In this document: positions 1 through 64,000 of the stretch, one piece after another
How positions within the stretch are numbered: position 1 is the first letter of the stretch
How the letters are laid out: each line of letters begins with the position of its first letter
NCBI GenBank assembly: GCA_000004985.1
Contig: GG738897.1
Direction: 5' to 3' (one strand)
From: Naegleria gruberi
Taxonomy: Eukaryota
DNA length: 64,000 nucleotides
Position numbers and translations under genes: made by a program
The notes under the pieces: model-generated
The model's input: the letters and a program-made list of their open reading frames with translations, nothing else
Database searches by the model: none
Told to the model about the DNA's origin: nothing

Positions 1-1
1 C

Positions 2-1309
2 TTGGTTGTTTTGGAGTTTGGAGAAATTTTTCAACAAGTTAACTTGACCTCTCTTTTGGAGAATTACTCTATTCGATTTTATGATAACAAGCAAGGAATG
101 GTATTTTATCAAAGGCTTCTTTCAGAACATAAGAATTATGATCTGAATAACTTGGAAAATGCACAATTTATTTACGAAGCCATTAATATTACAATTATTG
201 ATACAACATGGGAAATGCTATTAATTCCAATTGATTATCACGATTCTAGTGTGTTGACATTGGAAATTTTAATACCAATCATTATTGTTGTATTTGGTCT
301 ATTGGCCATACTCATATCTTCCATATCCTTCTCACGTTATACATTACGAGTTAGGGCAGACAAGGAGACTCTGGAGATATTTGCTTCTACAGACGAAACA
401 CTGAAAAAAGAAATTGTAGAATTTGTGGAAAATACCTTAAAGAAGGTTGAAAATTACGTAAAAGAAGAAAATAATTTGATAGAATGTATCAATTCCTTAG
501 ACCCTCTTGTCACTCTATTTATTGATGAATCTGCTTTAATTAACACTGTTAACAGGCCCTTCTTGACTTTATTTGGGTACAATGATGAAAGTGAATTGGA
601 AAATGTGGACCTACAACAAATCTTGCCACTGTTTGATATCACTGATGTTTACAAAACACATGAGAAAACACCTGCACAAGATAGAGAATACATTCTTCAT
701 TTCCCCTATGTTGAGGGATGTAAAAAATTCGGAGCTCGGATTAAACTATCTCTAAGCCTGACTTTTAGCAATACCTCAATAACAGAGCCAGTTTTCTGCA
801 CAATCCTACTCAAGCCATCTGAATCCTTATTGAACAATATTCCAATTGACGAGGAGATTACTGAGAATACGAGCAAGTTTATGAAGACGATAATTGAAAA
901 TAAGAGCAACATGATGAGTTTTATAGATTTTCTAAAAAAAAAGAGAAGACAAGATGATAGAAATATCATCTTTATTCAAAATGTGAAAGCTTATAAGGTC
1001 ATGAAAAATATACAGGAACGAAATTCGTATATGGAGGAAATAATCACCGATTGTATAATCTGTAAACCAAATGAGAGACTCTATGATGTGAGCCCTGAAG
1101 CATTTGATTCATTCCACAAAAAGGTACGAGAAAGTTCAGAAGATAAATCAGGTGTATTTGATGCTTTGGTAGTCATTGTCATTCAAAATTTCTTCCTTCT
1201 CAATGTGTTTGATAGCTGGCAAAAAGAGAGAACTCGTAAAGAGGCACCTTTGAAGAATTTGTTTGATCCAATTCTCAAATCCAAGACTAAACTTTCAAAC
1301 ATTAACTAA
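2..1309 (+). CDS. 5'-partial membrane protein with PAS-like and C-terminal RGS-like domain
   Basis: Open frame running off the window start, stop at 1307-1309. Hydrophobic TM segment (ILIPIIIVVFGLLAILISSISF). PAS-like stretch (LINTVNRPFLTLFGYNDESELENVDLQQILPLF). C-terminal RGS-like helices (SFIDFLKKK...FIQNVKAYK...FDALVVIVIQNFFLLNVFDSWQK). Domain calls are by eye. Confidence 0.45.
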   Translation: MVVLEFGEIFQQVNLTSLLENYSIRFYDNKQGMVFYQRLLSEHKNYDLNNLENAQFIYEAINITIIDTTWEMLLIPIDYHDSSVLTLEILIPIIIVVFGLLAILISSISFSRYTLRVRADKETLEIFASTDETLKKEIVEFVENTLKKVENYVKEENNLIECINSLDPLVTLFIDESALINTVNRPFLTLFGYNDESELENVDLQQILPLFDITDVYKTHEKTPAQDREYILHFPYVEGCKKFGARIKLSLSLTFSNTSITEPVFCTILLKPSESLLNNIPIDEEITENTSKFMKTIIENKSNMMSFIDFLKKKRRQDDRNIIFIQNVKAYKVMKNIQERNSYMEEIITDCIICKPNERLYDVSPEAFDSFHKKVRESSEDKSGVFDALVVIVIQNFFLLNVFDSWQKERTRKEAPLKNLFDPILKSKTKLSNIN

Positions 1310-1724
1310 ACTACAGTAATTTGTGGATCTCTTTACAACAACTCAACAAGTAGATTGAAAAGTTTGAATATTATCTGGATAAATTGAATTTTCGTCATTT
1401 GGCAATACCTCACCAAAATGGTAAGTTATCCAACTTCCAAATTGAAACGAAGCAGTAAACATCAGATACTTAGTGATATCCACTCGATAGAAAACCTTGC
1501 CACATGCATCACTATCACTATCCATCTTATCTGAGTGACGATGACATTGGATACATGCTTACTTTCTATCATAGATACTTTAATCCAAAATGTAATGTAT
1601 TGTAATCTCATCCATTATTCATTCTAGATAAATAGTGACACAATCAAGCATACTATTCTCTCATCAATAAGAAAAAAAACAATTCAAAGCAATATATTTG
1701 GACTGTCTCTCTTTAAGAATAATA

Positions 1725-2885
1725 ATGGCTCAACAATATAGAACTGTTTCCTCTGTCAATTTTTCACTTGGTGTACTCGTGCTTGCTCTCTGTTTGGGAT
1801 ACTTGCTTTTCACCGCAGCTCATGTTGAAGCTGCCAAGAAGAAACCAGCAAGACCACCTCATCATGGTCAACACAATTCTACTCATCCACCAACTCCAGC
1901 TCCTCGTCCAGTCAATGAAACCTCTGCTAGTACTCCAGTAAATGATAAGGAATTGATTGACAAGATCAATGCCAATGAAACTCTCGGTTGGAAGGCTACT
2001 GAATATCCACGTTTTGCAAACTTGTCCATTTCAGAAGCAAGAGACTCACTCTTTGGTTTGTCCTTGCTCAGTACTGATCCTGACACTCCAAGATTGGACA
2101 TTGAACCACGTGTTGACTTGCCAATGAATTTTGATGCTAGAACTCAATGGAGAGGATGCATTCCAGCTGTTAGAGATCAACAAACATGTGGCGCCTGTTG
2201 GGCTTTCTGTAAGTTTCTAAGTTTTACAATTTGATTTATTAATTTTAACTTTTTTACAATTTTCATTTAATACAAATTTCCTTTTTGGTAATATTGACAA
2301 ATAGCTGCCACCTATGTATTGGCTCATAGATTGTGTATTGCCACCAATGGTAAAACTAATGTTGTCCTATCACCAGAATATCAAGTTCAATGTGATACTA
2401 TGAATAAGGCCTGTCAAGGAGGATATTTGAAATATGCTTGGTCATTTTTGGAAAGGACTGGAACTACTGTTGATTCTTGCATTCCATATGCTAGTGGAAG
2501 AGCAACTTTCTCATCTGGTACTTGTCCAGCTAAATGTAAAGTCTCTACTCAATCCATGACCATGTACAAGGCTAAGAACTCTCGTTACATTTCAGGTGTC
2601 AATAATATTAAGGCAGCCATAATGAGTTATGGATCTGTGCAAAGTGGCTTCACTATTTATCGCGATTTCATGTCATATCGATCTGGAGTTTACAAACATG
2701 TCAGTACCACAACTTTGGGTGGACACGCTGTTGCATTAATTGGTTGGGGAGTTGAAAGTGGAACTAATTATTGGTTAGCTGTCAATTCATGGGGATCCAA
2801 TTGGGGTATGTCTGGTTATTTCAAGATTGCCCAAGGAGAATGTGGAATTGAGAATCAAGTCTATGCAGGAGAACCAGTTTACTAG
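1725..2885 (+). CDS. cathepsin B-like papain-family cysteine protease (2 exons: 1725..2208, 2305..2885)
   Basis: ATG at 1725 with signal peptide (the track's 1698 start is TTG). CGACWAF active-site Cys at the exon 1 end, then GTAAGT donor at 2209 and ...aaatag acceptor ending 2304. Exon 2 restores the frame: CWAF-S-ATYVLAHRLCIATN, CQGGYLKYAW (cathepsin B signature), GHAVALIGWG, NSWGSNWG. Stop TAG at 2883-2885. Confidence 0.85.
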
Positions 2886-2952
2886 TTTACTAGCTCTGCA
2901 ATTTTTGAAATAAATTTTTGATTTTAAAAAAAACTTAAAAAAATCAAAAAAA

Positions 2953-5900
2953 ATGTTTTTAAAACAATGGCTCAATAATAAGAGGAGCAACTCGATGAGT
3001 ACATCATCGTCATCGGGATCTATTAGTAATATGGTGAATACCAACAATAATCAGACAACAAATCCGAATAACAGTTACTCATCAGGGCTGGATAATTTGG
3101 GATTTTTAGATCAGCAAACATCACCCAATTCGCCTCCATCCTCCTCCTCATCACAATTTACCACATCCTCCCAATCACCAACTTCCAATAATCAAAACAA
3201 AGGAGTTTCAGGAGTTGTTGGTGATCAATCTCCTCTCCTTTTCAATCCTCCGAATAATAATAGCACAATTAATAATGAAAAATCAACAATTATGAACACG
3301 TCCACTTACTATACCTACACTGTCCAATCAGAAGAGGGTCTCCCTTCCATGGCCCAACATCACCATTTAGATGATGTTTCATCATCGGATGAGAATTTTC
3401 AATCACCACGAATGGTTCCTCTTCATGTCAATACTACACCTTCTTCATCAAACAATCATCATCAACACTCTGCATCGAGAATGATGCAACCGAATAGAGA
3501 CTCACCACTGATTCATCCCCACCATCATGCCATTCGTGTCTTTCCCTATGATTTACGAAAATTCAATAATAATCAACAACAACAACACATTTCTCATCAT
3601 CAATATTCACAATTATCAACAACACCAAATCAACAACAACATGGCAGTGAAGAATTAGCAGTATCAGTCTCTCCAATTCCTTCCAACCTGATGATGAATA
3701 TACCAGAGATTGGATTAAGTCCAATCACTTCAGGACCCAACAAACTTCTCAATTCTCCACATTCACCAATTGATGATGATCATAATAATGGTGGTGGAAT
3801 TTCACCAAAGAGTGATGAAGAAGTTTCTGTCTCTCTCTTCTCAGGGGATATTTCCAAGGCAGTTCATGATGAGTATTATCCATCACCACAAAAGCTTTCG
3901 GCCTCTCGGTTGTTACCTTCTGAACCACCATCACCAACTGCAACGACCACTAGGCTGGGTGATTCATTCAATAGTCAAATGCATTCACCATCTGTACGTT
4001 CGACAGCTTCAAATGTTTCCACTTCGAGAAGGAGAGCCAACAGTAACAGTTCAAACATTTCATCAACAATGTCCTTCCAGAATCCACAACAAAATGCTCC
4101 ATTTATTGTCTATTCTTTGAAGAATCAATCATTGGGATTTATGAATACTGCCATTTCACATCATTGTTCGAATAGAAATGCCAATCATCACACCCATAAT
4201 TTGTGTGAGGAGTGTACAAATTGTAATATTGCAAGAAATCATACTAGTCCATTTTCTGAAGTGTCAGTCATTAATATGATTGATCCAAATTCATCTCTTG
4301 GTATTGGAGAAGTGAATAATATTAATAAGGTTATATTATTGTACGATAGAAATGTAAATTTAGATACAAGTTATGCTTGTTTGACTCCATACTTTTTCAA
4401 TTATTGGAATTATGCTAATTTTTGTAATAGAAATGGAGAGGAGGTTGGAATTCCGAGAATACCTCCACATCAATACTTTTCCCTGAATGAGGAATTTATG
4501 TTTTATAGATGCAGACCTTTGAAAGTTGCTCCTAATAATATGGTTAGCTCTCCAATGCTGACATGCTATGAGGATGGTAGAATTTCAGTGTGGGATGCTA
4601 CCAATTCTAAACGAGTGGCCAACCTGAACGGTCACAGATTGACAATTACTTGTGCAGTACCAATTTTTGCTCAGGGAACTCTCATTTCTCAATCATCAGA
4701 AGATTCCAATCTCTATTTCCAATATACACCATTTGCTCAATTCTTATTGACTGGATCTGGAGATAAGTCCATTAAATTGTGGGATATTTCAGCAATTTGG
4801 AGCACATCAGGTCAGGCACCTACATTCAATCTGAATCCAGTGAGAACCATGAACATTCACGAATCGAGTGTTAGATGTATTGAACTACTCAATGATGGAT
4901 CCCCAAGATTTTGCTCTGCCTCCAATGATGGTAAAATTTGTTTGTGGAATTGGTTCACTGGAGAGCTCCTCCAAGTGATCAATAGAAGAGAGGATGGATG
5001 CATTTCCAATATGTTTATCATGAATTCCATGTTTTACAATGATATGTCATTCATTGAAAGGACGAACAATACCATCGTTTCAACATGCTCCAACAAGCCA
5101 GATTTATTCATCTATGATTTTGAAAAGATTGAAGATGTTATTGAGGAATCACCAACTATAACCGATGATTCGTCTAGCAATGACTTTTTCTACAAGTTAA
5201 TTGATGAAGAATTGGTACCTTCAGCAACAACAGAGCCAAGTAGTAGTGCATCCGTAGTAACACAACCACCTATTACATCCAACAAACCAAAAAATATCAT
5301 TTCCAGTCTAAAGATTCTCAATATTTTCTCAATGCCTTCCACTTCATCAAATGCTGATAACATTTCACAAAAATCAGATAATTCCTCTCATTCATCCATG
5401 ACTCAATCAATGAATCAATCGATGAACCAATCGCCAAACCAATCTAATCCAACCCTTCCTGCTAAACAGTCAGAGTTTGATTACATTATTAGCACTGTAA
5501 ATAATTTTGGAGAATTAACCTTTTGGAAAACAGCTCAGATCGATTCTGAAGCTAAATGGAACAAGTTGTGCTCTTGCAAGAAGATTCGTGAAATTTTGGA
5601 ATCCAAATACTCATCAAACGAACTCACCTATCAAGCATGTATTCAGTTGGTGGTGAATAATCACTTCTTGTTGGTTTCTCTCGCAAACCACTTGTTCATT
5701 TTCGATATTGCTGACATTCTCATGCACACAGAAGGTAATCAGGAATGTAAATTCTTATTGGAACAGGCAGAGGCTCACTCATCCACCATCACTACCATGT
5801 GTACTCTTCATTATGGTCATATTATTGCCACTGGTGCAGAGGATGGCACGATTCGATTATGGGACACTGGCAAACTGTTGATATCTAATAATCCATACGT

Positions 5901-6624
5901 ACCAACTCCAAATCCAGAAACTGCCTCAACAACAGCCAGCAGTATTTTACATCCTATTGAAAGTATTTTTATTGGAACAAGTAAGAATGTACAAACAGCA
6001 TTTTTGAGAAATATTGCCACATTACAAATGCACAGCCAAGCAATTGTCTCTCTACAATCACTCAATGAATATGCATTTATTAGTGTGGCAAAGGGTGAAC
6101 CATTTGCCTTAATGTGGAAAGATTCGAGAATGGAGAAGAAGCTCAGAGGATATTACGCATTCCATTATGGATTAGGAAATACTGACATGCTCAGTAGTGG
6201 ATCAGCCGGAGGATACAATGTGCCAAACATGCTCTCACTCATGCTTGGTGAGAATAATAGTGTTGCTACAGCACTCAATGTGACACCATTTGCCTATCTC
6301 AGTATGGTTAATAATAGACAAAGAAGTAATAGTGGTATGAGAAAGGTTCAATCTGTGATTGGATTCAAGAATCCAGGATATGGTAAAGCACTATCACCGA
6401 AGAGTTCCAGTACTGAGGATTTGACAGTCAATACGCAAAGAGAAAAGGCAGCTATGAGGGCATTTACTACTGATGATGAAAGATTGAACAAGGATGATGA
6501 AGCTTCTGAGGCTTTAGAATCTCAACAACAGGATGATTACTGTGAAACGTGTACAAGTGAAGTTTCAACTCCTGTACAACATTCACGTACAGACACGGTA
6601 GATAGTGAAAAACTTTTAGAATAA
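2953..6624 (+). CDS. WD40-repeat protein with long S/N/Q-rich low-complexity N-terminus
   Basis: Single 1223-aa ORF starting at ATG. WD40 signatures GDKSIKLWD, SNDGKICLWN, GAEDGTIRLWD. N-terminal half is poly-S/N/Q/H low complexity. Confidence 0.7.
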   Translation: MFLKQWLNNKRSNSMSTSSSSGSISNMVNTNNNQTTNPNNSYSSGLDNLGFLDQQTSPNSPPSSSSSQFTTSSQSPTSNNQNKGVSGVVGDQSPLLFNPPNNNSTINNEKSTIMNTSTYYTYTVQSEEGLPSMAQHHHLDDVSSSDENFQSPRMVPLHVNTTPSSSNNHHQHSASRMMQPNRDSPLIHPHHHAIRVFPYDLRKFNNNQQQQHISHHQYSQLSTTPNQQQHGSEELAVSVSPIPSNLMMNIPEIGLSPITSGPNKLLNSPHSPIDDDHNNGGGISPKSDEEVSVSLFSGDISKAVHDEYYPSPQKLSASRLLPSEPPSPTATTTRLGDSFNSQMHSPSVRSTASNVSTSRRRANSNSSNISSTMSFQNPQQNAPFIVYSLKNQSLGFMNTAISHHCSNRNANHHTHNLCEECTNCNIARNHTSPFSEVSVINMIDPNSSLGIGEVNNINKVILLYDRNVNLDTSYACLTPYFFNYWNYANFCNRNGEEVGIPRIPPHQYFSLNEEFMFYRCRPLKVAPNNMVSSPMLTCYEDGRISVWDATNSKRVANLNGHRLTITCAVPIFAQGTLISQSSEDSNLYFQYTPFAQFLLTGSGDKSIKLWDISAIWSTSGQAPTFNLNPVRTMNIHESSVRCIELLNDGSPRFCSASNDGKICLWNWFTGELLQVINRREDGCISNMFIMNSMFYNDMSFIERTNNTIVSTCSNKPDLFIYDFEKIEDVIEESPTITDDSSSNDFFYKLIDEELVPSATTEPSSSASVVTQPPITSNKPKNIISSLKILNIFSMPSTSSNADNISQKSDNSSHSSMTQSMNQSMNQSPNQSNPTLPAKQSEFDYIISTVNNFGELTFWKTAQIDSEAKWNKLCSCKKIREILESKYSSNELTYQACIQLVVNNHFLLVSLANHLFIFDIADILMHTEGNQECKFLLEQAEAHSSTITTMCTLHYGHIIATGAEDGTIRLWDTGKLLISNNPYVPTPNPETASTTASSILHPIESIFIGTSKNVQTAFLRNIATLQMHSQAIVSLQSLNEYAFISVAKGEPFALMWKDSRMEKKLRGYYAFHYGLGNTDMLSSGSAGGYNVPNMLSLMLGENNSVATALNVTPFAYLSMVNNRQRSNSGMRKVQSVIGFKNPGYGKALSPKSSSTEDLTVNTQREKAAMRAFTTDDERLNKDDEASEALESQQQDDYCETCTSEVSTPVQHSRTDTVDSEKLLE

Positions 6625-6695
6625 ACCAATTCATAATGGAATATTTTGGCCTTTGAAAACATGATTTTAGTTGAGAAAAGAGCAAAAATTCAGAT

Positions 6696-6769
6696 ACCCT
6701 CCACCAGGAGTTGAACCTGGATCTTGCGAATGAGCCAGTCGCATATTCTAACCATTGAACCACAGAGGG
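6696..6769 (-). tRNA. tRNA-like gene (cloverleaf with 9-nt anticodon loop CTGGCTCAT; isotype unresolved)
   Basis: Minus-strand sequence CCCTCTG-TG-GTTC-AATGGTTA-GAAT-A-TGCGA-CTGGCTCAT-TCGCA-AGAT-CCAGG-TTCAACT-CCTGG-TGGAGGG-T. Acceptor, D, anticodon-stem and T arms all pair (with G-U wobbles), and the TTCAACT T-loop is present. The anticodon loop is 9 nt rather than 7. Paralog of the element at 13505..13578. Confidence 0.45.
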
Positions 6770-7136
6770 AATTAATGAAACAACCAAAAATTCTCAAAAT
6801 CACAATCTGGAATTGTACAACAAAACTATTTACTGATGCATTTATTTTGAAACACAAAACATCGAAATTAGAGGAAGCTTTTCAAAAGATCAAAAATCGA
6901 TGCCAAGTTATGTCTACTGTTAAAGAATTGGCAAACAATGAAAATTTTATCAATGATACCAAGTCCATAATTAACTCCTTATTTTGCAGTAGGTCTTTAA
7001 CTGTTTTTTTGCTTCCTTATTTTGTCAGTTCTTTATTGGTGAATATTTGTACAAGTTGCCTTTTGAAAAAAAAATAGGAAAAAAGTAAAGGATTTACTGA
7101 AAACAAACTAAAAATAATAAATAAACTATTTTCTGA

Positions 7137-10100
7137 TTATTTGAAGTAAGGCATTTGGAGAATCTGCCTTGCACTTGGACGAGTTTCCTGATTCCTGTCC
7201 AACATTTTAATCACAATTTCCATTAATTCATTCGAATATTGTTGTTCAGCTTCCATTTGCTTTGTGAGAATTGACACAGCATTTGCTGATTGATTTCCCA
7301 TCAACAAGTTTCCAATAGAAATTGTTTCATCCTTTGTCATGATCTGATAAATTGAAACTCCCAATGAGAAAATATCGGTATTGAAAGAATAACAACTTCC
7401 CAATGCAATTTCAGGACTATTTCAATATCATGGTCAATTAAGTTGTGAAATTTAACATTTGCTTACCTCATAAAAAGTGGAGTTCCAGCATAGGAATGAC
7501 CTTTCATTTCTTGATGCTTTTTAGCTAAGCCAAAATCAGCCAAAACAACTTCAATATCATTTCCAGAAAGATTTCGAATAAAAATATTTGAAGGTTTGAT
7601 GTCTCTGTGAATGATTGATAATTCTGAATGGACATAGTCAAGAGCACTCAGTACTTGTTTCATTATCTTTCGAATAATATCTTCAGAACATGTTTCTTTC
7701 TTTGTAAATCTTGTCAAATCGCCATTTTCAAAATAATCCATATCCATACAAAGTAAATTATCTTTTGTAATGAAATAATCATTGATTATCAAAATATTTG
7801 GATGTCTAATATTACTAAATTGTGATGCCTCTTTCATAATCGTATTCAAATCTGTAAATGATTCAAATTTCACAAACTTGACAGCTTTGATTTTGTTTCC
7901 ACATTTGGTATCTGTCACTTTGAATACACTTCCAAATGCACCTTGTCCAATTCTGACCATATTAATATATCTTGAAAGGACATCTTCATTATCTGACACA
8001 TTGGATCCCATAGACGATGAAATAATTACAGAACTGGATGGGAAGTCTGACATTTCAACAATTGTGGCATTTGCTATTTCATTTCTCTTCACTGCCTTCT
8101 TCTTCTTCATAGATAGTAGAATGATAACCACCACAACAATTATCACTATTATTAAGCCAATTCCAACAATTGGAATCACAATTGCAACCACCAAAACAGT
8201 TGTTGATTGATCGTTGGCTAAATTATCGAGTGAAGATCTTTCACAAAATTGACCATCGAAACCAGTAATACAGTTACAAATATCCAATCCAACACAACTT
8301 CCCTTTCCATTACAACTTTTTGAATCTGAAGAACTAGTTCCATTACAAGTGATTGGTTGACATTTGTCACCATAGAAACCACTCAAGCAATCGCATGTAT
8401 TATTGAAAGAATTGAATTGTGCTCCTCCTTCACAAACAGGATATAGCTTTCTAATTAGTGAAGTTACACCATTGGTTGACACTGTTTCAAGAAAAAGAGT
8501 TTCGTCCGATTTCTCATTTACATCAATAGTATAACCAAAACCAATAAAACTTGTTTCCACTCCCTTCAGGTCTCCATTGAAATAGGTACTCTGCTCTCTT
8601 GGTTTTCCTGCAATGGTCACTAACAATCCAGTTTTTTTCACATACTTTCTAATAATATTATTACCAGAATCCAATATAATTATATCACCATTCTCTTTCA
8701 CATAAAATGACTTAATTTGAGACAATTTAGACGAAACAGCAGGTAGATTATCACCACTATATCCATCAGTCCCAGTTCCAACAATACTCTTCAAATAGAA
8801 CGAACCATTCTGAAGTCGTTCCAAAACTCGAATGGTGTTTGCTGTGCAAAAGTAATGCAGGTCATCACTAATGGAATGAGAGGAACCAATGACACCAATT
8901 CGTTTGTCATTTTCTACAATGATTCCATCTTCAGATTCGAAAGGTGAATTGAGTGGATTCCAAAAGAATACACGAATCATACCTGAACTCTTTTCAATCT
9001 TTCCAAAAAAATCTGGATAACAAATGTAAATATCGCCATTCTTGGGATTTACAGAAAGACCTTTAGTACTTTGCTTTCCCAATGGAGAATTCAAAGCTGG
9101 AATGTCAGGAATCACTGTTCCACATTCCTTTCCTGCCACTTTCTGATATTTCAATGTTTTTGGATCAATTTGAATAATTCTGCAATAATCTGCAACATAA
9201 ATCATATTATCATAGAGAGAGAATACCATTTTAACATCAACTCTTGGAAAAAGTGCAAACATAAAGGAATCTAAAAGTACTAAAGAAAAGGAAAGGAAAG
9301 GTTTGACAGCTGGCAATAGAGAGGTAATTTCACCAGTTTTCTCATCATACTTCTTCAATACATTCTTATCTATTATATAGATTAGATTTTGATTTGGATC
9401 TCTGCAAAAGGAATTCATGTCCATACCAAGTAAGTTTGAGCTAGGATTGCTGCCAACTATAGTTTTGGCAATTCCATCAACTATTGTGTAAATGTAGGAT
9501 GATACTGTCGCAATGTAAATGACTCCATTATGTGCATAAATTGAATTAATCGACCTTTTAAGGTTTCGAATAAAAAATTTTCAAAGAAACTTACATTGCT
9601 GATTGAGTGGCATTAACATTCTCACCACTATATCCATCAAAATCAACATAAGTTCCAGAATATGTACCTCCATCAATTCCACCAACCTTTCTTAAACTAA
9701 GATCATCCAAATTTGCTTCATAAATTCTGTAACCATTCGCAACATAAATCTTTCCATATATGGAATCATAGGCAACACGTGAAATTGAAACTGGAAATTC
9801 AATCCAGTCCGAAGATTGATTTTTCCATTCCACTTTTATAAGTATTCCAGATGAAATATAATATAAAGTATTGTTTAGGATGGAAAACTCATTTACACTG
9901 TACTCAATCTTACTTGAATCTTGTAAAGTTTCGTTTTGATATTTGTAAATGCCATCTGAACTCACAAATCCAATGTACATTGTGCCATTATCAAAGGAAT
10001 TTCCAAAACCAGTAATAGAGCTAATTGGATTACTGTAATTAATTTGGAAATATCTCATCCTTAATGTATCCAAATTAAGAACGTGTAAATCGTGGTATCC

Positions 10101-10650
10101 AGAAATAACCAAATCTCCATTTGGAAAGCAAAATAAACTTAAAATTGATTTGAAAGTTCTCGTTGGTGAAGTTTCTGTTTTCAATTTTGAACTCACTCCA
10201 AAGACAGTCTTGATTAGTCCATCTATTTTCGAAACCTTTCTAATAATCAAATGTTGTTCCACAAAATAAAGTTCATCATTATATATGAATGGTTTGTACA
10301 ATACATTGACTTGTGAAATCTCAAATCTTGGCAAGTCCTCTCCATAGGGATGATTAATGAATCCACCACTGAATGTTGACACAATCTTATTGGAAACATC
10401 AATCTTTCGAATACAATTATTGGATTTGTCCACAAGATAGACCATTGTATTTTTCACAATCAAAGAACCAGGTTCATAAAATCGAACATTCGAATAAGAA
10501 TTAACTAAATCATCTCCTTCATATCCAAACGAATCTTTTTCACCAATTATTGTTTTGGTTGAACTATCAATTAAAGAATTCATTTGTAGAAAATGTGAAT
10601 TGGACGACGAGGTCCAAATTTCATTATTGGACGAAACAAATATTCCATTT
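7137..10650 (-). CDS. receptor protein kinase, C-terminal exons (NHL/beta-propeller repeats, EGF-like Cys-rich region, TM, Ser/Thr/Tyr kinase); exons 10650..9595, 9440..7467, 7416..7137
   Basis: Kinase motifs HRDIKPSN, DFGLAK and GTPLFM|SPE, the last spanning a GTAAGC...atag intron (7466..7417). The kinase subdomain IX-XI exon ends with TAA at 7137. TM segment VLVVAIVIPIVGIGLIIVIIVVVVIILL follows Cys-rich EGF-like repeats. A second intron 9594..9441 (GTAAGT...ctag) joins the NHL-type repeats. Probably continuous with 12451..13268 through a 1.8-kb intron. Confidence 0.7.
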
Positions 10651-10689
10651 CTAATAATTATGGGATAGTCAATGTGGTAGACTTAAACA

Positions 10690-12440
10690 GAAAGTTCATT
10701 TTCTGAATCAGCAAAGGACCTTCTTATCCAGCAAAGGCCCCTCTCATCCAGCAAGTCACCAACCAATAAAACACCGAATAATGCTTTTTCAGCAAATAAC
10801 TCCTTCTTAATTTCATAAATTACTGATTTAGCAAAGCTTTCTTAATTATCCAAAGATTTGTTCCATTGCAGCAAATTCAATAAAGAAGAATATAAAGTGC
10901 TGATTTATTCTAAACCTGATTATTACGGATTAACAACTTTTATATATTTTGATGTATACATATTATAGTTGCTGTTACTATTAACTTAAGCATTGTGGCT
11001 TCAAGTTGGCAAACTGTAACAACAATCTAAGGACGTGAAAAATATTCAAAAGTGTATTCTTCATAACAAAACATAATCTAAATTAGTATCAACATCTTTA
11101 TTTGAGTTGTTTTATTTGCCATGTGATCCGACTATAAAAGTGACTGTATATGAAGAATCCACCTTAATTTGTAATTTTTTGTTCTGCAACAGCAAATCAA
11201 CGGAAAATATTAATGAAAAGACATCATGTACTAATTTACTATGTTATTTGATGAAATCAAGTGGAGAATGCATAAAACAGATTTTGATACAAGAAAACAC
11301 AATGATGATAATAAAAATATAATTTTATTTAATTATTGAAATAATTCAAGGTGGAAAATCAGCAAGATTTCCGACCTTGAAATTTACCTTGTTGGAAAAT
11401 TCACCATTAGTGAATTTTATTGATGGTTCGATGATGATGACCATTAAGATATTTACCATAATGATCGGAAATGAACTTGTTGATGATATTGATGATAAAA
11501 GATATGATGAAGAGAAAATTCCACAACTCTATGAATACTAAGTGGAAAAATTCCAACTCTCTTGATGGTGATATTAGACATCCCTACTAATGATACTATG
11601 TTGTTGAAATTCTATCATCATGATGAAAATATATGGTGAATGATGAATACACCACCAACAAGGTAAAAACTCAAAATATCCAAAAACTATTATTCGGAGT
11701 GTTGTTGATGATGTATTTGAATAGTACTATTCGAAGAAAGTTTGGAAGATGATGAAGTACATGTTGAGTTATTGCATATGTATAATTTCAAAATATACAT
11801 GAAGCAAACTTGATGAAATGAGAAGATGAATTCCTGCTATTGATACTGGTGATACTATAGAGTATTGCCAACAATCCCTAATTGAAGAAATTCCTAATGA
11901 ACAAGTAAATCTGCTGATGAGGATGATATTATGTGAAATTTGAAATTTCACCCAATAACAAGTACTAACAGAGACTCCACTTGCTTAAATTACTATTAAT
12001 ACAATAATAAATATACTGTGATGATGAACTCCGGCTTAATGATGATGTTTGGAAGTGTGAAATTTCCGATGATAGAAAACCACTATAATTCATTCCGAGA
12101 AGAAGCACCACCATAAAATATTACTATTATTACTATTGGTGAGATGTAGCCCAGCCACTATAATTGAAGTATTCCAAAATGATGATGAGTTGATTGAAAT
12201 AAATACCAGTGATGATGTAGAGGTATTTTTTTTACTTTCTTCAATTGCTAAATGGGAACAATTTCGTGGCTTATTCAGTAAAATTTTGCCAATTTACTGT
12301 TTATTTGCTGATTAAGTATGCGCGGATTCAGTAAAAATGATAAGCACATGGCTTGCTGAAACAGACCATCCTTTGCTGTTTTTTTTGAAAAATTTGCTGA
12401 AAAAGTACTACGCATAGTCAATTAGTTTGAGTTTCTGAAA
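10690..12440. mobile_element. candidate non-autonomous DNA transposon or inverted-repeat-bounded insertion inside an intron of the receptor kinase gene
   Basis: The left flank (10690-10870, + strand) carries about six copies of YTCAGCAAA (atcagcaaaggacc, tccagcaaaggcccc, tccagcaagtcacc, ctttttcagcaaataac, tttagcaaagc, tgcagcaaattc). The right flank (12240-12440) carries the reverse complement TTTGCTG five times (tttgctgaaaaag, tttgctgtttt, cttgctgaaacag, tttgctgattaag, ttgctaaatgg). Shared inverted words include ctttttcagcaaat, cagcaaagga and cagcaaataa. There is no ORF inside, and the core is a GATGATG-rich block. Removing the element would leave an intron of about 50 nt, typical for this locus. 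Confidence 0.4.
11340..12240 (+). repeat. strand-asymmetric GATGATG-rich, C-poor low-complexity block (degenerate (GAT)n-like)
   Basis: More than 20 occurrences of gatgatg/tgatgat on the plus strand within about 900 bp, with almost no C on that strand. No long ORF in any frame. Confidence 0.5.
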
Positions 12441-12450
12441 AAACACTTAC

Positions 12451-13268
12451 AACTTGGTTTCAAGTTCTGAAATTGCTATCCTTCGATATTTACCATTCTT
12501 ATCAATGGATTTGACTCTTTCGTCATCTGTGAAATAAACAGTGTCATCTTTCCCATTCGAAACTACATGAATATTCTTTGGAGATCGAAGAATTATTGAA
12601 TTGGCCTCAACATTATCGTACGATCCATCTAGATATCCATTTCCACCAGCGATTGTTGTCAAAATCTTGCTGCCAATGTCATATTTCTTTATCACGTTAT
12701 TTCCAGAATCTTTTGACATGTTTCAAAGAAATTTAGAAATATTTAACTTACCTGCAATGTAGAGTATGTTATTATTGGAAACATACACTCCCAATGGTTT
12801 GTTGAATGCAAAAGGTAGAGAAGAAACCAAATTCGTCTCAGCAGAAACTAGACGAATCTTATCATTATTCGTGTCAGCAATCCACAAATCACCATTAATC
12901 GCCACACTCAACGAAGAAGGTGAATTAAACAAGGTTTGTTTCACATCATATCCATCCTGATTAAAACCAAGTCCTAACCCTCCAAAAACAATCATACTTT
13001 CGTTTGGAAAAATCTTGAAAATTAATCCTCTCACACAATCAGACACGAAAATTTCATCATTATTTCCAGAGCAGATGCCACATGGAGCTTTTAGAAAGGC
13101 ATGTTTGGCAGTGAATGTTCTGTCAACATCTTGACCATTGCCTTTGTATCCTGTTAGTGTTTGTAGTTGGTAAGTTTCGGCTGCTTTAGTTTGAAAGAAT
13201 TTGTCTGAACTGCTTTGAAAGAGAAGAAACAGTAAACAGAGCAGTATCATCAATGTGTTTAGTTGCAT
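12451..13268 (-). CDS. receptor kinase gene, N-terminal exons (signal peptide plus NHL-type repeats); exons 13268..12752 and 12709..12451
   Basis: ATG at 13268 gives signal peptide MQLNTLMILLCLLFLLFQSSS (the track's 13361 start is TTG). NHL-like repeats follow (IFVSDCVRGLIFK, LWIADTNNDKIRLV, ILYIAG). A 42-nt in-frame intron 12751..12710 (GTAAGT...tcaaaag) removes the TGA that separates the two track ORFs. Exon 2 ends ...ETK + TT|GTAAGT at 12451/12450, and the frame is restored at acceptor attag|AAATGG (exon starts 10650), giving ...ELETK-L-NGIFVSSNNEIW. Confidence 0.5.
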
Positions 13269-13504
13269 TTTTTTGAAAAGTTTCTCCTTGTTGACAATCC
13301 TGACACACATCAAACTCCTCTGATTGAGAGCTAGTTGATGACTTTTAGCATAATCTTGCAATAATAGAAATTCCCCGATTCCAACTAGAATAGTTATAAT
13401 GGAATCTTCAGGAGTTGGAGTTGTGGTTCCAATTTGTGGGTATAAAAATAACTTGGTTTACTACTCAACTGCGTGACAAAAGTTTTTTTTTCAAATTAAT
13501 ACTT

Positions 13505-13578
13505 CCCTTTGTAGTTCAATGGTTAGAACGTGCGACTGATCCACTCGCAAGATTCAGGTTCAACTCCTGGCAGAGGGT
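13505..13578 (+). tRNA. tRNA-like gene (9-nt anticodon loop CTGATCCAC; paralog of 6696..6769)
   Basis: CCCTTTG-TA-GTTC-AATGGTTA-GAAC-G-TGCGA-CTGATCCAC-TCGCA-AGAT-TCAGG-TTCAACT-CCTGG-CAGAGGG-T. All four stems pair. Differences from the paralog sit in the anticodon loop and as compensatory changes in the acceptor stem, which fits a functional gene family rather than a decaying pseudogene. Confidence 0.45.
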
Positions 13579-13844
13579 TCCTGAATTTTGGTCTTCCTAA
13601 GATGCTAGAGACATTAATAAACACCTTTTATTTTGAAGGGTTTTCTATCAGCAATTCCAATATTTGTTCTTCTCCAATGATTCGAATATAAATGTTATTA
13701 GAAACTTGAGCAACCCTCTGACTTGTTCAAGTTCTTGCCAATTACTATGAGTGCCCATTCACCATGTTCAAGCCAACTTCCATACTATCCATTATGTTAA
13801 ATAGACCACCTGCCACCTGTCATCCAAATCAAAAACAAAAAAAA

Positions 13845-14069
13845 ATGGTCAGCATTTACAGATTCTTTATGAATTGTCTTTTACTCTTTATTGGTGTCGT
13901 CTTTCCACCATTTGGTTTCCCACTTGTCATTGGTGAACATGTTCATGATGTCAATACTAGATATAAATATTGGGGATTGAATATTCTCTTGACTATTTGT
14001 TTGTGGCTTCCTGGAGTTATTCACTTCTTGTACTATTGGATTAAATCAGGTCATTTCTGTGCTGATTAA
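13845..14069 (+). CDS. Pmp3/UPF0057-family small membrane proteolipid
   Basis: ATG at 13845 gives a 74-aa protein MVSIYRFFMNCLLLFIGVVFPPFGFPLVIGEHVHDVNTRYKYWGLNILLTICLWLPGVIHFLYYWI. This matches the two-TM Pmp3/RCI2 pattern (LPPLGV...ILLTLLGWIPGIIHA). Confidence 0.6.
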   Translation: MVSIYRFFMNCLLLFIGVVFPPFGFPLVIGEHVHDVNTRYKYWGLNILLTICLWLPGVIHFLYYWIKSGHFCAD

Positions 14070-14299
14070 ATTGTTTAGAATAACGTTTCGAATAAATATT
14101 TCTGTTTGAATTGATGATGAAAAATTGCAAGTATGTGATGACAAGTTAAACGGCTACATATGTTTTGGGTGTTGATTCTAAAAAAGGTCATTTAGTTGGC
14201 GCCATTCTGTGAAATTTTCCTTCACATTCACTTTGCCTTTGTTTCCAATACTGTTTTTCATTCGATAGAAACAATTTACCATTTATTTAATCAAATTTA

Positions 14300-17200
14300 C
14301 TACTTTTTAATGGTCAATGGATCATAATCTGGATTCAATGAGCTTCCACAAGTAGCCACTTTTCCAAAATAGGAAAATTCAGAACTAGCCATTCCAGGAA
14401 TCATCAAATCATCACTTTTTACAACTTGAATCGTATCAACATGGAAAGTTCTCAATATTGTTGATGGTTCTGTCAAACTAAATCTCAACTTTTTGAGTGA
14501 AAATGAACTTGTTGTAAACTCAGAAATTGGAATTCTTACTCGTGCTGTTGTATTGTCAATCTTGTAATTTAAAACGTGCTCCTTCTTTACAATTACTTGT
14601 TTACCGAAAGCAGTTACTGAAATATTGAGTGGTCCATAATTATCTGAAACTCTAACAAAGAATTCGAAATGAGAATAGGCAGCACCGCTCAAACCATTAG
14701 TTCTTTCAAGATAGACATCACCACTTCCCATAATCATCTTGATTGCATTACCACATAATCCTCCTTCTCCATTAACTTCATAGGAAGCATCTCCATTTCC
14801 AGTAACAGTCGAGAATGAATTCAAATTGTCTGTGAAGAAGGCATTTCCAAAAGTTCCGTAATTGACACATGAATCTGTGGCATTGGCTATTGGAGGAGGT
14901 AAGGCACATGTCGAAGTAGTCGAATTACTGCAATATAATTGAGCTCTCAAATGTCCAGTTGGATTTTGAGTGGTTGACAATTTGACAAACATTTGACCTT
15001 TCAATAGAGCTACTTGTTCTTGATAAGATAAATCAAGGAGGAAACGACTGACACCATAAGGGGATATTGGATTATCCAATCCTGGATGGATAATTCTCTC
15101 TTGAGTACCGACAGCTCCAATTCCAACTGAAATTTCAGTGGCGATTAAATTCAAATTGTGGAAAACTGTGAAATCTAAAAGTTTTGCTTTGAAATCCCAA
15201 AATGCAAAGACTTTTCCTGAGCCATTTGAGCCAATGAGGGATGAGTTGACTGCTTTTTGTTGGCAGACTTCTAAATTTCCAACAAATCGATCTTCCTTCA
15301 TTAAGGTATTGTAAACTAATTTGGAAGAAGTTGGATTACCAAATTTAGATGGAGCACAGTTATTGTTTGGACAAGTTGCAACAATTCTAATCAAACCAAC
15401 ACTATGATAATCAGAAAATGGGTAAACATTCTCAAAATCATCTCTTGGCACTCTATTTTGTAACTTGACATATAAATGCTCAGTTGTCTGATTGTAATAT
15501 GCCAATTCATTTGGTGAAACCATGACCTCAGCCAATGAACTTGCCCAAGTCACAGGATACGTATTCGAACTTCCACTTTCTGACCAAGTTATCTTGAAAT
15601 CTGTCTTATTTGGATACTGAATTGCCAACACAATCCAATCATAGTTGACTGCATTTTTCAAGCTGACGGACAAATCTCTCGGAGTTGGATGATCATTTGG
15701 CCATCTCAGTCCATAAAATCCTCTATTAAGCAAGTTATATTGTATTACCCATGTGTTATCATTACCTCCTGGGCTTCCATTGGATGGTCCTTGAATATTT
15801 CTCAATTGGTCAACCACGTACATTCTTGGTGTGATGATATTTGCGTTTTTCAATTCAGGTTGTGCAACTCCTTTGGATGAGGTAGTATTGTATGTTGTAA
15901 ACTCGTTATTTCCGACCCTGAGTTGAACGAACATTTCACCAGTTGCGGGACAACCATAAGCACTCCAATCACTATTCGAAACACAACCAGAAAAGGCGTT
16001 CAATGGATCTTGACCAACAATCCAACCTCCACTTGGAAAACCACTAATACTTCCATCCAAATCTGCCCAAATTCCCATTCTCTGGTTATCATATGGAGTA
16101 TTATTCAAGGCATAGAACTTGTTAGAATTAATAAAGGTCAACCCAAAGAGTTTGTTAACTGCTGATTCCAATTGTTTACGAGAACGATGAGAAACTGCAC
16201 CAGAGGCCTTATATGCATCTGGAATAAAGTTAATAAATGTGCAATTGTAAAGTAATTGAGGACCGTCGTCTTCATAAACTTCGTAACCACGAATGATCAA
16301 CTCATCACTTGCATAGAGTTGAGGACGAGTTCTACCACCAACGTCAACCTTTGATCTGAAACTTGAATCGCCTACATTAGAGGTCTCACCAATCATGATA
16401 GAGTTTCTTGTAATAGTTGGTCCCTTTGGTGCAGTAATTTGTACGTTATTGTCAAATGCCAAAAAGTTTTCCAAATAAAGAACTCCTCCCTTAACCCAAG
16501 CTCCATAATCTCTATTCTTGTAAGCAGTAAAACGGAAGAATGAAGCTGACCCATTCAATGGGTAGTATCCCTCAGTTTCTAATGTACCATCAGAAAGCAA
16601 CATTTCATCAATCCACAATCCAGTAATTGAGCTGTGAGCAACGTTATCTTCGAATGGAGCCATTGCTGTTCTTCTTGGATTGAAATCTTGACCTGCATAG
16701 ATGGTAGCACTCATTCCAACAGGGAAAACTGGGAAAGAGAGCCAGAATCCGAACTTACCACCCACAGCAACGTTTCCAATAAAGGTATTGTTTGGCTTTT
16801 TTATGGTTGACTAAAAAATTGTAAAGAACTTTCAAACTTACATTTGTAATCCAATAGACACTAGCATCACAATCCGATGGAATAATTTGTAATTGATCAG
16901 CATCTCCAACCGGATTCACTTTTACGCCTAAATTATTTCTAAATTCATTTCCAAATTCGGAACCATCTTCCAAATAAAAAGCATGACCTGTAATATTGAA
17001 ACAGATATTGTTTTTCACGAGAATGTTTCTAGAATCATGAATGACGATGCATCTTTGATAACTATTCCAAATGGCATTGTTTGCAATCATGAATTGAGTG
17101 GAAATTTGTTTGCTTGTGTCTTTTAACAAGTGAAGATGTAATCCGTATCTTCCCATTAAACCTAAATATGAATAAACATTTAGATTTAGAGTTGAAATTA

Positions 17201-18172
17201 ACTGGAAATTATTCGAAACTTACCTTTTTGACCAACATTTCTCAACTCAACTCCAACAAACTGAAATTGCTTAACCAATCTAACAATCAAATGAGATCCA
17301 AAACTGGATGCATCACTTGAATCATCTCCCTTAAACACAATTCTTCTGGTCAACAATGCAACTTCTGAAAATGTGTAATCTTTACCAACGTGTGTGAAAT
17401 TTAGCGGACTTTCCAATGTCAATGTCAAACCATCAGCTGAAATTGCCTTAATAGTAGCTTTTTCATTTTGATCTGGAAAAGCAACACCTCTTTGCCAATT
17501 TCTGGAAGTGTCATTCATTATCTTGAAATCAACAACTTCACCATAATCAGTTGAAGTTAGCAAAATGTCATCGCCAACACTCCACATGCCAGTGACAGAT
17601 TCTTTCAATGTGATAGAGCTGGTATTCTTGAGTGCAGTAGCATTAAGACGTGTCCATGCCTTATCATTAATCAATTGTCCAACAACTTGAACAGTGGCAC
17701 CTGTCAAAAATGCAATTCCCTTATTTCCTAAATTAGCATTATCATATGGATCAGTACCAAGTGTATTTTCAGTAGATCTAGGACCATAAAATGTAATGGT
17801 AATCTTCTTATAGATAGGACATGAAGTACTTCCCATAATAAACGAAGCATTTCCTTCAACTCTAATGTGATTGACGTTAATATTCATGAATTTGTTGTCA
17901 AAGATTAAAGATCCACCACTTTGGACTGTGATTGAGCCATACTTGACTGGTGGGGAGGTTTTGATTAATACTTTCTGACCTGAAGTGATTACAATGGCAG
18001 ATTCAGCGACTGTGTAATTAGAAAGTGAACTAAAGTCGACTAAACCTGATTGACCGTAAGGACATGCTTGACCATTGGCAAAACCAAACCAACACGCGCT
18101 AATAACAAGAAGCGATGCTAATAAAGCTAGTAATTTCATTTTTTTTACAATGATAAGCTCTTCAAGTTCCAT
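14300..18172 (-). CDS. secreted G8-domain plus parallel beta-helix (PbH1) repeat protein, CEMIP/TMEM2-like; 3 exons 18172(or 18139)..17224, 17161..16842, 16810(or 16795)..14300
   Basis: Signal peptide MKLLALLASLLVISACWFGFANG. G8-like region (VITSGQKVLIKTSPPVKYGSITVQSGGSLIFDN...NINVNHIRVEGNASF). PbH1-like repeats (NAIWNSYQRCIVIHDSRNILVKNNICFNITGHAFYLEDG). Intron 17223..17162 (GTAAGT...atttag) joins ...NVGQK-G-LMGRYGLHLHL. The second intron has GTAAGT at 16841 with acceptor either tttttag (31 nt) or aaaaag (46 nt). Both choices give an in-frame WITN-(STIKK)PNNTFIGNVAVGGKFGFWLSFPV. Confidence 0.65.
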
Positions 18173-18537
18173 TACTTGCTCTATTTATTTGTTGACTAGT
18201 GACAGATGTTAACTGGATTTTACGTACTGGAAGAGGAACAACTTTTTAGAACTGACCAGTTTGGGGGTTGAACAGAGTTTTTCTTTTGAGTGAACTCCCA
18301 TTGTCAAGCTACCCAACAGTCCAATCAATAATTTTCCATTCCAATAAGACAGTTCTCATTTCGAACTAAATGATTCGAATAAGAGGTTACATGATTTCAC
18401 ACAATTACAATCCTTTTGTAAAGATTTACAGTTTCTAACATTCAACCAATACCCATCTTCGTTTCAATTATCTCTCTAGAGTCCAAACATCCAACCTAAA
18501 CTATTCTAAAACTAATTCCCAAGTTCATTACAAAAAA

Positions 18538-19826
18538 ATGGGACAAACACAACACACTGCCATTCCACCATCCAATTCTTCACCACCACCACCACCAGAA
18601 AATGAACATCACAACATACAACAATTAATTATCAACAACAAGATGAATGGGCCGAAAGAATTTTACTCGTCGGATTGAGAAGAAGTGGAAAGACACTCTT
18701 TCTTCAAACCTTGTGTCCTGATACAGTTTTATATAAAGATTTATTAGAATCTGTGAGTGGGAAAGTATTGCAACATATTCTGAAAGCAATGATGATTCAT
18801 AATGTTGAGGAAAAATTATTAGAATTGATGAAAATTGTGAAAATGTTTGATGAGGATGGAGAGAAAATTTCCAAGAATTTGCAAACTTTTGTTGAATTGT
18901 ACGTGAGAAGTAATTCATTACCTGCTGAGAGACCTATTTCTTTTGTGGAATTATTGTTGGATTTGTGGAAGTTTCGAATATTTGCAGAGTTTTATTATGA
19001 GAATATGGATAGATTTTATTTTAATGAAAATTTGGAATTGTTTGTTGACAAGATGAGAATGCATCGAGAGGATGGAATACTTTTTGATCCACTTCGAATA
19101 ATTTCAAAGGAAACTCTTGGATTTACAGCAGCTGTCAAGAAATTGGATAACAATTCCATTACTATAATTGAAAATAGAGGAACAAGACCTGATACAAATC
19201 TGAATGCCAAAAAGGTATTAGTGTTAACTGTTTCCCTGGTAGATTGCATGATTTCTGTAAAGGATGAAAGCAATTTACTGAACTTGACAACATTCACTTC
19301 ATATCCAAACTCCAAATTCGATTCTGCACTTTCCTTCTTTGAAGATATTGCCAAAAGCAGAGCATTGAAAGATTTCCAACAAAACACTCGTGTCTGTATC
19401 CTCTTTACAAAAGCAGATTTACTAATGAAACGATTGGAAAAATTCGAAACCTTTCCACGACATGAAAAGGAAGAATGTAAAACAATCCAGAGAAATGAAA
19501 TTTCAAATTTGAGAAATTTCTTCATGGAACGAAATGTCATTAATTATGTAGTGAATGAATTTTATGAAATTTTACGGAAATCTGGAATGGAAAGTATTGA
19601 ATTTGATTATCACATTATTAATGCATTGAATGAGGAGGAAGTGAATCGTGCATTTGAACTCATTGTAAAACCACTCAATCAACGAGGAGTTTCGAAACAT
19701 TATCTTTCTCCATGCCTTTACAGACCTTTAGAATACATTCCAATACAATTGTACAATAATCTTAACAATCAATACCTCACTGATGTTGTCATTATTACAA
19801 ATCCATCAAGAAACCAATCATTCTAA
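18538..19826 (+). CDS. divergent heterotrimeric G-protein alpha subunit-like protein (possible pseudo-GTPase); main ORF 18630..19826 with an upstream MG... start ORF out of frame
   Basis: ILLVGLRRSGKTLFLQTL aligns to the Galpha P-loop KLLLLGAGESGKSTIVKQM. IISKETLGFTA aligns to RVKTTGI. VCILFTKADLL aligns to IILFLNKKDLF (NKxD becomes TKAD). The helical-domain insert is present. The DVGGQ switch II position reads IENRG. The MGQTQHT... start at 18538 is in the +1 frame relative to the main ORF, and no GT donor lies in between (see findings). Confidence 0.55.
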
Positions 19827-20314
19827 TTGACAAGCTAATGACAAATACTTCCAAAAAGTTTAGTCTCAACTTTCCAATAATCGACACTAACCAAAACTAA
19901 ACTCAAATCTTCAGAGTCTATTAAAGGAAATTGCAATAAATGAAACTCAACACTTTCCCCAAAAGACATCCAAAGTAAATTACCATCAAATTTAATATGT
20001 GAAATTGTCACAGCAGGAAAGAACCATTGGTGAGTTAATTTGACATTGAGCAGATCAATACTGTTAAATACTCTTCCTTTGTAAAGAGTTGGAGGATGTG
20101 GACAAGTTGCTAGTCGCCATTGAAAAGACACAACCATAAAGTCAACCAACATGCCAAGTGTCAATAATTAAAATAGAAAGGTGCCAGTTACGAAAGCCAT
20201 TTTTACATATTTGAGGTGAAGTGCGAGGTCTGCAAGCCGTTGCGTCATTATCAAACAATTTAACATTCAAAAAAAAAAGATTAATTTCACACGAAACGAA
20301 ACTATTCGAAACCA

Positions 20315-21244
20315 ATGGTCGCTTACTTTGCTTCATTAGCTTCGTTAGATAACAATTTCGAAGATTTACGACCACGTAGACCTACCAAGGTTTCTCCCAG
20401 ATCTTCCACAAGCTCTTCTCCAAGAAATAATGCTGGGGAACATTCGCCAACGAGCCAAGATTCGTCCGACATTCTTCAACTTTCTCCAACAACAAGTATG
20501 ACGAAATTACCAGTAGAAAGGACTCGTTCACATTCGAATAGTGGTAACAGTACCTATTCTTCATCTTCAGTTTCGTCGAGTGGGTCTCAGAGTGTTAGAC
20601 GAAACTCACCATTAGAAAGTCCACAACCTCTGGAAAGGTCGATTCGTGAAATGGCAAGAAATTATGTGATCAATATTGAAAAGTTCCTGTCTACCAATAA
20701 TCATGATGAAAATGAGAGCTTTTCAGAGTTTCTCAAGTCTGAATGTAATTTGGCCCCTTTAGAATTTTATCAGAAAGTAACCGAATTCACGACTAAACCG
20801 GAAAAGAAGGAATTGGCACGTTATTTGATAAAGAATTATATCAAGGAAAGAAGTAATAGTGAAATTAATATTGCAAATAATGTGAGAGAAGTCATTTTGA
20901 AGGAATATAAGGAATGCAAGCACAACAATAGTCAAGTTTCGTCTAATATTTTCGAAAAGGCCTGTAATGAAGTTAAACTGTCGCTCAAGAATGACAGTTT
21001 CACAAGATTTGTTGCCAGTGAACAATTCAGCAAGTTAATTTTGAAGAAATTCAATCAAGCAAACAAATCACTAGATTCGAATAATTCTACAGAAATATTG
21101 GAATCCATTTTCGAATCAATTGGTTCTCTCTCCCCACTTTCCTCTCCTAAATTCTCTGCTCATTCTCATCCTCAAAATATTGTAAACAAATCTTTGGATA
21201 CTATTGCAAACTCTCAAATTATTGTAACTCCTCCAAATGAGTAA
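20315..21244 (+). CDS. RGS (regulator of G-protein signalling) domain protein with S-rich N-terminus
   Basis: ATG at 20315. The C-terminal 130 aa match the RGS fold: SFSEFLKSECNLAPLEFYQKVTEF...ARYLIKNYIKERSNSEINI...FEKACNEVKLSLKNDSFTRFVASEQF. Confidence 0.7.
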   Translation: MVAYFASLASLDNNFEDLRPRRPTKVSPRSSTSSSPRNNAGEHSPTSQDSSDILQLSPTTSMTKLPVERTRSHSNSGNSTYSSSSVSSSGSQSVRRNSPLESPQPLERSIREMARNYVINIEKFLSTNNHDENESFSEFLKSECNLAPLEFYQKVTEFTTKPEKKELARYLIKNYIKERSNSEINIANNVREVILKEYKECKHNNSQVSSNIFEKACNEVKLSLKNDSFTRFVASEQFSKLILKKFNQANKSLDSNNSTEILESIFESIGSLSPLSSPKFSAHSHPQNIVNKSLDTIANSQIIVTPPNE

Positions 21245-21836
21245 TTTACTTTCCAATAAGATTATTAGAATTGATAACAAGATGGAATTATAGAACTATA
21301 GCAATGCGAGTAATTGAAAAAGTGACAGAATTGTTCACTATTTCTAAAATTGTAAACTAATTTTTCAATTAAAATATTTTTGAAATTAATTTTTTTATGG
21401 TTCAATTAATGGTTAATATCTCACAGGTTGAAACTTGAAACAAAGTCTAGAGATATACACTCCAAACCAATTAACAAAGTTGATGAGATTACAAAGATTG
21501 ATCAAATTTGTTTAAGAAATGTGCTAAACGTGGATTAAAGTTCATCTATATCATTACTGTTCACCTTAATAAGACTTGCATGAACATCTCAAATAACAAA
21601 GATTCTTTCTTCCTTACCAAGGCAATTTAAGATCCAATTCTAAGGTTCAGATTCAATCTCTACGAACACTTTTAAAGTCCATTTTAAGGTTGCCACGTTC
21701 CGAAAAACAATTAAAAAAAATCTCATCAACATAAAAAGCCTTAACGTTTTTAAAAAAAACACATCACGAGCCATCACAACAAACCGCCACCTTAAACCTT
21801 AGCCGCTAGAACGATAACAAACAATTCTCAAGAAAA

Positions 21837-23015
21837 ATGTCCTCCATCACACAACGGGAAGCACCACCTTACACTAGAATTCAATATGTTTCGCTTTCAA
21901 CTCTTGGGGTCATCACGGAAAAGATGAAGACTAAGATATTAACAGTGGCTACTAAGGAAAATTCCAAGCACAATATTACTGGAGTTTTGATTTGTGTGAG
22001 GGATATGTTCTTTCAGATTATTGAAGGAAAGACTGCTGATATTGAACAATTATTTGCAAATATTGTCAATGATTCGAGACATAATAATGTTGCATGTGTC
22101 GACAAGTCGTATTTTGAAAGTGAGGATGATAGAATGTTTCCTTCGTGGGATATGAAATCAATTGAGGTTGATTGTTTGTTTCCTACCAAGAAGGATGTAT
22201 TGATTTGTGGGGAAAATTGTAATCCACTCGATCCAACTCATAAGAGAGTTATTGAGACTGCATTCTCTGCTTTTACAACAATGATGGGAAGTATGTTCAG
22301 AGCTCAACAAGTGTTCAAGAATTATGCCCAACCAAGTGTAACCAAATTTGTTAGGGATGGATTGAATCCTCTCTGTATTCAATCTGTTGTTACGGAAAAG
22401 ATTGTAGTTTTTATTGACCTTGTAAATTATACCACCTTGACAGAAATCATTTCTCAATCGAGAAGCGTTGCAGAAATTGTAAGAATTCTCAACTTGTTCT
22501 TTGCCTGCGTTATGGAAATTGTCGAAGAGCACGGTGGAGACATTACCAAGTTGATTGGTGACTGTGTAATGTGTCATTTTGATGGGAAAGATTCACAAAA
22601 GGCCATTGATTGTTCGTTGAAAATATTGGAACGATTAGACCATCTCAGATATGAAACAACAGATCCATTCGAAAAGCTCATCTACTGTACAATAGGAATC
22701 TCGAAGGGTGAGGTCATTTTGGGAAATGTTGGCACAGTTGGAAGAAAGCTTGACTATACAGTCATTGGTGATTCAGTAAACACATCAGCAAGATTACAAT
22801 CCTTTGCCTCCACTACTCAATACTATCTCATTTTCGATGAGAATGTAAAGAATGATTTGATTAATGAAGATTATGTAATATCGTGTGGTTCGATTGAATT
22901 GAAAGGAAAGAGAAATACAGTCAATGCCTACACAATAGAGAATGTATATAATAGAAAACCTCAGAAAGAAGATTTGAATGGTCTTTTCAATGTGTGTTCT
23001 TTATCAATATTGTAA
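21837..23015 (+). CDS. BLUF-domain / class III adenylyl-guanylyl cyclase fusion (photoactivated adenylyl cyclase-like)
   Basis: BLUF motifs YTRIQYVS...NITGVL...FFQIIEGKTADIEQLFANIVNDSRH...FPSWDM. Cyclase homology domain FIDLVNYTTL...KLIGDCVMCHF...CTIGISKGEVILGNVG...YTVIGDSVNTSARLQS. Confidence 0.8.
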   Translation: MSSITQREAPPYTRIQYVSLSTLGVITEKMKTKILTVATKENSKHNITGVLICVRDMFFQIIEGKTADIEQLFANIVNDSRHNNVACVDKSYFESEDDRMFPSWDMKSIEVDCLFPTKKDVLICGENCNPLDPTHKRVIETAFSAFTTMMGSMFRAQQVFKNYAQPSVTKFVRDGLNPLCIQSVVTEKIVVFIDLVNYTTLTEIISQSRSVAEIVRILNLFFACVMEIVEEHGGDITKLIGDCVMCHFDGKDSQKAIDCSLKILERLDHLRYETTDPFEKLIYCTIGISKGEVILGNVGTVGRKLDYTVIGDSVNTSARLQSFASTTQYYLIFDENVKNDLINEDYVISCGSIELKGKRNTVNAYTIENVYNRKPQKEDLNGLFNVCSLSIL

Positions 23016-23043
23016 ATAAACTTTTTAAAAAAATGTCAAAAAA

Positions 23044-23982
23044 ATGTCTCGTGTCGTAGTGGAACTTGTTGATTTAAATGTCGTGGAAAATTCATCATCA
23101 TCAGATCATATTATTTATTTAATTAATATATTGAAGAGATCATTTACAAAAAAAAAACATCAATTTTCGTTGAATTTTAACATGATTGGTCAATTTGATC
23201 AACTTTCTCCAAAAGATCCTGTCTTTGATATTGCCATTTCCAAAAAATATGACACGATACTCATTCCACAGAGGGTTGGTATATCAATTTATAATAGACC
23301 AAGCAGTCGGGAAACTTTCCATCTCGAGCAATTATTCAAAGTAGAGAAACCCAATTCTGGGCTTCGTTGTATGAAATTGGTTGAAGAGGAAGGAGAGGAA
23401 TTTATCTATGCAACAGATTACTCAAGCACTGTTGTTAAATTTAGTGTTTCGGATATTATGATACGAAAAGTATTTTCAATTATTTGGCAATCTGAATCAT
23501 TTTCTAATTTGTGGGGATTGGATGTTTTGAATGGAAAAGTTTATGCAGTTGACAATATGAAGTCAGTTAAAATTTTGGATTGCAAAAGTGGTGCAACTAT
23601 TTCAGAAAATGCTCCAAATGTAGCAGAAGGATACGGTATTCATTTCTTGTCAGAGAAACAAGCAGTAGTAAGCAACTCAAAGAAAGTGGAAATATTCGAA
23701 AGGGACAATTTTGGTAATTGGAATTCCATCAAACAAACTCAATTTCCAATGGAAGCTGCTTATTCAATTTTCTGTGAAGAATCATCCGGATTAATCTATG
23801 TTTGTGATGATTCTAAATTACATGGATTGAATATTCATGTGGTAAGACAGAATGATTTGACATTGGTGAAATCATTTCCAATTCCTTCCTTGCATTTTGG
23901 TGTTATGGTGGACGATAAAAGTGGATTGCTGTATGTGTGCCATTATGAAAGTTCGAAAATGCAGGTTAATGTTTATGAATAA
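23044..23982 (+). CDS. hypothetical protein (possible beta-propeller)
   Basis: 312-aa ORF from ATG with coding-like composition. No recognisable motif. Confidence 0.35.
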   Translation: MSRVVVELVDLNVVENSSSSDHIIYLINILKRSFTKKKHQFSLNFNMIGQFDQLSPKDPVFDIAISKKYDTILIPQRVGISIYNRPSSRETFHLEQLFKVEKPNSGLRCMKLVEEEGEEFIYATDYSSTVVKFSVSDIMIRKVFSIIWQSESFSNLWGLDVLNGKVYAVDNMKSVKILDCKSGATISENAPNVAEGYGIHFLSEKQAVVSNSKKVEIFERDNFGNWNSIKQTQFPMEAAYSIFCEESSGLIYVCDDSKLHGLNIHVVRQNDLTLVKSFPIPSLHFGVMVDDKSGLLYVCHYESSKMQVNVYE

Positions 23983-24754
23983 TTATTGAAACAAGTATTG
24001 TAACGGATTTTGATTGACATTTAAATATTGAAATATGAATAATCACGTTTTAGATAAAAAAATGAAAAGACGAACAAAGATCTTCTCCCTTCTCTCATTC
24101 CTATCTATTTCTTCAATTGCCAATTTCCAATCACTCAACCAGAAACTCTTACATGAGATGTTGATTTCATGTGTTTAGTCATTTTAACACTCAAACCAAC
24201 TCAATATCCAAGAATGTATGTGGAATATCTACTTTTCTCCAAAGTTCCATTGATATTGAGAAGAGATGATACCATTGTTTATGTTTCACAGGAGGATTAT
24301 CATAAATGTTGCTCAAATGAGAGATTGAAATTGAGATCTCAAGGGAAAACAAGAAGGGTGACCTTAACAATACGAAGGAATGTTTTTGGAGGAATTGTGT
24401 TGGATAGCTTGGATAAAATTGAAGAAATTCCAATAACAAGAGATGTCTATCCACTCAAATATTAGCAATTTAAAAATTCATTTTCATCATAGTTACAACA
24501 CTTTACAACAATTGAAATTAGATTTTCAAAGCAATGGACAACGCTTGTGGCGAAAAATTGCCCAAAAAAAACAACGCAATCCATAAATGCCGCCTTTTTC
24601 ACCTTTTAAAAAATGTTCATCATCCAACAACATTAAATTTCATCATTAAATAAAATAGCAACAACAATAAGATAATAATAACATCATCATCATTGATTTA
24701 TTAAAATTCAATAATAGTAAACTATATAGTAATAATAATCAACTTGGATAGAGA

Positions 24755-25480
24755 ATGAGTACAAAGAGAAGTACAGTATTACCAGATAATTTCCTTAAAT
24801 TTTGTAGGGAACAAGTAGCATCAGCAGATAGAAAGGATTCCTCAGTTTGGACTTTGGAAGCAGAGAAGGATGGAGTCTCTGTCTATTCGAGACCAGTGGA
24901 TAATCAAGAAGGAGGTTTGGAATTGGCTTTTCGTATTAGTGGTTTGCTGAAGGCTTCTGTTGAGGAGGCTTTTGAGGCTACACGAAATGTACATTATAAA
25001 GTTGTTCAGAAGAATGCCATTGAGGAAGGAAGAGTAGTGGAGGATCATTATTCAACACCTGACGAGGATGGAGAATTGTATGATATTGTCTATCAGAGAA
25101 CTCCTTCTCCGAATACATATATTATTGCCAAGAGAGAGTTTTTCTCTGCTCGTTACTTTACTGAGATTGAGGGCAAAAAGTTGATTTTTGAACGATCGAT
25201 TAATATTAATGATTTGGCTCCACAGACTTTAAAGTCTATGAAGAAGATTCCTGGATTTAATGAACCAGGTGCTATTGAAGGAACTATCAAATTTAGTATT
25301 GTTGAATTTGAGGCAATTAGTGAGACTAGCTCAAAATTTGAGGTTATTAGCAAGATGAATTTGAATGGTTGGATTCCAATGAAACTTATTAATAATTTAA
25401 TGAAGATTGCTCCTCAAAAGGCAAGAGATGACATTGAATCGTGTATTGACACTTACAGAAAGTCCAAGCAACAAAAATAA
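24755..25480 (+). CDS. START (StAR-related lipid transfer) domain protein
   Basis: 241-aa ORF. Pattern W..E..KDGVSVYSR...EFFSARYF...GWIPMKLINNLM is typical of the PCTP/START fold. Confidence 0.55.
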   Translation: MSTKRSTVLPDNFLKFCREQVASADRKDSSVWTLEAEKDGVSVYSRPVDNQEGGLELAFRISGLLKASVEEAFEATRNVHYKVVQKNAIEEGRVVEDHYSTPDEDGELYDIVYQRTPSPNTYIIAKREFFSARYFTEIEGKKLIFERSININDLAPQTLKSMKKIPGFNEPGAIEGTIKFSIVEFEAISETSSKFEVISKMNLNGWIPMKLINNLMKIAPQKARDDIESCIDTYRKSKQQK

Positions 25481-25591
25481 TTTCCTCTCTACCTCAACTG
25501 CATCACCATTTCTAATTTCTAGCTTCACTTGTACAAATTATTTCTATTTTGAATTATTAAATTATTTTACACTCAATCAATAATTATTGAA

Positions 25592-26314
25592 CTATTCTTG
25601 ATGAGAATGTCCAGCTACAGGATATTCTTGACCTCCAATGACACGAGCAAAGAATCTCAACAAGTTTCCAACACTTTCCAAACAATTAGCAACAAACATT
25701 TTGAGTGATTTCAAGAAATAAATTGCCAAAATGAATGAAATCACATAGAACCAATTTGAATCCATCACTGATTGATAATTAGCCATTGAAAAATAGAAAA
25801 GATATCCAGTCACAAAACCAATCAATAAGAAGGACCAATCATAGACAAAGAGCATGATAAACATTTGAAATTTCATGGCATCTGTTAAAGCTCCATATCG
25901 AAATACGAAATAAATTTGCCAAGTAACAATCAATTGACATAATCCAATGACATTCCTCTTTCCAATTCCATTCTTGAGTGTTTCATTCACTTGAATCACA
26001 ATTCTCCAAACAATCCACGAAACTACAAATAACATTCCCATCAATTCCAACAACAAGACAAATAATCTATTAGCATCAAATGACAATCTTTCAAAATACG
26101 AGCACATTGTATAGAGACTATACAAACAAACTCCGAAATGTGTCCACGACCGATAGACAAACAAACTCGTCAAGAATCGATAATATTCTCCATCACGAAA
26201 TATTTTGTGAAAATTAAAGCCAAACTCATTGGTTAGCTGATTGATTTTCCTTGTATCGGAACGTAGAAAGATGATGAAAAGTGGAAGGGCAATGATTGGG
26301 AACAATTCGAGCAT
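25592..26314 (-). CDS. Derlin/rhomboid-like multipass membrane protein
   Basis: ATG at 26314 (MLELFPIIALPLFIIF). Multiple TM helices. EYYRFLTSLFVYRSWTHFGVCLYSLYTM resembles the Derlin/rhomboid-family xWRLxTxxFxH motif. No GxSG protease motif is seen. Confidence 0.4.
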   Translation of the reverse strand: MLELFPIIALPLFIIFLRSDTRKINQLTNEFGFNFHKIFRDGEYYRFLTSLFVYRSWTHFGVCLYSLYTMCSYFERLSFDANRLFVLLLELMGMLFVVSWIVWRIVIQVNETLKNGIGKRNVIGLCQLIVTWQIYFVFRYGALTDAMKFQMFIMLFVYDWSFLLIGFVTGYLFYFSMANYQSVMDSNWFYVISFILAIYFLKSLKMFVANCLESVGNLLRFFARVIGGQEYPVAGHSHQE

Positions 26315-27019
26315 TTTTTTTTGATTTTTTAATTTTTTTATATTTTCAAAGTATTTAAAGTTTACAATAATATGCAAGTTTGATAAGAGGAACACGTTTT
26401 TACAAGACACGAAAATGAGAGGTTACACTCCATGAGGAGAGATTTGAGTAATGTTGAGTTTTACAATGGCATGATCAGCTTGCTTAGCAACCTCGTGTTG
26501 TAAATAATTTGTAAATATTCCACATGTTCACATGTTGATCATTGAAGTAATTTCCTCATAATGTCTATTTCTCACTACCAAGAAAGTTATCTTCCGATTC
26601 ATCATTTGATTGTGCAAATATTTCAAGATTACAACCACCAACAGTTCAAATACTGCTTTCATTAGAAATATATGATGAAGTGCTGATAAAGACTGTTCGA
26701 TATTTCATGTCAGCGTTGAGTTGTTTGTCAAAAAACTGCAATATTCCAATTAAAAATTTTGAAAAGAGAGCTATGGACAATTTGTAACAATAATTATCCA
26801 TCTCATTAGAGCTATGGATAATTTGTATTTCGAAATATCTGCTACTATTTTCCAATTTTTAATTCTGCAAAGGAAAAAGTAAAGATTCGGCACTAACCTA
26901 ACTTGGTATTACTAAAATGGAATCATTCCAAATTCGTCCATTATTTCATATAATTCAACAACTCAATAAATACTCAGCACTCCAAACATTCAAAGTTTTT
27001 CATACAAAAAAAGTTGAAA

Positions 27020-28306
27020 ATGTCATCTCAAATCCAAAAGAATCTACAAGAACAACGTCCAATCAAAGCAATCAATGCAGCAGCAACTGCTACCTCTGAT
27101 GAGGAGGGCACTGTTTTGAGATTTTATCCTCAGGATATTACCGTTACACGAAACCAACCTCTCCTCGAAATGATAGAGAAATGTTACGTCCCCCAAGTCT
27201 TTAAAGATGGTCCTCAAGATGCTGAGATGAGTATAGTTGGTGGAAAGATTAAAATGTCTCAGATTGACAAGTTGATTCCACGTACTCCAGGATTTGATAA
27301 GTTACATACCTTCACAGCTGCCAAGTTGACTGCCAATATGTGGCGAGACACTGTCAAGGCATTGAGAAAAACATTCCCTGATGATAAAAAGTTGAGTAAG
27401 GCAGCTGAATACTGGGATAAGATGCCGAATGGTACTCTCCAAATTAGTCCATATGGTTTGGAGGACGAAAAGAATGCCTACTATTCACGTGGTGGTACTG
27501 GTAGTATTGTACTAAAGTTTGGTTATTTCACCGATGACAAAGGAGATACAATTTACACATGTCAATCACCTGACATTGTTGCTCATGAAACTGGACATTA
27601 TGTATTGGATCATTTGCGTCCAGAATTCAATGATTCTAAAAATGTACAAACTGGTGGCCTTCACGAAGCATTTGGTGATATTTCTGCCTTAAGTTTCGTA
27701 TTTGCTGATGATGCCATGGCTAGAGCTTTAATTAATCTAACATTTGGTAACCTTCATGCTTCAGCAAACAACTTTGCTGCTCACTTGGCTGAGGAATTTG
27801 GTATTTCATTGGGAATGCCTGGTTATCTCCGTAATGCTGATGATGATTACAAACTTTCTCAGGTTGAGGAAGAGGTCCACGCCATATCAGAGGTGTTTAC
27901 TGGCGCTTATTATGATGCCCTTGCAAGTGCTTTTAAGGCAGCTACTGAAGAATTCACTGAATACAATTCAGTCAATTTGTTGCAGGCAGTGAGTGAATAC
28001 TCTCGTAACCTCCTATTGCATGCCATTGTAACTGTTGGAGGAAAATCACCAGATTTTGCTGATATTGCCAATAGATTATATGAGATTATTGACCTTCATA
28101 GTAAGAATGCACCTGCAAAAGTAGCTTATTTGCAAAAGTTAAAGTGGAAAACTTACTTTCAAACAGAGTTTGAGCGTCGTGAGGTCAGTAAACCAGTTAA
28201 TCAATTACGATATGCTGCAAAGAAGAGGGATATGGTTGCTGAACAAGTCAGACCAGAGAAGGAGATCCTAACAATGGTTTGTGGCGCCCGTACTCTCCAA
28301 AATTAA
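27020..28306 (+). CDS. zinc metallopeptidase, thermolysin-like gluzincin (HExxH + EAxxD)
   Basis: ATG at 27020. HETGHYVLDHL followed 22 residues later by GGLHEAFGDISA, a HExxH...E arrangement. No signal peptide. Confidence 0.5.
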   Translation: MSSQIQKNLQEQRPIKAINAAATATSDEEGTVLRFYPQDITVTRNQPLLEMIEKCYVPQVFKDGPQDAEMSIVGGKIKMSQIDKLIPRTPGFDKLHTFTAAKLTANMWRDTVKALRKTFPDDKKLSKAAEYWDKMPNGTLQISPYGLEDEKNAYYSRGGTGSIVLKFGYFTDDKGDTIYTCQSPDIVAHETGHYVLDHLRPEFNDSKNVQTGGLHEAFGDISALSFVFADDAMARALINLTFGNLHASANNFAAHLAEEFGISLGMPGYLRNADDDYKLSQVEEEVHAISEVFTGAYYDALASAFKAATEEFTEYNSVNLLQAVSEYSRNLLLHAIVTVGGKSPDFADIANRLYEIIDLHSKNAPAKVAYLQKLKWKTYFQTEFERREVSKPVNQLRYAAKKRDMVAEQVRPEKEILTMVCGARTLQN

Positions 28307-28406
28307 TTATGTATATATATAAACAACAATTAGTGAGTATTATTGGATGTGTACTTCAAAGATATCTTATCAAAGTTTGCTTTATTGCTTAAATGATTTT
28401 TTGGTT

Positions 28407-29364
28407 TTACAAATTATTCAAGTCAACCAAAGTGGAATTTTCCATCAATTCTTTCAATTCATCTTCCCATCCCAATTCTCTCACTAACAATTCCACACAT
28501 CCATCAATGGTCTGATCAGCTCCTCCCAAATATAAATCCAAATGATTATTCTTCACATCACATTCTCTAATAGCTGATTGAATATTGTAAAATCCTCCAC
28601 ATCGATCTCTATTGATTAAAACTCTCATCGTTCCATGAGGTGCATATTCTGGAAGGAGGGCCACTGGATAAACTTGTAAACTAGTTCCAATGACAATGAA
28701 TAGTTTACAATTTTTGTGTTTTTTCAAATCTTGAAAAACACATTCTCCAAATTTGTCTGGTAAATCTTCTCCGTACAGAACTACATCAGTTTTTACAATA
28801 TTTCCACAAACATTGCATTTGGGAATTTGAACTTCTTCCTCACTTTCACTTGTCATTTGATCTCTCAAATATTGTAAAGTAAATTGTTTTTTACAATGCA
28901 TGCAATGAGAGGTGTGCAATTTTCCATGACAATGCACCAACAATTCATCTGAAACTCCACTTTTTCTCTCCAATCCATCAATATTTTGTGTGTACAATCT
29001 CATTAACTTGTTCTTATCTTGCAATAGCTTGATAAAGAAATGAGTTTTCGATGGTTTGTATTCGGTGGCAATGAAATTCTTCATTCTTTCAAAAAATGGA
29101 ATTGGATTTTCTTTGAAATAACCAATTTCGAATATTGATGTTGGATCTTTGACTTCGTACTTATCGAGTGAGCCATTTACAAAGAGTCCTTTACCTGGAG
29201 TTCTAAAATCTGGAATGCCACATGAAGTTGACAATCCGGCACCTGTCAATACAATTATGGAGGCATCTGAAATGTTGTTAATTTGCTGAGCGAGTAATTT
29301 GACAGCATCAAGTCGTTCCTCATCAGAAATGGTTGGTTCCACACGTTCTTTCTTTTTCGTCATT
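28407..29364 (-). CDS. sirtuin (Sir2-family NAD-dependent deacylase)
   Basis: ATG at 29364 (MTKKKERVEP). Motifs GAGLSTSCGIPDFR, QNIDGLE, and Zn-ribbon CMHCKK...CNVCGN. Confidence 0.8.
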
Positions 29365-29691
29365 TTTTTTTGCAGTGAAATTTGGAAGATAATTTTGAAC
29401 AGTTGACAGAAATTTGAAGTTGAACTTGACACTTTACAATACAACAGCAAATTGTTTTCAATTTCCAACTTCCACACCTATCTTTCAAAATATTTCCGCT
29501 TATCAAGTAGAAACTTTTCTATTGGTTGATGCACCACCAATCTTTCAAATTCGTCGCCTTTCATACTCAAATTTACAACACTGTTCAGTTCAAGTGGTTT
29601 AGAATATTATAAATACCTGCTGCTGATGCTTCTAATTAAAAACAACAAAAAATATAACCAAACAACTCATTAGAAACTAAACTAAACGAAA

Positions 29692-30144
29692 ATGATGCTC
29701 AATTGTCAAGTAAGCGACGAAATTATCAAATCTTATGAAGAAATGAGAATGGGAAAGGGTGCCAACAAGGATAAAAAGTTCCTAGTCTTGAAAATGCATG
29801 AAAATTCCATTCAAATCGATCAAGAATTAACTAAACTCTCCTCATTGGACGAATTGACCGCCAATCTCCCTCCAAAAAACACTCGTTTCATTTGTTATCA
29901 TTTGAGTTTCGAAATGCCAACTCAAAACGAAAACAGTGGTATCAGAGAAGGAACCAGAACCAAAATGATGTTTCTCACTTGGTGTCCAAACGAAACTAAA
30001 GTTAAGGAAAAGTTTCAGGTTGCAGCCACAGTCAAAACTGTTAAGGAAAAATTGAATGGATTGAGTGCAACGATTCATTGCTCTGTGAAGGGTGAAATTG
30101 ATGAAAAATTAATGATTGAAAAGTGTTTAACTTTTATGAAATAG
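29692..30144 (+). CDS. ADF/cofilin (actophorin-like) actin-depolymerising factor
   Basis: 150-aa ADF-H fold with FLVLKM...TRFICYHLSF...KMMFLTWCPNETKVKEK. Shares a divergent promoter region with the sirtuin gene. Confidence 0.65.
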   Translation: MMLNCQVSDEIIKSYEEMRMGKGANKDKKFLVLKMHENSIQIDQELTKLSSLDELTANLPPKNTRFICYHLSFEMPTQNENSGIREGTRTKMMFLTWCPNETKVKEKFQVAATVKTVKEKLNGLSATIHCSVKGEIDEKLMIEKCLTFMK

Positions 30145-30278
30145 TGAAATTTTTGTAAAGTTTTAAATAATATTGAATAAAATTCTGTTATTTTCATAAG
30201 TCTAAAAGCGGAAATATTTTCTAGTGTTGTGAAAAAGAGCGCTCTGCAAAGTTCCACTTTCATTCCAATGGTTCTTCC

Positions 30279-30731
30279 ATGTTGTTACTGATCTATTCGA
30301 AAGGTTTCGTCCACTTAAAAAAAATGTCCCACTTTCAATTCATCCTTCATTCTGCCACCAATCTTCCAAAAGCCGACGTTGTTGGCACCATCGATGCCTA
30401 TGCAGTTATTAAAATTCCATGTGAAACATGTGTAAAGGAATATGTGACACCTTTCATCAATGATGATGAGAATCCAGTTTGGAATTTTGAATGTCCATCA
30501 GAGATTTATATGAATACTAATGATGAGATTACTGTGGAAATATGGGATAAGGATACATTCACGAGGGATGACTTTGTTGCGAACTGTCAAATTTCAATTT
30601 CTAATATTTTGGCATGTCCATTTAAGGAAAAGACAATAATATTGAAATGTGTCGATGATTACACTCCCTATGACAAGAGCAAACCAGCAACAGTCACAAT
30701 TTCTGCTTTTTATAAATCCTTTAGAAATTAA
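30279..30731 (+). CDS. small C2-domain protein
   Basis: C2 pattern LPKADVVGTIDAYAVIKI...NPVWNFECPSEI...ITVEIWDKDTFTRDDFVANCQISI. An alternative start is the ATG at 30324. Confidence 0.55.
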   Translation: MLLLIYSKGFVHLKKMSHFQFILHSATNLPKADVVGTIDAYAVIKIPCETCVKEYVTPFINDDENPVWNFECPSEIYMNTNDEITVEIWDKDTFTRDDFVANCQISISNILACPFKEKTIILKCVDDYTPYDKSKPATVTISAFYKSFRN

Positions 30732-30907
30732 AAGTTCTAAACTAATTGTGAACTGTTTGTAAACTCTTCTCTCTCAAAAACAAAACACCATTTCAACTAT
30801 TTGATCCATCTCCAGAGAGCTAATTTCAGATCTCAATCTGTTGTGGTTGTTGATAATCAAAAATTAAGATTGACAATATGCTAGAAAGTGATGAAATTAA
30901 AATTATC

Positions 30908-30979
30908 CTCCCATGCCGGGAATTGAACCCGGACCTCCTGGGTGAAAGCCAGGTATCCTAGCCATTGGACTACACGGGA
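30908..30979 (-). tRNA. tRNA-Glu (anticodon UUC)
   Basis: TCCCGTG-TA-GTCC-AATGGCTA-GGAT-A-CCTGG-CTTTCAC-CCAGG-AGGT-CCGGG-TTCAATT-CCCGG-CATGGGA-G. Canonical cloverleaf with U1-A72, typical of eukaryotic tRNA-Glu. Confidence 0.85.
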
Positions 30980-31208
30980 TTTATATTCCTTAAAAATATT
31001 ATTAAGGTTTTTTTTATTAAGGATTTGCTTCTTTTTGCTAGTAGGCGCATATCTTCGGAATATTCATGATAAACCGTACATGTACAATGTCAAATATTAT
31101 TAAGTTCTCCAACATCGAATTTAATCTTATACACAAAGAAAGTGCATAGTACGCTCTGTGACAAAAACCAGAGAGTTGATTTGTTTGGAAAAGTTGCTAA
31201 TATTTGGT

Positions 31209-32876
31209 TTATTCAGTTTCAATCATGGTATCTTGGATAGTTTCGAATTCGTCAGAGTCTTGAAAATCATCTTCTTCAATAATAACTTCTTCTTCTTCTG
31301 AACTGTCCATGTATTCGGATTCGAGTTGAGAGCTATCTTCTCCGAATTGTGTATCTTTGAAATTAATATCGAATATTTGTTCCACATAGCGTTTCATTTG
31401 ATTCCATTGATTTTCCAATAGTTCAAAACTATTAGAAATTGCAGCAAGTGCTTCTTCACTATTGTCATTGAGTAAAAGTGAATATTCTACAATTTCTACC
31501 AATTCAAATGCCTGTTCACATTGTTCAGCACCAATTAATAATTTGATCTCTTCAATATTTCCTTTAATTTCGTCTAGTTTGTCCTCATTCGTCTTTCCAA
31601 TAATGGAATTATAACGTTTCCTTACACCTTTGTCAGTTCTCTCCTTAATACCTTTTAATAATTCAATCATCAAACTAGCCTTTTCAGCACCAACAGCATT
31701 ATTCTCTATTTGATAATAAAGATTAGTGAGCTTTCTCATCAGTGGAAGAGTTTCTTCTTGGATTTCGTATCTTCCAAATTGGAAAGAATCAAGTTCTATC
31801 ATAGGAATCAACTCTACCTCACATAAATTGTGTTTCAAGTAATATTGTAAATTTGCCCTATAGGCAGCTGGAGTTTCTTTAGAATACATTATTGTAATCT
31901 TTTCCAACGTTCTGGCAGAAATATGAGAGTTGACAATATCTAACATGGCTATCTTTTCAGTAATAACCAAGTGTTTGCATTTTGGAAATAATTTAAATAA
32001 ATTCTCCAATAAACTTTTCAATGTCAAATTTGGTTGGATTGTAATATCCTTTACAATAACTTGGTTCACACAATCAAAGTGATAAGTTTCTGATTTGGTT
32101 GCTTCCAAACTAAACTCTTGGAAGGTTATTTGTTCAACTTCTTCAGCTTTGCATTTTCTAGACTGCAGTTCTGCAAAGTTTCGAACATAAAGTTTAGTCA
32201 TTTGATTGTACCAAACTGCTGGTGGATCACTCTTTAAAATTTGAATATCCTGTAAATGAGGACGAATCTTTCTTATAAATTCATCACTTTCGACTAGTGG
32301 AAATTCTAATTTCAGTACAATTACCTTCTTCAAATCGGTGTGGTCAAGAATATTGATATCTTTAAAAGCAGACTTGAAGAATTCAGTGTCTGATGTGAGA
32401 ATATTGATCGATTCAAGATATGGAGAGAATGAAAACAGTTCACCACTCAAATCTAGGTTGTGTATGAAGCCACATCCATTAAATTCAATATTCTGAATTA
32501 AACTATTCGAATCTAAAAGTTTCAACATTTCATACGGACTACCAAGAATGACATTCCCTAAAAATAACACTGATCCGAATCTTGTCAAGAAATCTACTTC
32601 ATTAATGGTATAGGAATTCACCATAGAAAGTGAACAGTCTTGTAATTCAAAATTTGAATTATTAGAAACTAAACTCTCAAGTAATTGCAACTGTTCTTCG
32701 TTTCTTATGAATCCTCCCTTGTTCATTTTGATCAATTGGAGAAGTCTCTTTTCGGGGAGTGACTTTGATAATGCCACAACAAGTCCCAAAAAATCTTCTC
32801 CCAACAACTTTAAGATGATAAAAAAGTTGTCATTAGCAAGTTTTTCGAGTCTTGATTTTTGGTTTCTGTTGTACAT
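31209..32876 (-). CDS. hypothetical leucine-rich protein with acidic C-terminal tail
   Basis: 555-aa ORF from ATG. Leucine-rich repeat-like segments. C-terminus is SSEEEEVIIEEDDFQDSDEFE. Confidence 0.35.
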   Translation of the reverse strand: MYNRNQKSRLEKLANDNFFIILKLLGEDFLGLVVALSKSLPEKRLLQLIKMNKGGFIRNEEQLQLLESLVSNNSNFELQDCSLSMVNSYTINEVDFLTRFGSVLFLGNVILGSPYEMLKLLDSNSLIQNIEFNGCGFIHNLDLSGELFSFSPYLESINILTSDTEFFKSAFKDINILDHTDLKKVIVLKLEFPLVESDEFIRKIRPHLQDIQILKSDPPAVWYNQMTKLYVRNFAELQSRKCKAEEVEQITFQEFSLEATKSETYHFDCVNQVIVKDITIQPNLTLKSLLENLFKLFPKCKHLVITEKIAMLDIVNSHISARTLEKITIMYSKETPAAYRANLQYYLKHNLCEVELIPMIELDSFQFGRYEIQEETLPLMRKLTNLYYQIENNAVGAEKASLMIELLKGIKERTDKGVRKRYNSIIGKTNEDKLDEIKGNIEEIKLLIGAEQCEQAFELVEIVEYSLLLNDNSEEALAAISNSFELLENQWNQMKRYVEQIFDINFKDTQFGEDSSQLESEYMDSSEEEEVIIEEDDFQDSDEFETIQDTMIETE

Positions 32877-33766
32877 GGTGTATTATGTGGATCAGGGAAG
32901 GAAGGTGTGTGATGTTATTGAGTTTTGGTGTTTTTTTTGGGTTAATTTTGGAACAAGTTGAGTTGTTTGCTGTAAACCTCACCACAAAATTCACGTTCAG
33001 CAAAACTTTTTGTTTTGAACCTTCCATTACAATTTTTCCATGTTTGGTCGTTATGATGGAACAATTTAGCAATTAATTGAGTGATGGCCCAATAGGTTCT
33101 GCATTATTTTCCTGATCGAATTCAATACACCACTTTCTATATGATGGAAAATCATATTGGATAAGCTAATAGAAATTGACATGAAAATCAGTGGATGGTG
33201 TGAACTCCTAGAGAGTTGATATGACTAGCAGAACCAACAACTCATCATGATTCATATGATGATGAATTATTAGTAGCACTCGATGTTCTAATCACAATAG
33301 GTTCCAAAATACTATGATCTGTTAATGATTGAACCTGTTCATGGAAGAGTGTAACACTGTCCTTTCTTTTCTGTTTGTTTCCGACAATCACTTGGTCAAT
33401 ATTACTCAATAATTCATGATGAATTGATCAAAATAATGGAACACAAGAAAATATACCCAAGTATTCAAAGGATTCATCACAATTAAACAAATTTCATAGA
33501 AAACAGGAGAAATGTAATTAGGAATCATTTAGTTATAGTACTTTTCAACTTCCTCACGTTCTGGAAGTTCTTCAACAATTCTAATAGGATGAAGAAAAGT
33601 ATCCAAAGATGATAAATTCCTGTCTTCATCAGCAGTACTAATAAAATAGTAATGCAGACAACATGCGGGATAAAATATTCGCAATTTTTTCTGTGTGGAA
33701 TCTTGTGGAATCTTTGCAGAGCTTGCAGTTTTGATAGAACTATATTGGTAGGCAATCTTTTCTTTG

Positions 33767-35203
33767 TTAAAGGAGTGGTTTTGAAGTGTTGATTCGTTGG
33801 TTTTGTAAAAAAGTTTCAACACTATTTGAAAGATAAGGAAATAAAGTTGAAAAAGACTGTTTTCCAATACAAATGATGTTTGAGTACTTATTTCTTGATA
33901 ATCTTTCCACCTCCTTATTTGGATGTAAGCGAATTATTACATTAAGGGAAACACCTTTTTTAATTGACTCCCATACTTGACATCTTGAGCTTTCCCACCA
34001 TTCATTAAGCTTGCTATTATTGGCTTCTTTAATATTTTTCACAAACAAGTCAAATTCACTGTCTGTATCAAGCTCTTTAATCGATTCCAATTCATTGAAA
34101 GTGGATTCTACACTATTATCATTTTCGTTGATATTAGACTCAATTTCATTCACAGTGGTTGATTGGTTTTCATCACTTGATCCATTGCCAATTTGTATTT
34201 TCAATTCTTGTTTAGCTTTTGTAACTTCAATACCTTTGCTAAAATTATTAATAAAATTATTAAGGACACTTGTAGGTGTGTCATTCTTTCTTAATAAAGT
34301 TATTGTTTCTAAATCTATAGTGTTATATTCGTTTAAATACATTAGTTCAGGAGCCAATGATTTATATCCAATATCTAAATCATTTCCAGTAAGTGCTTTT
34401 ATACTTATTCGAAAATGAACTGGAGTATAATTGGCTAAATAGAATAAATAAATATCTGTATGATTATGATCTGATGGAAACAATGCTATTTGATCTATCT
34501 TTTGATAATCTTCTTTTTTAATAAACCGAAAGAATAATTGTTCACCTGAATATTTATCTGATTCACTATCAATCCAATTATTATCTTTACAATAATCATA
34601 AAAACTTGATGAATTGAATAATCTTTTACATCTAACCTTGCAATCCAATATTGGTATGACATCAGGTTGCAATACGTATTTCGTAGAAACTATCATACTT
34701 TTTAAGGTAATATCAAGCGATGTCAAGGCAATACCAATTACTGGTTCCATAATTTCTTCTCTATCAGAAAGTGTTAATAATTGGGAACTAATGGTTTGAG
34801 GAGTATCTGAATATGGAAAGTTCATATTACTTAAATATTGAACACAAAAACCATATCCAAGTGCATCAACAGCATAGAATTGTAGCTCGTTATCACTGGA
34901 AGGACCGGTTATTCCTGACATTACTAAATTTTTAGCAACTTGTCCATCTTTTACAATAAATGTTGATCCCAATATTTCTGGAAACTTGTGGTGCATGATA
35001 TATTTCATTAATACTAATTTAAATGATTCCATGTAAATCTGTCTAGACTTTTCCATACGTTCTTCGAATGATTTACATTTGCTTTTAATGTATTCTTTCA
35101 TTTTTGTTTCTGAATTCATAAATGCTCCTGTTACATCCTTTTTTTGATCCATCATATCAGATGTAAAATATAAAGAGCCTGTCTTCTTCTCATTGGAAAC
35201 CAT
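33767..35203 (-). CDS. hypothetical protein (possibly downstream part of the P-loop gene at 35518..36819)
   Basis: 478-aa ORF from ATG at 35203. Same strand as the two ORFs upstream (35152..35448 and 35518..36819), close together. I could not resolve the splice junctions. Confidence 0.35.
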   Translation of the reverse strand: MVSNEKKTGSLYFTSDMMDQKKDVTGAFMNSETKMKEYIKSKCKSFEERMEKSRQIYMESFKLVLMKYIMHHKFPEILGSTFIVKDGQVAKNLVMSGITGPSSDNELQFYAVDALGYGFCVQYLSNMNFPYSDTPQTISSQLLTLSDREEIMEPVIGIALTSLDITLKSMIVSTKYVLQPDVIPILDCKVRCKRLFNSSSFYDYCKDNNWIDSESDKYSGEQLFFRFIKKEDYQKIDQIALFPSDHNHTDIYLFYLANYTPVHFRISIKALTGNDLDIGYKSLAPELMYLNEYNTIDLETITLLRKNDTPTSVLNNFINNFSKGIEVTKAKQELKIQIGNGSSDENQSTTVNEIESNINENDNSVESTFNELESIKELDTDSEFDLFVKNIKEANNSKLNEWWESSRCQVWESIKKGVSLNVIIRLHPNKEVERLSRNKYSNIICIGKQSFSTLFPYLSNSVETFLQNQRINTSKPLL

Positions 35204-35517
35204 GCTTTACACTCATTCAATTCATCGATACCAAATTTAACATTATGCACAAGCATGAAATGAATAAATTGTTCCATATTTAAATATTGAAAACTGTATA
35301 ATTTACAACATTCTTGAGATAATTCTGTTTTTGCCATACCTGAACGAATCATGGAAGTGATATCTATATCAAATGATGTACCTGCAAACAGGGAAGCTGA
35401 TGATGCAACAATATTAATTTCAGTTGCAAGACACTCAATATACCACAATGACGTGGGTTAATAGAAAAAAATCTTTGAGAAGATCTGAAACATTTTCAAT
35501 GTATAATTTGCTGCAAC

Positions 35518-36819
35518 TTACGCTTCAAATAAATTTGCTTCATCAACACAAATAATAAACTTTTCTGAGTTGATCTTGACTTCTTTTAAATTAACCAATA
35601 TGGTTGACATTAGATCTTTACAAACTTTACGTAATACTGCAATATCACAATAATGATAATTTTTAGAAACCAAGATATCAAATATATTTCCCTCTATTTT
35701 GGTATTACCATTACATTGATTGAATGAAATTAAGGAGAGTAAACAACCCTCAAAACAATCAATTTGTTGTTGTGTGACACTTTTTAAAATTAATAAAATA
35801 TGTAACATTTTTGTAATTAACAATAATTGACATAATTGTCGAATTGTAACAAATCTATCTTGAGTCTTTTTAATATATGTCAGAAATGTTGTTGAGCCTT
35901 TATCTTGAGCATTTGCATTAACAAATTCGGCTTCATGTGCTCCACATATATAAATACCTGGATATCTTGAAAGTGATCTGATAATTAGACCTGTTTTTCC
36001 CATTCCACTAGGTGATATTATTATAACTGGTAACTTTGAATTTTCAATATTGTTTTCAATAATTTTATCATTCTCTTCACTGACTTGAAGACTTGGTAAA
36101 TGTGGAAATAAATGAAACGCTAATTCGTTACTGAGATTCCTTTTAAATGAAGGTAATTCTATATGCCCATCGTATTTCTTTTTCATAATAGTTCCAATTT
36201 CAATTGTACAATTTCTAATACAATGATTCAAATCATCAATACTAATAGTTGGTGGTATAATGTTATTTCTTGTTAAATATTCTAAATAGCACTTGTCATA
36301 ATAATCTACAACGTTAACTGATGAAGGTAGTTGAAGTAATTCTATTACCTTAGTATCTACAAAGGTTTTTATCAACCAACCAGCAATCATAATTGCCATT
36401 ACTTCACAAGTTACCTTATTAGATTTCATCAGATAATCTACCATTACTTGTTTAGCCTCTAATGGAGTATATGATGATTTGATGGCTGTTGTATATTCAT
36501 CAATGGCCGCTTCTAAATGCAATCCACGAAGAGCATCACCTAGTGGATAGATATCATTAATTTTATCTTTTTTCACTGATTGAATATCATTATCATCAAG
36601 GGCCAATTCTTCCATCAGAATTTGCAATACCTCCTCATGTTTAATGTACTTTAAGTTTTCCAACAACAACAAATAATTTGGCTTGGTTTTCTTTGATGAA
36701 GAAGAAAAAGCAGCGATCAATTTTCTCTTATGGCTATTAGTACTGTCCTCTAAGGTACTTTCTTGGGTGGTTGATTGTTCGGGTTGTGAAGGAGTGGCTG
36801 CAGGAGGTTGCTTTTGCAT
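35518..36819 (-). CDS. P-loop NTPase-domain hypothetical protein
   Basis: ATG at 36819. Walker A IISPSGMGKTGLI and a Walker B-like FIICVDEAN. The ORF ends in GC|GTAAGT, suggesting splicing to downstream exons. Confidence 0.4.
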   Translation of the reverse strand: MQKQPPAATPSQPEQSTTQESTLEDSTNSHKRKLIAAFSSSSKKTKPNYLLLLENLKYIKHEEVLQILMEELALDDNDIQSVKKDKINDIYPLGDALRGLHLEAAIDEYTTAIKSSYTPLEAKQVMVDYLMKSNKVTCEVMAIMIAGWLIKTFVDTKVIELLQLPSSVNVVDYYDKCYLEYLTRNNIIPPTISIDDLNHCIRNCTIEIGTIMKKKYDGHIELPSFKRNLSNELAFHLFPHLPSLQVSEENDKIIENNIENSKLPVIIISPSGMGKTGLIIRSLSRYPGIYICGAHEAEFVNANAQDKGSTTFLTYIKKTQDRFVTIRQLCQLLLITKMLHILLILKSVTQQQIDCFEGCLLSLISFNQCNGNTKIEGNIFDILVSKNYHYCDIAVLRKVCKDLMSTILVNLKEVKINSEKFIICVDEANLFEA

Positions 36820-36893
36820 TTTTTTTATTCTATTAAGGACTGTTTCATAAAACTATAATCCACAACAATTTATTTAACAATATTGTTAAATAA

Positions 36894-38645
36894 TTAATTC
36901 AAAGTAAATCCATATAAATTTCCAATGTTTTTCCGATAATCAATAATGGTATTAATTGTTTGGGAGTCGATTGAATCGGTGCTTTGTTCTCTACGTTCCC
37001 TAACGAGTTCATTAAAGTTGGAAATCAAATCAGATTTTGAATTCTTATTGGATTTCCACATGGTGAGTGGAAGAAAGCTGTTCATATCAAAATAAATCAT
37101 CATGGAGTATCTGCACTCGGTATTTGAAATCCTCTCAATGTAAGACCCTCCAAATAGAGACCCCTTGGTGTGTCCTTTTGGTGGTTGAAATTTGGAGTTG
37201 TGAATTGGAAGTCTGGCTATCCAATAACTTGATTGTTTCGAATTGCAAATAGAACTAAAGGTTTCTTGATTCTTATTTTCCTTTCCAATGTGCCATTCGT
37301 GAAGAGTTTCATCTCTTGCTGAGAGACCAACATGGAAATATCTGGAAGTGAGTGGGAAATTCTTCTTTACACACAATTGACTAATAATACAGGAATAGAT
37401 ATCTCCCTGAACATAATCAATGTGCGAAGTTTCCTCAACTGCTTCTTTTGAAAAGTAGGAATCAAACATGATTCGGATAACTTCATCTGTGGATGCTTTC
37501 ACAATACCAGTTTCTTTGAAAATCTTGAATTTTTCCTTTTTTAACTTTCGTTTCGAATCTGAATTGTAATGTTTCAAATTAAGTTCGGTATAGTACGAAG
37601 TGGTTTCTCCATTCACTCCAGATTGATGCCAAATACCTTCATCTTGGTGAAGCATTTTAAAAAGTGTATAGTGCTTATCTTGGACTATTCCACTTCCGTC
37701 TAACATTACACTTTCTAATACCTCAAACACTTTGGATGAAGAAGGCATTACATGAAGTGAAGATTTAAAATCTGAGTCTCCATCATATGGGTAAGATTCT
37801 GTATCTTCTGAATTTGGTGAAAAAGCTCTGCTCGATTTTGGTGATGAACAAACTTTAGCTCCCTCAATTTCGAAACTTTCATTCGAAACCTGATTCGATT
37901 CTCGATCTTGAATAGCTTGCACCAACTTGTCTGACAATGATAAATTATCAGACATCTTTCTACAGCCCATCTGAATATAAAATCGTTCTAAAAAGTCACA
38001 AACTTGATTGATTGAAATTTTCGAAACCTTTCTAAATTCCATTGCCGATTGATCTAACACAAATTTTGCATACAGATCACTTCCAACAAATCTCATATAA
38101 TTATCAGTTCCCAAACTATAGTGAATATGTGAAAAAATCGGATCAAATATCGTAACTGGTGTTTCCTTAATCGAACACTTGGCAAATTCTTTCATAAAAT
38201 TTTCCTTCACATGATTCGGCAAGTTTAGTTGATTTGCAGAACAATCCTTTACATAAATATCAACCAATTCGTGTCCTAATTTAAATCTATTCTTTGCAGA
38301 TTTCAGCAATTTGAATTCATCCAATTTAAAGATAAACTTCAAAGTCATAACATTTTGCTCAAGTTCGAGAAATTCATGAAAAAGTTGGACGAACGAATCT
38401 TGAAAACCTCGATCGAGAAAATCATCAAATGGAAGGGTGAATGAGTGGGAAACATCCTTTAGAAAGTTTGATAGAATGATGGTTTGTAGTTCTCCTAGCG
38501 GGAGTTGAAATTTGTATTCGTTTAGAATATTGTTGGGTTTCGAAAAGTTTCGGGTATCAAAGGATCGTTGTTTTGTAGGTGATGATGGTTTGGTGATGAA
38601 TAGCAGAGAAGGTGAAGAAGCACCTTTGGGCGAGGTTTGTGTCAT
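36894..38645 (-). CDS. RGS-domain protein with C-terminal START-like domain
   Basis: N-terminal RGS fold (FLKDVSHSFTLPFDDFLDRGFQDSFVQLF...DNYMRFVGSDLYAKF). The C-terminal roughly 200 aa resemble a START lipid-binding fold by pattern only. Confidence 0.5.
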   Translation of the reverse strand: MTQTSPKGASSPSLLFITKPSSPTKQRSFDTRNFSKPNNILNEYKFQLPLGELQTIILSNFLKDVSHSFTLPFDDFLDRGFQDSFVQLFHEFLELEQNVMTLKFIFKLDEFKLLKSAKNRFKLGHELVDIYVKDCSANQLNLPNHVKENFMKEFAKCSIKETPVTIFDPIFSHIHYSLGTDNYMRFVGSDLYAKFVLDQSAMEFRKVSKISINQVCDFLERFYIQMGCRKMSDNLSLSDKLVQAIQDRESNQVSNESFEIEGAKVCSSPKSSRAFSPNSEDTESYPYDGDSDFKSSLHVMPSSSKVFEVLESVMLDGSGIVQDKHYTLFKMLHQDEGIWHQSGVNGETTSYYTELNLKHYNSDSKRKLKKEKFKIFKETGIVKASTDEVIRIMFDSYFSKEAVEETSHIDYVQGDIYSCIISQLCVKKNFPLTSRYFHVGLSARDETLHEWHIGKENKNQETFSSICNSKQSSYWIARLPIHNSKFQPPKGHTKGSLFGGSYIERISNTECRYSMMIYFDMNSFLPLTMWKSNKNSKSDLISNFNELVRERREQSTDSIDSQTINTIIDYRKNIGNLYGFTLN

Positions 38646-38884
38646 TTTGTTTTCTTTTGAAAGTAGACGAAAGATCTATCTCTAATACAATGACAATTAA
38701 ATTCATCACTTAACCAAAGAGTATGTGCAAAATCTCAGAAAGGAAAGAATACCTGCCTTCGATCCAATAATTCACCGAATCTCTCTTCAACTTATTCGAA
38801 TCCACAGATTCGTATTTCAAATATTCCAAACATACTTACAATATTCTATCTAACACAATAATGGTCATGGATCTTTATTTTTAT

Positions 38885-40212
38885 TTATTTTCTAATAAAC
38901 TCATCAATCTCCTTAATGAACTTTTCTCCATAAAATTGGACCCAATGTGAGCTTTCTTTCACAATGAAAACCTTTGATTTCTTTTGAGCTTCCTCAGTCA
39001 ATGCTTCTCTCAATGCAAATTGTGAAGTTTCCTCAGTCAAATATCTATCATTCTCAGCATGTAAGAACAATACAGGGACATTCACCTTTTCCTTATCGAA
39101 ACTACGTTTAGATTGAGAACGGAAAGCTCCTCTGTAGAATGAGGTTGCTGTGGTAAAGCTGGATCTGATATTTTGCAACCAGAATTTTGCCTCTTCAGCA
39201 CTTAATCTTCCTTTACGACCTTCTTCGTCAAAAACTCCAAAGTTCAATAAGAATGCAAAATCATTCTTCCTAAAAAGGTAGTCACTCAATCCAAGAGCTT
39301 GAAGGAAAAAGACATACCAACTCTTGTACACTTGAGTTAGGAATGGTCCAAAGTTTTCCTTAATGTACTTTCCTTGATTAGCTCTGATGGCTACTCCAAG
39401 AACTGCCTTTTCAATAATTTCAGGATATTCTCTTTTTAAATTGGAAATTCAAGATGAAAAAGTTTCTGATACAACTTACCTCATTGTATAAGTTAATGTG
39501 GCTGCTCCCCAATCGTGCGAAATGAAAATTGCCTTTGTTCTCTTTGCATATTCAGTAACAAGGAGTTGATAATCCTTTGCCAATTTAACATCAATATATT
39601 CATTGGCAATTCCATTAAGATCTTGGAGATATTTCTTTAAAGATTCAAAGGTCAATTCAGATGGTAGACCATTATTGATTTGTTTCAAATCGACTCCTTC
39701 AGGAACTGGCTTTGAACTTGTATTGTATCCTCTATTTAAATTGTAATAAATTGTAATAAATATTTGATCAATTACAAAAATTATTCAATAAACAATAAAA
39801 CAAACCTCATATCAGGTGCAATTACCCAATATCCTTGTTGAATGAAATGGTCCAAATACCTTCCATAACAAAGCAAGGCACTCTCTGGATAGCCATGCAT
39901 AAAAATCAACAATTTCTGATTGGCATCTCCTTCCTTTCTTCCTCCTTCCAAAGCATTAAAAACAATTCCATTCGAAAGTGAAATCTTGACAAAGCTAGCC
40001 AATTTAGGTGGGAAATTCATGGTAACACCATTGGCTTTCATGATTGGACCCATCTTTTGATGGTATTCTTCAAGAGTTTGAATAGGCCAATCTTTACTCA
40101 ATTGATCAAGAGTTGGGAATGGATAAAAAGCAATATAACCAATCAATGCTGCAATGATCAAAAAGATGGTTAGAAAAATGGTCCGACAACAGGAAAAGAG
40201 CAATCTGAACAT
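38885..40212 (-). CDS. alpha/beta-hydrolase, epoxide hydrolase-like (3 exons: 40212..39806, 39731..39480, 39431..38885)
   Basis: HGYPESALLCYGRYL...GYWVIAPDMR|G (intron GTTTGT...aatag, 74 nt), then ISHDWGAATLTYTM|R (intron GTAAGT...aaaaag, 48 nt), then the C-terminal cap/His region. Both junctions restore the frame. HDWG is the nucleophile elbow of epoxide hydrolases. Confidence 0.7.
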
Positions 40213-40495
40213 TTTTTTCAATATTAATAAATTAATAAATAATTAATAAAGTGTTTCAAGTGTTTGAAAATTGATGCAAGTATTGGAATAGATGCGGAGG
40301 ATTATTGGTTGAGTCCTCTGTGGCCTTTAATGGAAATGATGGTGATGTAATCAATCCTCAAATGATCTTTGCTTGTTGGCTTACAAAATAGTTGCAGATG
40401 ATTGTTTCATCAATTTTCATTGAACAATTACAATTGTATTGATATTAAGGTATATTATTATTTTAATCTTTGTAAAATTTACAAATGAACATTAT

Positions 40496-41942
40496 TTACA
40501 ATTGATCAGCAGGCCAGTAATTTTGAATTTGTTGATATTTGGTTTGATCCTTTCTCTTCAAAACTGAAAATCTTCTCGAGAAGATTCTATAACCCAACAA
40601 TCCCATAAGAATGACACCAAACAACAATCCAACAATGGCAACTGCAAGAACAATGACAACGAGAATAATCAAAACACCTTCTCCTTTGCAATCTCCACCA
40701 CCACATCCTCCCATATCACAATTTCCACAATCTCCTCCACCACCATATCCACCTTGACAATTCATGCATCCTAAATAGCAGCAACTACCACCACCTCCAT
40801 AATTAGGACGACCATAAAGTGATGACCAGAAGCAATACCAGAAGAACATATCGGAGCAAGCATAGGTTGAGTAAGGTCTTGAATAGTAAGGATAAGTATC
40901 ATAGGTATAGAACTCTTCTGTAGTACAACAATTTCCAAAGAATGTTCCATTAATCATCTTATTCAAAAGAATGATACCACTACAACATAATCCAAACAAT
41001 CCTAAAAAGAAGAAGAACATGACCAATCCACAACTATTTGATATTTCACATCATTAATAATACAATTATCATCATCATTAATATATTAGTGAAATGAATA
41101 TAAATTAAAACTCACATATATGAAACCAGATAGATATTCATTTCAGTTCCGAATAATTTAGCTCTCAATCCATAATCATAATCACACAATGCAAAGAATC
41201 CAGCACAAGCCAAAACTAAAACTTGCCAAACAGCAAGAATGATAGCAAAATCGACAGTTACCAAAGCTCCAAACTTTGCCACAGTCTTTGGTTTGTATCC
41301 ACAACATCCGTCCTTCCCTACTACTTCTGTTCCATCGAGAACTCTGCCATTCTCATCCACATCTTTAATATCATATGTATGTGAGCAAATATCACAAGCA
41401 TAGAAAGAGGAAGCCTTTGGACTCACAGATCTCCATTGATCCTGTTATTATTATTATTATTAATTAATTAGTATTATCATCATTAATTTTACATTGTTGA
41501 TTTGTTATTGATTATTTAAATATATATTATCATCATACAAAATTAAATATATTTGAATTATTAATTATTAGATGAATAAACACTTACCAAACAATAACGA
41601 TGAACAAATTTCATCGATCCTGTACATTTGCACGGAGCAATATAATCATCATTGGCAGTTAAAACTCCATGACAACAACGACAAATCTTGTCCTCTGAAT
41701 CATCGTGATGATGGTGCAGAGAAACCTAACAACAAAATAATATTAGTTAATATCGTCCATCATACAAATATTAAAAAACATACATTTTCCAAACTGCTAT
41801 TATGTTGTTGATGTAAATAGTATGGATCCGATGAGTTGGCATAATAACTATTCGGTGTTGGATTATTGCTTGGCAATGATGGCTCACTCAATAGTTTATT
41901 CTTTGCGAGGGAATCATCATGAGGATGATTGTCAATGACCAT
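40496..41942 (-). CDS. MARCH-type RING-CH (C4HC3) membrane E3 ubiquitin ligase with Cys/Gly-rich C-terminal region (4 exons: 41942..41784, 41725..41598, 41441..41116, 41036..40496)
   Basis: RING-CH spans exons 2-3: ICRCCHG...APCKCTGSMKFVHRYCL|DQWRSVSPKASSFYACDICSHTY. Introns: GTATGT...ttgttgttag (58 nt), GTAAGT...taacag (156 nt), GTGAGT...aaatag (79 nt), all frame-preserving. TM helices and a GGGGSCC...GGCGGGDC tail. Confidence 0.6.
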
Positions 41943-42241
41943 TTCTTGTCTATCTACTGTATTATTTGAAGGTTTTTTATTGGAAGAAGTTGTAAGTTGA
42001 AGTTTATCGAAAAAACTGAAAATTGATTTTGGAGTGGAAATGAATTGGAAGATAAATAGACAGGCTAACAATTGTTGAACTAAAATAGAGTATTTGATTG
42101 TTTTACAATACTGTTTTTACATCCTGATGTGAAAAACATCTAGAGATTTTGATTCCAATAATAAAATCCTAAACCTTTCGTTTTTGTGCTGATTGGTTGG
42201 CTATCCCTTTTTAAATAACTGTACTAATGGTTGTAAATAGC

Positions 42242-43572
42242 TCAATAAATTTGAGTTTGTTCATCCATTTCTCTTGTCCAACCTTTCAGCCGCCCTGGGA
42301 GCTCTTTGGGATTTGAATCATTCAACTCGAGTCGTGTTGAATTTTCCTTCAATGTCCAATAGTTTCTCAATGTTCTTACAGTATTCGAATGGGCACTACA
42401 AACTCTATCAATTGTATTTTCCTTCTCAGTGATATACCCACCTCCCATCATACTAACCAATGGAATGGTAATTGCCCTATTCGTATCAGTGTGAAATAGT
42501 GGATCATGGAGAGCCATTCTCTCGGCAAATTCTGCAACCATTTGATCTCTTTTGAGAACTCCCTCGAGGGAAAGCGACAATCTTCCCAATCTATCACCTT
42601 GTAAAACATCCACACCAGATTGGAAAAAGATGAAATCAATCTTTCCCCTATGTTCCTGTTCGAGAGTATCCAAACAATCAGAAAGAATTCTCAAATAGGT
42701 CTCGTCTTTCATATTATCTTCTAATTCTACATCCCAATCACTTTTTTCCTTATGAATTGGAAAATTATGTTTACAATGCATGGAGAATGTGAAAGATTTT
42801 CCTGAATGCAATAATCTACATAAATTAGAAGTACCATCTCCTTGGTGAACATCCAAATCAATTACCAAATATTTCCTTCCCTCTCCAATAGCTCCAGAAT
42901 TAATTAAATATTGACCTGCTATAACAATATCATTCCAAATACAATAGCCAGATCCTCTATCATAAAAACTGTGATGTCCTCCACCTGCTAAATTGGAACT
43001 TCTCCTAGATTCGTTTAAATTGAGTGCATCCTTAGTGGCACATACTGTAAAATTAATATAACCATTGATAATATAAATGTGAAATTACTCATTCACAACA
43101 ATCCATAAATACAGAAAAACTTACAAGTAGCTCCAATTGTGTGAATAACTCTATTTCTGACTGCTTCATTCCATTCTCCAAATCCAATTCTCTTCATATC
43201 TTTCGGAGAGATGGTACCATCAAGAAATTTATCCACAAAATCATGATCATGAACTTGTTTAACTAAATCTATCGGAATGGGATCTGGTACTTTAATTTCA
43301 GTCTTTAAAACAGCATTAGATTCGGAGAGTGCCTTTGGTACTTGAATCCATTTTGCTTTAAGTGTGTGATGAGTGGGAAGAGTGAATTTTGCTGATGAGT
43401 AACATGAGAAGAATCCATTACTATTGTTATTATTTTCAATAAATTGATTGTTATTGATATTATTATTGGTAGTATTTAATTGGTGAGAGGAGTGATGATA
43501 ATATCTGAGAGGGATGCATGTTGATGATTTGAAAGTCCGAACAGGAAGTGAAAGAGTTTTCCCTCTTATCAT
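42242..43572 (-). CDS. histone deacetylase, class IV (HDAC11-like); exons 43572..43125, 43043..42242
   Basis: LAGGGHHSFYDRGSGYCIWNDIVIA, IDLDVHQGDG and FFQSGVDVLQGDRLGRLSLS align closely to HDAC11 (NVGGGFHH...IDLDAHQGNG...DILEGDRLGGLSIS). Intron 43124..43044 (GTAAGT...ttttacag, 81 nt) restores the frame. Confidence 0.8.
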
Positions 43573-43660
43573 CTTCTAAACAATTTTTTCTGCATGCTAA
43601 TTAAAGTTTGTTACAATCTTATTCAAGTATGCAGAATTGAAGGCGTAATGCAAAGATATC

Positions 43661-44884
43661 TCAACATGTCACAGTAATGGAAATGTCAGAAATAAATCTA
43701 CTTTTTGGACGATTGAGAGCAGAATGCAATAATTGTTGCAAGACTTGGGCTCCCTTAGAATAAAATACAATTCCCTGAGGAAGAACTTGGAATTGGCAAT
43801 TTGGTGTTGGTATTTGGGAGTATCTAATTAAACATGGAGAGTCATTCATGATCATTAGCATTGAATTGTCCTTGTAGTGCATTACTTCAACATCTCTTTC
43901 TACGAATACTTCATCGTATGGAATAGTTCTGGATCGATCCTCTTCCACACATAGACTTTCTTTCAACTGTCTTTCAGTACCGTATTTTGATTTAGTTCTT
44001 CCAAATATATGATAATTTCCAGATTTTGATTTCAGTACGGAAAGACAGGAACCAAGACCTACTGATACCACTGGAAATCCCAAATTATCATTTACACAAA
44101 CATCTTTCACTGTTCTTGGTTGAGTCGTCTCATTATAACCGTTCGATCCACCTGAAACAATTCTACCATCTTTCAATACAGCTATGAAGAAGAAATTTCC
44201 TGATTTGAGAGAAATAACATCCTCAGGGCATCTGTACACTAAATTAGACCAATTGTGAGGAGTGGCATTTGAACTTGATGAATTCCAATTCTGACCACAA
44301 ATGTGAATATCTCTATTATCAATCACACAAACACTGTAAGAGAAACAGCATGAAATGTGAGTAATTCTACTCGAAGGTTTCAATTCTTTGTGAGGAATGA
44401 AAATAGGTTGACTTAAATCAGCATCATCCTTAAACCTTTGAAGTTCCTTAGATCCATGTCCGAATAAATATGTTTCTCCAGTTTTTACATCTTCCATCAA
44501 GATGATAGCATGATCAGTATAGGTTGCAATTTCAACAGCTCTCAATGCCTCATTAAATTTCTTCCCAATTTCCATCTCTTTTGGTTGTTCATCATCAGTT
44601 ATGGTATAAATTTTTCTACTCCAACGATCCATCACCCACAATGTGGACAATGACGATACAATACATCCAATTTCCCTCAGTGCTGGAATATTATACTCCC
44701 TTATCATCTTTTTCACGTTTACATCGACAATCTTCTTTCCAAAAGGCTCCGAACAACAAACTCTCACCTCTTCATTCTGATATTGGAATGGAAAACTCTG
44801 AATAAAATCAATTTGACCCTCCTTAAAATCATCCCATTTCAATTTTTGGGAGAGCAAACTTGTTGGTAAGAGGTAGAAAATCAT
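43661..44884 (-). CDS. hypothetical protein with RCC1-like beta-propeller repeats
   Basis: 407-aa ORF from ATG. Repeats resembling RCC1 blades (IHICGQNWNS, DGRIVSGGSNGYNETTQP, VVSVGLGSCLSVL). Confidence 0.35.
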   Translation of the reverse strand: MIFYLLPTSLLSQKLKWDDFKEGQIDFIQSFPFQYQNEEVRVCCSEPFGKKIVDVNVKKMIREYNIPALREIGCIVSSLSTLWVMDRWSRKIYTITDDEQPKEMEIGKKFNEALRAVEIATYTDHAIILMEDVKTGETYLFGHGSKELQRFKDDADLSQPIFIPHKELKPSSRITHISCCFSYSVCVIDNRDIHICGQNWNSSSSNATPHNWSNLVYRCPEDVISLKSGNFFFIAVLKDGRIVSGGSNGYNETTQPRTVKDVCVNDNLGFPVVSVGLGSCLSVLKSKSGNYHIFGRTKSKYGTERQLKESLCVEEDRSRTIPYDEVFVERDVEVMHYKDNSMLMIMNDSPCLIRYSQIPTPNCQFQVLPQGIVFYSKGAQVLQQLLHSALNRPKSRFISDISITVTC

Positions 44885-45134
44885 TTTTTTTTATTGTTGC
44901 TGGTGAGGAATACAAAAAGAATTCATTTCGGTGTTGGTCGGTGGAAATTAAGGAAATACAAAATATTGTAAAGTGTACTTTGAACTCCAATAGAATGTGA
45001 GCCTTTTTACAACATATGTTAAGATAAGTGAGTTGTCTATGGATCTTTGAAACATGGAGATTGTTTGAGGTGAACTATGCATATAGAGATGTGCTGTTTC
45101 GAATATTTTTATTAAAAAAACAACTATTAAAAAA

Positions 45135-46913
45135 ATGGTGAAGGATAAATCTCTGAAAAGCTTGAGAGAAGTTGCTTTGGAATATTCGGATGATATTTCA
45201 CCTAATAATTTTAAAGAAAGAATTTGGAGATTAACAATGCCAGTTTCTTTCAGCAAGATTCGACCAGATTTCTCCCAAGTTAATTTACAAAAATTGCCCT
45301 CTCACGATATTCTATTCAATTTATGCTTAAATTATTTGGAAATTTGGGAAATATTTAAACTTGTCAAGAGTTGCAAATTTTGTTATTGGAGTTTGCTTGA
45401 TGATGAAGAATTATTTTGGAGGCAAATTTCAAAACGAGATGGATTTATTGGAATGACTGATGAAACTACAACTGGAGAGGAATGTTCACGGATTTATTGT
45501 AATTTGTGGGCTTCTTGTTTGGAATTTGAAACTTTATCTAATTCTGCATTTGTTGAAAGTTCTTCGTTCAGTACGAAGGCAGTTTCTAATAATCCACAAT
45601 TATTTCTCAATTTCAAAAAGAGAATTAACGGAGATTTCAATCAATATTTGTATATTATGATGAGTGAAGGAAAGAAACGATTTTTTATTCAGAAATATTT
45701 AGTTGCTTTTGGATTTTTGAGACTTAACAGAGGTGAAGAGATGAAACTTTCATTCCAAAAGACTTTAACGAAACTGTTTCAAATTCTTTGTTGGAAGGAG
45801 GATGGAGCCACATTTGAGGTTGGGCTTGATTACGAGAAAACCATTGTGTGTAATCTTGTTGGATTGGCCTTTGAGACAAGATTTAAATATTTGGAGGAGG
45901 AATTCAAGAATGAAGTGGAAATTTTCTTTATCAAACATGCAGCCTTTAGGGTCTCATGTCCTAAAATCATTACTGTTGAATCTTTTTATGACAGAGCTAT
46001 CAAAATTATGGAAAGAAAATGTAGGGAGAATTATAATTGGAATAGTTGTTATGACTTGTTGGTTGAATTATTGAAAAATCCAAAATCCAAACTGAAAAGA
46101 TCAAATGATTACATTCTGATTGTAAGGTGTTTCATGTCTTGCACTATTAGGAGAGAGTATTCCATTAAATTGGTTGTGAATCTATTGAAAAATGATAACC
46201 TATTCGACCACTTACCAATCTATGAATTGGTTTGCAAAGGTTTGAAGTGGTTTGATCCAGTTATTTTTGACAAGTTGACACACGAAAAATTCTACTCACT
46301 TGGTTGTAAAGAATACTACATTGAAATATTGACCGATTACATTACTACTTGTGAGCCACTTGATTTGAGTATACGCCAAAGAGCTCTGGAACGTATATTA
46401 TTCATTTTCAATGATCCAACAGTTCAACTACTTGAACCAATACCCTACAAGTTACTAAAATCAATTGAACAGAGCTCATCTCGTTTGAATTTTGAAACAA
46501 AAGAGTTAGAGGATTGTTTTTTTAATAGTTGGAGGAAAATTAAACTTGTCCCAGAGTTACAAATGGCCAAGGATTTATATGGAAAAAACCACAAGAGAAT
46601 GGTGGATCAATTGTTCGAGTTGAAATTGAATCCAACAACTGATCCATCACTTGTGGGCGAAATGTTTGAAATACTCACAACCCATGGACAGACACTTGGT
46701 GAAACAGAGATGGAATCTCAATTATTTCATTGGAAGTTTACTGAATTTTTTGTTGATTATTGTTTACATGGAGAGTTCAAAGATACTTACAATATTCAAT
46801 TAGCTTACAGATACCTCTCTATGAAATATCCTACTGGAGTAACAGCAATGTTGGAGGCCATGCAACACGCTGAGAAGAAGAGTCAAACAAGGTCTCATAC
46901 TCTCAAAAAGTAA
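45135..46913 (+). CDS. F-box domain protein
   Basis: N-terminal F-box pattern LPSHDILFNLCLNYLEIWEIFKLVKSCKFCYWSLLDDEELFWRQI, in a 592-aa ORF. Confidence 0.5.
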   Translation: MVKDKSLKSLREVALEYSDDISPNNFKERIWRLTMPVSFSKIRPDFSQVNLQKLPSHDILFNLCLNYLEIWEIFKLVKSCKFCYWSLLDDEELFWRQISKRDGFIGMTDETTTGEECSRIYCNLWASCLEFETLSNSAFVESSSFSTKAVSNNPQLFLNFKKRINGDFNQYLYIMMSEGKKRFFIQKYLVAFGFLRLNRGEEMKLSFQKTLTKLFQILCWKEDGATFEVGLDYEKTIVCNLVGLAFETRFKYLEEEFKNEVEIFFIKHAAFRVSCPKIITVESFYDRAIKIMERKCRENYNWNSCYDLLVELLKNPKSKLKRSNDYILIVRCFMSCTIRREYSIKLVVNLLKNDNLFDHLPIYELVCKGLKWFDPVIFDKLTHEKFYSLGCKEYYIEILTDYITTCEPLDLSIRQRALERILFIFNDPTVQLLEPIPYKLLKSIEQSSSRLNFETKELEDCFFNSWRKIKLVPELQMAKDLYGKNHKRMVDQLFELKLNPTTDPSLVGEMFEILTTHGQTLGETEMESQLFHWKFTEFFVDYCLHGEFKDTYNIQLAYRYLSMKYPTGVTAMLEAMQHAEKKSQTRSHTLKK

Positions 46914-47018
46914 ATATCTTTTGTAATGGATCTATATCTGGTTGAGTAATACATTTTGTAATGGTGGCCCAAAACAGGAACGAAAATACTAAACACTATT
47001 AATACAAAATACAAAAAA

Positions 47019-47684
47019 ATGGCGCCTCTAAATCTCTCCATTCTCATTACAGTGCTCTGTGAAGTTCTTTTCATATCGAGTTGTCTCTTCGCCATTCAAA
47101 AAACATTGCAATACAAACCAAAGAATTTTCATGCATTTATCATTCTATTCGGATCATTGGCAAGTGCTTCCGTGTTGGGTATTGTCAAGTTTGCTCATCT
47201 AAATGATCATTTGGCTTCTTATCATCAAGGAATGAGTGAAATTGTTGGGCATTATATCATGTCCATGATGTTGCCTCTTGGAGTTTTTCAATCATTGGAC
47301 TGTTTTCCAATTAGCATTTCAAGACAAGTTGGAAATTACATTATGGGAATAATGTTGGGTCTGATTGCCTTGTTGAGTTTGAATAGAGGATTCCTATTGG
47401 TCAACTTTGGAATTAAAGATGAAATTATTGTAATGGTTGGCATGTCCATTAGTATTCTCCTAGCCCTTTATGGATGGTTCGTATCCAACAGATCTACTGC
47501 CATTTACAAGAGTAAGAATTTAATCTATTGCATTGTTGCCATGTCTATTGCAGATATGATTCTAACCAAACACTTGTTAGATTCAGTGAATTTCACTCCT
47601 TTTACTAATATTGATTTATTTCATATTGCATTCTCCGTAGCTATTTTCTTTCTTTCTAACGTTTCTTCTGGAGTTTCCTTCTAA
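47019..47684 (+). CDS. hypothetical multipass membrane protein
   Basis: 221-aa ORF from ATG with 5-6 hydrophobic helices. Confidence 0.4.
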   Translation: MAPLNLSILITVLCEVLFISSCLFAIQKTLQYKPKNFHAFIILFGSLASASVLGIVKFAHLNDHLASYHQGMSEIVGHYIMSMMLPLGVFQSLDCFPISISRQVGNYIMGIMLGLIALLSLNRGFLLVNFGIKDEIIVMVGMSISILLALYGWFVSNRSTAIYKSKNLIYCIVAMSIADMILTKHLLDSVNFTPFTNIDLFHIAFSVAIFFLSNVSSGVSF

Positions 47685-48238
47685 TTACATCATATCTATA
47701 TAATCAAATTATTAAGGGAAAATCCCAAAAGTCCTCACTGCAATTAATTTAATAAGATATTTAACCTTCCCAAAAAGGCAATACTACTCCTAAGATTTTC
47801 CAAAAATAAAATTTCCCTTTGAGCCTTTGACCCCTCTCCACAACACATCGTTTGCTTATTAAGCACAGGAGAGCAAGTGCTCATTGAATTTTACGGAGAG
47901 GTGTTGTTCAGTTTTTTTGCGCTCTAACCGTAGTTGAAAAGTTTATTATTATTGTTGCTTGACAACATGTTCTTCACCTAGTTGTGCGTAACAGACCATC
48001 AAGCAACATCAAAAAAAAGAGAAAAACAAGTTGTTTATTGTTCAGCTGCTCTCTTTCATAGGATTTCTTAAGAGTAAAAAAAAAGTTTACGACCTAACAA
48101 GTGCTCACTTGTTGTTTTTGCTTAGTGCCATCATTCCTTATTAAATATTGCGAGTAGTAGTGGTTTTTTTACTGCTGAAAGGTTTAATGATCATCATTGA
48201 GGAAATATTATAGAACAATATTATTCAAATTATTCGGA

Positions 48239-50318
48239 ATGCCTAACCTTCAAAATCCTCAATTACCTGACTTTTTAGAACCATTGTGGGTTCCTGCTCT
48301 CTTCAAAATTGAAGCAAAGGATGATTTGTGGGGAATCTTAAAGACTGAAGACGAATCGATTGATGAATCATCTCGTGCCCTTGATTCGACCACACCTCAC
48401 AGTGATGATTCGCTGTTCAATGTAAAGAGAGGAAAGAAGAAGCAATACACTCTTAATGAGCTGAGAGATAGATCTCATCAGAGTATGATATTGGTAAGTT
48501 CGGAGAGTAGATAATAATTCTTAACATTTATACTCTTAGAATAATTTTGGTGATGCTCTCTCGTTCTTTGAAAAGTATCTCATCAAGAAGGCCTCGTTGA
48601 AACAAACATCTCAAGAAGAATCTACTCGAGACCAAACATCATCAAGCTCGGAGGCAATCAATGGCCTCACATTCAATGGTCTTACTCTCAAAATTTATGT
48701 AATTATTGGTTGCAACCTTGCCTTTGAATATACAAATAAGGGAAATATTTCAACAGCTGTGGATGTTCTCCTGAACACATTCGATATTGTAAATGAAAAC
48801 TTGAAGAAAATTGTAAAGAGATCAAAAATACAGAGCGCCTCTAGAGCCTCCTCCTCTAATAGTACTTCCAGAGCAACATCTGCAACTGGATCTAGGTCTA
48901 AAAAGCTAAAAGAAGAAAAGGAACAGCTAAATTTTATGAAGGCAGTTTTGGCTTTCAACATTTCGAGTCTCATGATGAGGAGAAAAAAGTATAATTCATC
49001 TCTTAATTTTGCAAAAATTGCATTGAAGAAGTTTTCACATTATGGAAATTCCGAATATTCCTCCTTCTTCTACTTGAATGTAGCTACTGTATTGTGTCTG
49101 ATGAAGAATTATGCAGATGCTCAAGTAGTCCTTGTTGATTGCCTCATCATCATTCGGTATCTCAAATATCACAAAGGCAAGGAATTCATGACTGGTTCGG
49201 GACACTTTAAGCTGTCTCTTATTTGGACAGGTTCTCAAACACCTCAAGATTTATCAAAGAGTGTCGAGGAAGAATTGGTTCAACCAAAAGTGCAAGACGT
49301 CTACATTGATAATTGGACATTTATCATGAAAATAGTAGCCTATCACAACTTTTCTCTCTGTAAAGCACATTTCCAATCCTATACAAAGGCAGTGAAACTT
49401 TGTACCAAGGCCCTTGATATTGCAAAACCAATATTCAGTGTTTTGGAAAATAATGTAATTCCATCTCTGGCAAAAACCCTTAAATACGCAAAGAGAATGG
49501 GAGAGACAGCATCTGCATATGCAGGTAATATTCTCCTGAGGCCTTCTTTGGAACCAGAACAAATTTTGCAACAGCTCACAACAGTTGTGGAGGTGAAGAA
49601 AAAGCTAGTGGAACTTTTACCATTCCTTAGTAAAATGGAAGGATTTAAAGATCTCAATATTCTAACTGAAGAAGATGAAGATGAGTTCTTGAGAAAGACC
49701 ACTCAAAGCAGTCAATCAACCAGATCAGCTGCTGAGAGCACAGTTTCAGACACTGACAAGTTTTTACTCAAATCTTCACTGAAAAACACAATTATTGCTG
49801 CAAGAAATGAAACAGGAATATCATCTTCAGTTAAGAAGAAGACTCCCACAAAGAGTGGTACTGCCTCCAGAGTTGTTTTGCCACCAGTAAAGAAGAGACA
49901 AATTCAAACATCAAATACAGTGGGAAATATGTCACTCAACAATACTAGTAATAATGTAAATACAGATACACCTCCTCAACAGAAGGTTAAACCAAAATCT
50001 GCTCCAAAACCAAAGAAGGTACCTTCAGCAAAGAAAACCAAAAAGGCAGAGGAAATTGTTGCGGAGGTTGTCACCACATTGACAGAAAAAAAGGACGAGG
50101 AAAAGAAACTCATGGAAGAGAAACTTGAAATTGATCCACATGTTGTCCAAGCTGTTATTAAGGTTCAACAATTTTTCAGAAAGGTACTCGCCAGAAAGAG
50201 AGCAGCATCTGTTAAATCACAAAAGGAACAACAGTTACGGGACTTCCTTGCTGAGGAGAGAAAATGGTTCGAGCAAAATATGGATCAATTTGATACTCTT
50301 CTGAAAGAGGAAGAATAA
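48239..50318 (+). CDS. hypothetical K/S-rich protein with C-terminal IQ calmodulin-binding motif (2 exons: 48239..48493, 48540..50318)
   Basis: The 46-nt intron GTAAGT...ctcttag joins two track ORFs that are offset by one frame. IQ motif VQAVIKVQQFFRKVLARKRAA near the C-terminus. Confidence 0.5.
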
Positions 50319-50354
50319 ACCAATAATTTCAACACTCAGCTGTACTTCTCCCTA

Positions 50355-51710
50355 TCAATAATCTTTTACAGTTGCCGAATCAATAACCAATGAGTGGTGG
50401 TCTTGTAAATTGGATCTAGCTAGTTTAGGAGCCATTAGCTTCAAGCTTTCCAATAGTGATTGTATCTTCTCTGTAGAAAAAAAGAAGTTTCCAATTTCCA
50501 AATGATAAAGGTTTGATAACATTCCACCACCAAACTTGAAATCATCGACTTGTCTGTATCTACTAATCCTTCGTTCCGCTCTAAAATACTCAATCTGAGT
50601 AAATTCACCTATTCTCGAGTAGAAATCTCCAGATATATGATGACAAACACCAAGGTCCAAATGTTTTAATTTAGGAAGAGCCTTCAAGAATCCATACAAT
50701 CCTTCATCATTAATAGAAACTCCAATAAATCCATATTGTTGATCAATTCTAATAGAAATTTTTTCAAGATTAGGACACATTCTAGTTATGTGCATCAATA
50801 TATTTGTATCACAATAGTTATGAAAAACTATTTCCAGATCCACCAAATTAGGTGTCACCTTGAGAATATCAATAACATGTTTTTGAGATGTTTCATAATC
50901 CAACAAGCAGTTAGATACAATTCTCAATTTTTTCAACGAGGTCAGTAGTGGACACTCATAGACATCTTCATAGTTGTCATCTGAAGCAGATAGACCAAAT
51001 AAAACCTCCAAATTCTCCACCAAATAACAAAATCTCAACACATAATACATGTCACTGAAAAAGCGCTCGAAATTCAATTTTAAATTCTTCATAAAGAAAC
51101 CAAGTGGAATTGTTATAATTTCAGTTTCCTTAACTATTCGTTTCTCCCCAATTGTTGACTCAAATTCATTTGCATTGCTAAATGTATCAAATCCAACAGC
51201 TGGTTGCAACACAACTAATGGAATTTTTCTTTTTTCATAAATGGAATCAACATTTCTAACCTCTATTTCGAAATACATCTTTTCCTCAGCAGAACTAAAG
51301 AAATTAAATTCCAATTTTTCAGAAAGAAGATTTAAATTTCCTCTATATTGTTCGGCTATTTTAGTGAATAATCCAAAATTAAATCCATCATGTTCAATAA
51401 CCACAGATTTGCAAATTCTCAATATTGTTGCAATTAACCAATGTTCATGTTGATTTTTTGCATATTCAACAGCCATCGGATACATGATCGAAATCCAATC
51501 ACGAATGATTGAATAATTTCTCTGGCACGTGATTGAATAATTTATCAATCCACCAAACGTCAGAAATTTAAACATGTAATTTAATTCATCACTCGCCAAT
51601 CGATCGAGAATTATCTCGGAATGATCATTTGAAATTTTTGTTTTTTTAGCCTTTTCCATATTTTCCAATGAAAAATCGGAGAGAGTTTCATTATGTGAAC
51701 GTTTAGACAT
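50355..51710 (-). CDS. F-box-like / leucine-rich repeat protein
   Basis: 451-aa ORF from ATG. F-box-like LDRLASDELNYMFKFLTF...CQRNYSIIRDWI. LRR-like LKHLDLGVCHHISGDF. Confidence 0.45.
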   Translation of the reverse strand: MSKRSHNETLSDFSLENMEKAKKTKISNDHSEIILDRLASDELNYMFKFLTFGGLINYSITCQRNYSIIRDWISIMYPMAVEYAKNQHEHWLIATILRICKSVVIEHDGFNFGLFTKIAEQYRGNLNLLSEKLEFNFFSSAEEKMYFEIEVRNVDSIYEKRKIPLVVLQPAVGFDTFSNANEFESTIGEKRIVKETEIITIPLGFFMKNLKLNFERFFSDMYYVLRFCYLVENLEVLFGLSASDDNYEDVYECPLLTSLKKLRIVSNCLLDYETSQKHVIDILKVTPNLVDLEIVFHNYCDTNILMHITRMCPNLEKISIRIDQQYGFIGVSINDEGLYGFLKALPKLKHLDLGVCHHISGDFYSRIGEFTQIEYFRAERRISRYRQVDDFKFGGGMLSNLYHLEIGNFFFSTEKIQSLLESLKLMAPKLARSNLQDHHSLVIDSATVKDY

Positions 51711-51803
51711 TTTTTTTAATTGATTTGTTTACAACGCTGAAATGCAGCAATTAAAGGTATTGAGCTAATGTCATATTTATATAATATCCTTATTTCTAGA
51801 TAA

Positions 51804-51875
51804 CTTACAGAAATCCCGTGTGGTCCAATGGCTAAGATACCTGGCTCTCACCCAGGAGATCCGGGTTCAATTCCC
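51804..51875 (+). tRNA. tRNA-Glu (anticodon CUC)
   Basis: TCCCGTG-TG-GTCC-AATGGCTA-AGAT-A-CCTGG-CTCTCAC-CCAGG-AGAT-CCGGG-TTCAATT-CCCGG-CACGGGA-G. One C-A mismatch in the D stem. Confidence 0.75.
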
Positions 51876-52033
51876 GGCACGGGAGGATTAATTTTAAACT
51901 TTCACGATTTTTCTTTCTATTTTCCAAATAACACTTTTTAATTTCTTTTTAATGATGAACTCTCTATTTTCATACACATTCAAATTTTCAATCTCCAGAA
52001 ATAACATAATCTCATTACAAAAAAAATGAAAAG

Positions 52034-53389
52034 ATGAGAAGGGGAAGAAAAATAATTCACAGCCATTCATCATCTGACGACGAGGACTATGAAGAAAACG
52101 AACCACAACAAAAACACTATTCAGAATCATCATCAGCTTCCGAATATTCATCCTCCGATGATGATGAATCAAACAATTCAAAAAACAAGAGAAAATCAAG
52201 AGTTTCATCATCCCGATCAAAACCTTCCCTATCACTAACTACATCAGCATCATCATCATCAACAAGAAAACAACAACAACAAACAAAGCAATCTAATTCT
52301 TCCTCTTCTACTTCATCATCATCATCAAGAATAATACGTAGAATTTCAAATCATCATGTAAAAAAACATCAAGCTGTTGATTGGGAGGTTTTAAAACAAA
52401 TTCTTGTCAAACGAAGACAAATCTATGATTTAGAATTGAAAAAGGCACAATTGGAGAGGGAAGCTTCTCGGAAGGCCATGTCTCTGGAAGGATCTGTGAA
52501 TAATCAGGATGAAGTTTCACCCTATTTGAAATATCCATCTTCAGTATTGTTGATGCTTTTGCAACATCAGGAATCGGAAGAACAACATTGTGCTGAGGAA
52601 GAGGAAAAGAAAAAGAAGGAAAAACGTAAGAAATCATCATCGAGTAAATCATCAAATAGTGTTGATAAAAGGTCAGCAGAATTTTCATCGTCATCCACAT
52701 TGAATGATGGTGATTCAGAATTGGATTCTACTGCACTTCCATCGGAACCAATCATGTTAACAGAATCAACAATTCCAAAACATTGTGTTCCAATAAGGAC
52801 CGATGTGAGAAATATGAATTGGAAAGCATTGGCAAGAGTGGCTCAATTTGATGTCATCTTAATGGATCCACCTTGGCAATTGGCAACTTCAAATCCATTG
52901 AGAGGTGTTGCAATTAGTTATAAACCACTCTCTGATAAGCACATTCAGAGTATGGACATTTCATCACTGCAGGAAAAGAATGGTGGATTTCTGTTTGTGT
53001 GGGTGATCAATGCCAAGTATGTAAAAACTTTGGAAATGATTGAAAAGTGGGGATATAAATTTGTAGATGAGATTACCTGGGTCAAACAAACGAAACACAG
53101 ACGTCTAGCCAAAGGCCATGGCTATTACTTGCAACATGCTAAGGAAAATTGTATCATTGCCATTAAGAATACCACTCCAGAGAGGGAAAAGGAAATGATG
53201 GAAGCTGCTCGACAGAAAGTGACCAGTCTCTGTGATGTCATTCTCAGTGATAGAAGAGGTCAATCTCAAAAACCTGAAGATTTGTATCATTTTATTGAGC
53301 AAATGGTACCTGATGGAAAGTATTTGGAAATATTTGGAAGAAGAAACAATTTAAGAGATTATTGGGTAACTATTGGCAATGAGTTATAA
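52034..53389 (+). CDS. MT-A70 family N6-adenosine methyltransferase (METTL3/IME4-like catalytic subunit)
   Basis: DPPWQLATSNPLRGVAISYKPLSD...GGFLFVWVINAKYVKTLEMIEKWGYKFVDEITWVKQTKHRRL...GHGYYLQHAKENCIIAIKN aligns with the METTL3 catalytic core, including the DPPW motif. N-terminus is low-complexity S/K-rich. Confidence 0.8.
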   Translation: MRRGRKIIHSHSSSDDEDYEENEPQQKHYSESSSASEYSSSDDDESNNSKNKRKSRVSSSRSKPSLSLTTSASSSSTRKQQQQTKQSNSSSSTSSSSSRIIRRISNHHVKKHQAVDWEVLKQILVKRRQIYDLELKKAQLEREASRKAMSLEGSVNNQDEVSPYLKYPSSVLLMLLQHQESEEQHCAEEEEKKKKEKRKKSSSSKSSNSVDKRSAEFSSSSTLNDGDSELDSTALPSEPIMLTESTIPKHCVPIRTDVRNMNWKALARVAQFDVILMDPPWQLATSNPLRGVAISYKPLSDKHIQSMDISSLQEKNGGFLFVWVINAKYVKTLEMIEKWGYKFVDEITWVKQTKHRRLAKGHGYYLQHAKENCIIAIKNTTPEREKEMMEAARQKVTSLCDVILSDRRGQSQKPEDLYHFIEQMVPDGKYLEIFGRRNNLRDYWVTIGNEL

Positions 53390-53404
53390 ATTATTACACG
53401 ATTA

Positions 53405-54356
53405 TTATTGAACTATCCTAGCAGACTCTTCGTCCTTATTCCTCTCAAAGACATTAGCTAAACGCTTAATTACTGGAATCTTTTTGTAAAAACTGGCAAA
53501 TAATCCACATCCAACACCTATCAAAATAATGACCACACTCACAACAACGAGAATAATAATAAATGTATCATTTGTTGGAACACATGTTGTAAAATCGTAA
53601 ATAGATGGAAATCTAACAGATGGATCAAAAGTTGAGGTTGAACTCACTTCACTCACACTAAATGTCACAACATTTCCATTCACAACGCCAGAAGTCAAAC
53701 CTGGACTTAATGAACTTCCATTTAATCCATTTGTAAAGGTAAAATTACAAGTCAAGTGTTCAATTTTAGCATATTCTTCAAATGATTGTTTTACAATACT
53801 CGTATCAACAGCCTAATGATTCGAATAATTTCAACAAATTATTTCAAAATTGGTAAATAGGATAAATAACTAATTTTAAATAGAAATAGACAACAACACA
53901 TACCTGATCATATTTTCTAACTGGTCCACTCACTAAAAATTGTCTTTTTAACCTAATTTCCAAATACGATTGTTCGGAAGAAAGTTGAATTTTCGGTGTT
54001 AATGCAGAAACAATGATATAAGCACTAGATCCAATTTGCAATGTTGTGGAAGAAATGCTAATCAGGTCCAAATTTAACGAATTCGTCTGATTTTTAATTT
54101 CTAATATTTCTACCGAAACTTGTTGTGTAGAAATTTGATTAGCAATTGTGAAGGGAATGTTTCTTGATAACTGAGTATAGTTTCCAGATGTACCCGAAAA
54201 TACATAAGTTAATTCTTCAGTAATTTTAACTTGACAAGAATTTGATATTTCCATGTTGGATGCCAAGTTTCGAATAACATAATCTGCACGAATAATTGAT
54301 ACCATCATAAAGATGATGAAAAACATAAAAATGTTGGTGCTCCTTGATGATTGCAT
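53405..54356 (-). CDS. hypothetical type I membrane glycoprotein (2 exons: 54356..53904, 53812..53405)
   Basis: Signal peptide MQSSRSTNIFMFFIIFMMVSIIRAD, N-glycosylation sequons, C-terminal TM FIIILVVVSVVIILIGVGCGLF. Intron 53903..53813 (CAG|GTATGT...cattag), in frame. Confidence 0.5.
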
Positions 54357-54643
54357 TGATGGCCTTTCTTATGTTTTTTTATGTTTTCTGTTGCTTTATT
54401 TAACAGAAAACTGCCTTTCGAATAGAATCTTTTCCCATCATTAAAATATATTGAAGGAGACATTACCATTAGCGCGGCCATCCATTTTCAGTAAGCACCC
54501 ATTATTATTATTATTAAATAATATTCGAATCACAATTTAACAATTTAACATTTAAAATCATCATTAACAATTTGTTTGTATTCTATTCAAACAATTTTAT
54601 TATATATCTTTCTAATATACAATTCTTTAAACTTTCTGAAAGC

Positions 54644-55528
54644 TTATTTCTTTTCCCACAATGAAGCTCTATCTTTCATCTTTAGTCTACCTTCTTCCAA
54701 TTTCTTCTTTTCCTCATCTTCTTGTTGTTTCTTCTTTTGTGCCAACAATTGTTCTCCACTTGGATTTTTCAATGCCTTTCTCTTTGCAGCATTAAGTGTC
54801 ATTTCTAATTTGTTCATTTCAGTTTGATCTTGAGATTGCATTTGTGCCAATTCATTCTTTGCTTGTAAACCCTTAACACCAACCAAATCTGATTTTTCTT
54901 CCAAATCTTTTAAACGATTTTCACGAGCACGTTTTTGTGCATAAAATTCAGAAATGGCATTTTCTAATTCTTCGGATAAACCTGCTGGCATTTCGAATAA
55001 TTCTTCCAAGAGAGCATAACCAACTCCTGTGATACCAATGGATTGATTGTCGAGGTAACCAGCTGGTACAGATAATTCAGTGTGTCTCTTGTAATATTCG
55101 GAGAGAATTAAATGTTTGTAGTGGAGTAATAAATATTCAATGAAAGCAATGAGTTTGTTAAAATCCAAGTCAATATCACGAATTTCATCACGTCTTTGGG
55201 TGGCTGTACGTGTTTTACCATTCTTTTGTAAGAAATCGGCAGCTTGGGCTATTTAGCATCACATTACAAATAGTTTAATATATTCGAAAGTGTTAAAAAT
55301 ATTATTAGAAACTAAACACTTACCTTCATCCAATTCATTTTGAGAACCTTCTCTATTAGAATCAGCCAAATACTTTTTAAAAGTTGTGGAAAGTTTAACA
55401 ACTTCTGGCCAATCATCACCCAAAGCAAAGATGAAACTCTTCAAGAAGAATTCACATTGTTCATCGATGGATTTAGCAACGAGATCTTGGAATCTGAGGG
55501 CAAGTTTTGGATCGACTTGGTTTGACAT
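54644..55528 (-). CDS. 34-kDa calcium-regulated actin-bundling protein (ABP34) homolog (2 exons: 55528..55324, 55248..54644)
   Basis: FNKLIAFIEYLLLHYK aligns to Dictyostelium ABP34 DGRVSFLEYLLYQYK. LVGVKGLQAKNELAQM aligns to IPGVKGLGATNMLAQI. The N-terminal CEFFLKSFIFALGDDWPEV region matches too. Intron 55323..55249 (GTAAGT...aaatag) restores the frame. Confidence 0.65.
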
Positions 55529-55867
55529 TTTGTTATTGTGTAAATTTTTTGTGTTGTGTTTAAAAAAATAATTTCAACTTGACAAGAGACTTTTGACGGT
55601 CGATGGTTGTGGGATTGAAATTGATGATTGGTGAGTTGATGAGAGTGACGTGGAAGAAATTGATAGACAAGCGAATGGTCAACTTTACAGAAAAAGAAAG
55701 CATTTGACTTGCCTTTTCAATGAGTATTGTAAACGAAAGATTGTTCGAAAGATCTGTAAAGAAAAAAAGTGATTTTTTGTAAAATTGTTTTATACAACTT
55801 GGTGTCATCAGAAAAGTATTCATTCTTTCATGAATTCTTCTCCTATTCGAAATTAAACTAAACTCAA

Positions 55868-56785
55868 TTAAGGATAAAAATAATTTCGATCCATACTAAC
55901 TTGTTTCAACTCTTTTTTCTCCTCAAATGAATAAATAGTCACAAATCCAGCTCCAGAACAAGGTAGCCAAGATCTCTCCCATCCATAATCTCTGTCATCT
56001 GTCCATCTCGTGTCTGTGGAATTTGTCATGGAATTGAAATACGAAACTACTCCTTCTTCAGATACATTTGTTGGATTTGGACTGGAAACACTGAGAACTA
56101 AATCAGCACCATCTTTAGTTTCGTCTGGTAACTGTTTCATTAGTAACGTTTCGACTAATTTAATCTTTTCACTCTGATTTGGTGAGAGAATCATTAAGCA
56201 AAAGGCGCCAAAAGGTAAATTATGAAAGATTATTTCAGAATTCACATCTACTAGTAGTGATTCTTCGTCTGATTTATCATCATAACTTTGAAAATCTCTA
56301 TAAAATGAATTCACATTTTCCAAATGTCCGTAAAAATTATTTCTAAATTTGGTTAATGAAAATACATTCAATAAAATAACCAATTGAGTCAAATGTTTAG
56401 TGGCATATCTTGTTGGGTCATATCTTTCGAATATACTTCTTTCATGCTCAGATCCACAATTGTTATTCGACAAAATAGGCAATCTTCCAACTTTCAGAAT
56501 TCTTGGAATGGATTTTGACCATGCAACAAATAATTTATAATGAAAACTTGAAAATTCATCACATTTTTCCACTTGAAATGGCAAATCTTCTTCCCATTTG
56601 AAAAATCCCGAATTGAAATATTTTTCGCAACACATTTTCCAATAATTTTCATGTGTTTCAATGACGAGTTGAAAATTCTTGGACACAAGTTGGATATTGA
56701 TGAGAAGAACACACGGGTGCATGAAGGAGGTAATTATTGAAAGTTCATCATTGTTAAATTGGTGGTTGTGTGGGCAAGACGACAT
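55868..56785 (-). CDS. F-box-like hypothetical protein
   Basis: 305-aa ORF from ATG. N-terminal LSIITSFMHPCVLLINIQLVSKNFQLVIETHENYW resembles an F-box. Confidence 0.4.
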   Translation of the reverse strand: MSSCPHNHQFNNDELSIITSFMHPCVLLINIQLVSKNFQLVIETHENYWKMCCEKYFNSGFFKWEEDLPFQVEKCDEFSSFHYKLFVAWSKSIPRILKVGRLPILSNNNCGSEHERSIFERYDPTRYATKHLTQLVILLNVFSLTKFRNNFYGHLENVNSFYRDFQSYDDKSDEESLLVDVNSEIIFHNLPFGAFCLMILSPNQSEKIKLVETLLMKQLPDETKDGADLVLSVSSPNPTNVSEEGVVSYFNSMTNSTDTRWTDDRDYGWERSWLPCSGAGFVTIYSFEEKKELKQVSMDRNYFYP

Positions 56786-56964
56786 GGAGGTATTTTTTTG
56801 AAACTTGATTTTTGAGAATCTTCTTCAGGTTCATGTTTTGTAAATAAAAGTTCATTCCAATGCAAGACATTGGCATTAATGAAGGTGTCAGTCTTAAACA
56901 ACTTTTTGTTATTCGAAACTCAAGCTAAGGTTAACGAATAGTGAACTCGCAATAATTAAAAAAA

Positions 56965-59133
56965 ATGTCAAAAGTTGAATCTGTTGTTTGTATTACACTC
57001 ACAGATTTCCTAGAGAATGAATTGTATCATCAATTAAAAAACAAATTCTCATCACAAACGAAAGGTTTCGTATTGTGGGAATTAAACAAGGAAATTAGTT
57101 TGAAAGAAAAACAATTTCTTCCGATAGAATATTCTAAAGACAAGGAATACATTCAGAAATGTGCAAAAATTTGTGCTTCTCTCGATTATAGAAACAATCA
57201 ATTTTATAGCACATATCTTGTTAGCTCAATTTATCCGAAATTATTATTGGAAAGTTCAGACGAATTACAGAAATACAAATTGAGTGGTATTAAAAAATAT
57301 GCTGATCACCATTCGAATATTAAAAAAACAATGATTTACAATACGAATCCAGAAACTAGAGAGCTAGTTTTGCAAGCTGTCAAGAAAAATGGAAATGATT
57401 TGATGAAATATCAAAAATTTAATTCGGATAGAGAAATTGTTATTGCAGCAATTAGACAGAATGGAAATGGATTATTCTATGCTGGAGTGGAATTGAGAAA
57501 TGACAGAGAGGTAGTGAGAGAATCAATGAAGGTCAACCAGCATACTTTCTATTACATGTCTGATGAGTTGAAGAAGGATAGATCACTAGCTCTGGAAGCT
57601 GTCAAGGAAATTCCAGGATCTATCAGATATGCTCCTGGTGAAATCAAGAATGATAGATCGTTTATAGTGGAAGCTGCTTTATTGAATGGAAAAGTGTTGC
57701 AATTTCTAGATGGAGAATTTTTGAAGGACAGAGAAATTGTGGAGAATGCTGTATCTCAATACGGGTATGCTATTAAATATGCGCCAGAGGAATTTCAAAG
57801 AGATGAATCATTAATGCTAGGTGTTATTAGAAAGGCACTCAGTTTGGATTCAACAGTAGAAGTTTCTGACGATTTGATTTTGAAATATGTTAAAGAGCAT
57901 AATGGTGGATATTTGGCAATTAAATTGGAAAGATGTTGTAATGTAAAAGAAGTTATATTGGGAGCATTGGAGAATAATGGATCTAGATTGAATGAAAATA
58001 ACAAGAGAGAAAGAGAATTCATCTTGGACATGTTGAAAGAAAATTGGGAAATATTCGAAAAGGCAGACGAAAATATCAAGAATGAAAAGCAAGTCTATAC
58101 AAAAGCATTTGGTTTAAATTGTACATTTCTTGAAGATTCCTATAATTCCGAGCTATTCAATGAAATTTTAAATTACAGAAAGAAGATTCTTGACAGCTCT
58201 CCAGTTGGTAAGATCGACAAGGAAATTGCAAGCAAAATTGTGCACCAGAATTTTAATATTTTGAAAGAATGGAATATCACCAGATTAGATGATCAAATTC
58301 ATGAATACTTACACCATTTCAGCAGTGACAGAGATTTCGTGCTACAAGCAGTTTATCTAGATGAGAAATATCTTTCATTTGCTAGTGATTCATTGAAAGA
58401 TGATTTTGATTTCATGGTGACAATTGCACAACATACCCGTAACATGAGAGATGCATCTCCTCGTTTGAAATCAGATCCTCAATTTATCTTACGAGCATTG
58501 GATTATCTTTATGAATTGAAAGCTCCAAAGGAATTGAGAGCTGATAGAGATTTCATGATGAAAGCAGTTCAGAAAGGAACACATCTCTATCACGCCTCTG
58601 ATGATTTAAAGAACGATAAGGAGTTAGTACTCACAGCCATTAAAGGCAGCTACTCGAACATTTCACATGCTAGTAAGGGTCTTCAAAAGGACAGAGAATT
58701 TATTATTGAAGTTTTGAAAATTGATGGAAATTGTTTGAAATATTTGTCAAAGTCTTTCAAAAATGATAGAGAGCTAATTTTGACAGCTGCTCAATCTATC
58801 AATCCTTACATTGATTATGAGTTGTGTTATGAGCTATTTCCAACGGACAGAGAAGTAATGATGGAGTGTACCAAACAATATGGATACGAAATGATTCCTT
58901 ACAATAGCTATCTTAGTGATGAGTTTCGTTTTGATAAGGAATTCATGTTTCAAATTGCTGCTTCAAATAATTCAGCAACTTTGGATGTGTTTGATATATT
59001 TGGAAATGATAAGGATTTAATAATGAGATTGGCACTTGTTTATGGGCTTGTTCAAAAGTTTGATGAAGATATTTATCGAAAGAGAATAGAATTGGTCTTC
59101 AATGGAGTCAAATTACCAACAGATAAATACTAA
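56965..59133 (+). CDS. DUF4116-type repeat protein
   Basis: 722-aa ORF with about 12 tandem repeats of roughly 36 aa built on [KN]DRE[FILV]V..AV..NG..L.YA (NDREVVRESMKVN, KDRSLALEAVKEIPGSIRYAP, NDRSFIVEAALLNGKVLQFLD, KDREIVENAVSQYGYAIKYAP...). Confidence 0.6.
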   Translation: MSKVESVVCITLTDFLENELYHQLKNKFSSQTKGFVLWELNKEISLKEKQFLPIEYSKDKEYIQKCAKICASLDYRNNQFYSTYLVSSIYPKLLLESSDELQKYKLSGIKKYADHHSNIKKTMIYNTNPETRELVLQAVKKNGNDLMKYQKFNSDREIVIAAIRQNGNGLFYAGVELRNDREVVRESMKVNQHTFYYMSDELKKDRSLALEAVKEIPGSIRYAPGEIKNDRSFIVEAALLNGKVLQFLDGEFLKDREIVENAVSQYGYAIKYAPEEFQRDESLMLGVIRKALSLDSTVEVSDDLILKYVKEHNGGYLAIKLERCCNVKEVILGALENNGSRLNENNKREREFILDMLKENWEIFEKADENIKNEKQVYTKAFGLNCTFLEDSYNSELFNEILNYRKKILDSSPVGKIDKEIASKIVHQNFNILKEWNITRLDDQIHEYLHHFSSDRDFVLQAVYLDEKYLSFASDSLKDDFDFMVTIAQHTRNMRDASPRLKSDPQFILRALDYLYELKAPKELRADRDFMMKAVQKGTHLYHASDDLKNDKELVLTAIKGSYSNISHASKGLQKDREFIIEVLKIDGNCLKYLSKSFKNDRELILTAAQSINPYIDYELCYELFPTDREVMMECTKQYGYEMIPYNSYLSDEFRFDKEFMFQIAASNNSATLDVFDIFGNDKDLIMRLALVYGLVQKFDEDIYRKRIELVFNGVKLPTDKY

Positions 59134-59597
59134 GGCAAGTTACTTCCTCAATCTACATTAAGAAACGTAATTATTGAGTTAGATTTTTATGGATTGAATG
59201 AAATTAAGCTAATGGCAGTGAAATTTGAAAAGCAAATGGCAATATTTGCATTTAGAAAAATTACCCTTGGGTGGCGTTTATTCTACGATGAGACAAGGAC
59301 CAAGAAAATATATCCGAAAACCTTAATATTGAAAGAATTCCCTCTATTGAGAAGTGTTAGTGGATTAGTTTTTATTGCAAGTGATTGGTTAGTAGATAAG
59401 ATGCAAAATAAGGAACTTGAGAATTTATTGTTAGAAAAAGAAATGGCAGTGGAAAAGATTGAAGATTTTGGTAAAGAAAAATTAATTCTCATGGTTTATT
59501 AGTAACACTAATGCTCAATATCAATAAACTTTGAGATTAACAAGAACAAACAACACAAAGACTATTGTGCTTAATTTCTAAAAACTTTATTTTACCT

Positions 59598-59840
59598 TTA
59601 TTCTTCAAAGGCATTTGCCAAGTCTTTCTTTATTTGCTCTTTATCAAATCCATATATACAACCACAACCAACGCAAACCTTCATGCTAATATCTTCAAAA
59701 TGTGAAATACCAGAAAGTTTAGGCAAGTAACCGTCCTTCGTTTCACCCTTATAGGTTAAGCAACTACCATCCCTTGGACAAGAGTCTACCTCAAAAAAGT
59801 CCTTTCCCTTACAATTGGCACAACTAACCTTCTTCTCTTT
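59598..59840 (-). CDS. small Cys-rich protein ORF lacking an in-frame ATG (ATG-TAG immediately upstream)
   Basis: An 80-codon coding-like frame KEKKVSCANCKGKDFFEVDSCPRDGSCLTYKGETKDGYLPKLSGISHFEDISMKVCVGCGCIYGFDKEQIKKDLANAFEE ending in TAA at 59598. It is preceded in-frame by ATG (59846-59844) then TAG (59843-59841). Confidence 0.3.
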   Translation of the reverse strand, partial: KEKKVSCANCKGKDFFEVDSCPRDGSCLTYKGETKDGYLPKLSGISHFEDISMKVCVGCGCIYGFDKEQIKKDLANAFEE

Positions 59841-59951
59841 CTACATTTTTTTAATTTTTGAATCTCGATAAATTTCTTTGGCCAACAAACAATGAAAGAA
59901 ATTATGTAATGTTTGTTCACGTTTCGCTTAACAAAATGATATGAACATGAA

Positions 59952-60022
59952 AGGGAGATAGTTCAGTGGTAGAACATGGGATTGTGGTTCCTAAGATCAG
60001 GGTTCGATTCCCTGTCTTCCTA
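59952..60022 (+). tRNA. tRNA-His (anticodon GUG)
   Basis: AGGGAGA-TA-GTTC-AGTGGTA-GAAC-A-TGGGA-TTGTGGT-TCCTA-AGAT-CAGGG-TTCGATT-CCCTG-TCTTCCT-A. Discriminator A73 as in eukaryotic tRNA-His. G-1 is not encoded, consistent with post-transcriptional addition by Thg1. Confidence 0.7.
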
Positions 60023-60341
60023 CTTCTTTTTATAACTATTTGTACAAAGCTTGAATTTAATCTGCACTGTATAATGTTAATTTTGAATTTATATTAAGGT
60101 TCAACCAAATCTTGATACTTCCACACTCAACATTTCCAATATTACTTGGTGATTTTCAATTCTCTGTTTATGGTGCTCTGCATATTGGTTCATTTGTATG
60201 ATATTATTTGATTGATCACTTAAATATTACTTTATTAAGCTCATCAATCAAATCGAATATAGTATCAATTCTGTTTCATCATGATCGTGTTGTAATCATG
60301 CTAATTTTCAACAATTAATCAAACATGACAGCATTCTTCAA

Positions 60342-61972
60342 TTAAACCATGATATCTCCCTCCCTACGTTTCTTAACTTGTTCAATTGAATTTTCATTTG
60401 GGTCTTTTTTAATGAGTTCAGTAGTGTCCTCCATTTCAGTCTCGTCATCATCTTCATCTTCCTCCTGGATTGGGAAATGGGTAGAACTCACTTGTTGAAC
60501 TGTTACAGTCTTCATTTCTTGTTCAGATTCAGTGTACATGAAATAGGTCACACTCAACAAGACAATAATGCAACCCAATAATTGCCAAATTGACTTTAGC
60601 GATTCTTGCAAAATGAGACTACTGAAAACAATTGTTGAGATTAATCTCAAGGCAATTATAGAGCCAACTTTTGTAGATCCAAGCAAACCAATTGCAAGAA
60701 TATTTAAACCATTGGCCATCATGTATACTAAAATAGTAAATCCAAAGAACATGCCCCAATCCTTAGAATTCAATCGAGCCCACAAAGTCCAATCATCAAA
60801 TATTGCACTTGGCACAGCAAATATAAAGACAAGAATTAATAATTGATAAATGAATAGTTTCTCTCCAGTAACACTAATGGTATTTCCCTGAGATTCTTCC
60901 TGTTTCATATATCTCAAAGAGAGCATGTACCAAACAAGACAACAACTTGAAACTATACTTGATGAGATACCTAATACATCCCATGGTGTAATATTTTCAG
61001 AAATGGTATTAAAATCAATCTCAATTGTGATTTCAGTACATACACACCATCAGTTTTTGGAACAATACTTCCAATAATTATAATAGCCCCTCCTATAAAT
61101 GTAGCAATCATTGACAAGATTGCTTTCAATCCAAATGTTTCCTTAGTATGTGAATCTCTAATAAACCATCTGTTATAAACAAATACTGTTACAAAAGCCA
61201 GAGTAAATGGACTTGACAATGCAAACAATTGAACAAATAGTGGAATTGTAAATTTGGAGGCAACAACATTGGTAAATGATCTCCCCAACAATGCACAAAA
61301 GAAGCTAATGAGAGGTAATGAGAATTTAATCCACTTCTTAATCCTCTCGAATATAGACAATTTCATTACAACATGATGTTGAGTATTAACATTCATTCCT
61401 TCCTTGTTATTCTTCCTATTCTTCCACTTATTCCTCAAATAAACAATTAACAAGAAGAGAATTCTGGGAGAGTATAATAGAAGGGCAGCCATATGACAGC
61501 TAGTAACCAATAGCATGGGAGGAAACTTATTTGGAGATTGAGATTGCAGATACCTCGAAAAGATTGGATGTGTACCATAAAGTGTATGTACTGAAATACA
61601 TGCTAACCAACCCAACATTGATTTGAGTATGGGCATTGAATCTATTAGATTTGAAACTCTAGAAGTGAGAGATTGCTTCTCCCTCTCTTGATCTCCGTAA
61701 GAAGAAGAATTAGTGGATGTTATAATATTATCTTGTTCATCTTGCTTATGATGATAATGATGAACATAATCAATTGTATCATGATTCTCCTCCGATGATG
61801 AATTATTTAAAGCTTCATGTCCATTCTCCTTGCCTAATTCATACTGTTGTTGTGAAGGTGGTTTTCTTACTTGCAGCACCGACACTTCATCATTTTCAAC
61901 AACTGTTGTTGTGCTTATTAATAGTGATGATGATTCTTCGAGTGAATGTTCTAACAGTTGTTGCTTCGACAT
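60342..61972 (-). CDS. drug/metabolite transporter (DMT/EamA-like) superfamily membrane protein, 2 exons
   Basis: About 10 TM helices. The track ORFs 60971..61972 and 60342..60926 are offset by two frames. They are joined either by a 77-nt intron (GTGTGT at 61047 ... tattag, exon 2 from 60970) or an 86-nt intron (GTATGT at 61043 ... tcaag, exon 2 from 60957). Both restore the frame. Confidence 0.5.
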
Positions 61973-62133
61973 TTTCTTTGTAGATGATCGATACAGACCA
62001 CACTACAGATCTTTTACAGCTTTGTTAAATTATTGATGGTTCTTGAACTGTATAACCTGTAATTTTCTACTGCCTAATCGAGTCATTATGGGATATGAGG
62101 ATGTTGAAATTCTGTACAAGTTCTACTGATTGT

Positions 62134-63861
62134 TTATTTCTTTTGCATAAGCATGTTATTTGACTTGATAAAGAAATCACCCTTATCGAATAACTTTAAA
62201 AGAATGACCAGAGTTTCCTTATCAATTTCGAAATTTCTCTCTGCCTCATCATTCATCATATTGGCACCATGATAATTTTCAGTGGCAAAGATGGAATCAA
62301 TATTGACATTGAGCAATGTTGAAACTTGCTCAATAACTTGTTTTTTGGTTTCTTGTTCTCTCACTTCATCCATCTTGGTAACAATCACCAATGGTTGATA
62401 TCCATATCCAAGAGATTCTTGATACATCTTCTTGAGCTTTTCAATGAGCTCTTTATCACCACGATCACCCTGAGCAAGGAAAAACAAGATACAGTGTACT
62501 TGATTTTCATCACACTTTTCAATTTGCTTTGTCATGATGGATTCACTCATCTCAAATGATTCTCCGAGAAGTCCACGTAACCAACTTAGGAACAGGGTTG
62601 GCTCAGTGAAGGTCTTTTCTGAAATTCCAAAAGAATCACCCAATAGGAAAAACAAATTGCACAATGTTTCATCTTCAGGAAAGATCTTGGAGAAGCATAC
62701 CTTTTCAAGACGTTTGGTAACATGATCACCTCCAGGAGCTGTAATTGCGAATGATGTGTGCTTGTTTTGTATAAAGGTTAATCCATGTACTAATGTGACA
62801 ATACGGTTGAAAAAGGATGATTTTCCAGATCCAATAATACCAAATGAGAAGATGTACAATTTTGAAACCTTACTTGATTTAGGTGGTCTATATTCTAGCA
62901 CTTTATAGCCAAAATCACTTGCCCAAAACTCAACATGACCCTTTTCGATAATACTAGAAGAGGGAGTTGTGATGGAATATTCTAATTCCTTGCAAATATC
63001 CCTAACAGTTGCACCATCTTTTGGATATAGCTCAATTTCAAAAGTTGCACTCGATTCAGGGTCAACACCAGACTTGGTTTTGAAAGTCTTACTATCGAAA
63101 TACGAGTTTCTATTAAATTTGATTACGGTCCCTGCTGGGATTTCCTTATCTGAATCATTTATGATTGTAACCATGATTTTTACATTCTCACCAATATGAT
63201 AGGGTCTGTTTTTGAGTGTAAACTTGATTCTAACAAAATCCTCATACTCTTTAGAAACAATTTCAGCTAAAGTTTCATTCAATTTGGACCATTCTTGGAT
63301 GTGGTAACCCTTTTGTGGTGAGATGGTTTGGATAAATGATTTGTCTATACCAGAGCCAACACCGATACAGCAAATGTCAACGTTGGCCAGCTTTAAATCA
63401 TTGGCGCGATTAATAGCTTCAATCTTGTCATCTGGAAAACCGTCAGTAAAGACGAAGAGGAACTTTCTTCTCTTATCTGTCATTTCATTCTTGATAATGA
63501 TCAGAGCTTCATTGAAGGCACCACCTAAATTGGTTCCTCCTCCAAGATTAGCAGTTCTAACCTTTGGCACTTTCTCAAGGATTGTATCCAAGTCAGAACA
63601 AACTCTTGCATGAACTGCACACTTGGAACTGAATTCAATAATGGTGAATTGATTGTCTTTGTTTTGTTCATGTAATTGTTTTACAACACCTCTGGTAGTG
63701 GAAAACATTTGACAGCAACTATCATCCTTCATAGAAGGAGAAGTATCCCCTAATATACCAACATGAACTGCTTCATGAGTCTTATCTGTTTTCTTTTTCA
63801 TTGGTCTGTCCCTCTTGGTTGAATCATTTTCTGAATATTCCACACGGTCTTTAGTATACAT
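62134..63861 (-). CDS. vWA (von Willebrand factor A) domain fused to P-loop GTPase domain
   Basis: N-terminal vWA region with MIDAS-like GDTSPSM and VFTDGFPDD. C-terminal GTPase motifs: G1 GIIGSGKSS, G3 LLGDSFG, G4 IVTKMDEV. Single 575-aa ORF from ATG. Confidence 0.6.
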   Translation of the reverse strand: MYTKDRVEYSENDSTKRDRPMKKKTDKTHEAVHVGILGDTSPSMKDDSCCQMFSTTRGVVKQLHEQNKDNQFTIIEFSSKCAVHARVCSDLDTILEKVPKVRTANLGGGTNLGGAFNEALIIIKNEMTDKRRKFLFVFTDGFPDDKIEAINRANDLKLANVDICCIGVGSGIDKSFIQTISPQKGYHIQEWSKLNETLAEIVSKEYEDFVRIKFTLKNRPYHIGENVKIMVTIINDSDKEIPAGTVIKFNRNSYFDSKTFKTKSGVDPESSATFEIELYPKDGATVRDICKELEYSITTPSSSIIEKGHVEFWASDFGYKVLEYRPPKSSKVSKLYIFSFGIIGSGKSSFFNRIVTLVHGLTFIQNKHTSFAITAPGGDHVTKRLEKVCFSKIFPEDETLCNLFFLLGDSFGISEKTFTEPTLFLSWLRGLLGESFEMSESIMTKQIEKCDENQVHCILFFLAQGDRGDKELIEKLKKMYQESLGYGYQPLVIVTKMDEVREQETKKQVIEQVSTLLNVNIDSIFATENYHGANMMNDEAERNFEIDKETLVILLKLFDKGDFFIKSNNMLMQKK

Positions 63862-64000
63862 TTTTTTGCTTTGAATCAGTTTCTGAAAGGATCTTGTGGA
63901 GCTAATAATTATTTTCGAAACGTGCTAAAGCAACTTGATTGGTTACCCTTAAACGTGATTTTGTAATCAGATAATTTCAAATTGAAACGTGCCAATCTTA

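What the first reader, a model, noticed from the sequence alone, without database searches (positions are those of the whole stretch)
6696..6769. Two paralogous tRNA-like genes with 9-nt anticodon loops (6696..6769 minus, 13505..13578 plus)
Both fold into complete cloverleaves: 7-bp acceptor, 4-bp D stem with AATGGTTA loop, 5-bp anticodon stem TGCGA/TCGCA, 4-nt variable loop, 5-bp T stem with TTCAACT loop. The anticodon loop is 9 nt (CTGGCTCAT versus CTGATCCAC) instead of 7. The two copies differ almost only in the anticodon loop and by compensatory changes in the acceptor stem (CTG..TGGAG versus TTG..CAGAG). That pattern looks like functional isoacceptors, not decaying pseudogenes. If two nucleotides after the anticodon were removed, the loops would read CU-GGC-AU and CU-GAU-AC with U33 and A37 in place. 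So this could be a tiny non-canonical intron, an expanded loop, or a tRNA-derived regulatory RNA or SINE head. The track ORFs 6467..6787 and 13415..13600 merely translate these elements.
Basis: partly seen in the sequence, partly recalled or inferred. Interest (0 to 1): 0.6.

Follow-up and report, generated by a model that had tools for sequence, protein, structure and literature searches.

The report
Two tRNA-like genes, oversized anticodon loops
Two copies of a transfer-RNA-like gene in the amoeba Naegleria gruberi fold into perfect cloverleaves but have a 9-base instead of 7-base anticodon loop; because that loop changes freely (it is 10 bases in a near-identical strain), they are most likely non-decoding leftovers of the amoeba's large tRNA gene family rather than new working tRNAs.

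Summary
The window is Naegleria gruberi nuclear DNA. ARAGORN and Rfam both call 6696-6769(-) and 13505-13578(+) as tRNAs. Each has a complete cloverleaf, all tertiary-contact bases, A and B boxes, a T-run terminator and a 9-nt anticodon loop (CUGGCUCAU, CUGAUCCAC).

- The copies differ at 11 positions, all transitions. The five stem changes keep pairing only through G·U; none is a two-sided compensatory change.
- All 21 pairs surviving is modest evidence of past constraint (P about 0.01-0.04).
- The loop diverges faster than the body (4/9 versus 7/65, p=0.024).
- In a ~98%-identical strain from a metagenome, the copy-2 orthologue has a 10-nt loop plus two more changes (3 events in 74 nt). A canonical tRNA-Glu there is 58/58 identical next to a hypervariable flank.
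- No 7-nt reading gives both U33 and a purine at 37.
- I found no bulge-helix-bulge, no SINE body or tail, no further copies, and no tRNA at the syntenic loci of N. lovaniensis or N. fowleri.

Best reading (confidence about 0.55): lineage-specific tRNA-derived genes, probably still transcribed, that no longer decode. A functional expanded-loop tRNA-like RNA remains possible (about 0.2-0.25). A genome-wide census and tRNA-seq would decide.

The parts
6696..6769 (-). tRNA-like gene copy 1 (74 nt; C1-G72, U73; Glu/Asp/Gly-type class I body)
   Evidence: ARAGORN. Rfam tRNA 51.2 bits. Cloverleaf is the minimum-free-energy fold. 21 of 21 standard pairs.
13505..13578 (+). tRNA-like gene copy 2 (74 nt), 85% identical to copy 1
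   Evidence: ARAGORN. Rfam tRNA 55.4 bits. Cloverleaf is the minimum-free-energy fold, z = -2.1. The orthologue in a ~98%-identical strain is L005 3671-3745.
6730..6738 (-). 9-nt anticodon loop of copy 1, CUGGCUCAU
   Evidence: Sequence check. Predicted to add U-A and G-C pairs inside the loop, leaving a 3-nt apex.
13536..13544 (+). 9-nt anticodon loop of copy 2, CUGAUCCAC (CUGAUUCCAC, 10 nt, in the other strain)
   Evidence: indel at 13539. The same inner U-A and G-C pairs are predicted.
6752..6762 (-). A-box-like internal Pol III promoter element of copy 1 (TGGTTCAATGG, tRNA positions 8-19)
   Evidence: Sequence. Match to the eukaryotic A-box consensus TRGCNNAGTGG is from my own knowledge. 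Function is inferred.
13512..13522 (+). A-box-like element of copy 2 (TAGTTCAATGG)
   Evidence: Sequence. Function is inferred.
6707..6717 (-). B-box of copy 1 (GGTTCAACTCC, tRNA positions 52-62)
   Evidence: Sequence. One mismatch to the consensus GGTTCGANTCC, which I cite from my own knowledge. Function is inferred.
13557..13567 (+). B-box of copy 2 (GGTTCAACTCC)
   Evidence: Sequence. Function is inferred.
6684..6688 (-). T5 run 8 nt downstream of copy 1: a likely Pol III terminator
   Evidence: Sequence. The three canonical tRNAs in the window have T4-T5 runs at similar distances.
13586..13589 (+). T4 run 8 nt downstream of copy 2 (T5 in the other strain): a likely Pol III terminator
   Evidence: Sequence.
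6685..6774 (-). 90-nt duplicated unit, arm 1 (from 5 nt upstream of the tRNA to the T-run)
   Evidence: Inverted repeat I2, 84% complementary. Similarity ends at the T-run.
13500..13589 (+). 90-nt duplicated unit, arm 2

Best explanation
These are two diverged copies of a tRNA-derived gene specific to the Naegleria gruberi lineage. The body is class I and resembles tRNA-Glu, Asp or Gly, but the exact parent was not identified.

The anticodon loop was enlarged by two nucleotides in the common ancestor of the two copies. That removed the canonical 7-membered loop with U33, a triplet and a purine at 37. The genes keep everything needed to be transcribed by RNA polymerase III and processed like a tRNA: A box, B box, T-run terminator and all tertiary-contact nucleotides. 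They are therefore probably still expressed as stable cloverleaf RNAs.

The anticodon loop is no longer held to any fixed sequence or length, so the RNAs most likely do not act as codon-specific adaptors. In short, they are non-decoding tRNA relics, meaning transcribed tRNA pseudogenes or tRNA-like genes. They probably arose as by-products of the large tRNA-gene expansion in N. gruberi.

**Shown:** the structure, the paralogy, the loop size, the loop instability between strains, and the absence from syntenic loci in sister species.

**Inferred:** the single origin of the insertion, Pol III transcription, and the loss of decoding.
For: 1. **Host genome.** The window is N. gruberi. tRNAscan-SE finds 924 tDNAs in that genome, including 41 pseudogenes (PMC2888827 supplement 2). 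About 96 kb sampled from N. lovaniensis (L002, L006, L012, L013) contains no tRNA at all, against 5 in this 64-kb window.
2. **No canonical loop can be read.**
   - Anchored at the 5' side, the anticodons GGC and GAU are followed by a pyrimidine at position 37.
   - Anchored at the 3' side, CUC and UCC have G or A at position 33.
   - Read from the centre as ARAGORN does, GCU and AUC have G33 and C37.
3. **The loop is the most divergent part between the paralogues.** It differs at 4 of 9 positions against 7 of 65 elsewhere (Fisher p=0.024).
4. **Strain comparison.**
   - An independent Illumina metagenome contig, L005, is ~98% identical to the window.
   - It carries the copy-2 orthologue with a 10-nt loop (+U), a T-stem change and a T-loop transversion.
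   - That is 3 events in 74 nt, or 4.1%.
   - Distal intergenic DNA shows 2.0% and coding DNA 1.5%.
5. **Control from the same two genomes.**
   - The canonical tRNA-Glu(CUC) is 58/58 identical although its 3' flank has 8 events in 60 nt.
   - A tRNA-His paralogue is 72/72 identical although its flanks are ~25% diverged.
6. **Signs of transcription.** The flanks of copy 2 are also hypervariable (5% and up to 20%). In other eukaryotes this marks transcribed tRNA loci (PMC6130373). That fits a gene that is transcribed but not protected by selection.
7. **Synteny.** No tRNA lies next to the WD40 or G8 orthologues in N. lovaniensis or N. fowleri.
8. **Loop folding.** In all three variants the loop can close further by U-A and G-C pairs, leaving a 3-4-nt apex. 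That geometry is unsuitable for codon reading.
Against: 1. **The bodies do not look like freely decaying pseudogenes.** All 21 pairs are intact in all three sequences, and every conserved tertiary nucleotide is present. Seven random non-loop substitutions would leave all pairs standard only 1-4% of the time.
2. **All 11 paralogue differences are transitions.** The strain-wide transition fraction is 0.57, giving P=0.002. The functional Glu-UUC/Glu-CUC pair shows the same all-transition pattern. So the RNA structure was under selection for at least part of the time after the loop expanded.
3. **The conserved frame CUG...CA(Y) around a variable centre** is also what a set of isoacceptors would look like.
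4. **The strain evidence is thin.** It rests on one locus and three events. Three events in 74 nt against none in 58 nt is not significant on its own (about p=0.18). The 10-nt allele could be a private null allele.
5. **Expression, processing and charging were not testable.**
Confidence: 0.55

Rival explanations
1. They are functional, non-canonical tRNA-like RNAs. In this reading, a lineage-specific family of Pol III transcripts is under selection for its cloverleaf, and the enlarged anticodon loop is part of the function. The function could be offset, quadruplet or quintuplet decoding. With U33 and A37 kept, the five nucleotides between them would be GGCUC and GAUCC. Alternatively the function could lie outside translation, for example as a decoy for anticodon-targeting enzymes, a regulator, or a donor for aminoacyl transfer.
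For: - The cloverleaf and all tertiary nucleotides are intact in three sequences.
- The substitutions preserve structure and are all transitions, as in the functional Glu pair.
- The loop frame CUG...CA is conserved while the centre varies.
- The promoter boxes and terminator are intact.
- The hypermutable flanks suggest transcription (PMC6130373).
- Natural tRNAs with enlarged loops are known. Examples are the 8-nt yeast mitochondrial tRNA-Thr1 (PMC4756836, PMC4267643) and a likely 9-nt mitochondrial tRNA-Gly in a glass sponge, which matches a UGGA shift site (PMC5009743).
Against: - Loop length differs between ~98%-identical strains, 9 nt against 10 nt. That is hard to reconcile with any fixed decoding geometry.
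- No orthologue sits at the syntenic loci of sister species.
- No relatives turned up in the metagenome, viral or prokaryotic pattern scans.
- The one ORF junction I checked in the window is an ordinary GT-AG intron, not a frameshift.
- The statistical support for constraint is modest and comes from a single paralogue pair.
Confidence: 0.22
2. They are ordinary tRNA genes interrupted by a tiny non-canonical intron or edited site. Two nucleotides would be removed from the loop after transcription to restore a 7-nt loop. The result could be CU-GGC-AU and CU-GAU-AC, or CU-CUC-AU (Glu) and CU-UCC-AC (Gly).
For: - Removing two adjacent bases can give loops with U33 and A37 (sequence).
- MAFFT aligns the copy-1 loop to the window's tRNA-Glu(CUC) loop as CU+GG+CUCAU.
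- Ectopic tRNA introns without a defined bulge-helix-bulge exist in the Guillardia nucleomorph (Kawach 2005, as cited in PMC3978253).
Against: - A 2-nt insert cannot form a bulge-helix-bulge or an anticodon-intron helix, and none is predicted.
- I know of no eukaryotic nuclear tRNA intron this short.
- GGC and GAU are anticodons that eukaryotes normally do not use, because they use A34 edited to I34 (my own knowledge).
- The window already holds a canonical, quite different tRNA-Glu(CUC).
- The other strain has three extra bases instead of two.
- Two tRNAs with nearly the same body would have to serve different amino acids.
Confidence: 0.05
3. They are the heads of a tRNA-derived SINE or another mobile element, so the two copies are insertions rather than genes.
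For: - The duplicated unit is short (90 nt), with sharp ends from 5 nt upstream to the T-run. That is roughly a primary Pol III transcript.
- A 9-nt direct repeat, GAATTTTTG, flanks copy 1.
Against: - There is no tRNA-unrelated body and no A-rich or LINE-like tail. Similarity ends at the terminator.
- No consistent target-site duplication flanks copy 2.
- No further or degenerate copies appear in the window or in ~150 kb of other Naegleria loci.
- Canonical Glu and His paralogues in the same genome also share short flanks, so this is simply how tDNAs duplicate here.
Confidence: 0.05

Closest known systems
tRNA pseudogenes and undetermined-isotype tRNA-like genes in expanded eukaryotic tDNA families (tRNAscan-SE 'Pseudo'/'Undet' calls; 41 pseudogenes among 924 N. 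gruberi tDNAs, PMC2888827)
   Same: They derive from a tRNA gene and are specific to one lineage. They carry a lesion in a functional determinant, the anticodon loop. Between close strains they show no detectable constraint, and they sit in a genome with a very large tDNA family.
   Different: The rest of the molecule is flawless. The two copies have diverged without breaking any pair. Typical pseudogenes score low and accumulate stem mismatches, whereas these score 51-59 bits on the Rfam tRNA model.
Natural tRNAs with enlarged anticodon loops: yeast mitochondrial tRNA-Thr1 (8 nt; PMC4756836, PMC4267643) and Iphiteon panicea mitochondrial tRNA-Gly (probably 9 nt; reviewed in PMC5009743)
   Same: The loop is larger than 7 nt in an otherwise normal cloverleaf.
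   Different: Those are organellar, are single essential genes tied to a defined codon reassignment or shift site, and are conserved. The Naegleria genes are nuclear and duplicated, differ in the loop between copies, and vary in loop length between strains. No matching recoding site is known.
Frameshift-suppressor and engineered quadruplet or quintuplet-decoding tRNAs (for example SufB2 with 8 nt, PMC7803779; engineered 9-nt loops for five-base codons, from my own knowledge)
   Same: The loops have the form CU + 5 nt + A + Y, which is the layout used for five-base anticodons.
   Different: Those are mutants or designs selected for a specific extended codon. Here nothing points to extended codons, and a 10-nt allele exists.
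tRNA genes with ectopic or very short introns (Guillardia theta nucleomorph, Cyanidioschyzon merolae; PMC3978253)
   Same: Extra nucleotides interrupt a conserved part of a tRNA gene.
   Different: No bulge-helix-bulge or relaxed variant is possible with 2 nt. The insert is not at position 37/38 in any reading that keeps a sensible anticodon. Its length is not conserved.
Survey reports of predicted tRNAs with 9-nt anticodon loops (69 of 3092 cyanobacterial tRNAs, PMC6933170)
   Same: These are computational predictions of 9-nt loops in otherwise tRNA-like genes, with function untested.
   Different: In that survey the 9-nt loops came with shortened anticodon stems of 3-4 bp, so they may be alternative drawings of the same arm. 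Here the 5-bp stem is intact and the loop truly has two extra bases.

Membership tests
Canonical elongator tRNA (Rfam RF00005) | Cloverleaf with 7/4/5/5-bp stems, scoring above the family threshold | tested here: met
   Rfam scores are 51.2, 55.4 and 59.3 bits against a gathering score of 29. All 21 pairs are standard.
Canonical elongator tRNA (Rfam RF00005) | Conserved tertiary nucleotides: U8, A14, G18 G19, A21, G53 T54 Psi55 C56, A58, C61, and the R15:Y48 pair | tested here: met
   All are present in both copies by direct reading. The list of positions is from my own knowledge.
Canonical elongator tRNA (Rfam RF00005) | 7-nt anticodon loop with U33, a triplet and a purine at 37 | tested here: not met
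   The loops are 9, 9 and 10 nt. No register gives both U33 and R37.
Canonical elongator tRNA (Rfam RF00005) | Strong purifying selection on the mature sequence between close relatives | tested here: not met
   There are 3 events in 74 nt against none in 58 nt for tRNA-Glu(CUC) in the same pair of genomes. This is one locus only, so the result is weak.
Intron-containing eukaryotic tRNA gene | Intron one nucleotide 3' of the anticodon (37/38), with an anticodon-intron helix or bulge-helix-bulge | tested here: not met
   The folds show only a 2-bp extension of the stem, with no bulges. Two nucleotides cannot form the motif.
tRNA-derived SINE | tRNA head followed by a tRNA-unrelated body and an A-rich or LINE-derived tail, with target-site duplications | tested here: not met
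   Similarity ends at the T-run 11 nt after the tRNA. There is no tail. A flanking 9-mer repeat is seen at copy 1 only.
tRNA-derived SINE | Many dispersed, partly degenerate copies | tested here: inconclusive
   No other copy appears in the window or in ~150 kb of other Naegleria loci. The whole N. gruberi genome could not be searched.
Expanded-anticodon (frameshift-decoding) tRNA | Anticodon loop of 8 nt or more | tested here: met
   The loops are 9 nt in both copies.
Expanded-anticodon (frameshift-decoding) tRNA | Extended anticodon conserved and matched to recoding sites in mRNAs | tested here: not met
   Loop length and sequence differ between strains and between copies. The one ORF junction inspected is a GT-AG intron. 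Recoding sites genome-wide could not be tested.
tRNA pseudogene | Derived from a tRNA gene and carrying a lesion in a functional determinant | tested here: met
   The body is that of a tRNA and the anticodon loop is non-canonical.
tRNA pseudogene | Neutral evolution of the whole sequence | tested here: inconclusive
   Between strains the rate matches intergenic DNA. Between paralogues the substitutions preserve structure, with P about 0.01-0.04.
tRNA pseudogene | No mature, charged product | not testable with these tools
   This needs tRNA-seq or northern blots and charging assays.

The most novel reading that the evidence does not exclude
N. gruberi may carry a lineage-specific family of Pol III-transcribed RNAs whose cloverleaf is under selection and whose enlarged, hypervariable anticodon loop (9-10 nt, frame CUG-N3/4-CAY) is itself functional. 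The function could be non-triplet or offset decoding, or a role outside translation such as a decoy for anticodon-loop-targeting nucleases or modification enzymes.
Probability: 0.2. Interest if true: 0.7.

Novelty: new member of a known kind. Interest (0 to 1): 0.3.

Why it matters
If these are relics, they are a tidy example of how a tRNA gene can lose its adaptor function while keeping its promoter and fold. They also show that annotation pipelines can give such genes spurious anticodons: ARAGORN calls them Ser-GCU and Asp-AUC, and other tools would probably call Ala-GGC and Ile-GAU with an "intron". Spurious calls like these distort tRNA-repertoire and codon-usage analyses in a genome with more than 900 tDNAs.

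If instead they are functional, they would be the first nuclear-encoded natural tRNA-like RNAs with 9-nt anticodon loops that I am aware of. That would bear on the natural limits of anticodon-loop size and on non-canonical uses of tRNA scaffolds.

Tried and rejected
1. **Metagenome DNA scan.** The pattern TTAGAAN{19,21}AAGATNCAGGTTCAAC gave one hit, and it is not a tRNA.
2. **Viral-contig scans.** Three patterns were tried. The only hits are unrelated phage tRNA-Arg(ACG) genes that happen to share the 3' anticodon-stem and T-arm string.
3. **Prokaryotic genome scan.** No hit, so there is no sign of a bacterial origin.
4. **Peptide search.** I searched the protein database with the six-frame translations of the two elements, hoping to catch spurious ORFs called over relatives in other assemblies. 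No hit.
5. **Fetching more N. gruberi genome.** Looking up N. gruberi proteins failed because the assembly is not in the gene-position index. The canonical parent tRNA and the genome-wide copy number could not be obtained.
6. **Exact-sequence cluster look-ups.** ORFs next to copy 1 were tried in order to find its orthologue in the second strain. None is in the collection.
7. **Syntenic loci in sister species.** The WD40 and G8 neighbours in N. lovaniensis and N. fowleri have no tRNA nearby.
8. **Literature.** Nothing was found on Naegleria tRNAs with enlarged loops, and the sequence strings appear in no paper.
9. **RIP-like or deaminase explanation for the all-transition differences.**
   - I considered it because Naegleria has expanded DYW-type deaminases (PMC3239186).
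   - I set it aside because the functional Glu-UUC/Glu-CUC pair also differs only by transitions.
   - The excess is also modest once G/C-involving sites are considered (P=0.016).
10. **Frameshift at the 16755-16765 ORF overlap.** It is a normal GT-AG intron.

Full report
**What the window is.** Eight long ORFs were looked up by exact sequence. Six are annotated Naegleria gruberi proteins on one 326,913-bp scaffold, for example EFC39700 and EFC39775. The window is 31-36% G+C and densely coding. Its genes are typical of this amoeba: WD40, an EGF/kinase, NHL, G8/CEMIP, G-alpha and RGS.

**The observation.**
- ARAGORN reports both as 74-nt tRNAs. It reads the anticodon from the middle of an oversized loop as GCU and AUC.
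- The Rfam tRNA model scores them 51.2 and 55.4 bits against a threshold of 29. The three canonical tRNAs in the window, Glu-UUC, Glu-CUC and His-GUG, score 61-69 bits. The only irregularity is an insertion in the anticodon loop.
- ViennaRNA returns the cloverleaf as the minimum-free-energy fold for both.
- Stem and loop sizes are 7/4/5/5 bp, a D loop AAUGGUUA, a variable region AGAU, a T loop UUCAACU, and 9-nt loops CUGGCUCAU and CUGAUCCAC.
- By direct reading, every nucleotide I know to be conserved for tRNA tertiary structure is present: U8, A14, G18, G19, A21, G53, T54, Psi55, C56, A58, C61 and A15:U48.
- Sequences matching the A and B boxes are present. A T4-T5 run lies 8 nt downstream, as it does for the canonical tRNAs.

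**How the two copies relate.**
- They form a 90-nt inverted repeat at 84% identity. It runs from 5 nt upstream of the tRNA to the T-run, and similarity then stops.
- Canonical paralogues in this genome also share short flanks. The Glu-UUC/Glu-CUC pair does, and so does a second tRNA-His just beyond the window. This is therefore how tDNAs duplicate here, not a SINE signature.
- The copies differ at 11 of 74 positions: 4 in the loop, 5 in stems and 2 unpaired (positions 9 and 26, purine to purine).
- All 11 differences are transitions. All five stem changes keep a standard pair, but only through G·U. No pair has changed on both sides.
- The pattern is still not what random decay predicts. Seven random non-loop substitutions leave all 21 pairs standard in only 1-4% of simulations.
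- With the transition fraction measured between strains (0.57, from 134 substitutions), 11 of 11 transitions has P=0.002. Conditioned on G/C-involving sites it is 0.016.
- The functional Glu-UUC/Glu-CUC pair also differs only by transitions. The simplest reading is past selection on the fold, not a special mutational process.
- The loop has diverged faster than the rest (4/9 against 7/65, p=0.024).

**The loop cannot be read as a normal anticodon loop.**
- Anchored on U33, the triplets are GGC and GAU, followed by U or C at position 37 where a purine is the rule.
- Anchored on A37, they are CUC and UCC, preceded by G or A instead of U33.
- Read from the centre, they are GCU and AUC, with G33 and C37.
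- In all variants the flanking CUG...CA can form U-A and G-C pairs that shrink the apex to 3-4 nt.
- A bulge-helix-bulge or an anticodon-intron helix is not possible with two extra bases.

**Evidence from a second strain.**
- A search with the neighbouring G8/CEMIP ORF found a 99%-identical protein on a 4,957-bp ENA metagenome contig (L005, sample ERZ929261).
- The contig is ~98% identical to the window across 4.7 kb and spans the copy-2 locus.
- Its orthologue (L005 3671-3745) is 75 nt with a 10-nt loop, CUGAUUCCAC. It also has a T-stem U-to-C change (U·G to C-G) and a T-loop C-to-G change. It still scores 59.3 bits and folds as a cloverleaf.
- Copy 1 serves as an outgroup. By that test the 9-nt loop is ancestral, and the insertion is derived in the metagenome strain.
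- Event densities are 4.1% in the element, 5% in the 60 nt upstream and up to 20% in the 60 nt downstream. The downstream figure is inflated by a ~109-nt indel. Distal intergenic DNA shows 2.0% and coding DNA about 1.5%.
- The control comes from the same two genomes. The 58 nt of tRNA-Glu(CUC) covered by contig L007 are identical, although the next 60 nt carry 8 events (13%) and the rest of the contig about 1%.
- A paralogous tRNA-His on contig L008 is 72/72 identical to the window's copy, although its flanks are ~25% diverged.
- Conserved bodies next to hypervariable flanks are the published signature of transcribed, selected tRNA genes (PMC6130373).
- The odd element shows the hot flanks but not the protected body. 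That suggests it is transcribed but not under the constraint of a decoding tRNA.
- Caveat: this is one locus with three events, and 3/74 against 0/58 is not significant on its own (about p=0.18). The weight lies in the kind of change, since a length change in the anticodon loop would disable any adaptor with a fixed geometry.

**Wider comparisons.**
- The WD40 gene next to copy 1 has orthologues in N. lovaniensis and N. fowleri, and no tRNA lies nearby.
- The G8 orthologue locus in N. lovaniensis has none either. Two further N. lovaniensis loci brought the sample to ~96 kb with no tRNA at all.
- N. gruberi is reported to have 924 tDNAs, 41 of them flagged as pseudogenes (PMC2888827). These elements therefore sit in a lineage-specific tDNA expansion.
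- Pattern scans of metagenomes, viral contigs and prokaryotic genomes found no relatives.
- A permissive Rfam scan and blastn-short found no further or decayed copies in the window or the fetched loci.
- The N. gruberi assembly itself could not be reached. Genome-wide copy number and the canonical parent remain unknown.
- By eye and by MAFFT, the body is closest in architecture to the Glu/Asp/Gly group: a 4-nt variable region, an AAUGGYUA D loop and a UUCAAYU T loop. The copy-1 loop aligns to the Glu-CUC loop as CU+GG+CUCAU. C1-G72 and U73 match none of the window's tRNAs.

**Interpretation.**
- The best-supported account is a tRNA-derived gene whose anticodon loop gained two bases. It then duplicated, kept its promoter, terminator and fold, and is probably still transcribed. 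It no longer works as a codon-specific adaptor (confidence about 0.55).
- The main rival is that the cloverleaf, and perhaps the enlarged loop, are functional, either in unusual decoding or outside translation (about 0.22). It is kept alive by the structure-preserving substitution pattern and by precedents for enlarged loops in organellar and suppressor tRNAs (PMC4756836, PMC5009743).
- The tiny-intron and SINE-head ideas each fail a defining feature and get about 0.05.

**Literature.** I found no report of Naegleria tRNAs with enlarged anticodon loops.

**Verdict.** This is a real and tidy curiosity, most likely ordinary in kind. Interest is 0.3. It would rise to about 0.7 if tRNA-seq showed mature, charged 9-nt-loop RNAs.

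Noticed in passing
window 30908-30979(-) and 51814-51885(+): tRNA-Glu(UUC) and tRNA-Glu(CUC) form a 92% inverted repeat 20.8 kb apart. They differ at 5 positions, all transitions, including the anticodon wobble base. Glu-CUC carries a C13·A22 mismatch in the D stem.
   Followed up: partly
L008 1386-1457 (beyond the window's 3' end) versus window 59952-60023: A second tRNA-His(GUG) gene lies just outside the window. It is 72/72 identical to the window's copy, and its 3' flank stays ~75% similar for about 60 nt. N. gruberi tDNAs therefore duplicate as small segments that include their flanks.
   Followed up: partly
window 51886-51945 and 13579-13638: Between NEG-M and the metagenome strain, the 60 nt downstream of both a canonical tRNA and the odd tRNA-like gene are hypervariable (13% and up to 20% events, against 1-2% background). 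This looks like transcription-associated mutagenesis at tDNAs, now seen in a heterolobosean.
   Followed up: partly
window 10674-12413, and just after 13600: There are structural differences between the strains. About 1.74 kb of the window is absent from contig L005, whose 4831-4957 joins window 10673-10547 directly. L005 also has about 109 extra nt just downstream of copy 2.
   Followed up: no
window 6793-6801 and 6683-6691 (minus-strand reading): A 9-nt direct repeat, GAATTTTTG, lies 24 nt upstream and 5 nt downstream of copy 1. The downstream copy is part of the trailer shared with copy 2, so this is probably chance in AT-rich DNA.
   Followed up: partly
L002, L006, L012, L013 (N. lovaniensis, ~96 kb) versus the window: There are no tRNA genes in ~96 kb of N. 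lovaniensis against five in 64 kb of N. gruberi. This fits a tDNA expansion specific to the N. gruberi lineage.
   Followed up: no
window 14300-18172(-): The G8/CEMIP-like gene is split into three ORFs that sum to 1,278 aa, the same length as the N. lovaniensis orthologue. The ORF overlap at 16755-16765 is a short GT-AG intron of about 48 nt, not a frameshift.
   Followed up: yes
window 11879-11945(+): There is a weak sub-threshold match to the C/D-box snoRNA family SNORD104 (22.5 bits against a threshold of 40, E=0.5). It is probably chance.
   Followed up: no
L010 9145-9216(+) (IMG/VR jumbo-phage contig): ARAGORN reports a tRNA with an undetermined two-base 'anticodon' (gg) in a phage tRNA array. 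It is unrelated to the finding.
   Followed up: no

Follow-up and report, generated by a model that had tools for sequence, protein, structure and literature searches.

The window analysed here, 64 kb of DNA from Naegleria gruberi, carries on its minus strand a gene for an NHL-EGF-transmembrane protein kinase (a receptor-kinase gene). The part of the gene that concerns us is laid out as follows:

12753-13268, minus strand: exon 1, identified by translation, with the ATG at 13268, a signal-peptide-like start MQLNTLMILLCLLFLLF and NHL blades
12752-12711, minus strand: intron 1, 42 nt, directly after exon 1
12451-12710, minus strand: exon 2, identified by translation, encoding NHL blades and missing from the public protein model
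10651-12450, minus strand: intron 2 in its present state, 1800 nt (51 nt of ancestral intron, the other 1749 bp being insert and target-site duplication), GTAAGT...TAG
9595-10650, minus strand: exon 3, within which the public model P0121 begins (Met 10583)

The remaining introns of the kinase gene measure 42, 40 and 50 nt. The sequence-only reading had joined the exons ending at 12451 and starting at 10650 across an intron of 1800 nt, and the details of the junction agree: on the minus strand the donor, gtaagtg, lies at 12450 and the acceptor, ttattag, at 10651, the splice preserves the frame (a Leu codon divided as TT and A), and an NHL blade runs unbroken over the junction. Nowhere outside the intron region does so long a span of the window lack an open frame of 80 or more codons, the runner-up being 570 bp. 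Relatives within Naegleria were reached by two protein searches, one with HMMER run exhaustively and the other seeded with an alignment (the initial matches were bacterial NHL proteins, only ~25% identical, and P0091 turned out to be bacterial), and six orthologous ORFs (P0170, P0200 and P0316-P0319) terminate exactly at the 3' end of exon 2. Judged by translation and homology, the exons upstream and downstream of the insert belong to one gene.

The public annotation nonetheless leaves these exons unjoined, and the P0121 gene model is cut off at the insert-bearing intron. P0121 matches the downstream exons at 100% identity, has the N-terminus MNSLIDSS and lacks 281 N-terminal residues, the signal peptide included, probably because the gene caller was unable to bridge the transposon-inflated intron. 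Among the matches of the HMMER and alignment-seeded searches, no N. gruberi protein spans the upstream exons. The public gene model of this kinase is corrected by the present analysis.

The insert that accounts for the length of intron 2 has the following parts:

10674-12413, no strand assigned: the inserted element, 1740 bp, very probably a non-autonomous DNA transposon, missing in the related lineage L003
10665-10673, plus strand: copy 1 of the target-site duplication (TSD), ATAGTCAAT, read on the gene strand as ATTGACTAT, an exact 9-nt direct repeat
12414-12422, plus strand: copy 2 of the TSD, ATAGTCAAT, the exact 9-nt direct repeat adjoining the other end
10674-10900, plus strand: left terminal/subterminal arm, tip GTGGTAGACTT, with CAGCAA[AG]/TAGCAAA starts at 10709, 10729, 10749, 10790, 10831 and 10869
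10709-10768, plus strand: three tandem 20-bp subrepeats of the left arm, CAGCAAAGGACCTTCTTATC and variants (TRF period 20, 2.3 copies, 88% matches; also repeat families D2 and D3 of find_repeats)
11249-12215, plus strand: interior, ORF-less, strand-biased, TGATGA/GATGATG-rich and triplet-repeat-like
12220-12413, minus strand: right terminal/subterminal arm, minus-strand tip GCGTAGTACTT, with inverted motif starts at 12399, 12378, 12358 and 12310

The boundaries are fixed by an unoccupied site, of the kind that the sequence-only reading had proposed to look for. L003, an ENA metagenome contig, is 97.8-97.9% identical in nucleotide sequence to the window over 4.8 kb. In blastn it matches the window from 13592 to 12414 and then from 10673 to 10547, the two matches overlapping by 9 nt that correspond to both TSD copies. 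Positions 4831-4839 of L003 match 12422-12414 and 10673-10665 alike, with the intervening sequence absent, and a second alignment agrees. The L003 intron is 49 nt long and holds a single copy of the TSD 9-mer, after which exon 3 follows directly. The sequence-only reading had seen no clean target-site duplication; in fact the duplication is a perfect 9 bp, at 10665-10673 and 12414-12422 (a chance 9-nt word shared between the two end zones has p ~0.04). That reading had rightly placed the insertion inside the intron, but its limits of 10690 and 12440 give way to exact ones at 10674 and 12413. Its expectation that excision would leave an intron of about 50 nt holds, the intron reconstructed by removing the insert and one TSD copy being 51 nt long.

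Orthologous introns at the same position and in the same phase are 49 nt (L003), 40 nt (L004), 43 nt (L007), 58 nt (L008) and 46 nt (L009) long. In this comparison the short intron is the ancestral state, because the four relatives more distant than L003 also have introns of 40-58 nt at that position and phase. We infer that the element arrived only after the two lineages had separated, that of L003 being ~2% diverged, and this in turn points to recent cut-and-paste transposition activity in the N. gruberi lineage.

Sequence similarity links the two ends of the insert, as expected of an inverted-repeat-bounded insertion. In inverted orientation the arms align colinearly over ~190-225 nt, with a local score of 58 against 26±5 (sd 4-5) for controls; none of 500 shuffles and none of 500 genomic pairs scored as high, and the direct-orientation control scored 27. 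When the arms were folded against each other, a check proposed with the original reading, cofolding gained -28 kcal/mol, whereas shuffles gained -9.6±3.9. The alignment runs inward from the first bases at an arm-to-arm identity of only ~54-62%. The tips have the form G[T/C]G..TAG..ACTT, and the CAGCAA[AG] motifs lie at matching distances from them, with element positions 36 and 56 coinciding in both arms. The left flank had earlier been credited with about six copies of YTCAGCAAA. Six copies there are, with the common core CAGCAA[AG] or TAGCAAA, but the full 9-mer occurs in only one or two. The core CAGCAAA occurs five times on the plus strand (10709-11196) and, in the inversion already reported for the right flank, three times on the minus strand (12304-12399). 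Over the whole window it is present 25 times where 11.7 are expected, and 0 of 100 shuffles come to 25. The inverted words said to be common to both flanks, ctttttcagcaaat (14/14), cagcaaagga and cagcaaataa, are all present.

Within the window, a 26-nt block, CAGCAAAGGANNNTCTNNTNCAGCAA, is confined to the arms: it has a single perfect match per arm, and the left arm holds in addition a tandem copy with one mismatch. An nhmmer profile built from both arms matched just the two arm sites in the window, and blastn (word 7) and tblastx likewise gave no further copies in the 64-kb window, nor were there any in related contigs. The 26-nt block gave two single-site matches in JGI metagenome contigs, with no flanking similarity and as chance predicts, and no match in viral contigs. 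That these searches gave no second copy counts against the transposon reading, since repetitiveness, in the form of multiple dispersed copies, is a defining property of transposon families. The arms were, on this evidence, already dissimilar when the element inserted, since they are only 54-62% identical despite an insertion younger than ~2% divergence.

Overall, we believe that 10674-12413 is very probably a 1740-bp non-autonomous class II (cut-and-paste) DNA transposon lying in a pre-existing intron of ~51 nt in the kinase gene, as the sequence-only reading had proposed. The TSD with its one-copy unoccupied site, the imperfect terminal inverted repeats and the lack of an intact transposase ORF are all features of that class. 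The element is non-autonomous because it yielded neither an ORF nor a Pfam domain nor an Rfam family: the longest ORF within the insert is 71 aa, a six-frame Pfam search at E<=10 gave 0 matches, transposase remnants included, Rfam gave sub-threshold matches only, and an exact-sequence look-up of ten element ORFs in the protein collection found none of them present.

As to superfamily, hAT, MULE and CACTA types had been suggested; the 9-bp TSD and the tips disfavour hAT and CACTA, and our preference leans towards a Mutator-like (MULE/Foldback-type) element. This rests on the 9-bp stagger, the tips starting with G, and the length and tandem subrepeats of the inverted arms. MULE TSDs are 8-11 bp long and MULE TIRs often extend over hundreds of bp (PMC6446971), and for N. 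gruberi there is a report of a full-length MuDRF (MuDR-superfamily) element whose TSDs are 9 bp long (PMC3164196). Mobilisation of MULEs depends on a MURA-type DDE transposase encoded by an autonomous element whose termini match. The 9 bp observed here fall within the MULE range of 8-11 bp and equal its typical value of 9. Set beside the long TIRs of MULEs, commonly 100 bp or more, the inverted similarity of this element runs over ~190-225 nt, but at 54-62% identity. The element resembles MULEs, including Foldback/Rehavkus, in its TSD, ~200-bp inverted ends, 3 x 20 bp subrepeats and G-starting tips, and also in having no transposase of its own and being inserted at a genic non-coding position. 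At the same time, it differs from them in that its arms are just ~54-62% identical though the insertion is recent, and in that its interior, low in complexity, strand-biased and TGATGA-rich, holds no recognisable captured gene fragment. Classical maize Mu elements have long, near-identical TIRs, unlike the dissimilar arms of this element. CACTA elements have a 3-bp (2-3 bp) TSD and CACTA termini. With En/Spm the insert shares multiple subterminal repeats, both direct and inverted, but CACTA/En-Spm was rejected, since the TSD is 9 bp, the tips begin G[T/C]G and CACTA stands at neither end. In the sister species, N. lovaniensis, the annotated elements include CMC-EnSpm (PMC6125883).

It is unlikely, though worth setting out, that the element is a non-autonomous hAT (or P/Merlin) type, with an 8-bp TSD, a coincidental ninth base, and CAGCAAA serving as the transposase-binding repeat. 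The classic Ac/Ds-type layout has short imperfect tips and, in each subterminal region, an array of a short motif, and the insert is similarly built, with short imperfect termini, inverted clusters of CAGCAA[AG] in both subterminal regions and an ORF-less middle; the low identity of the arms fits as well. hAT elements have an 8-bp TSD, YARNG tips and a loose target consensus, nTnnnnAn, which the register ATAGTCAA of the duplication matches, and with one insertion known an 8-bp TSD extended by one chance base is compatible with the data. Nonetheless, the duplication is exact at 9/9 rather than 8 bp, YARNG is unmatched in any register (the tips are GTGGT/GCGTA, TGTGG and TGCGT), and the six frames hold neither a hAT dimerisation domain nor a transposase remnant. 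In addition, it is for the MuDR superfamily that an element with 9-bp TSDs is documented in N. gruberi.

The general course of the insertion can be sketched. An autonomous relative would have provided, in trans, a transposase that bound the CAGCAA[AG] subterminal motifs and made a 9-bp staggered cut within the intron, and gap repair would then have produced the 9-bp duplication.

Since neither splice site has been touched, splicing of the kinase gene probably continues over this intron, which has grown to ~35 times its original length. We think it unlikely that the insertion instead split the gene functionally, with 12447-13361 and 7137-10650 unjoined in mRNA, the interval intergenic or UTR, and the left arm possibly a promoter for the part that lies downstream. 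Introns in the genus are short (median 80 bp in N. lovaniensis; PMC6125883), and the 3' splice site is now 1.75 kb away from a branch-point-like CTAAT that goes back to the ancestral intron; the TSD, however, leaves a TGACTAT beside the acceptor. The start of P0121 at Met 10583, the omission of the upstream exons and the lack of a matched N. gruberi protein for them would all agree with a split, but an ab initio gene caller set up for short introns would leave just such a gap in the annotation. The splice sites and reading frame are intact, and the only signal peptide of this transmembrane receptor is encoded by the upstream exons. All exons of the kinase gene are free of stop codons and frameshifts, and just 2 of the 11 codons that differ from L003 across the exon junction (293 codons) are non-synonymous, against 9 synonymous.

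How a spliceosome adapted to introns of 40-60 nt might remove such an intron leads to a more speculative and, we think, rather doubtful proposal, namely that the arms may pair from their tips in the pre-mRNA and so help to remove the 1.8-kb intron. The predicted pairing comprises 55 pairs between intron positions 37-146 and 1697-1776. The whole-intron MFE structure also pairs the arms, yet controls with a shuffled 3' arm give 10-50 long-range pairs, and this result is not discriminating. If true, arm pairing would loop out ~1.6 kb and put the 5' and 3' splice sites within ~60 nt of each other. In that case, inverted-arm transposons would be insertions that can be tolerated inside the introns of short-intron genomes, and the element would represent an undescribed, recently active family of N. 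gruberi DNA transposons, with arms that are dissimilar yet complementary and of consequence to the host.

The interior, correctly described before as ORF-less and GATGATG-rich, has TGATGA 19 times on the plus strand and once on the minus strand (the window rate is 1.6 per kb), and its offset-3 autocorrelation is 0.379 against 0.294±0.015. A long tandem repeat was considered and rejected, as TRF and autocorrelation give just period-3/9 micro-repeats and a weak ~130-nt signal. A decayed plus-strand gene was likewise rejected as a present-day gene: all plus frames are rich in stops and the interior has no coding 3-periodicity. It is possible that the interior derives from coding or triplet-repeat sequence. 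It is most improbable, in contrast, that it is a functional plus-strand unit, either a box C/D snoRNA cluster or a protein gene with small introns. Box C/D snoRNAs have paired C (RUGAUGA) and D (CUGA) boxes and terminal stems. The 19 C-box-like TGATGA motifs on one strand, the GC and AT skew like that of a plus-strand gene, and weak Rfam matches to SNORD104 (11879-11945; 22.5 bits, E 0.018) and sR10 would fit such a unit, but there is a single CTGA between 10917 and 12308, and both Rfam scores are far under the gathering scores of 40 and 45. A snoRNA cluster was rejected for these reasons, and a protein gene is opposed by the stop-filled frames, the absent 3-periodicity and the absent Pfam match. 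The entire segment is, moreover, missing from a 98%-identical lineage and is therefore dispensable.

That the 1.8-kb intron is ancestral, with the segment no insertion and the short introns of the relatives deletions, is barely credible: recombination at the 9-bp direct repeats could in principle remove the segment precisely, but five independent lineages (98% to ~50% protein identity) all have 40-58 nt, which would require repeated precise deletions, and the direct repeat is immediately abutted by the inverted arms. The insertion invites comparison with Introner elements, where a non-autonomous DNA transposon with its TSD likewise lies wholly inside a spliceosomal intron. Here, however, the intron was pre-existing and has been enlarged, not created, and its splice sites are host sequence; an Introner element was rejected, since five relatives carry the intron at the same position and phase.

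The insertion is an ordinary but cleanly proven mobile-element event, and it leaves our understanding of transposons or introns unchanged. Repeats in N. gruberi are still mostly unclassified (PMC12344493). The locus now provides an occupied/empty-site pair, resolved to the base pair, for an N. gruberi DNA transposon, and its value lies in the annotation and in a seed sequence for a Naegleria TE library.

The receptor-kinase gene of interest lies on the minus strand of a gene-dense window, in which frames open for 80 codons or more cover 85% of the sequence (34% GC inside such frames vs 30% outside), and other genes noted there include the following:

6696-6769, minus strand: tRNA gene (ARAGORN), flanking the host gene
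13505-13578, plus strand: tRNA gene (ARAGORN), flanking the host gene
21837-23012, plus strand: ORF with BLUF and adenylate/guanylate cyclase domains, a photoactivated-cyclase-type pair
30908, 51814 and 59952: three further tRNA genes
56965-59130: protein with nine DUF4116 repeats

The two flanking tRNA genes share about 85% identity; ARAGORN assigns one to Ser(gct) and one to Asp(atc), an odd pair for 74-nt genes so alike.

Within the host gene, the NHL-repeat exon run stops at 12451 (...AAG TT, then gtaagtg) and NHL coding restarts at 10650 (...ttattag, then A AAT GGA). Joining the two keeps the frame (TT+A, Leu) and gives ...ISELETKLNGIFVSSNNEIW..., which reads like an ordinary NHL blade; this bears out the 1800-nt intron between 12451 and 10650 proposed in the sequence-only reading. 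The gene's other introns measure 42, 40 and 50 nt, and the intron 2 region is the longest stretch in the window devoid of an 80-codon open frame, the runner-up being 570 bp. As a separate observation, intron 1 (42 nt, 12711-12752, minus strand) is missing from a relative of about 50% identity (contig L004, ORF P0200), where the ORF runs uninterrupted (IYIADTGNNLIKKYE); intron presence at this gene therefore varies within the genus.

The enlarged intron contains these repeats toward its ends:

10665-10673 and 12414-12422: perfect 9-nt direct repeat, ATAGTCAAT
within the left arm: three tandem 20-bp units
10709-11196, plus strand: five copies of CAGCAAA
12304-12399, minus strand: three copies of CAGCAAA

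The sequence-only reading had found no clean target-site duplication (TSD); the 9-nt repeat is a perfect one, but taken alone it is only suggestive, because in 3.8% of random placements in the window two 70-nt end zones set 1.8 kb apart share a word of such length. Just inside the repeats, the left 230 nt aligns colinearly with the right 230 nt taken in reverse complement, from tips of GT(G)GTAG-ACTT and GCGTAGTACTT, through CAGCAAAGGA at element position 36 and CAGCAA at position 56 of either arm, to CAGCAAATAA, GCAAA, TTGTTCC and AGCAATT further inward. Identity between the arms is modest, about 54-62%. Their local alignment score of 58 is reached by none of 500 shuffles (26.2±4.4) and none of 500 equally spaced genomic pairs (26.8±5.4), and the same flanks score 27 in direct orientation. 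Three shared words previously reported in inverted orientation are present, and a 26-nt block, CAGCAAAGGANNNTCTNNTNCAGCAA, is restricted window-wide to the two arms. The repeat clusters described earlier as YTCAGCAAA are likewise real, but the full 9-mer fits one or two copies and the true core is CAGCAA[AG]; CAGCAAA occurs 25 times in the whole window vs 11.7 expected.

Decisive evidence comes from relatives. A word-indexed protein search first gave distant bacterial NHL proteins only; an exhaustive HMMER search returned short Naegleria-like ORFs over exons 1-2 (P0170 at 95% identity, P0200 at 51%), and an alignment-seeded search gave six such ORFs of 207-269 aa, those reaching exon 2 ending at the junction position. 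All of these contigs belong to a single ENA metagenome, ERZ929261 (PRJEB11402), an assembly in which five or more different Naegleria-like lineages are represented by host-gene orthologues (L002-L004, L007-L009; about 42-99% protein identity). Contig L003 matches the window at 97.8-97.9% over 4.8 kb, aligning to 13592-12414 and then straight to 10673-10547, with its bases 4831-4839 matching both copies of the 9-mer. Its intron, gtaagtgttttttagaactcaaactaATTGACTATcccataattattag, is 49 nt long with a single 9-mer copy, followed by exon 3. By a strict definition L003 is thus an empty site: it lacks the 1740 bp of 10674-12413 together with one of the 9-bp copies, all present in the window. Removing these leaves 51 nt, in keeping with the intron of about 50 nt anticipated from sequence. 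In four more distant relatives (about 47-64% protein identity) the intron, at an identical codon position and in an identical phase, measures 40 nt (L004), 43 nt (L007), 58 nt (L008) and 46 nt (L009). The short form is therefore the ancestral one and the 1.74-kb segment is derived, an insertion that postdates the roughly 2% divergence from L003. A second indel polymorphism separates the two lineages beside the tRNA gene at 13505-13578, where L003 has about 109 extra bp (3545-3653) missing from the window near 13596.

Together, the TSD, the inverted ends and the unoccupied allele identify the insert, with high confidence, as a transposon insertion. Six-frame Pfam scans of it gave no match even at E≤10, tblastx gave none and no coding 3-periodicity was found; with no detectable coding content the element is non-autonomous, as had been proposed. 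Pattern scans of other collections returned chance matches only.

As to superfamily, of the three types originally suggested we lean, somewhat beyond even odds, toward a Mutator-like element. The 9-bp TSD, the inverted arms (some 200 bp, carrying tandem subrepeats) and the tips beginning with G all fit Mutator-like elements or their Foldback/Rehavkus-type relatives; in contrast to a textbook MULE, the element had dissimilar arms already when it inserted. MULEs have TSDs of 8-11 bp and terminal inverted repeats commonly of hundreds of bp (PMC6446971), and PMC3164196 reports a full-length MuDR-superfamily element (MuDRF) with 9-bp TSDs from N. gruberi. A hAT-like or other origin is rather improbable: neither the TSD nor the tips match the hAT pattern (8 bp, YARNG), although, with a single insertion to judge from, the repeat may be an 8-bp TSD lengthened by a chance base. 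CACTA elements, with 3-bp TSDs and CACTA tips, are excluded. In the proposed mechanism, a transposase encoded elsewhere in the genome would bind the CAGCAA[AG] sites of both arms and synapse the ends, and integration would have proceeded with a 9-bp stagger.

The interior is ORF-less (at most 71 aa) and GATGATG-rich, as first described, with TGATGA occurring 19 times on the plus strand and once on the minus (background 1.6 per kb). Across 11249-12215 (plus strand) this enrichment is extreme and strand-specific, CTGA is nearly absent, and GAAAWTTCC-like words recur (by eye, uncounted). Because of the strand specificity a C/D snoRNA cluster was considered; it is rejected on a single CTGA between 10917 and 12308, on best Rfam matches (SNORD104-like, 22.5 bits; sR10, 16 bits) far under gathering scores, and on the segment being dispensable in a 98%-identical lineage. 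Raised offset-3 autocorrelation (0.379 vs 0.294±0.015) suggests decayed GAT/ATG triplet repeats, or else an old stretch of acidic coding sequence. Elsewhere the motif has just one strong local peak, 15 TCATCA on the plus strand of bin 52000-53000; it sits in an ORF (52034-53389, plus strand), where serine-rich coding (TCA TCA) may account for it.

We think the host gene is still one unit, probably of about 1399 aa, since the splice sites of intron 2 are intact host sequence, every exon is open, 293 codons spanning the junction differ from L003 at nine synonymous and two non-synonymous codons, and this transmembrane receptor has its only signal-peptide-like sequence in the upstream exons. That the insertion split the gene is unlikely, even with the old intron's CTAAT, more canonical than the TGACTAT that the TSD leaves 14 nt upstream of the acceptor, now 1.75 kb off. 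In the predicted fold of the entire intron RNA, 55 pairs join the two arms, beginning at the tips, though shuffled-arm controls also form 10-50 long-range pairs; cofolding the arms alone gains -28 kcal/mol vs -9.6±3.9 in shuffles. A hairpin of the arms that approximates the splice sites is therefore conceivable.

The public N. gruberi model P0121 (1118 aa, 'predicted protein [Naegleria gruberi]'), to which the 653-aa ORF at 7463-9421 (minus strand) is 100% identical, appears truncated at the transposon-bearing intron. It begins at Met 10583, a start that would be a truncation due to the inflated intron, and lacks the N-terminal part coded by 13268-12753 and 12710-12451, about 281 residues that include the signal peptide and NHL blades. 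Among the search returns, no N. gruberi protein spans these exons. The locus thus offers a gene-model correction together with a clean insertion polymorphism and evidence of recent DNA-transposon activity in Naegleria, and ERZ929261 is useful for comparing intron and transposon polymorphisms within the genus.

Follow-up and report, generated by a model that had tools for sequence, protein, structure and literature searches.

The plant proteins XLG1-3 carry a Gα fold with degenerate G motifs, undergo little or no nucleotide cycling, and are functional, binding Gβγ and AtRGS1 in a nucleotide-independent fashion. Gα proteins can also be impaired at the P-loop; the Gαi1 variant G42R is unable to reach the active state (also the title of PDB entry 3qe0), and fungal Gα P-loop mutants harbor an arginine at the same second glycine. 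In Naegleria gruberi, PMC8584482 reports 44 Gα genes and cites Anantharaman et al. 2011 for deviant catalytic motifs in some Naegleria Gαs. On this source, the loss of catalytic motifs is already known, in general terms, for some Naegleria Gαs. The same organism encodes 229 RGS genes among its 15,727 genes (~1.5% of all genes).

The locus described here lies in the window, a 64,000-nucleotide stretch of N. gruberi contig GG738897.1 (assembly GCA_000004985.1), in which a Gα-like open reading frame (ORF) is followed by an RGS ORF. The initial annotation had described the two as a tandem pair. Both are indeed on the + strand, with a gap of 488 bp, not 490 bp, from the end of the Gα stop codon (19826) to the RGS ATG (20315). 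A Gα/RGS fusion gene is ruled out, as the Gα ORF ends with TAA and the RGS ORF, read in another frame, starts at an ATG of its own that agrees with public model P0012.

The Gα-like open frame (18606..19826, 406 codons plus stop) specifies a Ras-like domain into which a helical domain is inserted. This protein is too divergent for single-sequence searches, and phmmer against PDB sequences finds no Gα; its assignment was therefore based on Pfam, on alignment within its clade, and on fold searches. The Pfam G-alpha family PF00503 matches residues 16-353 and covers profile positions 21-329 of 333, and its score of 54 bits (E 1.9e-14) exceeds the cut-off of 48.8. The AF2 model, built from a 10-sequence alignment (pLDDT 73, pTM 0.75), places helices H43-165 between β1/α1 and β2, such that the Ras-like GTPase domain carries an all-helical insert between α1 and β2. 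The top 50 Foldseek matches are all Gα chains with a probability of 1.0, and their TM scores range from 0.53 to 0.72 except for one of ~0.45. Pfam and Foldseek thus agree with the earlier placement of the gene in the Gα family. Judged by sequence profile and modeled fold, 18606..19826 is a real, very divergent Gα gene; its product is the most divergent member of its clade and scores 18 bits against Gαi1.

The nucleotide-cycle motifs were mapped by three alignments that agree with one another (MAFFT with Gαi1, BLASTP against P0002, and BLASTP against P0004), using a Gαi1 reference confirmed to be identical to the PDB chains. The P-loop GLRRSGKT (18672..18695) aligns with G40-S47 of Gαi1 (GAGESGKS). 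It retains the generic Walker A pattern GxxxxGK[ST], including the lysine and the Ser/Thr, and has lost the second glycine of GxGxxGKS(T), G42 being replaced by arginine (R25 of the window protein) and E43 by another arginine. The switch I remnant SKETLG (19104..19121, from the alignment) reads S-K-E-T-L-G-F and does not conform to RxxTxGI with its Arg finger and Mg-binding Thr; S167 occupies the position of the Arg finger R178, T170 that of the Mg-binding T181, L171 that of T182, and G172 that of G183. In switch II, D200, V201, G202, G203, and Q204 are aligned with E, N, R, G, and T, and the remnant consists of ENRGT and a short loop (19170..19214, from the alignments and the AF2 model). A 6-residue deletion after ENRGT, relative to the relatives, takes out the conserved switch II Trp. 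DxxGQ followed by the α2 helix RSERKKW is not found, and AF2 predicts a loop without an α2 helix. The G4 motif TKAD (19407..19418) replaces NKxD, keeping Lys and Asp and exchanging Asn for Thr, whereas G5 is changed from TCAT to INAL with only the Ala retained. Additionally, the window protein has an 11-residue insertion after β4 and a shortened α5 helix, and a clade-specific C-terminal extension (19668..19823, ...HYLSPCLY...YLTDVVIIT...) takes the place of the canonical receptor-coupling tail.

The initial annotation had listed the P-loop, the helical insert, and TKAD as present, which the alignments and the AF2 model corroborate, and had correctly regarded switch I as altered, with Ser at the Arg finger position and Leu for T182. 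It was also right in that DVGGQ and its catalytic Gln are lost, since none of the three alignments recovers an intact DxxGQ; the replacement is, however, ENRGT followed by the deletion and not IENRG. The notion of a GTPase-dead or otherwise unusual Gα is likewise upheld, because the Arg finger, the catalytic Gln, and the switch II helix have all been lost and the second P-loop Gly has become Arg. Read from these motifs, GTP hydrolysis and the GTP-dependent switch II transition would be impossible, and the protein would at most bind a nucleotide. It would then be a GTPase-dead, possibly recently disabled, Gα paralog. The arginine at the second P-loop glycine is reminiscent of Gαi1 G42R and of the fungal P-loop mutants. 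Unlike these single-site and otherwise canonical mutants, the window protein has also lost Arg178, Gln204, and switch II.

The 5′ end of the gene is interrupted by a frame break, a feature absent from the initial annotation. The ATG at 18538 opens a short ORF (18538..18678, + strand, 46 codons, beginning MGQTQHTAIPPSNSSPPPPPENEHH...) that hits a stop at 18676-78 and is out of frame with the Gα body. The Gα frame is open from 18606 onward with its first ATG at 18789, and both frames are open between 18606 and 18656. Hence, 18538..19826, previously taken as one gene, is not a single continuous CDS. No MG start for N-terminal lipidation leads in frame into the GTPase domain; the MGQ at 18538, the sole plausible start codon, sits in another frame, and the P-loop cannot be reached from it in the reference assembly. 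The same MGQ start is found in N. lovaniensis P0004 (MGQRKTK...) and in an ORF 5′ of P0008 (MGQRKSKAPPP...), and the short ORF probably represents what was once the N-terminus of the Gα gene.

No GT dinucleotide is present in 18538-18668, so that a canonical GT-AG intron cannot join the two frames, and the two GC dinucleotides of this segment are unlike splice donors. A programmed −1 frameshift was also rejected, as inspection of the frame overlap by eye reveals no X XXY YYZ slippery heptamer, as was an in-frame start further 5′, given that the frame 0 stops, located at 18507, 18513, and 18603, have no ATG between them. Joining the MGQ start to the P-loop requires a 1-nt deletion, a 2-nt insertion, or a −1 shift within 18606..18656. 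Because the MGQ ATG is out of frame and no intron is available, the public N. gruberi model P0001 (a ‘predicted protein’ of 345 aa, 18789..19826, + strand) begins at the internal Met and lacks strand β1, the P-loop, and helix α1. The break may be an assembly error.

The closest relatives of the window protein are ‘predicted proteins’ from N. gruberi and Naegleria lovaniensis. An exhaustive phmmer search over 1.8e9 representatives yields only 10 matches (P0002-P0011), of which all named ones are from Naegleria, the rest being ENA or Logan contigs of environmental or read-assembly origin; a profile search of a word-indexed database of 5.8e9 entries returns only 2 proteins. The clade is defined by a TKxD-type G4, a YHI-N G5 region, and a C-terminal extension of the pattern (Y/F)ISPCL ... 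LTD(I/V)xI that is present in all members. The window protein harbors all of these in the form of TKAD, YHIIN, HYLSPCLY, and YLTDVVIIT. The TKxD-type G4 is clade-wide, with Asn replaced by Thr, Ser, or Val throughout. The switch II Gln is kept in only one of the ten representatives and replaced in nine, and none of the ten has Arg at position 178.

P0004 of N. lovaniensis, an intact gene with a single exon and a product of 384 aa, likewise lacks both the Gln and the Arg. The motif losses, being clade-wide and including this intact copy, are therefore older than any recent disabling. P0004 lies near a homolog of the G8/CEMIP neighbour of the window, but in the vicinity of the CEMIP gene the two genomes do not share the same gene order. 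No reciprocal best hit was found for P0004, and the only support for its putative orthology is the partial microsynteny through the G8/CEMIP gene. In another N. lovaniensis member, P0008 (L002), the reading frame is interrupted by a stop 3′ of the P-loop.

Several features set the window copy apart. It keeps 35 of the 56 clade-conserved columns; switch II accounts for seven of the 21 lost, and three more, at the N-terminus, are encoded in the other frame. Loss of the switch II helix together with its Trp is unique to this copy when set against the ten clade representatives; the Trp is a residue found in all 13 Gαs of Naegleria fowleri, and it is the only clade copy here with a frame break ahead of the P-loop. 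It shares the organism and the Pfam family with the described expansion of Naegleria Gαs and lies at its extreme end.

The neighbouring gene (20315..21244, + strand) encodes a 309-aa protein that is 100% identical to P0012. Its recognition as an RGS-domain gene is borne out by Pfam RGS (PF00615), which gives 60.5 bits (cut-off 23.9). The RGS box spans residues 129-241 (20699-21037) and follows a long, Ser-rich N-terminal region; neither a TM segment nor an amphipathic helix was found in the protein. The best phmmer matches are the structures of RGS5, RGS7, RGS2, and RGS16. N185, within EINIAN, aligns with EVNID of RGS5 and EINID of RGS2 and corresponds to RGS4 N128, the Asn that contacts the Gα switch regions; the equivalents of D163, S164, and R167 (RGS4 numbering) are kept as well. 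From these residues, the box looks like a working Gα binder. The single RGS box and the N128-equivalent Asn resemble the small R4-type RGS proteins (RGS2, RGS4, RGS5, and RGS16). In contrast to these, S85, E87, and N88 of the α3-α4 loop are replaced by Asn, Ala, and Pro, L159 is replaced by Ser, and the N-terminus is Ser-rich. A word-indexed search with the RGS protein returns no homolog besides the protein itself.

The RGS protein had been presumed to be the GAP of the adjacent Gα, a proposal that finds no support here. From the literature counts, chance alone would place an RGS gene beside 44 × 2 × 229/15,727, or ~1.3, of the Gα genes in N. gruberi, and no RGS gene is next to the clade relatives in the four readable neighbourhoods (L001-L004); the adjacency is neither conserved nor above chance. 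The RGS-contact positions T182, G183, Q204, S206, and K210 of Gαi1 correspond to L, G, T, P, and a deletion, so that only G183 is kept, and with no catalytic residues, a GAP has nothing to accelerate. The RGS gene is most likely an independent gene that is adjacent by coincidence.

Other RGS ORFs had been annotated in the window. The ORF at 36894..38645, described as RGS fused to a START-like domain, does have an RGS domain (50 bits) but no Pfam START domain. The only support for a START-like half is a pairwise comparison (E 0.005) with the START protein of 24755..25480; phmmer of this half against the PDB gives no matches, and its single-sequence AF2 model (pLDDT 34) is unusable. The proposed PAS-like and RGS fusion at 2..1309, a protein with one TM segment, is not substantiated, as its RGS match of 20 bits is below the Pfam cut-off and PAS_8 has an E of 0.043. 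Altogether, 2-3 RGS genes are found in 64 kb versus 0.36 expected, with P(≥2) ~0.05 and P(≥3) ~0.006 by our own calculation, indicating some local clustering of signalling genes and weighing against pure coincidence.

The window gene is thus probably a fast-evolving Gα of a small Naegleria-type subfamily with decayed GTPase machinery and a coincidental RGS neighbour. The subfamily, seen so far in Naegleria and in environmental contigs only, would have lost its GTPase machinery. The window protein retains the Gα fold, a P-loop of the Walker type (GxxxxGKT), the Thr for Mg binding, the Asp that confers guanine specificity, and most clade motifs. Lacking GTP hydrolysis and the switch II transition, it would not be a substrate for an RGS GAP, and any function would be independent of the nucleotide cycle, for example, that of a scaffold or decoy. 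The gene would have been protein-coding until recently, because the 406-codon frame is open and its coding potential is ordinary, and this copy may have been disabled recently or may carry a 1-nt assembly or allelic error.

The strongest competitor, still improbable, is a plain pseudogene, in which a dead duplicate drifts neutrally and the motif losses are mere decay. The frame break between the start codon and the P-loop, the extreme divergence within the clade (the 18 bits against Gαi1), the switch II indel together with the insertion after β4, and the in-frame stop of a second clade member, P0008, are consistent with this scenario. However, a stop-free frame of 406 codons under free drift at 33% GC has a chance of ~1e-14 by our own calculation, and the coding score of 18606..19826 (0.244 bits per codon) falls among those of 23 other ORFs in the window, as is typical of real genes. 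Additionally, the 35 of 56 clade-conserved positions that are kept include the C-terminal motifs, AF2 is confident of the fold from the 10-sequence alignment, and the motif losses are shared by the clade, the intact P0004 included. These points exclude a long pseudogene period and allow only a very recent inactivation, which is already part of the favored reading of a fast-evolving, decayed Gα.

About as improbable is a functional pseudo-Gα paired with the neighbouring RGS, for which the frame break would be an assembly or allelic error. A full-length, myristoylated protein would then work without a nucleotide cycle in an XLG-like manner, with the RGS as a binding partner rather than a GAP and the two genes co-regulated. 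The intact 406-codon ORF with normal coding potential, the preserved fold and clade motifs, and the intact ‘dead’ relative in N. lovaniensis are in line with such a protein, as are, on the RGS side, the retained equivalents of N128, D163, S164, and R167. A precedent is XLG2, which binds AtRGS1 and Gβγ nucleotide-independently; by analogy with AtRGS1 and this dead plant protein, the RGS could in principle bind the window protein non-canonically. Against the pairing, the main contact surface for RGS and Gβγ, switch II, is deleted and T182 is Leu. No RGS gene neighbours any of the four relatives, the adjacency is at chance level, and the word-indexed search with the RGS reveals no further homolog and hence no sign of a conserved pair. 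Moreover, the break is located in non-homopolymer sequence, in which Sanger assemblies seldom err.

A broader version, which appears equally unlikely, holds that Naegleria has its own pseudo-Gα clade, independent of the XLGs, whose members would act as cycle-free membrane scaffolds or as decoys titrating RGS proteins (~229) or Gβγ. The window gene, devoid of switch II, would be its extreme member and the RGS next door a real partner. Such a clade is marked by the loss of Gln and Arg, a TKxD G4, and an α5/C-terminus remodelled with ISPCL...LTDIxI. A constitutively GTP-locked Gα, permanently ‘on’ through the loss of the Gln and the Arg finger in the manner of the oncogenic mutants Q204L or R178C, is very improbable; the retained P-loop Lys/Thr, Mg-binding Thr, and TKAD Asp make nucleotide binding conceivable, but the ‘on’ state needs an ordered switch II helix, which is deleted here and predicted as a loop, and in Gαi1 an Arg in place of G42 keeps the protein out of its active conformation.

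In practical terms, the public N. gruberi model of this Gα is cut back to an internal Met owing to the frame break, and a similar fault occurs in at least one relative from N. lovaniensis, P0008. In a genome with an RGS domain in 1.5% of its genes, adjacency is weak evidence for partnership. If the window gene is active, XLG1-3 would be its best functional analogy, although it has no XLG extension, has lost switch II, carries a Naegleria-specific C-terminal extension, and is of independent origin. It would then be, after the plant XLGs, another independent Gα working without a nucleotide cycle, bearing on the change from GTPase to pseudo-enzyme in the organism with the largest known Gα and RGS repertoires.

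The window DNA is nuclear, belongs to N. gruberi, and has a GC content of ~33%. It harbors a G-alpha-like open frame of 406 codons on the + strand, extending from 18606 to a TAA at 19824–19826. Both this gene and its RGS neighbor are 100% identical to public N. gruberi “predicted proteins” (P0001 and P0012, respectively). The assignment of the encoded protein to the G-alpha family is secure and far above chance on the basis of its Pfam score, predicted fold, and structural matches. PF00503 is matched at 54 bits (cut-off 48.8; E 1.9e-14; profile positions 21–329), in agreement with the placement proposed in the initial annotation. The AlphaFold2 model, obtained with a 10-sequence clade alignment as input (pLDDT 73, pTM 0.75), shows a helical domain inserted in a Ras-like core. 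Its top 50 Foldseek matches in the PDB are G-alpha chains only, with a probability of 1.0 throughout, and include Gs, Gi, Gq, G13, transducin, and the N. fowleri Ga7 (6ne6).

The catalytic motifs deviate strongly from those of human Gai1, the sequence of which was confirmed to be identical to the PDB chains. Three independent alignments (MAFFT of the clade with Gai1, and BLASTP against the clade relatives P0002 and P0004) yield the same motif register. The P-loop, GLRRSGKT instead of GAGESGKS, retains the Lys and the Ser/Thr and harbors arginines in place of G42 and E43; in Gai1, G42R prevents the activated conformation (PDB 3qe0). Switch I reads S-K-E-T-L-G for R178-V-K-T181-T-G, such that the Mg-binding Thr is retained and the Arg finger is gone. 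Switch II is E-N-R-G-T in place of D-V-G-G-Q204, followed by a 6-residue deletion that takes out the ERKKW segment, and the site of the alpha2 helix is a 13-residue loop in the model. The switch II Trp, present in 13/13 N. fowleri G-alphas, is missing. The previously noted replacement of switch II and loss of its Gln hold in substance, but the register is ENRGT rather than IENRG. G4 (TKAD for NKKD) retains the Lys and Asp, and G5 (INAL for TCAT) the Ala.

When 1.8 billion representatives are searched exhaustively with phmmer, only ten proteins reach E ≤ 1e-3 (P0002–P0011), all from N. gruberi, N. lovaniensis, or ENA/Logan contigs, and all recognized as G-alpha by Pfam. Common features of this clade are a TKPD-type G4 and a conserved YHI-N G5 region. 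The switch II Gln is substituted in 9 of the 10 representatives (R, D, K, K, S, D, S, K, T), and no clade member has an Arg at the canonical finger position. After a short alpha5, the window protein (19668..19823) and P0002–P0011 carry a C-terminal extension, (Y/F)ISPCL...LTD(I/V)xI(I/V)T, that supplants the usual receptor-coupling tail. The window protein retains 35 of the 56 clade-conserved columns, with 7 of the 21 losses in the switch II block. Being approximately equidistant from all members (54–80 bits), with only 18 bits to Gai1, it is, by sequence, a long-branch member of the clade. A double-Arg P-loop (G-x-R-R-x-G-K-S/T or GRRGIGKS) occurs in the window gene (18672..18695) and in the N. 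lovaniensis members P0004 and P0008 (contig L002, ~7851–7877), which hints at a subgroup.

The 5′ end of the gene is broken. The ATG at 18538, initially annotated as its start, lies in a different frame from the G-alpha body and opens MGQTQHTAIPPSNSSPPPPPENEHHNIQQLIINNKMNGPKEFYSSD, a 46-codon ORF (+) that stops at 18676–18678. In the G-alpha frame, stops occur at 18507, 18513, and 18603, and there is no ATG before 18789 (MMIHN...), 3′ of the P-loop (18672–18695). P0001 begins at this Met and is missing the P-loop together with strand beta1 and helix alpha1. The ancestral start was very probably MGQ, since P0004 (MGQRKTK...NKILLIGRRGIGKST) and the ORF upstream of P0008 (MGQRKSKAPPPAEDE...RKIVLLGSRRDGKST) start likewise; in the window, MGQTQHTAIPPSNSSPPPPPENEHH and ...DEWAERILLVGLRRSGKT are read in different frames. 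A canonical intron joining the two frames is ruled out because 18538–18668 is devoid of GT dinucleotides, and no slippery heptamer is seen by eye at the break. The offset corresponds to a single 1-nt deletion, a 2-nt insertion, or a −1 shift within ~18606–18656; it may be a genuine mutation, may be confined to one allele, or may stem from faulty assembly.

Several features point to a lineage that has long evolved as a coding yet non-catalytic G-alpha. The chance of 406 stop-free codons at 33% GC is ~1e-14 by our own calculation. The codon score of the frame is 0.244 bits per codon, within the range of 23 other window ORFs (0.156–0.419), with clearly negative off-frames. Non-catalytic clade-specific motifs and a foldable core are preserved, and P0004 is an intact single-exon gene with the same catalytic losses. 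The 5′ break itself is an error or arose recently. A homolog (38–58% identity) of the G8/CEMIP gene abutting the window gene is located 3.5 kb from P0004. The multi-exon window copy (14303..18184, −) is head-to-head with the G-alpha-like gene, while the N. lovaniensis homolog (L001 12672..17008) is tail-to-tail with P0004, with two B-box or unknown genes intervening; the arrangement is partial microsynteny with rearrangement. At the P0008 locus (L002 7779..8906), an ATG at 7779 (MGQRKSKAPPPAEDEIEEPFRKIVLLGSRRDGKSTLVK...) shares its frame with the annotated start at 8001. The two are separated by a TGA in that frame (7959–7961), 3′ of the P-loop, and therefore the public model lacks the P-loop, like that of the window gene. 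P0008 may be a second decaying member or contain an unrecognized intron; its stop and equally truncated model suggest turnover within the clade.

The RGS gene (ATG 20315 to 21244, +; 309 codons; PF00615 at 60.5 bits versus 23.9) encodes a small, soluble protein with a Ser-rich N-terminus. In comparison with RGS5/RGS2, its RGS box retains N185, D227, S228, and R231, which we take to be RGS4 N128, D163, S164, and R167. At the positions of RGS4 S85, E87, and N88 it has N, A, and P, respectively, and L159 is replaced by Ser. The protein looks like a competent G-alpha binder. Gene adjacency in eukaryotes is by itself no proof of co-function. With 229 RGS proteins and 44 G-alphas in 15,727 N. gruberi genes, an RGS neighbor is expected for ~2.9% of genes, or ~1.3 G-alphas. 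An adjacent RGS gene is found for none of the 4 clade relatives with readable neighborhoods (L001 and L002 from N. lovaniensis, L003 from Logan, L004 from ENA), and the RGS-recognized surface of the window G-alpha is mostly lost. The RGS gene, presumed to encode the GAP of the adjoining G-alpha, is thus without any tie to it in particular, and the adjacency is at chance level. The strongest argument to the contrary, a plant precedent in which the dead XLG2 retains nucleotide-independent binding to AtRGS1, keeps a binding-partner reading as a rival, which the chance expectation, the relatives, and the lost surface make improbable.

Two further RGS fusions had been proposed. The ORF at 2..1309 (+) is a C-terminal fragment of a larger protein extending beyond the window. 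A single TM segment (aa 79–114) is present, PAS_8 is matched weakly (E 0.043), and RGS, at 20 bits, falls short of the Pfam threshold; the protein may be a membrane-anchored PAS-RGS sensor. For 36894..38645, the RGS domain stands (50 bits; 32% identity to the 20315 RGS box), but Pfam finds no START domain. The C-terminal half (36894..37700, −) is colinear with a stand-alone START protein (24755..25480, +; Pfam E 1.3e-5) at a weak pairwise E of 0.005, making an RGS-START fusion a plausible candidate.

Directly downstream of the RGS gene, one ORF (21837..23015, +) combines BLUF (79.9 bits) and a class III nucleotidyl cyclase (Guanylate_cyc, 58.5 bits); the gene is of the photoactivated adenylyl cyclase type, which is known in N. 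gruberi. Large DUF4116-repeat proteins, probably just another expanded family, occur at 56965..59133 (+; 348 bits) and at L003 4793..6796 (703 bits), the latter directly upstream of the clade member P0009. A papain-family cysteine protease (Peptidase_C1, 1698..2885, +) is split in two ORFs (1698–2234 and 2319–2885), presumably by a short intron.

That some G-alphas of Naegleria, Dictyostelium, and plants deviate in their catalytic motifs has already been published (Anantharaman et al. 2011, as cited in PMC8584482). New here are the definition of the clade, the deletion in switch II, the explanation of the truncated public model by a frame break, and the chance level of the RGS adjacency. The window gene is an uncharacterized, extreme case of the known motif-deviant G-alphas.

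Follow-up and report, generated by a model that had tools for sequence, protein, structure and literature searches.

The solved photoactivated adenylyl cyclases (PACs) closest to the gene considered here are bacterial: OaPAC from Oscillatoria acuminata (PDB 4yus and 5x4t) and bPAC from Beggiatoa (5m27). Both present the same parts in the same order, a BLUF domain, a connection consisting of helix alpha3 and the "handle", and a class III cyclase domain. A BLUF-regulated class III adenylyl cyclase is found also in another protist of the Discoba, Euglena gracilis, but each of its subunits, PAC-alpha and PAC-beta, carries two BLUF domains and two cyclase domains, while the Naegleria protein described below carries one of each. 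The Euglena subunits, the subject of a 2002 study by Iseki and colleagues, reportedly form a heterotetramer that mediates photoavoidance. Within the genus Naegleria, a photoactivated adenylyl cyclase of N. australiensis (W0SLB1) is said to come from a study by Yasukawa and colleagues in 2013, and a BLUF-only relative has been reported from N. fowleri. N. gruberi itself possesses four PAC genes, NgPAC1 to NgPAC4 (PMC5608697).

Three of the four N. gruberi proteins have been put to work in mammalian cells. Blue light raises cAMP in HEK-293T cells carrying NgPAC1, NgPAC2, or NgPAC3 (Tanwar et al., Sci Rep 2017, PMC5608697), about 14-fold with NgPAC1, about 34-fold with NgPAC3, and moderately with NgPAC2, the weakest of the three. 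CREB phosphorylation, Cox-2 expression, and the output of PGE2 are likewise light-dependent and give the same ranking, and in HEK cells the activity of NgPAC2 lies below that of bPAC (PMC5608697). For the photodynamics of NgPAC2, which has been examined spectroscopically, the same paper refers to Penzkofer et al. (Chem Phys 2013, 412:96), and it reports that the protein has a flavin photocycle with slow recovery; NgPAC2 and NgPAC3 return to the dark state more slowly than do bPAC and NgPAC1. Other papers count the Naegleria PACs as part of the standard PAC toolbox.

The DNA analysed here is a stretch of 64 kb of N. gruberi nuclear DNA (the window); coordinates are positions within it, on the plus strand unless stated otherwise. 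At 21837..23015, the ORF listing and an exact-sequence match agree on a complete, single-exon coding sequence: one uninterrupted, intron-free ORF that runs from ATG to TAA and encodes 392 aa. The GC content of the window is about 34% throughout, and by a hand estimate the chance that 392 codons should remain open in stop-rich DNA of this composition is about 1e-13. A chance ORF or a pseudogene may be set aside, as the frame is intact, the translation matches an annotated protein exactly, and all of the key residues discussed below are kept. A bacterial contaminant may be set aside as well, in view of the eukaryotic context with its 34% GC and of neighbours that are eukaryotic signalling genes, one of them on the same N. 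gruberi contig.

A preliminary description of this DNA, made from the letters alone, proposed that a BLUF domain is fused here to a class III cyclase domain, and profile searches bear this out, both profiles scoring well above their Pfam cut-offs. The BLUF flavin-binding blue-light sensor domain (PF04940) occupies 21876..22157 (residues 14-107) and reaches 79.9 bits, the cut-off being 25 (E 1.5e-22). The class III nucleotidyl cyclase catalytic domain (Guanylate_cyc, PF00211) occupies 22404..22940 (residues 190-368); here 58.5 bits compare with a cut-off of 21.9 (E 8.9e-16). Between the two, at 22233..22355, the secondary structure predicted by AlphaFold2 places a linker helix alpha3 (residues 133-163) and a "handle" helix (166-173) that connect sensor to cyclase, and this stretch aligns with residues 111-135 of OaPAC and with bPAC from residue 113 onward.

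The preliminary description went further and read the protein as a photoactivated cyclase, and the closest solved structures agree with that reading, by sequence and by fold. Amongst all PDB chains, the best sequence matches are to OaPAC, with E about 2e-61 for 5x4t, 4yus, and others, and to bPAC, with E about 3e-56 for 5m27 and others. In both, the BLUF and cyclase stretches match those of the ORF in the same order, colinear over the whole length, whereas isolated cyclases and isolated BLUF proteins give far weaker matches. A tblastn search with the PAC found no paralogue and no second copy of BLUF or cyclase domain within the 64-kb window.

The gene is not new. Its 392-aa product is identical (100%) to an annotated N. 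gruberi protein, EFC39700.1 / XP_002672444.1 / UniProt D2VTR5 / NAEGRDRAFT_72396, whose RefSeq entry (XP_002672444.1) is recorded on a contig of 326,913 bp. Which of the four NgPACs it represents has to be worked out, since the identifiers D2VTR5, XP_002672444, and NAEGRDRAFT_72396 were not found in print in the literature that was searched. The cloning primers used for three codon-optimised NgPAC genes are given in Table S1 of PMC5608697. The forward primer for NgPAC2 encodes M-S-S-I-T followed by CA (the start of a codon for Q or H), and the ORF begins with MSSITQ; the primers for NgPAC1 and NgPAC3 encode MSSIQE and MPTMNN, respectively. At the other end, the NgPAC2 reverse primer, read as its reverse complement, encodes S-I-L-T-Y-E, and the ORF ends with LSIL; the TYE that follows SIL is a linker that occurs also in the reverse primer for NgPAC1. 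A deposited sequence of 395 aa in the same 90% cluster (P0003, UniParc UPI000392399A) consists of the ORF protein plus a C-terminal TYE. Also, the calculated mass of 44.3 kDa agrees with the published value of 52 kDa for NgPAC2 with its tag, the tag adding about 7 kDa to bPAC. From the termini encoded by the primers, the tail of the deposited construct, and the size, we infer that the accession and the name NgPAC2 belong together, and between NgPAC2 as published (Penzkofer et al. 2013; Tanwar et al. 2017, PMC5608697) and the ORF no difference can be detected. The ORF is thus almost certainly NgPAC2, a soluble fusion of BLUF and class III cyclase domains of the bPAC/OaPAC type.

It follows that the gene is already known and its product experimentally characterised. 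It has been annotated in the N. gruberi genome since 2010, and the protein, characterised as NgPAC2, has been used as an optogenetic source of cAMP. The assay by which the preliminary description would have checked its claim of a light-regulated cAMP source, heterologous expression with a light-dependent measurement of cAMP, is already in print for NgPAC2 (PMC5608697). The locus therefore carries little weight as a discovery; what it shows is that a BLUF-cyclase fusion, down to its key residues, can be recognised in raw DNA.

Those residues were examined in two ways. Equivalent positions were read off by counting in the HMMER alignment with OaPAC, and conservation was judged from an alignment of 11 PACs (the ORF protein, two PACs of N. 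australiensis, and eight bacterial PACs). The motifs quoted in the preliminary description for the sensor are present: YTRIQYVS at residues 12-19, FFQIIEG at 58-64, and SWDM as part of FPSWDM at 101-106. Within the BLUF domain are found Y17 (codon 21885-21887), which lies in the beta1 motif IQYVS, N46 (N34 of OaPAC), Q60 (codon 22014-22016; Q48), W104 (W90), and M106 (M92). Y17, W104, and M106 are invariant amongst the 11 PACs and Q60 nearly so. N46 is swapped for Gly or Glu in three of the 11, the other key residues being invariant or at least 90% conserved. In the linker region, Y163, G175, and P178 are invariant.

The cyclase domain is similarly complete, with D194 (codon 22416-22418), K238 (22548-22550), D242 (22560-22562), D306, T308, N315, R319, and K358 all located. 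The absence of the metal-binding Asp residues would have told against a working cyclase, but both are there: D194 and D242, equivalent to D156 and D200 of OaPAC, are invariant in the alignment. The residues that specify the substrate, K238, D306, and T308 (K196, D264, and T266 of OaPAC), are invariant as well and are of the ATP type, not the E/C of GTP-specific enzymes; ATP is therefore the predicted substrate. The pair associated with the transition state, N315 and R319 (N273 and R277 of OaPAC), is invariant or nearly so, as is K358.

The predicted structure tells much the same story. An AlphaFold2 model of the monomer, built from the alignment of 11 PACs, has a mean pLDDT of 81.8 and shows a BLUF fold of the form beta-alpha-beta-beta-alpha-beta-beta, followed by a helix of 31 residues (133-163), a second, short one (166-173), and a cyclase fold. 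When the model was compared with the PDB by Foldseek, the best 23 matches were all chains of OaPAC or bPAC, each covering about 360-384 columns, with E values from 1e-31 to 4e-35. The cyclase domain superimposes on the isolated cyclase domain of bPAC (5mbg) with a TM score of 0.90 and an rmsd of 2.2 A. Whole-chain comparisons with the crystal chains give TM scores of 0.55-0.65 and an rmsd of about 14 A, values that are to be expected of a monomer model, in which no dimer partner sets the angle between the domains. By homology to the solved PACs, the protein would form a parallel homodimer with its active sites at the interface.

A mechanism can be proposed on the basis of homology to bPAC and OaPAC and of general knowledge of class III cyclases. 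A flavin, bound non-covalently in the BLUF pocket, would absorb blue light, leading to proton-coupled electron transfer from Y17 to the flavin and, in consequence, to a rearrangement of the hydrogen bonds of Q60. Strand beta5, with W104 and M106, would then shift, and the change would travel through the alpha3 (133-163) and handle (166-173) helices of the parallel homodimer to the cyclase domains. There, two active sites would be formed across the dimer interface, each drawing some of its residues from the partner chain: D194 and D242 would hold two divalent metal ions, K238 together with D306/T308 would select adenine, and N315 and R319 would stabilise the transition state. The net result would be an enzyme that makes cAMP from ATP at a higher rate in the light than in the dark.

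With respect to OaPAC and bPAC, the ORF protein has all of the photochemical and catalytic residues in common at an overall identity of about 28-33%, but it is eukaryotic, and it differs from them at three places where the Naegleria proteins depart from the bacterial PACs. First, about 25-35 additional residues lie between strand beta5 of the BLUF domain and helix alpha3. These include an N-terminal extension of alpha3 and a Cys-rich insertion, DCLFPTKKDVLICGENCNPLD, encoded by 22170..22232 (approximately residues 112-132), which lies between beta5 and the linker helix and is absent from the bacterial PACs in the alignment of 11. The Cys-rich insertion is modelled by AlphaFold2 with low confidence (pLDDT 57-63) as containing a small hairpin (121-128). 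Second, four residues, SQSR (22455..22466, residues 207-210), are inserted after the first metal Asp, an insertion that the bacterial PACs do not have. Third, there is one extra residue in the loop GNVGTVGRKLD, before D306.

The nearest other proteins, both from N. australiensis and both called "Photoactivated adenylyl cyclase", are 77% and 54% identical to the ORF protein; next come bacterial PACs, with 30-34%. The closer of the two, W0SLB1 (P0004), is 77% identical over 98% of the length and shares the architecture, the Naegleria-specific insertion after the BLUF domain, and the SQSR insertion, but it comes from another species, is shorter by 8 residues, and diverges at its N- and C-termini. 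When 1.84 billion representatives were scanned exhaustively with phmmer, just 67 clusters were found at E<=1e-30, which agrees with the patchy distribution of PACs that had been stated beforehand. Most of the 67 are proteins of 330-370 aa that match in two stretches; a few, of 700-1300 aa, match in four and are taken to be of the euglenid type. The roughly 50,000 weaker matches are ordinary cyclases.

If the gene is NgPAC2, then what does NgPAC2 do in Naegleria? Since its activation by light is only moderate in HEK cells, its main role in vivo could be a different one. Perhaps it is mainly a regulatory paralogue of low activity, forming heterodimers with the more active NgPAC1, NgPAC3, or NgPAC4 or setting a basal level of cAMP instead of working as a light switch by itself. 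Class III cyclases are established to act as dimers, N. gruberi has four PAC genes that could supply partners, and a moderate rise in cAMP does look modest beside the approximately 14-fold and 34-fold rises obtained with NgPAC1 and NgPAC3 (PMC5608697). The catalytic and photochemical residues are intact, however, with no degenerate site of the sort seen in pseudo-heterodimeric cyclases, and expression in HEK cells could have made the activity look weak. A mainly regulatory role is on balance unlikely.

The surroundings of the gene suggest a different possibility. The preliminary description drew attention to G-alpha-like and RGS genes within a few kb of the cyclase. As to position this is correct: a very divergent G-alpha-like ORF (18675..19826) and an RGS-domain gene (20315..21244) precede the cyclase in that order on the same strand, upstream of it, with about 490 bp between the two and about 590 bp between the RGS gene and the cyclase. 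The functional link that the description implied is another matter, and the G-alpha call itself falls below the cut-off. The RGS gene is clear, matching the Pfam RGS profile at residues 129-241 with 60.5 bits against a cut-off of 23.9 (E 2.6e-16). The G-alpha-like ORF reaches 44.5 bits against the cut-off of 48.8 for PF00503 (E 1.5e-11), a score obtained with a query ORF that probably lacks its 5' end. A phmmer search of the PDB, whether run at E 1e-3 or at E 10, found no solved G-alpha that matches it, and a search for homologues at E<=1e-10 returned only the N. gruberi model itself (100% identical). The reading frame is open upstream as far as 18609, with no ATG, and passes through a P-loop-like sequence, LLVGLRRSGKT, so a 5' exon of the gene has probably been missed. 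Read by eye, the ORF has Ser at the presumed position of the catalytic Arg of switch I (SKETLGF) and Thr at that of the catalytic Gln of switch II (ENRGTR); judging from these motifs, the protein may be GTPase-deficient.

The three genes could be seen as a functional module, in which the RGS protein would tune a divergent G-alpha-like protein that binds and modulates the PAC, so that light and G-protein inputs were integrated on one enzyme. The tandem arrangement on one strand, with the gaps given above, speaks for this, and class III cyclases are the classical effectors of G-alpha in animals (PMC9283941). If true, it would constitute a soluble, light-gated counterpart, outside of animals, to the control of adenylyl cyclase by G proteins. 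In animals, it is membrane class III cyclases that G-alpha-s and G-alpha-i modulate. Adjacency means little, however, in a eukaryote without known operons, and neither family is rare enough to make its presence telling: N. fowleri has 79 RGS proteins beyond the 7TM-RGS class (PMC9283941), the 64-kb window itself has at least two clear RGS genes and one below threshold, and G-alpha has undergone a lineage-specific diversification in N. gruberi (PMC3971589). The G-alpha-like ORF, moreover, is under the Pfam cut-off with no solved G-alpha as a match. Finally, in HEK cells NgPAC2 responds to light by itself (PMC5608697), and bacterial PACs function without G proteins. The adjacency is real, yet it cannot be counted as a sign that the genes are coupled. 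That the three genes make up a working module is very improbable, and it is just as improbable that, within a tandem unit that includes the RGS gene, a soluble BLUF cyclase is under the control of a highly divergent G-alpha-like protein that may be GTPase-deficient.

The second of the clear RGS genes lies at 36894..38645 on the minus strand (50.3 bits), and the one below threshold at 2..1309 (20 bits against 23.9). Over the RGS domain the two clear ORFs share no more than 27% identity, which makes this an old expansion of the family and not a recent tandem duplication.

Hardest of all to credit is the notion that the cyclase domain of NgPAC2 makes cGMP or some other cyclic nucleotide, or is catalytically dead: PF00211 does cover adenylyl and guanylyl cyclases alike, but K238 and D306/T308 are residues of the ATP type rather than the E/C or E/G of the GTP type (and on these grounds a guanylyl cyclase is rejected), neither metal Asp residue is missing, nor is the N/R pair, and production of cAMP by NgPAC2 has been measured (PMC5608697).

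The rest of the window is varied. Directly downstream of the PAC, on the same strand, is an ORF of 312 aa with no Pfam match (23044..23982), which begins 28 nt (23016..23043) after the PAC stop codon; a tiny upstream ATG lies between the two, at 23034. This leaves two options: the PAC transcript overlaps, at its 3' end, with the start of the next gene, or the downstream gene begins at a later Met. On the other side, at 12723..18172, is a run of minus-strand ORFs with domains of extracellular type: NHL repeats at 12723..13361, CEMIP domain X with a beta-helix at 14300..16765, and a G8 domain at 17198..18172. The last two ORFs are probably exons of one large gene of the CEMIP/G8 type, situated just upstream of the G-alpha-like ORF.

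Many long ORFs in the window have no match to Pfam at all, for example those at 31209..32876, 33767..35203, 45135..46913, and 48597..50318. Among those that do are a protein kinase with an EGF-like region (7463..9424, minus strand), a Sir2-family deacetylase (28407..29477, minus strand), and a methyltransferase of the MT-A70 family (52034..53389, plus strand). An ORF of 722 aa at 56965..59133 (plus strand) consists of 11 tandem DUF4116 repeats (Pfam E 2e-106).

Follow-up and report, generated by a model that had tools for sequence, protein, structure and literature searches.

Introduction

In GTPases of the septin superclass, i. e. the septins, the GIMAPs and the Toc GTPases, nucleotide-dependent dimerisation across the G interface brings about activation, with a role for the threonine of switch I. 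In the MIDAS sites of von Willebrand A (vWA) domains, a bound divalent cation clamps an acidic side chain of the protein ligand. IFI44 and IFI44L belong to the most consistently induced human interferon-stimulated genes and are common biomarkers. The part played by the GTP-binding site of the two proteins is disputed, and their predicted GTP-binding region is reported to be dispensable for the restriction of RSV (PMC7459546).

One family that joins a GTPase to a vWA domain has been described: cpRAS-VWA (CPRas; Elias and Novotny 2008), a family without an assigned function that has a scattered distribution in Excavata, Amoebozoa and Opisthokonta and a representative in Naegleria gruberi (PMC2430557). 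These proteins of 840-970 aa start with a circularly permuted Ras domain (motif order G3-G4-G5-G1-G2) that is followed by a zinc finger and then by the vWA domain, which Pfam calls 'Sec23/24 trunk'; in Naegleria, a RING domain forms the C-terminal end (PMC2430557). Our literature search found no GTPase-vWA fusion family besides cpRAS-VWA, and no published description of a vWA domain fused to an IFI44-like GTPase in a body of literature outside which most subscription journals lie. The initial annotation of the locus studied here had not recognised the architecture as that of a well-characterised family. What appears to be new here is the domain architecture; the G domain as such was already known, and it is mechanistically obscure.

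Results

A single-exon gene for a three-domain protein

The window, i. e. the whole stretch of 64,000 nucleotides of N. gruberi DNA that was analysed, contains a single open reading frame of 575 codons at exactly the coordinates that the initial annotation had given; the strand, which had been left unstated, is the minus strand:

62134..63861, minus strand: complete single-exon coding sequence (ORF list and identity to the NCBI predicted protein)

The frame begins with an ATG at 63861, and its stop codon occupies 62134-62136. The predicted product has 575 aa, a mass of ~65.4 kDa and a pI of 6.1. With a G+C content of 34%, a stop codon is expected about once per 14 codons, and 575 codons would therefore stay open by chance with a probability of ~1.5e-19; the translation of the opposite (plus) strand of 62134-63861 is riddled with stops. 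The ORF is the annotated, intronless gene model of N. gruberi: The 'predicted protein [Naegleria gruberi]' of NCBI/UniRef matches it with 100% identity and 100% coverage, which makes the window nuclear DNA of this species. Moreover, an orthologue of 572 aa from a public sequencing run is 63% identical and collinear from end to end. A scan of sequence and hydropathy detected neither a signal peptide nor a transmembrane segment in the 575-aa protein (hydrophilic N-terminus, maximum of 1.02 in a Kyte-Doolittle window of 19 residues), and the protein is predicted to be soluble and cytosolic. A secreted adhesin was rejected for the same lack of a signal peptide or transmembrane segment.

We are highly confident in the assignment of three domains, a vWA domain, a central beta-sandwich and a G domain of the septin superclass and of the IFI44 type. 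The initial annotation had read the protein as a fusion of a vWA domain to a GTPase. Both of these domains are borne out; a third one, the beta-sandwich at aa ~207-322, had been overlooked.

The vWA domain carries a complete MIDAS

The N-terminal domain and its motifs map as follows:

63244..63774, minus strand: vWA domain, aa ~30-206
63733..63747, minus strand: MIDAS motif DxSxS (D39-T-S41-P-S43); the D, S and S are kept in 29, 30 and 28 of 32 family vWA domains
63526..63543, minus strand: GGGTNL loop with the MIDAS residue Thr110; Thr in 27 of 32 members
63439..63453, minus strand: end of the VFTDG strand with the MIDAS residue Asp140; Asp in 28 of 32 members

The two motifs from which a vWA domain had been proposed, GDTSPSM at aa 38-44 and VFTDG at aa 137-141, are both present, and the assignment is confirmed by a match of aa 36-196 to Pfam PF00092 that scores 62.3 bits against a gathering cutoff of 23.8 (E=8.9e-17) and spans positions 4-170 of the 174 positions of the profile. 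The Pfam models VWA_2 and VWA_3 match this domain too, and it has the Rossmann-like alpha/beta fold of vWA domains. All five MIDAS positions (D39, S41, S43, T110 and D140) are occupied, and they are kept in 27-30 of the homologous vWA domains of 32 vWA-bearing members, as counted with a vWA HMM built without the tandem-GTPase IFI44L-like sequences. This retention across very distant taxa argues for a functional, metal-dependent ligand-binding site. Among the structural matches listed, the ligand-binding vWA domains of ANTXR2, collagen VI and VWF A3 rank above Rpn10, TFIIH-p44 and Sec23/24.

A beta-sandwich connects the vWA domain to the GTPase

The overlooked domain is delimited by an AF2 model and by a domain HMM:

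62896..63243, minus strand: beta-sandwich (Ig-/arrestin-C-like) of ~115 residues, aa ~207-322

In the AF2 model, which was built on an alignment of 60 sequences (an alignment of two sequences gave a pLDDT of 33), this region forms ~7 beta strands with pLDDT >90. The HMM finds the domain immediately on the N-terminal (5') side of the GTPase in 89 of the 153 sequences that we collected. Pfam returned for it only sub-threshold matches to ASH (E=0.0045) and Arrestin_C (E=0.015), and a search of the PDB with the beta-sandwich profile gave no significant match (arrestin C-domain, E=0.06; ILRUN, 0.87). The top structural matches listed, ANTXR2 with its vWA and Ig domains and integrin with its beta-I and hybrid domains, align past the boundary of the vWA domain. 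However, ANTXR2/CMG2 and the integrin beta-I/hybrid proteins are extracellular receptors with a signal peptide and a transmembrane segment, both of which are missing from the Naegleria protein, and unlike their vWA+Ig-type ectodomains the Naegleria protein runs on into a GTPase.

The C-terminal G domain belongs to a family of the septin superclass

The G domain was delimited by the family profile, BLASTP, HMM and AF2 secondary structure; the counts refer to 131 aligned G domains:

62137..62889, minus strand: G domain of the septin superclass and IFI44 type, aa ~325-575
62815..62841, minus strand: G1/P-loop GIIGSGKSS, aa 341-349; G341, G344, K347 and S/T348 near-invariant
62713..62727, minus strand: switch I DHVTK, aa 379-383; T382 in 127 (and invariant in alignment A3), H380 in 110
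62626..62637, minus strand: G3 DSFG, aa 409-412, family consensus DxWG; D409 in 130, G412 in all 131
62479..62499, minus strand: VHCILFF strand, aa 455-461, a septin-like 'RVHCCLYFI' element; H456 in 111
62368..62379, minus strand: G4 TKMD, aa 495-498, guanine-specificity motif; T495 in 92 (S in a further 20), D498 in 110
62272..62280, minus strand: ENY, aa 528-530, in the G5 region behind beta6, with the NY motif that is specific to the family; N529 in 114, Y530 in 118
62140..62232, minus strand: long C-terminal helix (AF2 helix, aa 544-574) that starts with a conserved (I)D(K/R); D547 in 114

The G1, G3 and G4 motifs that the initial annotation had pointed out are thus all in place. Together with the switch-I residue T382 they follow each other in the canonical order of TRAFAC-class GTPases (aa 341, 382, 409 and 495). 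Two residues stand out further in the 131 domains, K347 with 128 and G430 with 131 occurrences. The second position of G4, residue 496, is variable in the family (K in 45, R in 33 and H in 17 of the 131 domains), and Naegleria has the canonical TKMD. The AF2 model gives the secondary-structure order b1/P-loop-a1-b2-b3-a2-b4-a3-b5-a4-b6-a5 of a canonical G domain.

The GTPase could not be recognised by profile searches with the query alone: Pfam gave no significant GTPase match, with GTP_EFTU (E=0.033) and RsgA (E=0.063) as the best ones, both near TKMD, and phmmer with the C-terminal half against the PDB reached septin-7 at a non-significant E=0.3. The assignment is therefore based on profiles of the family. 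When aa 201-575 were compared exhaustively by phmmer with 1.84 billion representative proteins, 141 homologues were obtained at E<1e-3, 35 of them at E<1e-10; a word-indexed homology search had returned four proteins with the G-domain profile and three with the full protein. Pfam matches in 60 scanned homologues were to VWA (28), RsgA_GTPase (25), MMR_HSR1 (22), Septin (22), AIG1 (9) and IIGP (8). With a family profile made from 36 aligned G domains (231 positions), a GTPase was found in the PDB: Septin-3, septin-9, septin-12 and Cdc10 match positions 9-208 of the 231 at E=7e-12 to 1e-8, and GIMAP4 (3.8e-5) and Toc34 (1.3e-4) follow as weaker matches. Thus, of the two profile matches that were expected from the initial annotation, the one to a vWA domain was obtained directly and the one to a GTPase by way of the family. 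The VHCILFF strand aligns with 'NRVQCCLYFIAPSGHG' of septin-7 and with septin-3.

The comparison with the AIG1/GIMAP and septin families that the initial annotation had suggested places the G domain, as judged from these profiles, in the septin superclass, but it does not make the query a member of any of these families: The AIG1 model (PF04548) does not match the query, and the Septin model (PF00735) fails to do so even at E<=10. Septins are reached by the family profile only, and this indicates kinship at the level of the superclass rather than septin membership. The Naegleria family shares with septins, GIMAP and Toc the G1 motif, the switch-I Thr, G3, a strand of the 'HC-LYF' type after switch II and a G4 of the form xKxD, whereas the HVT, DxWG and NY motifs set it apart from septins, AIG1 and Toc. 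We know of no septin or GIMAP that is fused to a vWA domain and a beta-sandwich.

The nearest named relatives are IFI44 and IFI44L

Some of the 141 matches are tandem-GTPase proteins from mussel, fish and lizard, and a cluster look-up showed that the fish cluster includes an NCBI 'interferon-induced protein 44-like'. Used as a query, the fish protein finds more than 1000 relatives; most of those listed bear the name IFI44 or IFI44L and combine a TLDc (PF07534) with the G domain, a mammalian IFI44 among them. In direct BLASTP comparisons, the Naegleria G domain matches the fish IFI44L-like protein (P0148) at E=1e-15 with 29% identity over 231 residues, canonical IFI44L of Danio at E=1.9e-10 and IFI44 of Tupaia at E=7e-9, and phmmer against the whole library gave 2.8e-11 to 1.3e-8 for the IFI44L-like representatives. 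The homology extends along the entire length of the G domain, and the features in common are GxxGxGKSSF, the switch-I Thr, DxxG, an 'IHCV(V/L)F' strand, T(K)xD and NY. By this sequence evidence, the animal interferon-induced IFI44/IFI44L proteins are the nearest named family of the G domain.

The Naegleria protein is nevertheless not an IFI44. An HMM made from 79 canonical IFI44L sequences, all from fish, aligns aa 323-530 with profile positions 185-402 at 30.2 bits. With this model the true IFI44-type proteins score >=326 bits and the protist group with linked vWA and beta-sandwich domains <=78 bits, which puts the Naegleria protein into a separate sister subfamily and not among the IFI44 orthologues. 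Moreover, Pfam finds no TLDc (PF07534) in the Naegleria protein: Where IFI44 and IFI44L have their N-terminal TLDc, it has the vWA domain and the beta-sandwich, and it is thus a carrier of an IFI44-type G domain rather than a member of the IFI44 family. In both, a non-catalytic N-terminal module precedes the G domain of a protein that is or is predicted to be cytosolic. To our knowledge, Naegleria has no interferon.

The fusion is distinct from cpRAS-VWA and from prokaryotic defence systems

The order of the G motifs and the order of the domains rule out that the protein is a cpRAS-VWA. It carries its vWA domain, with a full MIDAS, at the N-terminus, its G motifs are in canonical order, and its GTPase is of the septin/IFI44 and not of the Ras class. 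The opposite domain order, the canonical motif order and the other class of GTPase indicate that the fusion arose independently of cpRAS-VWA. A connection with the known defence systems of prokaryotes was rejected as well, since there was no meaningful match to PADLOC models (the best one, at E=0.006 and 13.9 bits, is not significant) and nothing above the cutoffs of NCBIfam.

The three-domain order recurs in distant eukaryotes

The phylogenetic distribution of the fusion, which the initial annotation had regarded as informative, turned out to be wide: Among the 153 collected sequences, 37 have the complete vWA-beta-GTPase order, 52 have the beta-sandwich and the GTPase, and in 52 the G domain stands alone. 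Many of the sequences sit on contigs of a few kb, and part of the two shorter classes may thus be proteins of the full architecture that were cut short. The three-domain order recurs in at least four eukaryotic supergroups. It was found in Heterolobosea (Naegleria, Pharyngomonas), Amoebozoa (Phalansterium, Pelomyxa, Physarum, Acytostelium), Opisthokonta (the aphelid Amoeboaphelidium) and Archaeplastida (the glaucophyte Cyanophora). Complete transcriptome ORFs with the fusion come from Pharyngomonas, Physarum and Phalansterium, and genome models with it from Acytostelium, Pelomyxa, Amoeboaphelidium and Cyanophora. The complete transcriptome ORFs among these rule out an artefact of assembly as the source of the fusion.

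The relatives also add domains: a U-box in Cyanophora, a second vWA domain and a protein kinase in Pelomyxa, and elsewhere SH3, SAM or double zinc ribbons with a coiled coil. In vertebrates, the G domain is paired with TLDc, Ig or BED or is duplicated in tandem. These varied partners suggest a mobile G domain that is attached, as a module, to interchangeable binding or output domains. One full-length homologue is encoded on a giant-virus-like metagenomic contig of 372 kb (Ga0645779_00308). A search of viral contigs with P0121 as the query returned no related loci.

Discussion

The best overall explanation, which we favour with moderate confidence, is that the gene encodes a soluble cytosolic protein of three domains in which a GTP switch is coupled to the capture of a ligand by the vWA domain. 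The parts of this idea are not equally firm. By analogy with septins and GIMAPs, the G domain would bind and hydrolyse GTP, and from its motifs genuine GTP binding is likely. The same relatives suggest that the G domain may act as a dimerising or oligomerising switch; a switch coupled to dimerisation is a possibility that we put forward tentatively. The switch would be coupled to the vWA domain, the MIDAS of which would capture a protein ligand in a Mg2+-dependent manner, and the beta-sandwich may serve as a rigid connector or offer a second surface for binding. An output domain is missing from the Naegleria copy. The U-box, kinase, SH3, SAM and zinc-ribbon domains appended in its relatives suggest a signalling or adaptor scaffold.

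A different use of the same G domain would be a septin-like scaffold of the cytoskeleton or the membrane, in which the G domain forms filaments and cargo or cortex proteins are held in place by the vWA domain. We consider this improbable. Septins are indeed the best matches of the family profile among solved structures, the septin-like 'VHCxLFF' strand is present, and the Pfam Septin model recognises more than a third of the scanned relatives (22 of 60). However, the query itself has no such match, phmmer finds septin-7 at E=0.3 as compared to E=1e-15 for an IFI44L-like protein, and the septin alignment stops at position ~208 of 231, short of the terminal helix of the family. Moreover, the domains that the family carries are signalling domains rather than the coiled coils of septins.

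The reverse view, that the P-loop domain is a pseudo-GTPase or a non-guanine NTPase with a structural or ATP-binding role and the protein a passive vWA adaptor, is very unlikely as well. The canonical G1, switch-I Thr, DxxG and TKMD of the Naegleria protein and the strong conservation of K347, T382, D409, G412 and D498 across 131 domains from very distant taxa would not be expected of a dead site. What speaks for a dead site is the variable G4 lysine of the family, the missing Pfam GTPase match of the query alone, and the antiviral activity of IFI44 and IFI44L, which was reported to be independent of the predicted GTP-binding region (PMC7459546). We regard as equally unlikely an adaptor in ubiquitin/proteostasis pathways or in trafficking, in which the vWA domain and the beta-sandwich would resemble Rpn10, TFIIH-p44 or the trunk and sandwich of Sec23/24 and the GTPase would have a regulatory role: These are generic matches of the vWA fold that rank under ANTXR2, collagen VI and VWF A3, and the U-box is just one among several appended domains. 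Finally, a gene-model or assembly artefact that fuses two genes, or a secreted vWA adhesin that was wrongly extended, can practically be dismissed, as nothing but the automatic origin of the annotation speaks for it, and the unbroken reading frame, the same domain order in 37 sequences including complete transcriptome ORFs and genome models, the end-to-end collinearity of the 63%-identical orthologue and the lack of a signal peptide or transmembrane segment speak against it.

Beyond the switch coupled to ligand capture that we favour, the protein might help to defend the cell against viruses or intracellular parasites, but this is speculative and unlikely. The idea draws only on the kinship to IFI44 and IFI44L, on the modular shuffling and on the one homologue from the giant-virus-like contig, and it is weakened by the report that IFI44 and IFI44L can restrict RSV without their predicted GTP-binding region (PMC7459546). 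A more far-reaching version would see the vWA-beta-sandwich-GTPases as ancient, pan-eukaryotic cytosolic sensors of innate immunity, the MIDAS of which captures a protein of a pathogen or virus, whereupon the G domain oligomerises to signal or to restrict; the GTPase of vertebrate IFI44 and IFI44L would then descend from such machinery of pre-metazoan age, in which the vWA domain and the beta-sandwich later gave way to TLDc. We judge this to be rather improbable. The recombination of the G domain with TLDc, Ig, BED, vWA, U-box, kinase, SAM and SH3 domains would fit it without proving it, and so would the patchy phyletic distribution and the homologue on the giant-virus-like contig.

Our work indicates that G domains of the IFI44 type represent a module of the septin superclass that is older than animals and that is joined, in protists of at least four supergroups, to a vWA domain with a predicted competent MIDAS. 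This gives an evolutionary frame in which the G domain serves as a modular switch on exchangeable binding domains. We see the protein as a well-defined lead rather than as a discovery. Beside cpRAS-VWA, it represents a second, independent GTPase-vWA fusion, and the existence of two such fusions suggests that a nucleotide switch combined with a MIDAS clamp is a recurrent design in eukaryotes. The small, soluble, intronless proteins of Naegleria, Physarum and dictyostelids could be tractable models for the IFI44-type G domain.

No paralogue of the gene was found elsewhere in the 64,000 nucleotides of the window. According to Pfam, its neighbours there, which are consistent with Naegleria as the source of the DNA, encode a DUF4116-repeat protein, an F-actin-bundling protein of the ABP34 type and an EamA transporter.

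Domain combinations of related proteins

The core shared by the homologous proteins collected in our database searches, i. e. the vWA domain, beta-sandwich and IFI44-type G domain of the Naegleria gruberi protein or the same core lacking the vWA domain, carries varied C-terminal modules in several members (P0072, P0083, P0088, P0079, P0110, P0005 and P0020): a U-box has been added in P0072 from Cyanophora, a second vWA domain and a protein kinase in P0083 from Pelomyxa, and an SH3 domain, a SAM domain and a double zinc ribbon with a coiled coil are found among the remaining five. In animals, layouts other than the canonical combination of TLDc and GTPase exist alongside it, as judged from vertebrate and mollusc proteins (P0034, P0148, P0052, P0032, P0172-P0175 and P0202): IFI44-type G domains are duplicated or triplicated in tandem without TLDc in fish, lizards and a mussel, and fusions with an Ig-like or a BED domain likewise occur in fish. 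With its vWA half, the Naegleria protein also matches P0003, an Hsp70-vWA fusion (PF00012 and PF00092) of 686 amino acids from a public sequencing run (E=1.5e-6). P0003 is a further example of a MIDAS vWA domain joined to a nucleotide-driven domain.

A homologue on a large metagenomic contig

A full-length homologue with all three domains, P0121, is encoded in JGI metagenome 3300076002:

L003:10001-11746 (also L002), contig Ga0645779_00308, P0121, 581 aa

This contig has the appearance of a large mobile genome, either that of a giant virus (Nucleocytoviricota) or one of another kind. It comprises 372,196 bp with 82% coding sequence and a G+C content of 42.8%, the majority of its genes lack a Pfam match, and the palindromic motif TGTTATCGATAA is repeated in several intergenic regions. 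The genes close to that of P0121 include those for an Eco47II-type restriction enzyme adjoining a DNA methylase, a T5orf172 and SAP protein, a P-type cation ATPase, and proteins with RING, SWIB and PUB domains. No Nucleocytoviricota hallmark gene was present in the 21.7 kb examined of the 372 kb.

Genes neighbouring the vWA-GTPase gene

Immediately downstream of the vWA-GTPase gene lies a putative EamA transporter gene:

60342-60926 and 60971-61972 (-), two adjacent ORFs, putative membrane transporter

The EamA match (E=4e-7) is in the downstream ORF. Directly after the stop codon of the upstream ORF, the sequence GTATCT...CAAG is consistent with a short intron of about 40-50 nt, and the two ORFs look like a single membrane-transporter gene. 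Farther away are:

54644-55168 (-), 174-aa ORF, "F-actin bundling C-terminal" domain (PF18060, E=2e-29)
55259-55528 (-), 89-aa ORF just upstream of the 174-aa ORF
56965-59133 (+), 722-aa ORF, DUF4116 repeats

The PF18060 domain is of the Dictyostelium ABP34 type, and the 89-aa ORF may be the first exon of the gene that encodes it. The DUF4116 repeats cover nearly the whole length of the 722-aa ORF (Pfam E=2e-106, 13 matched stretches).
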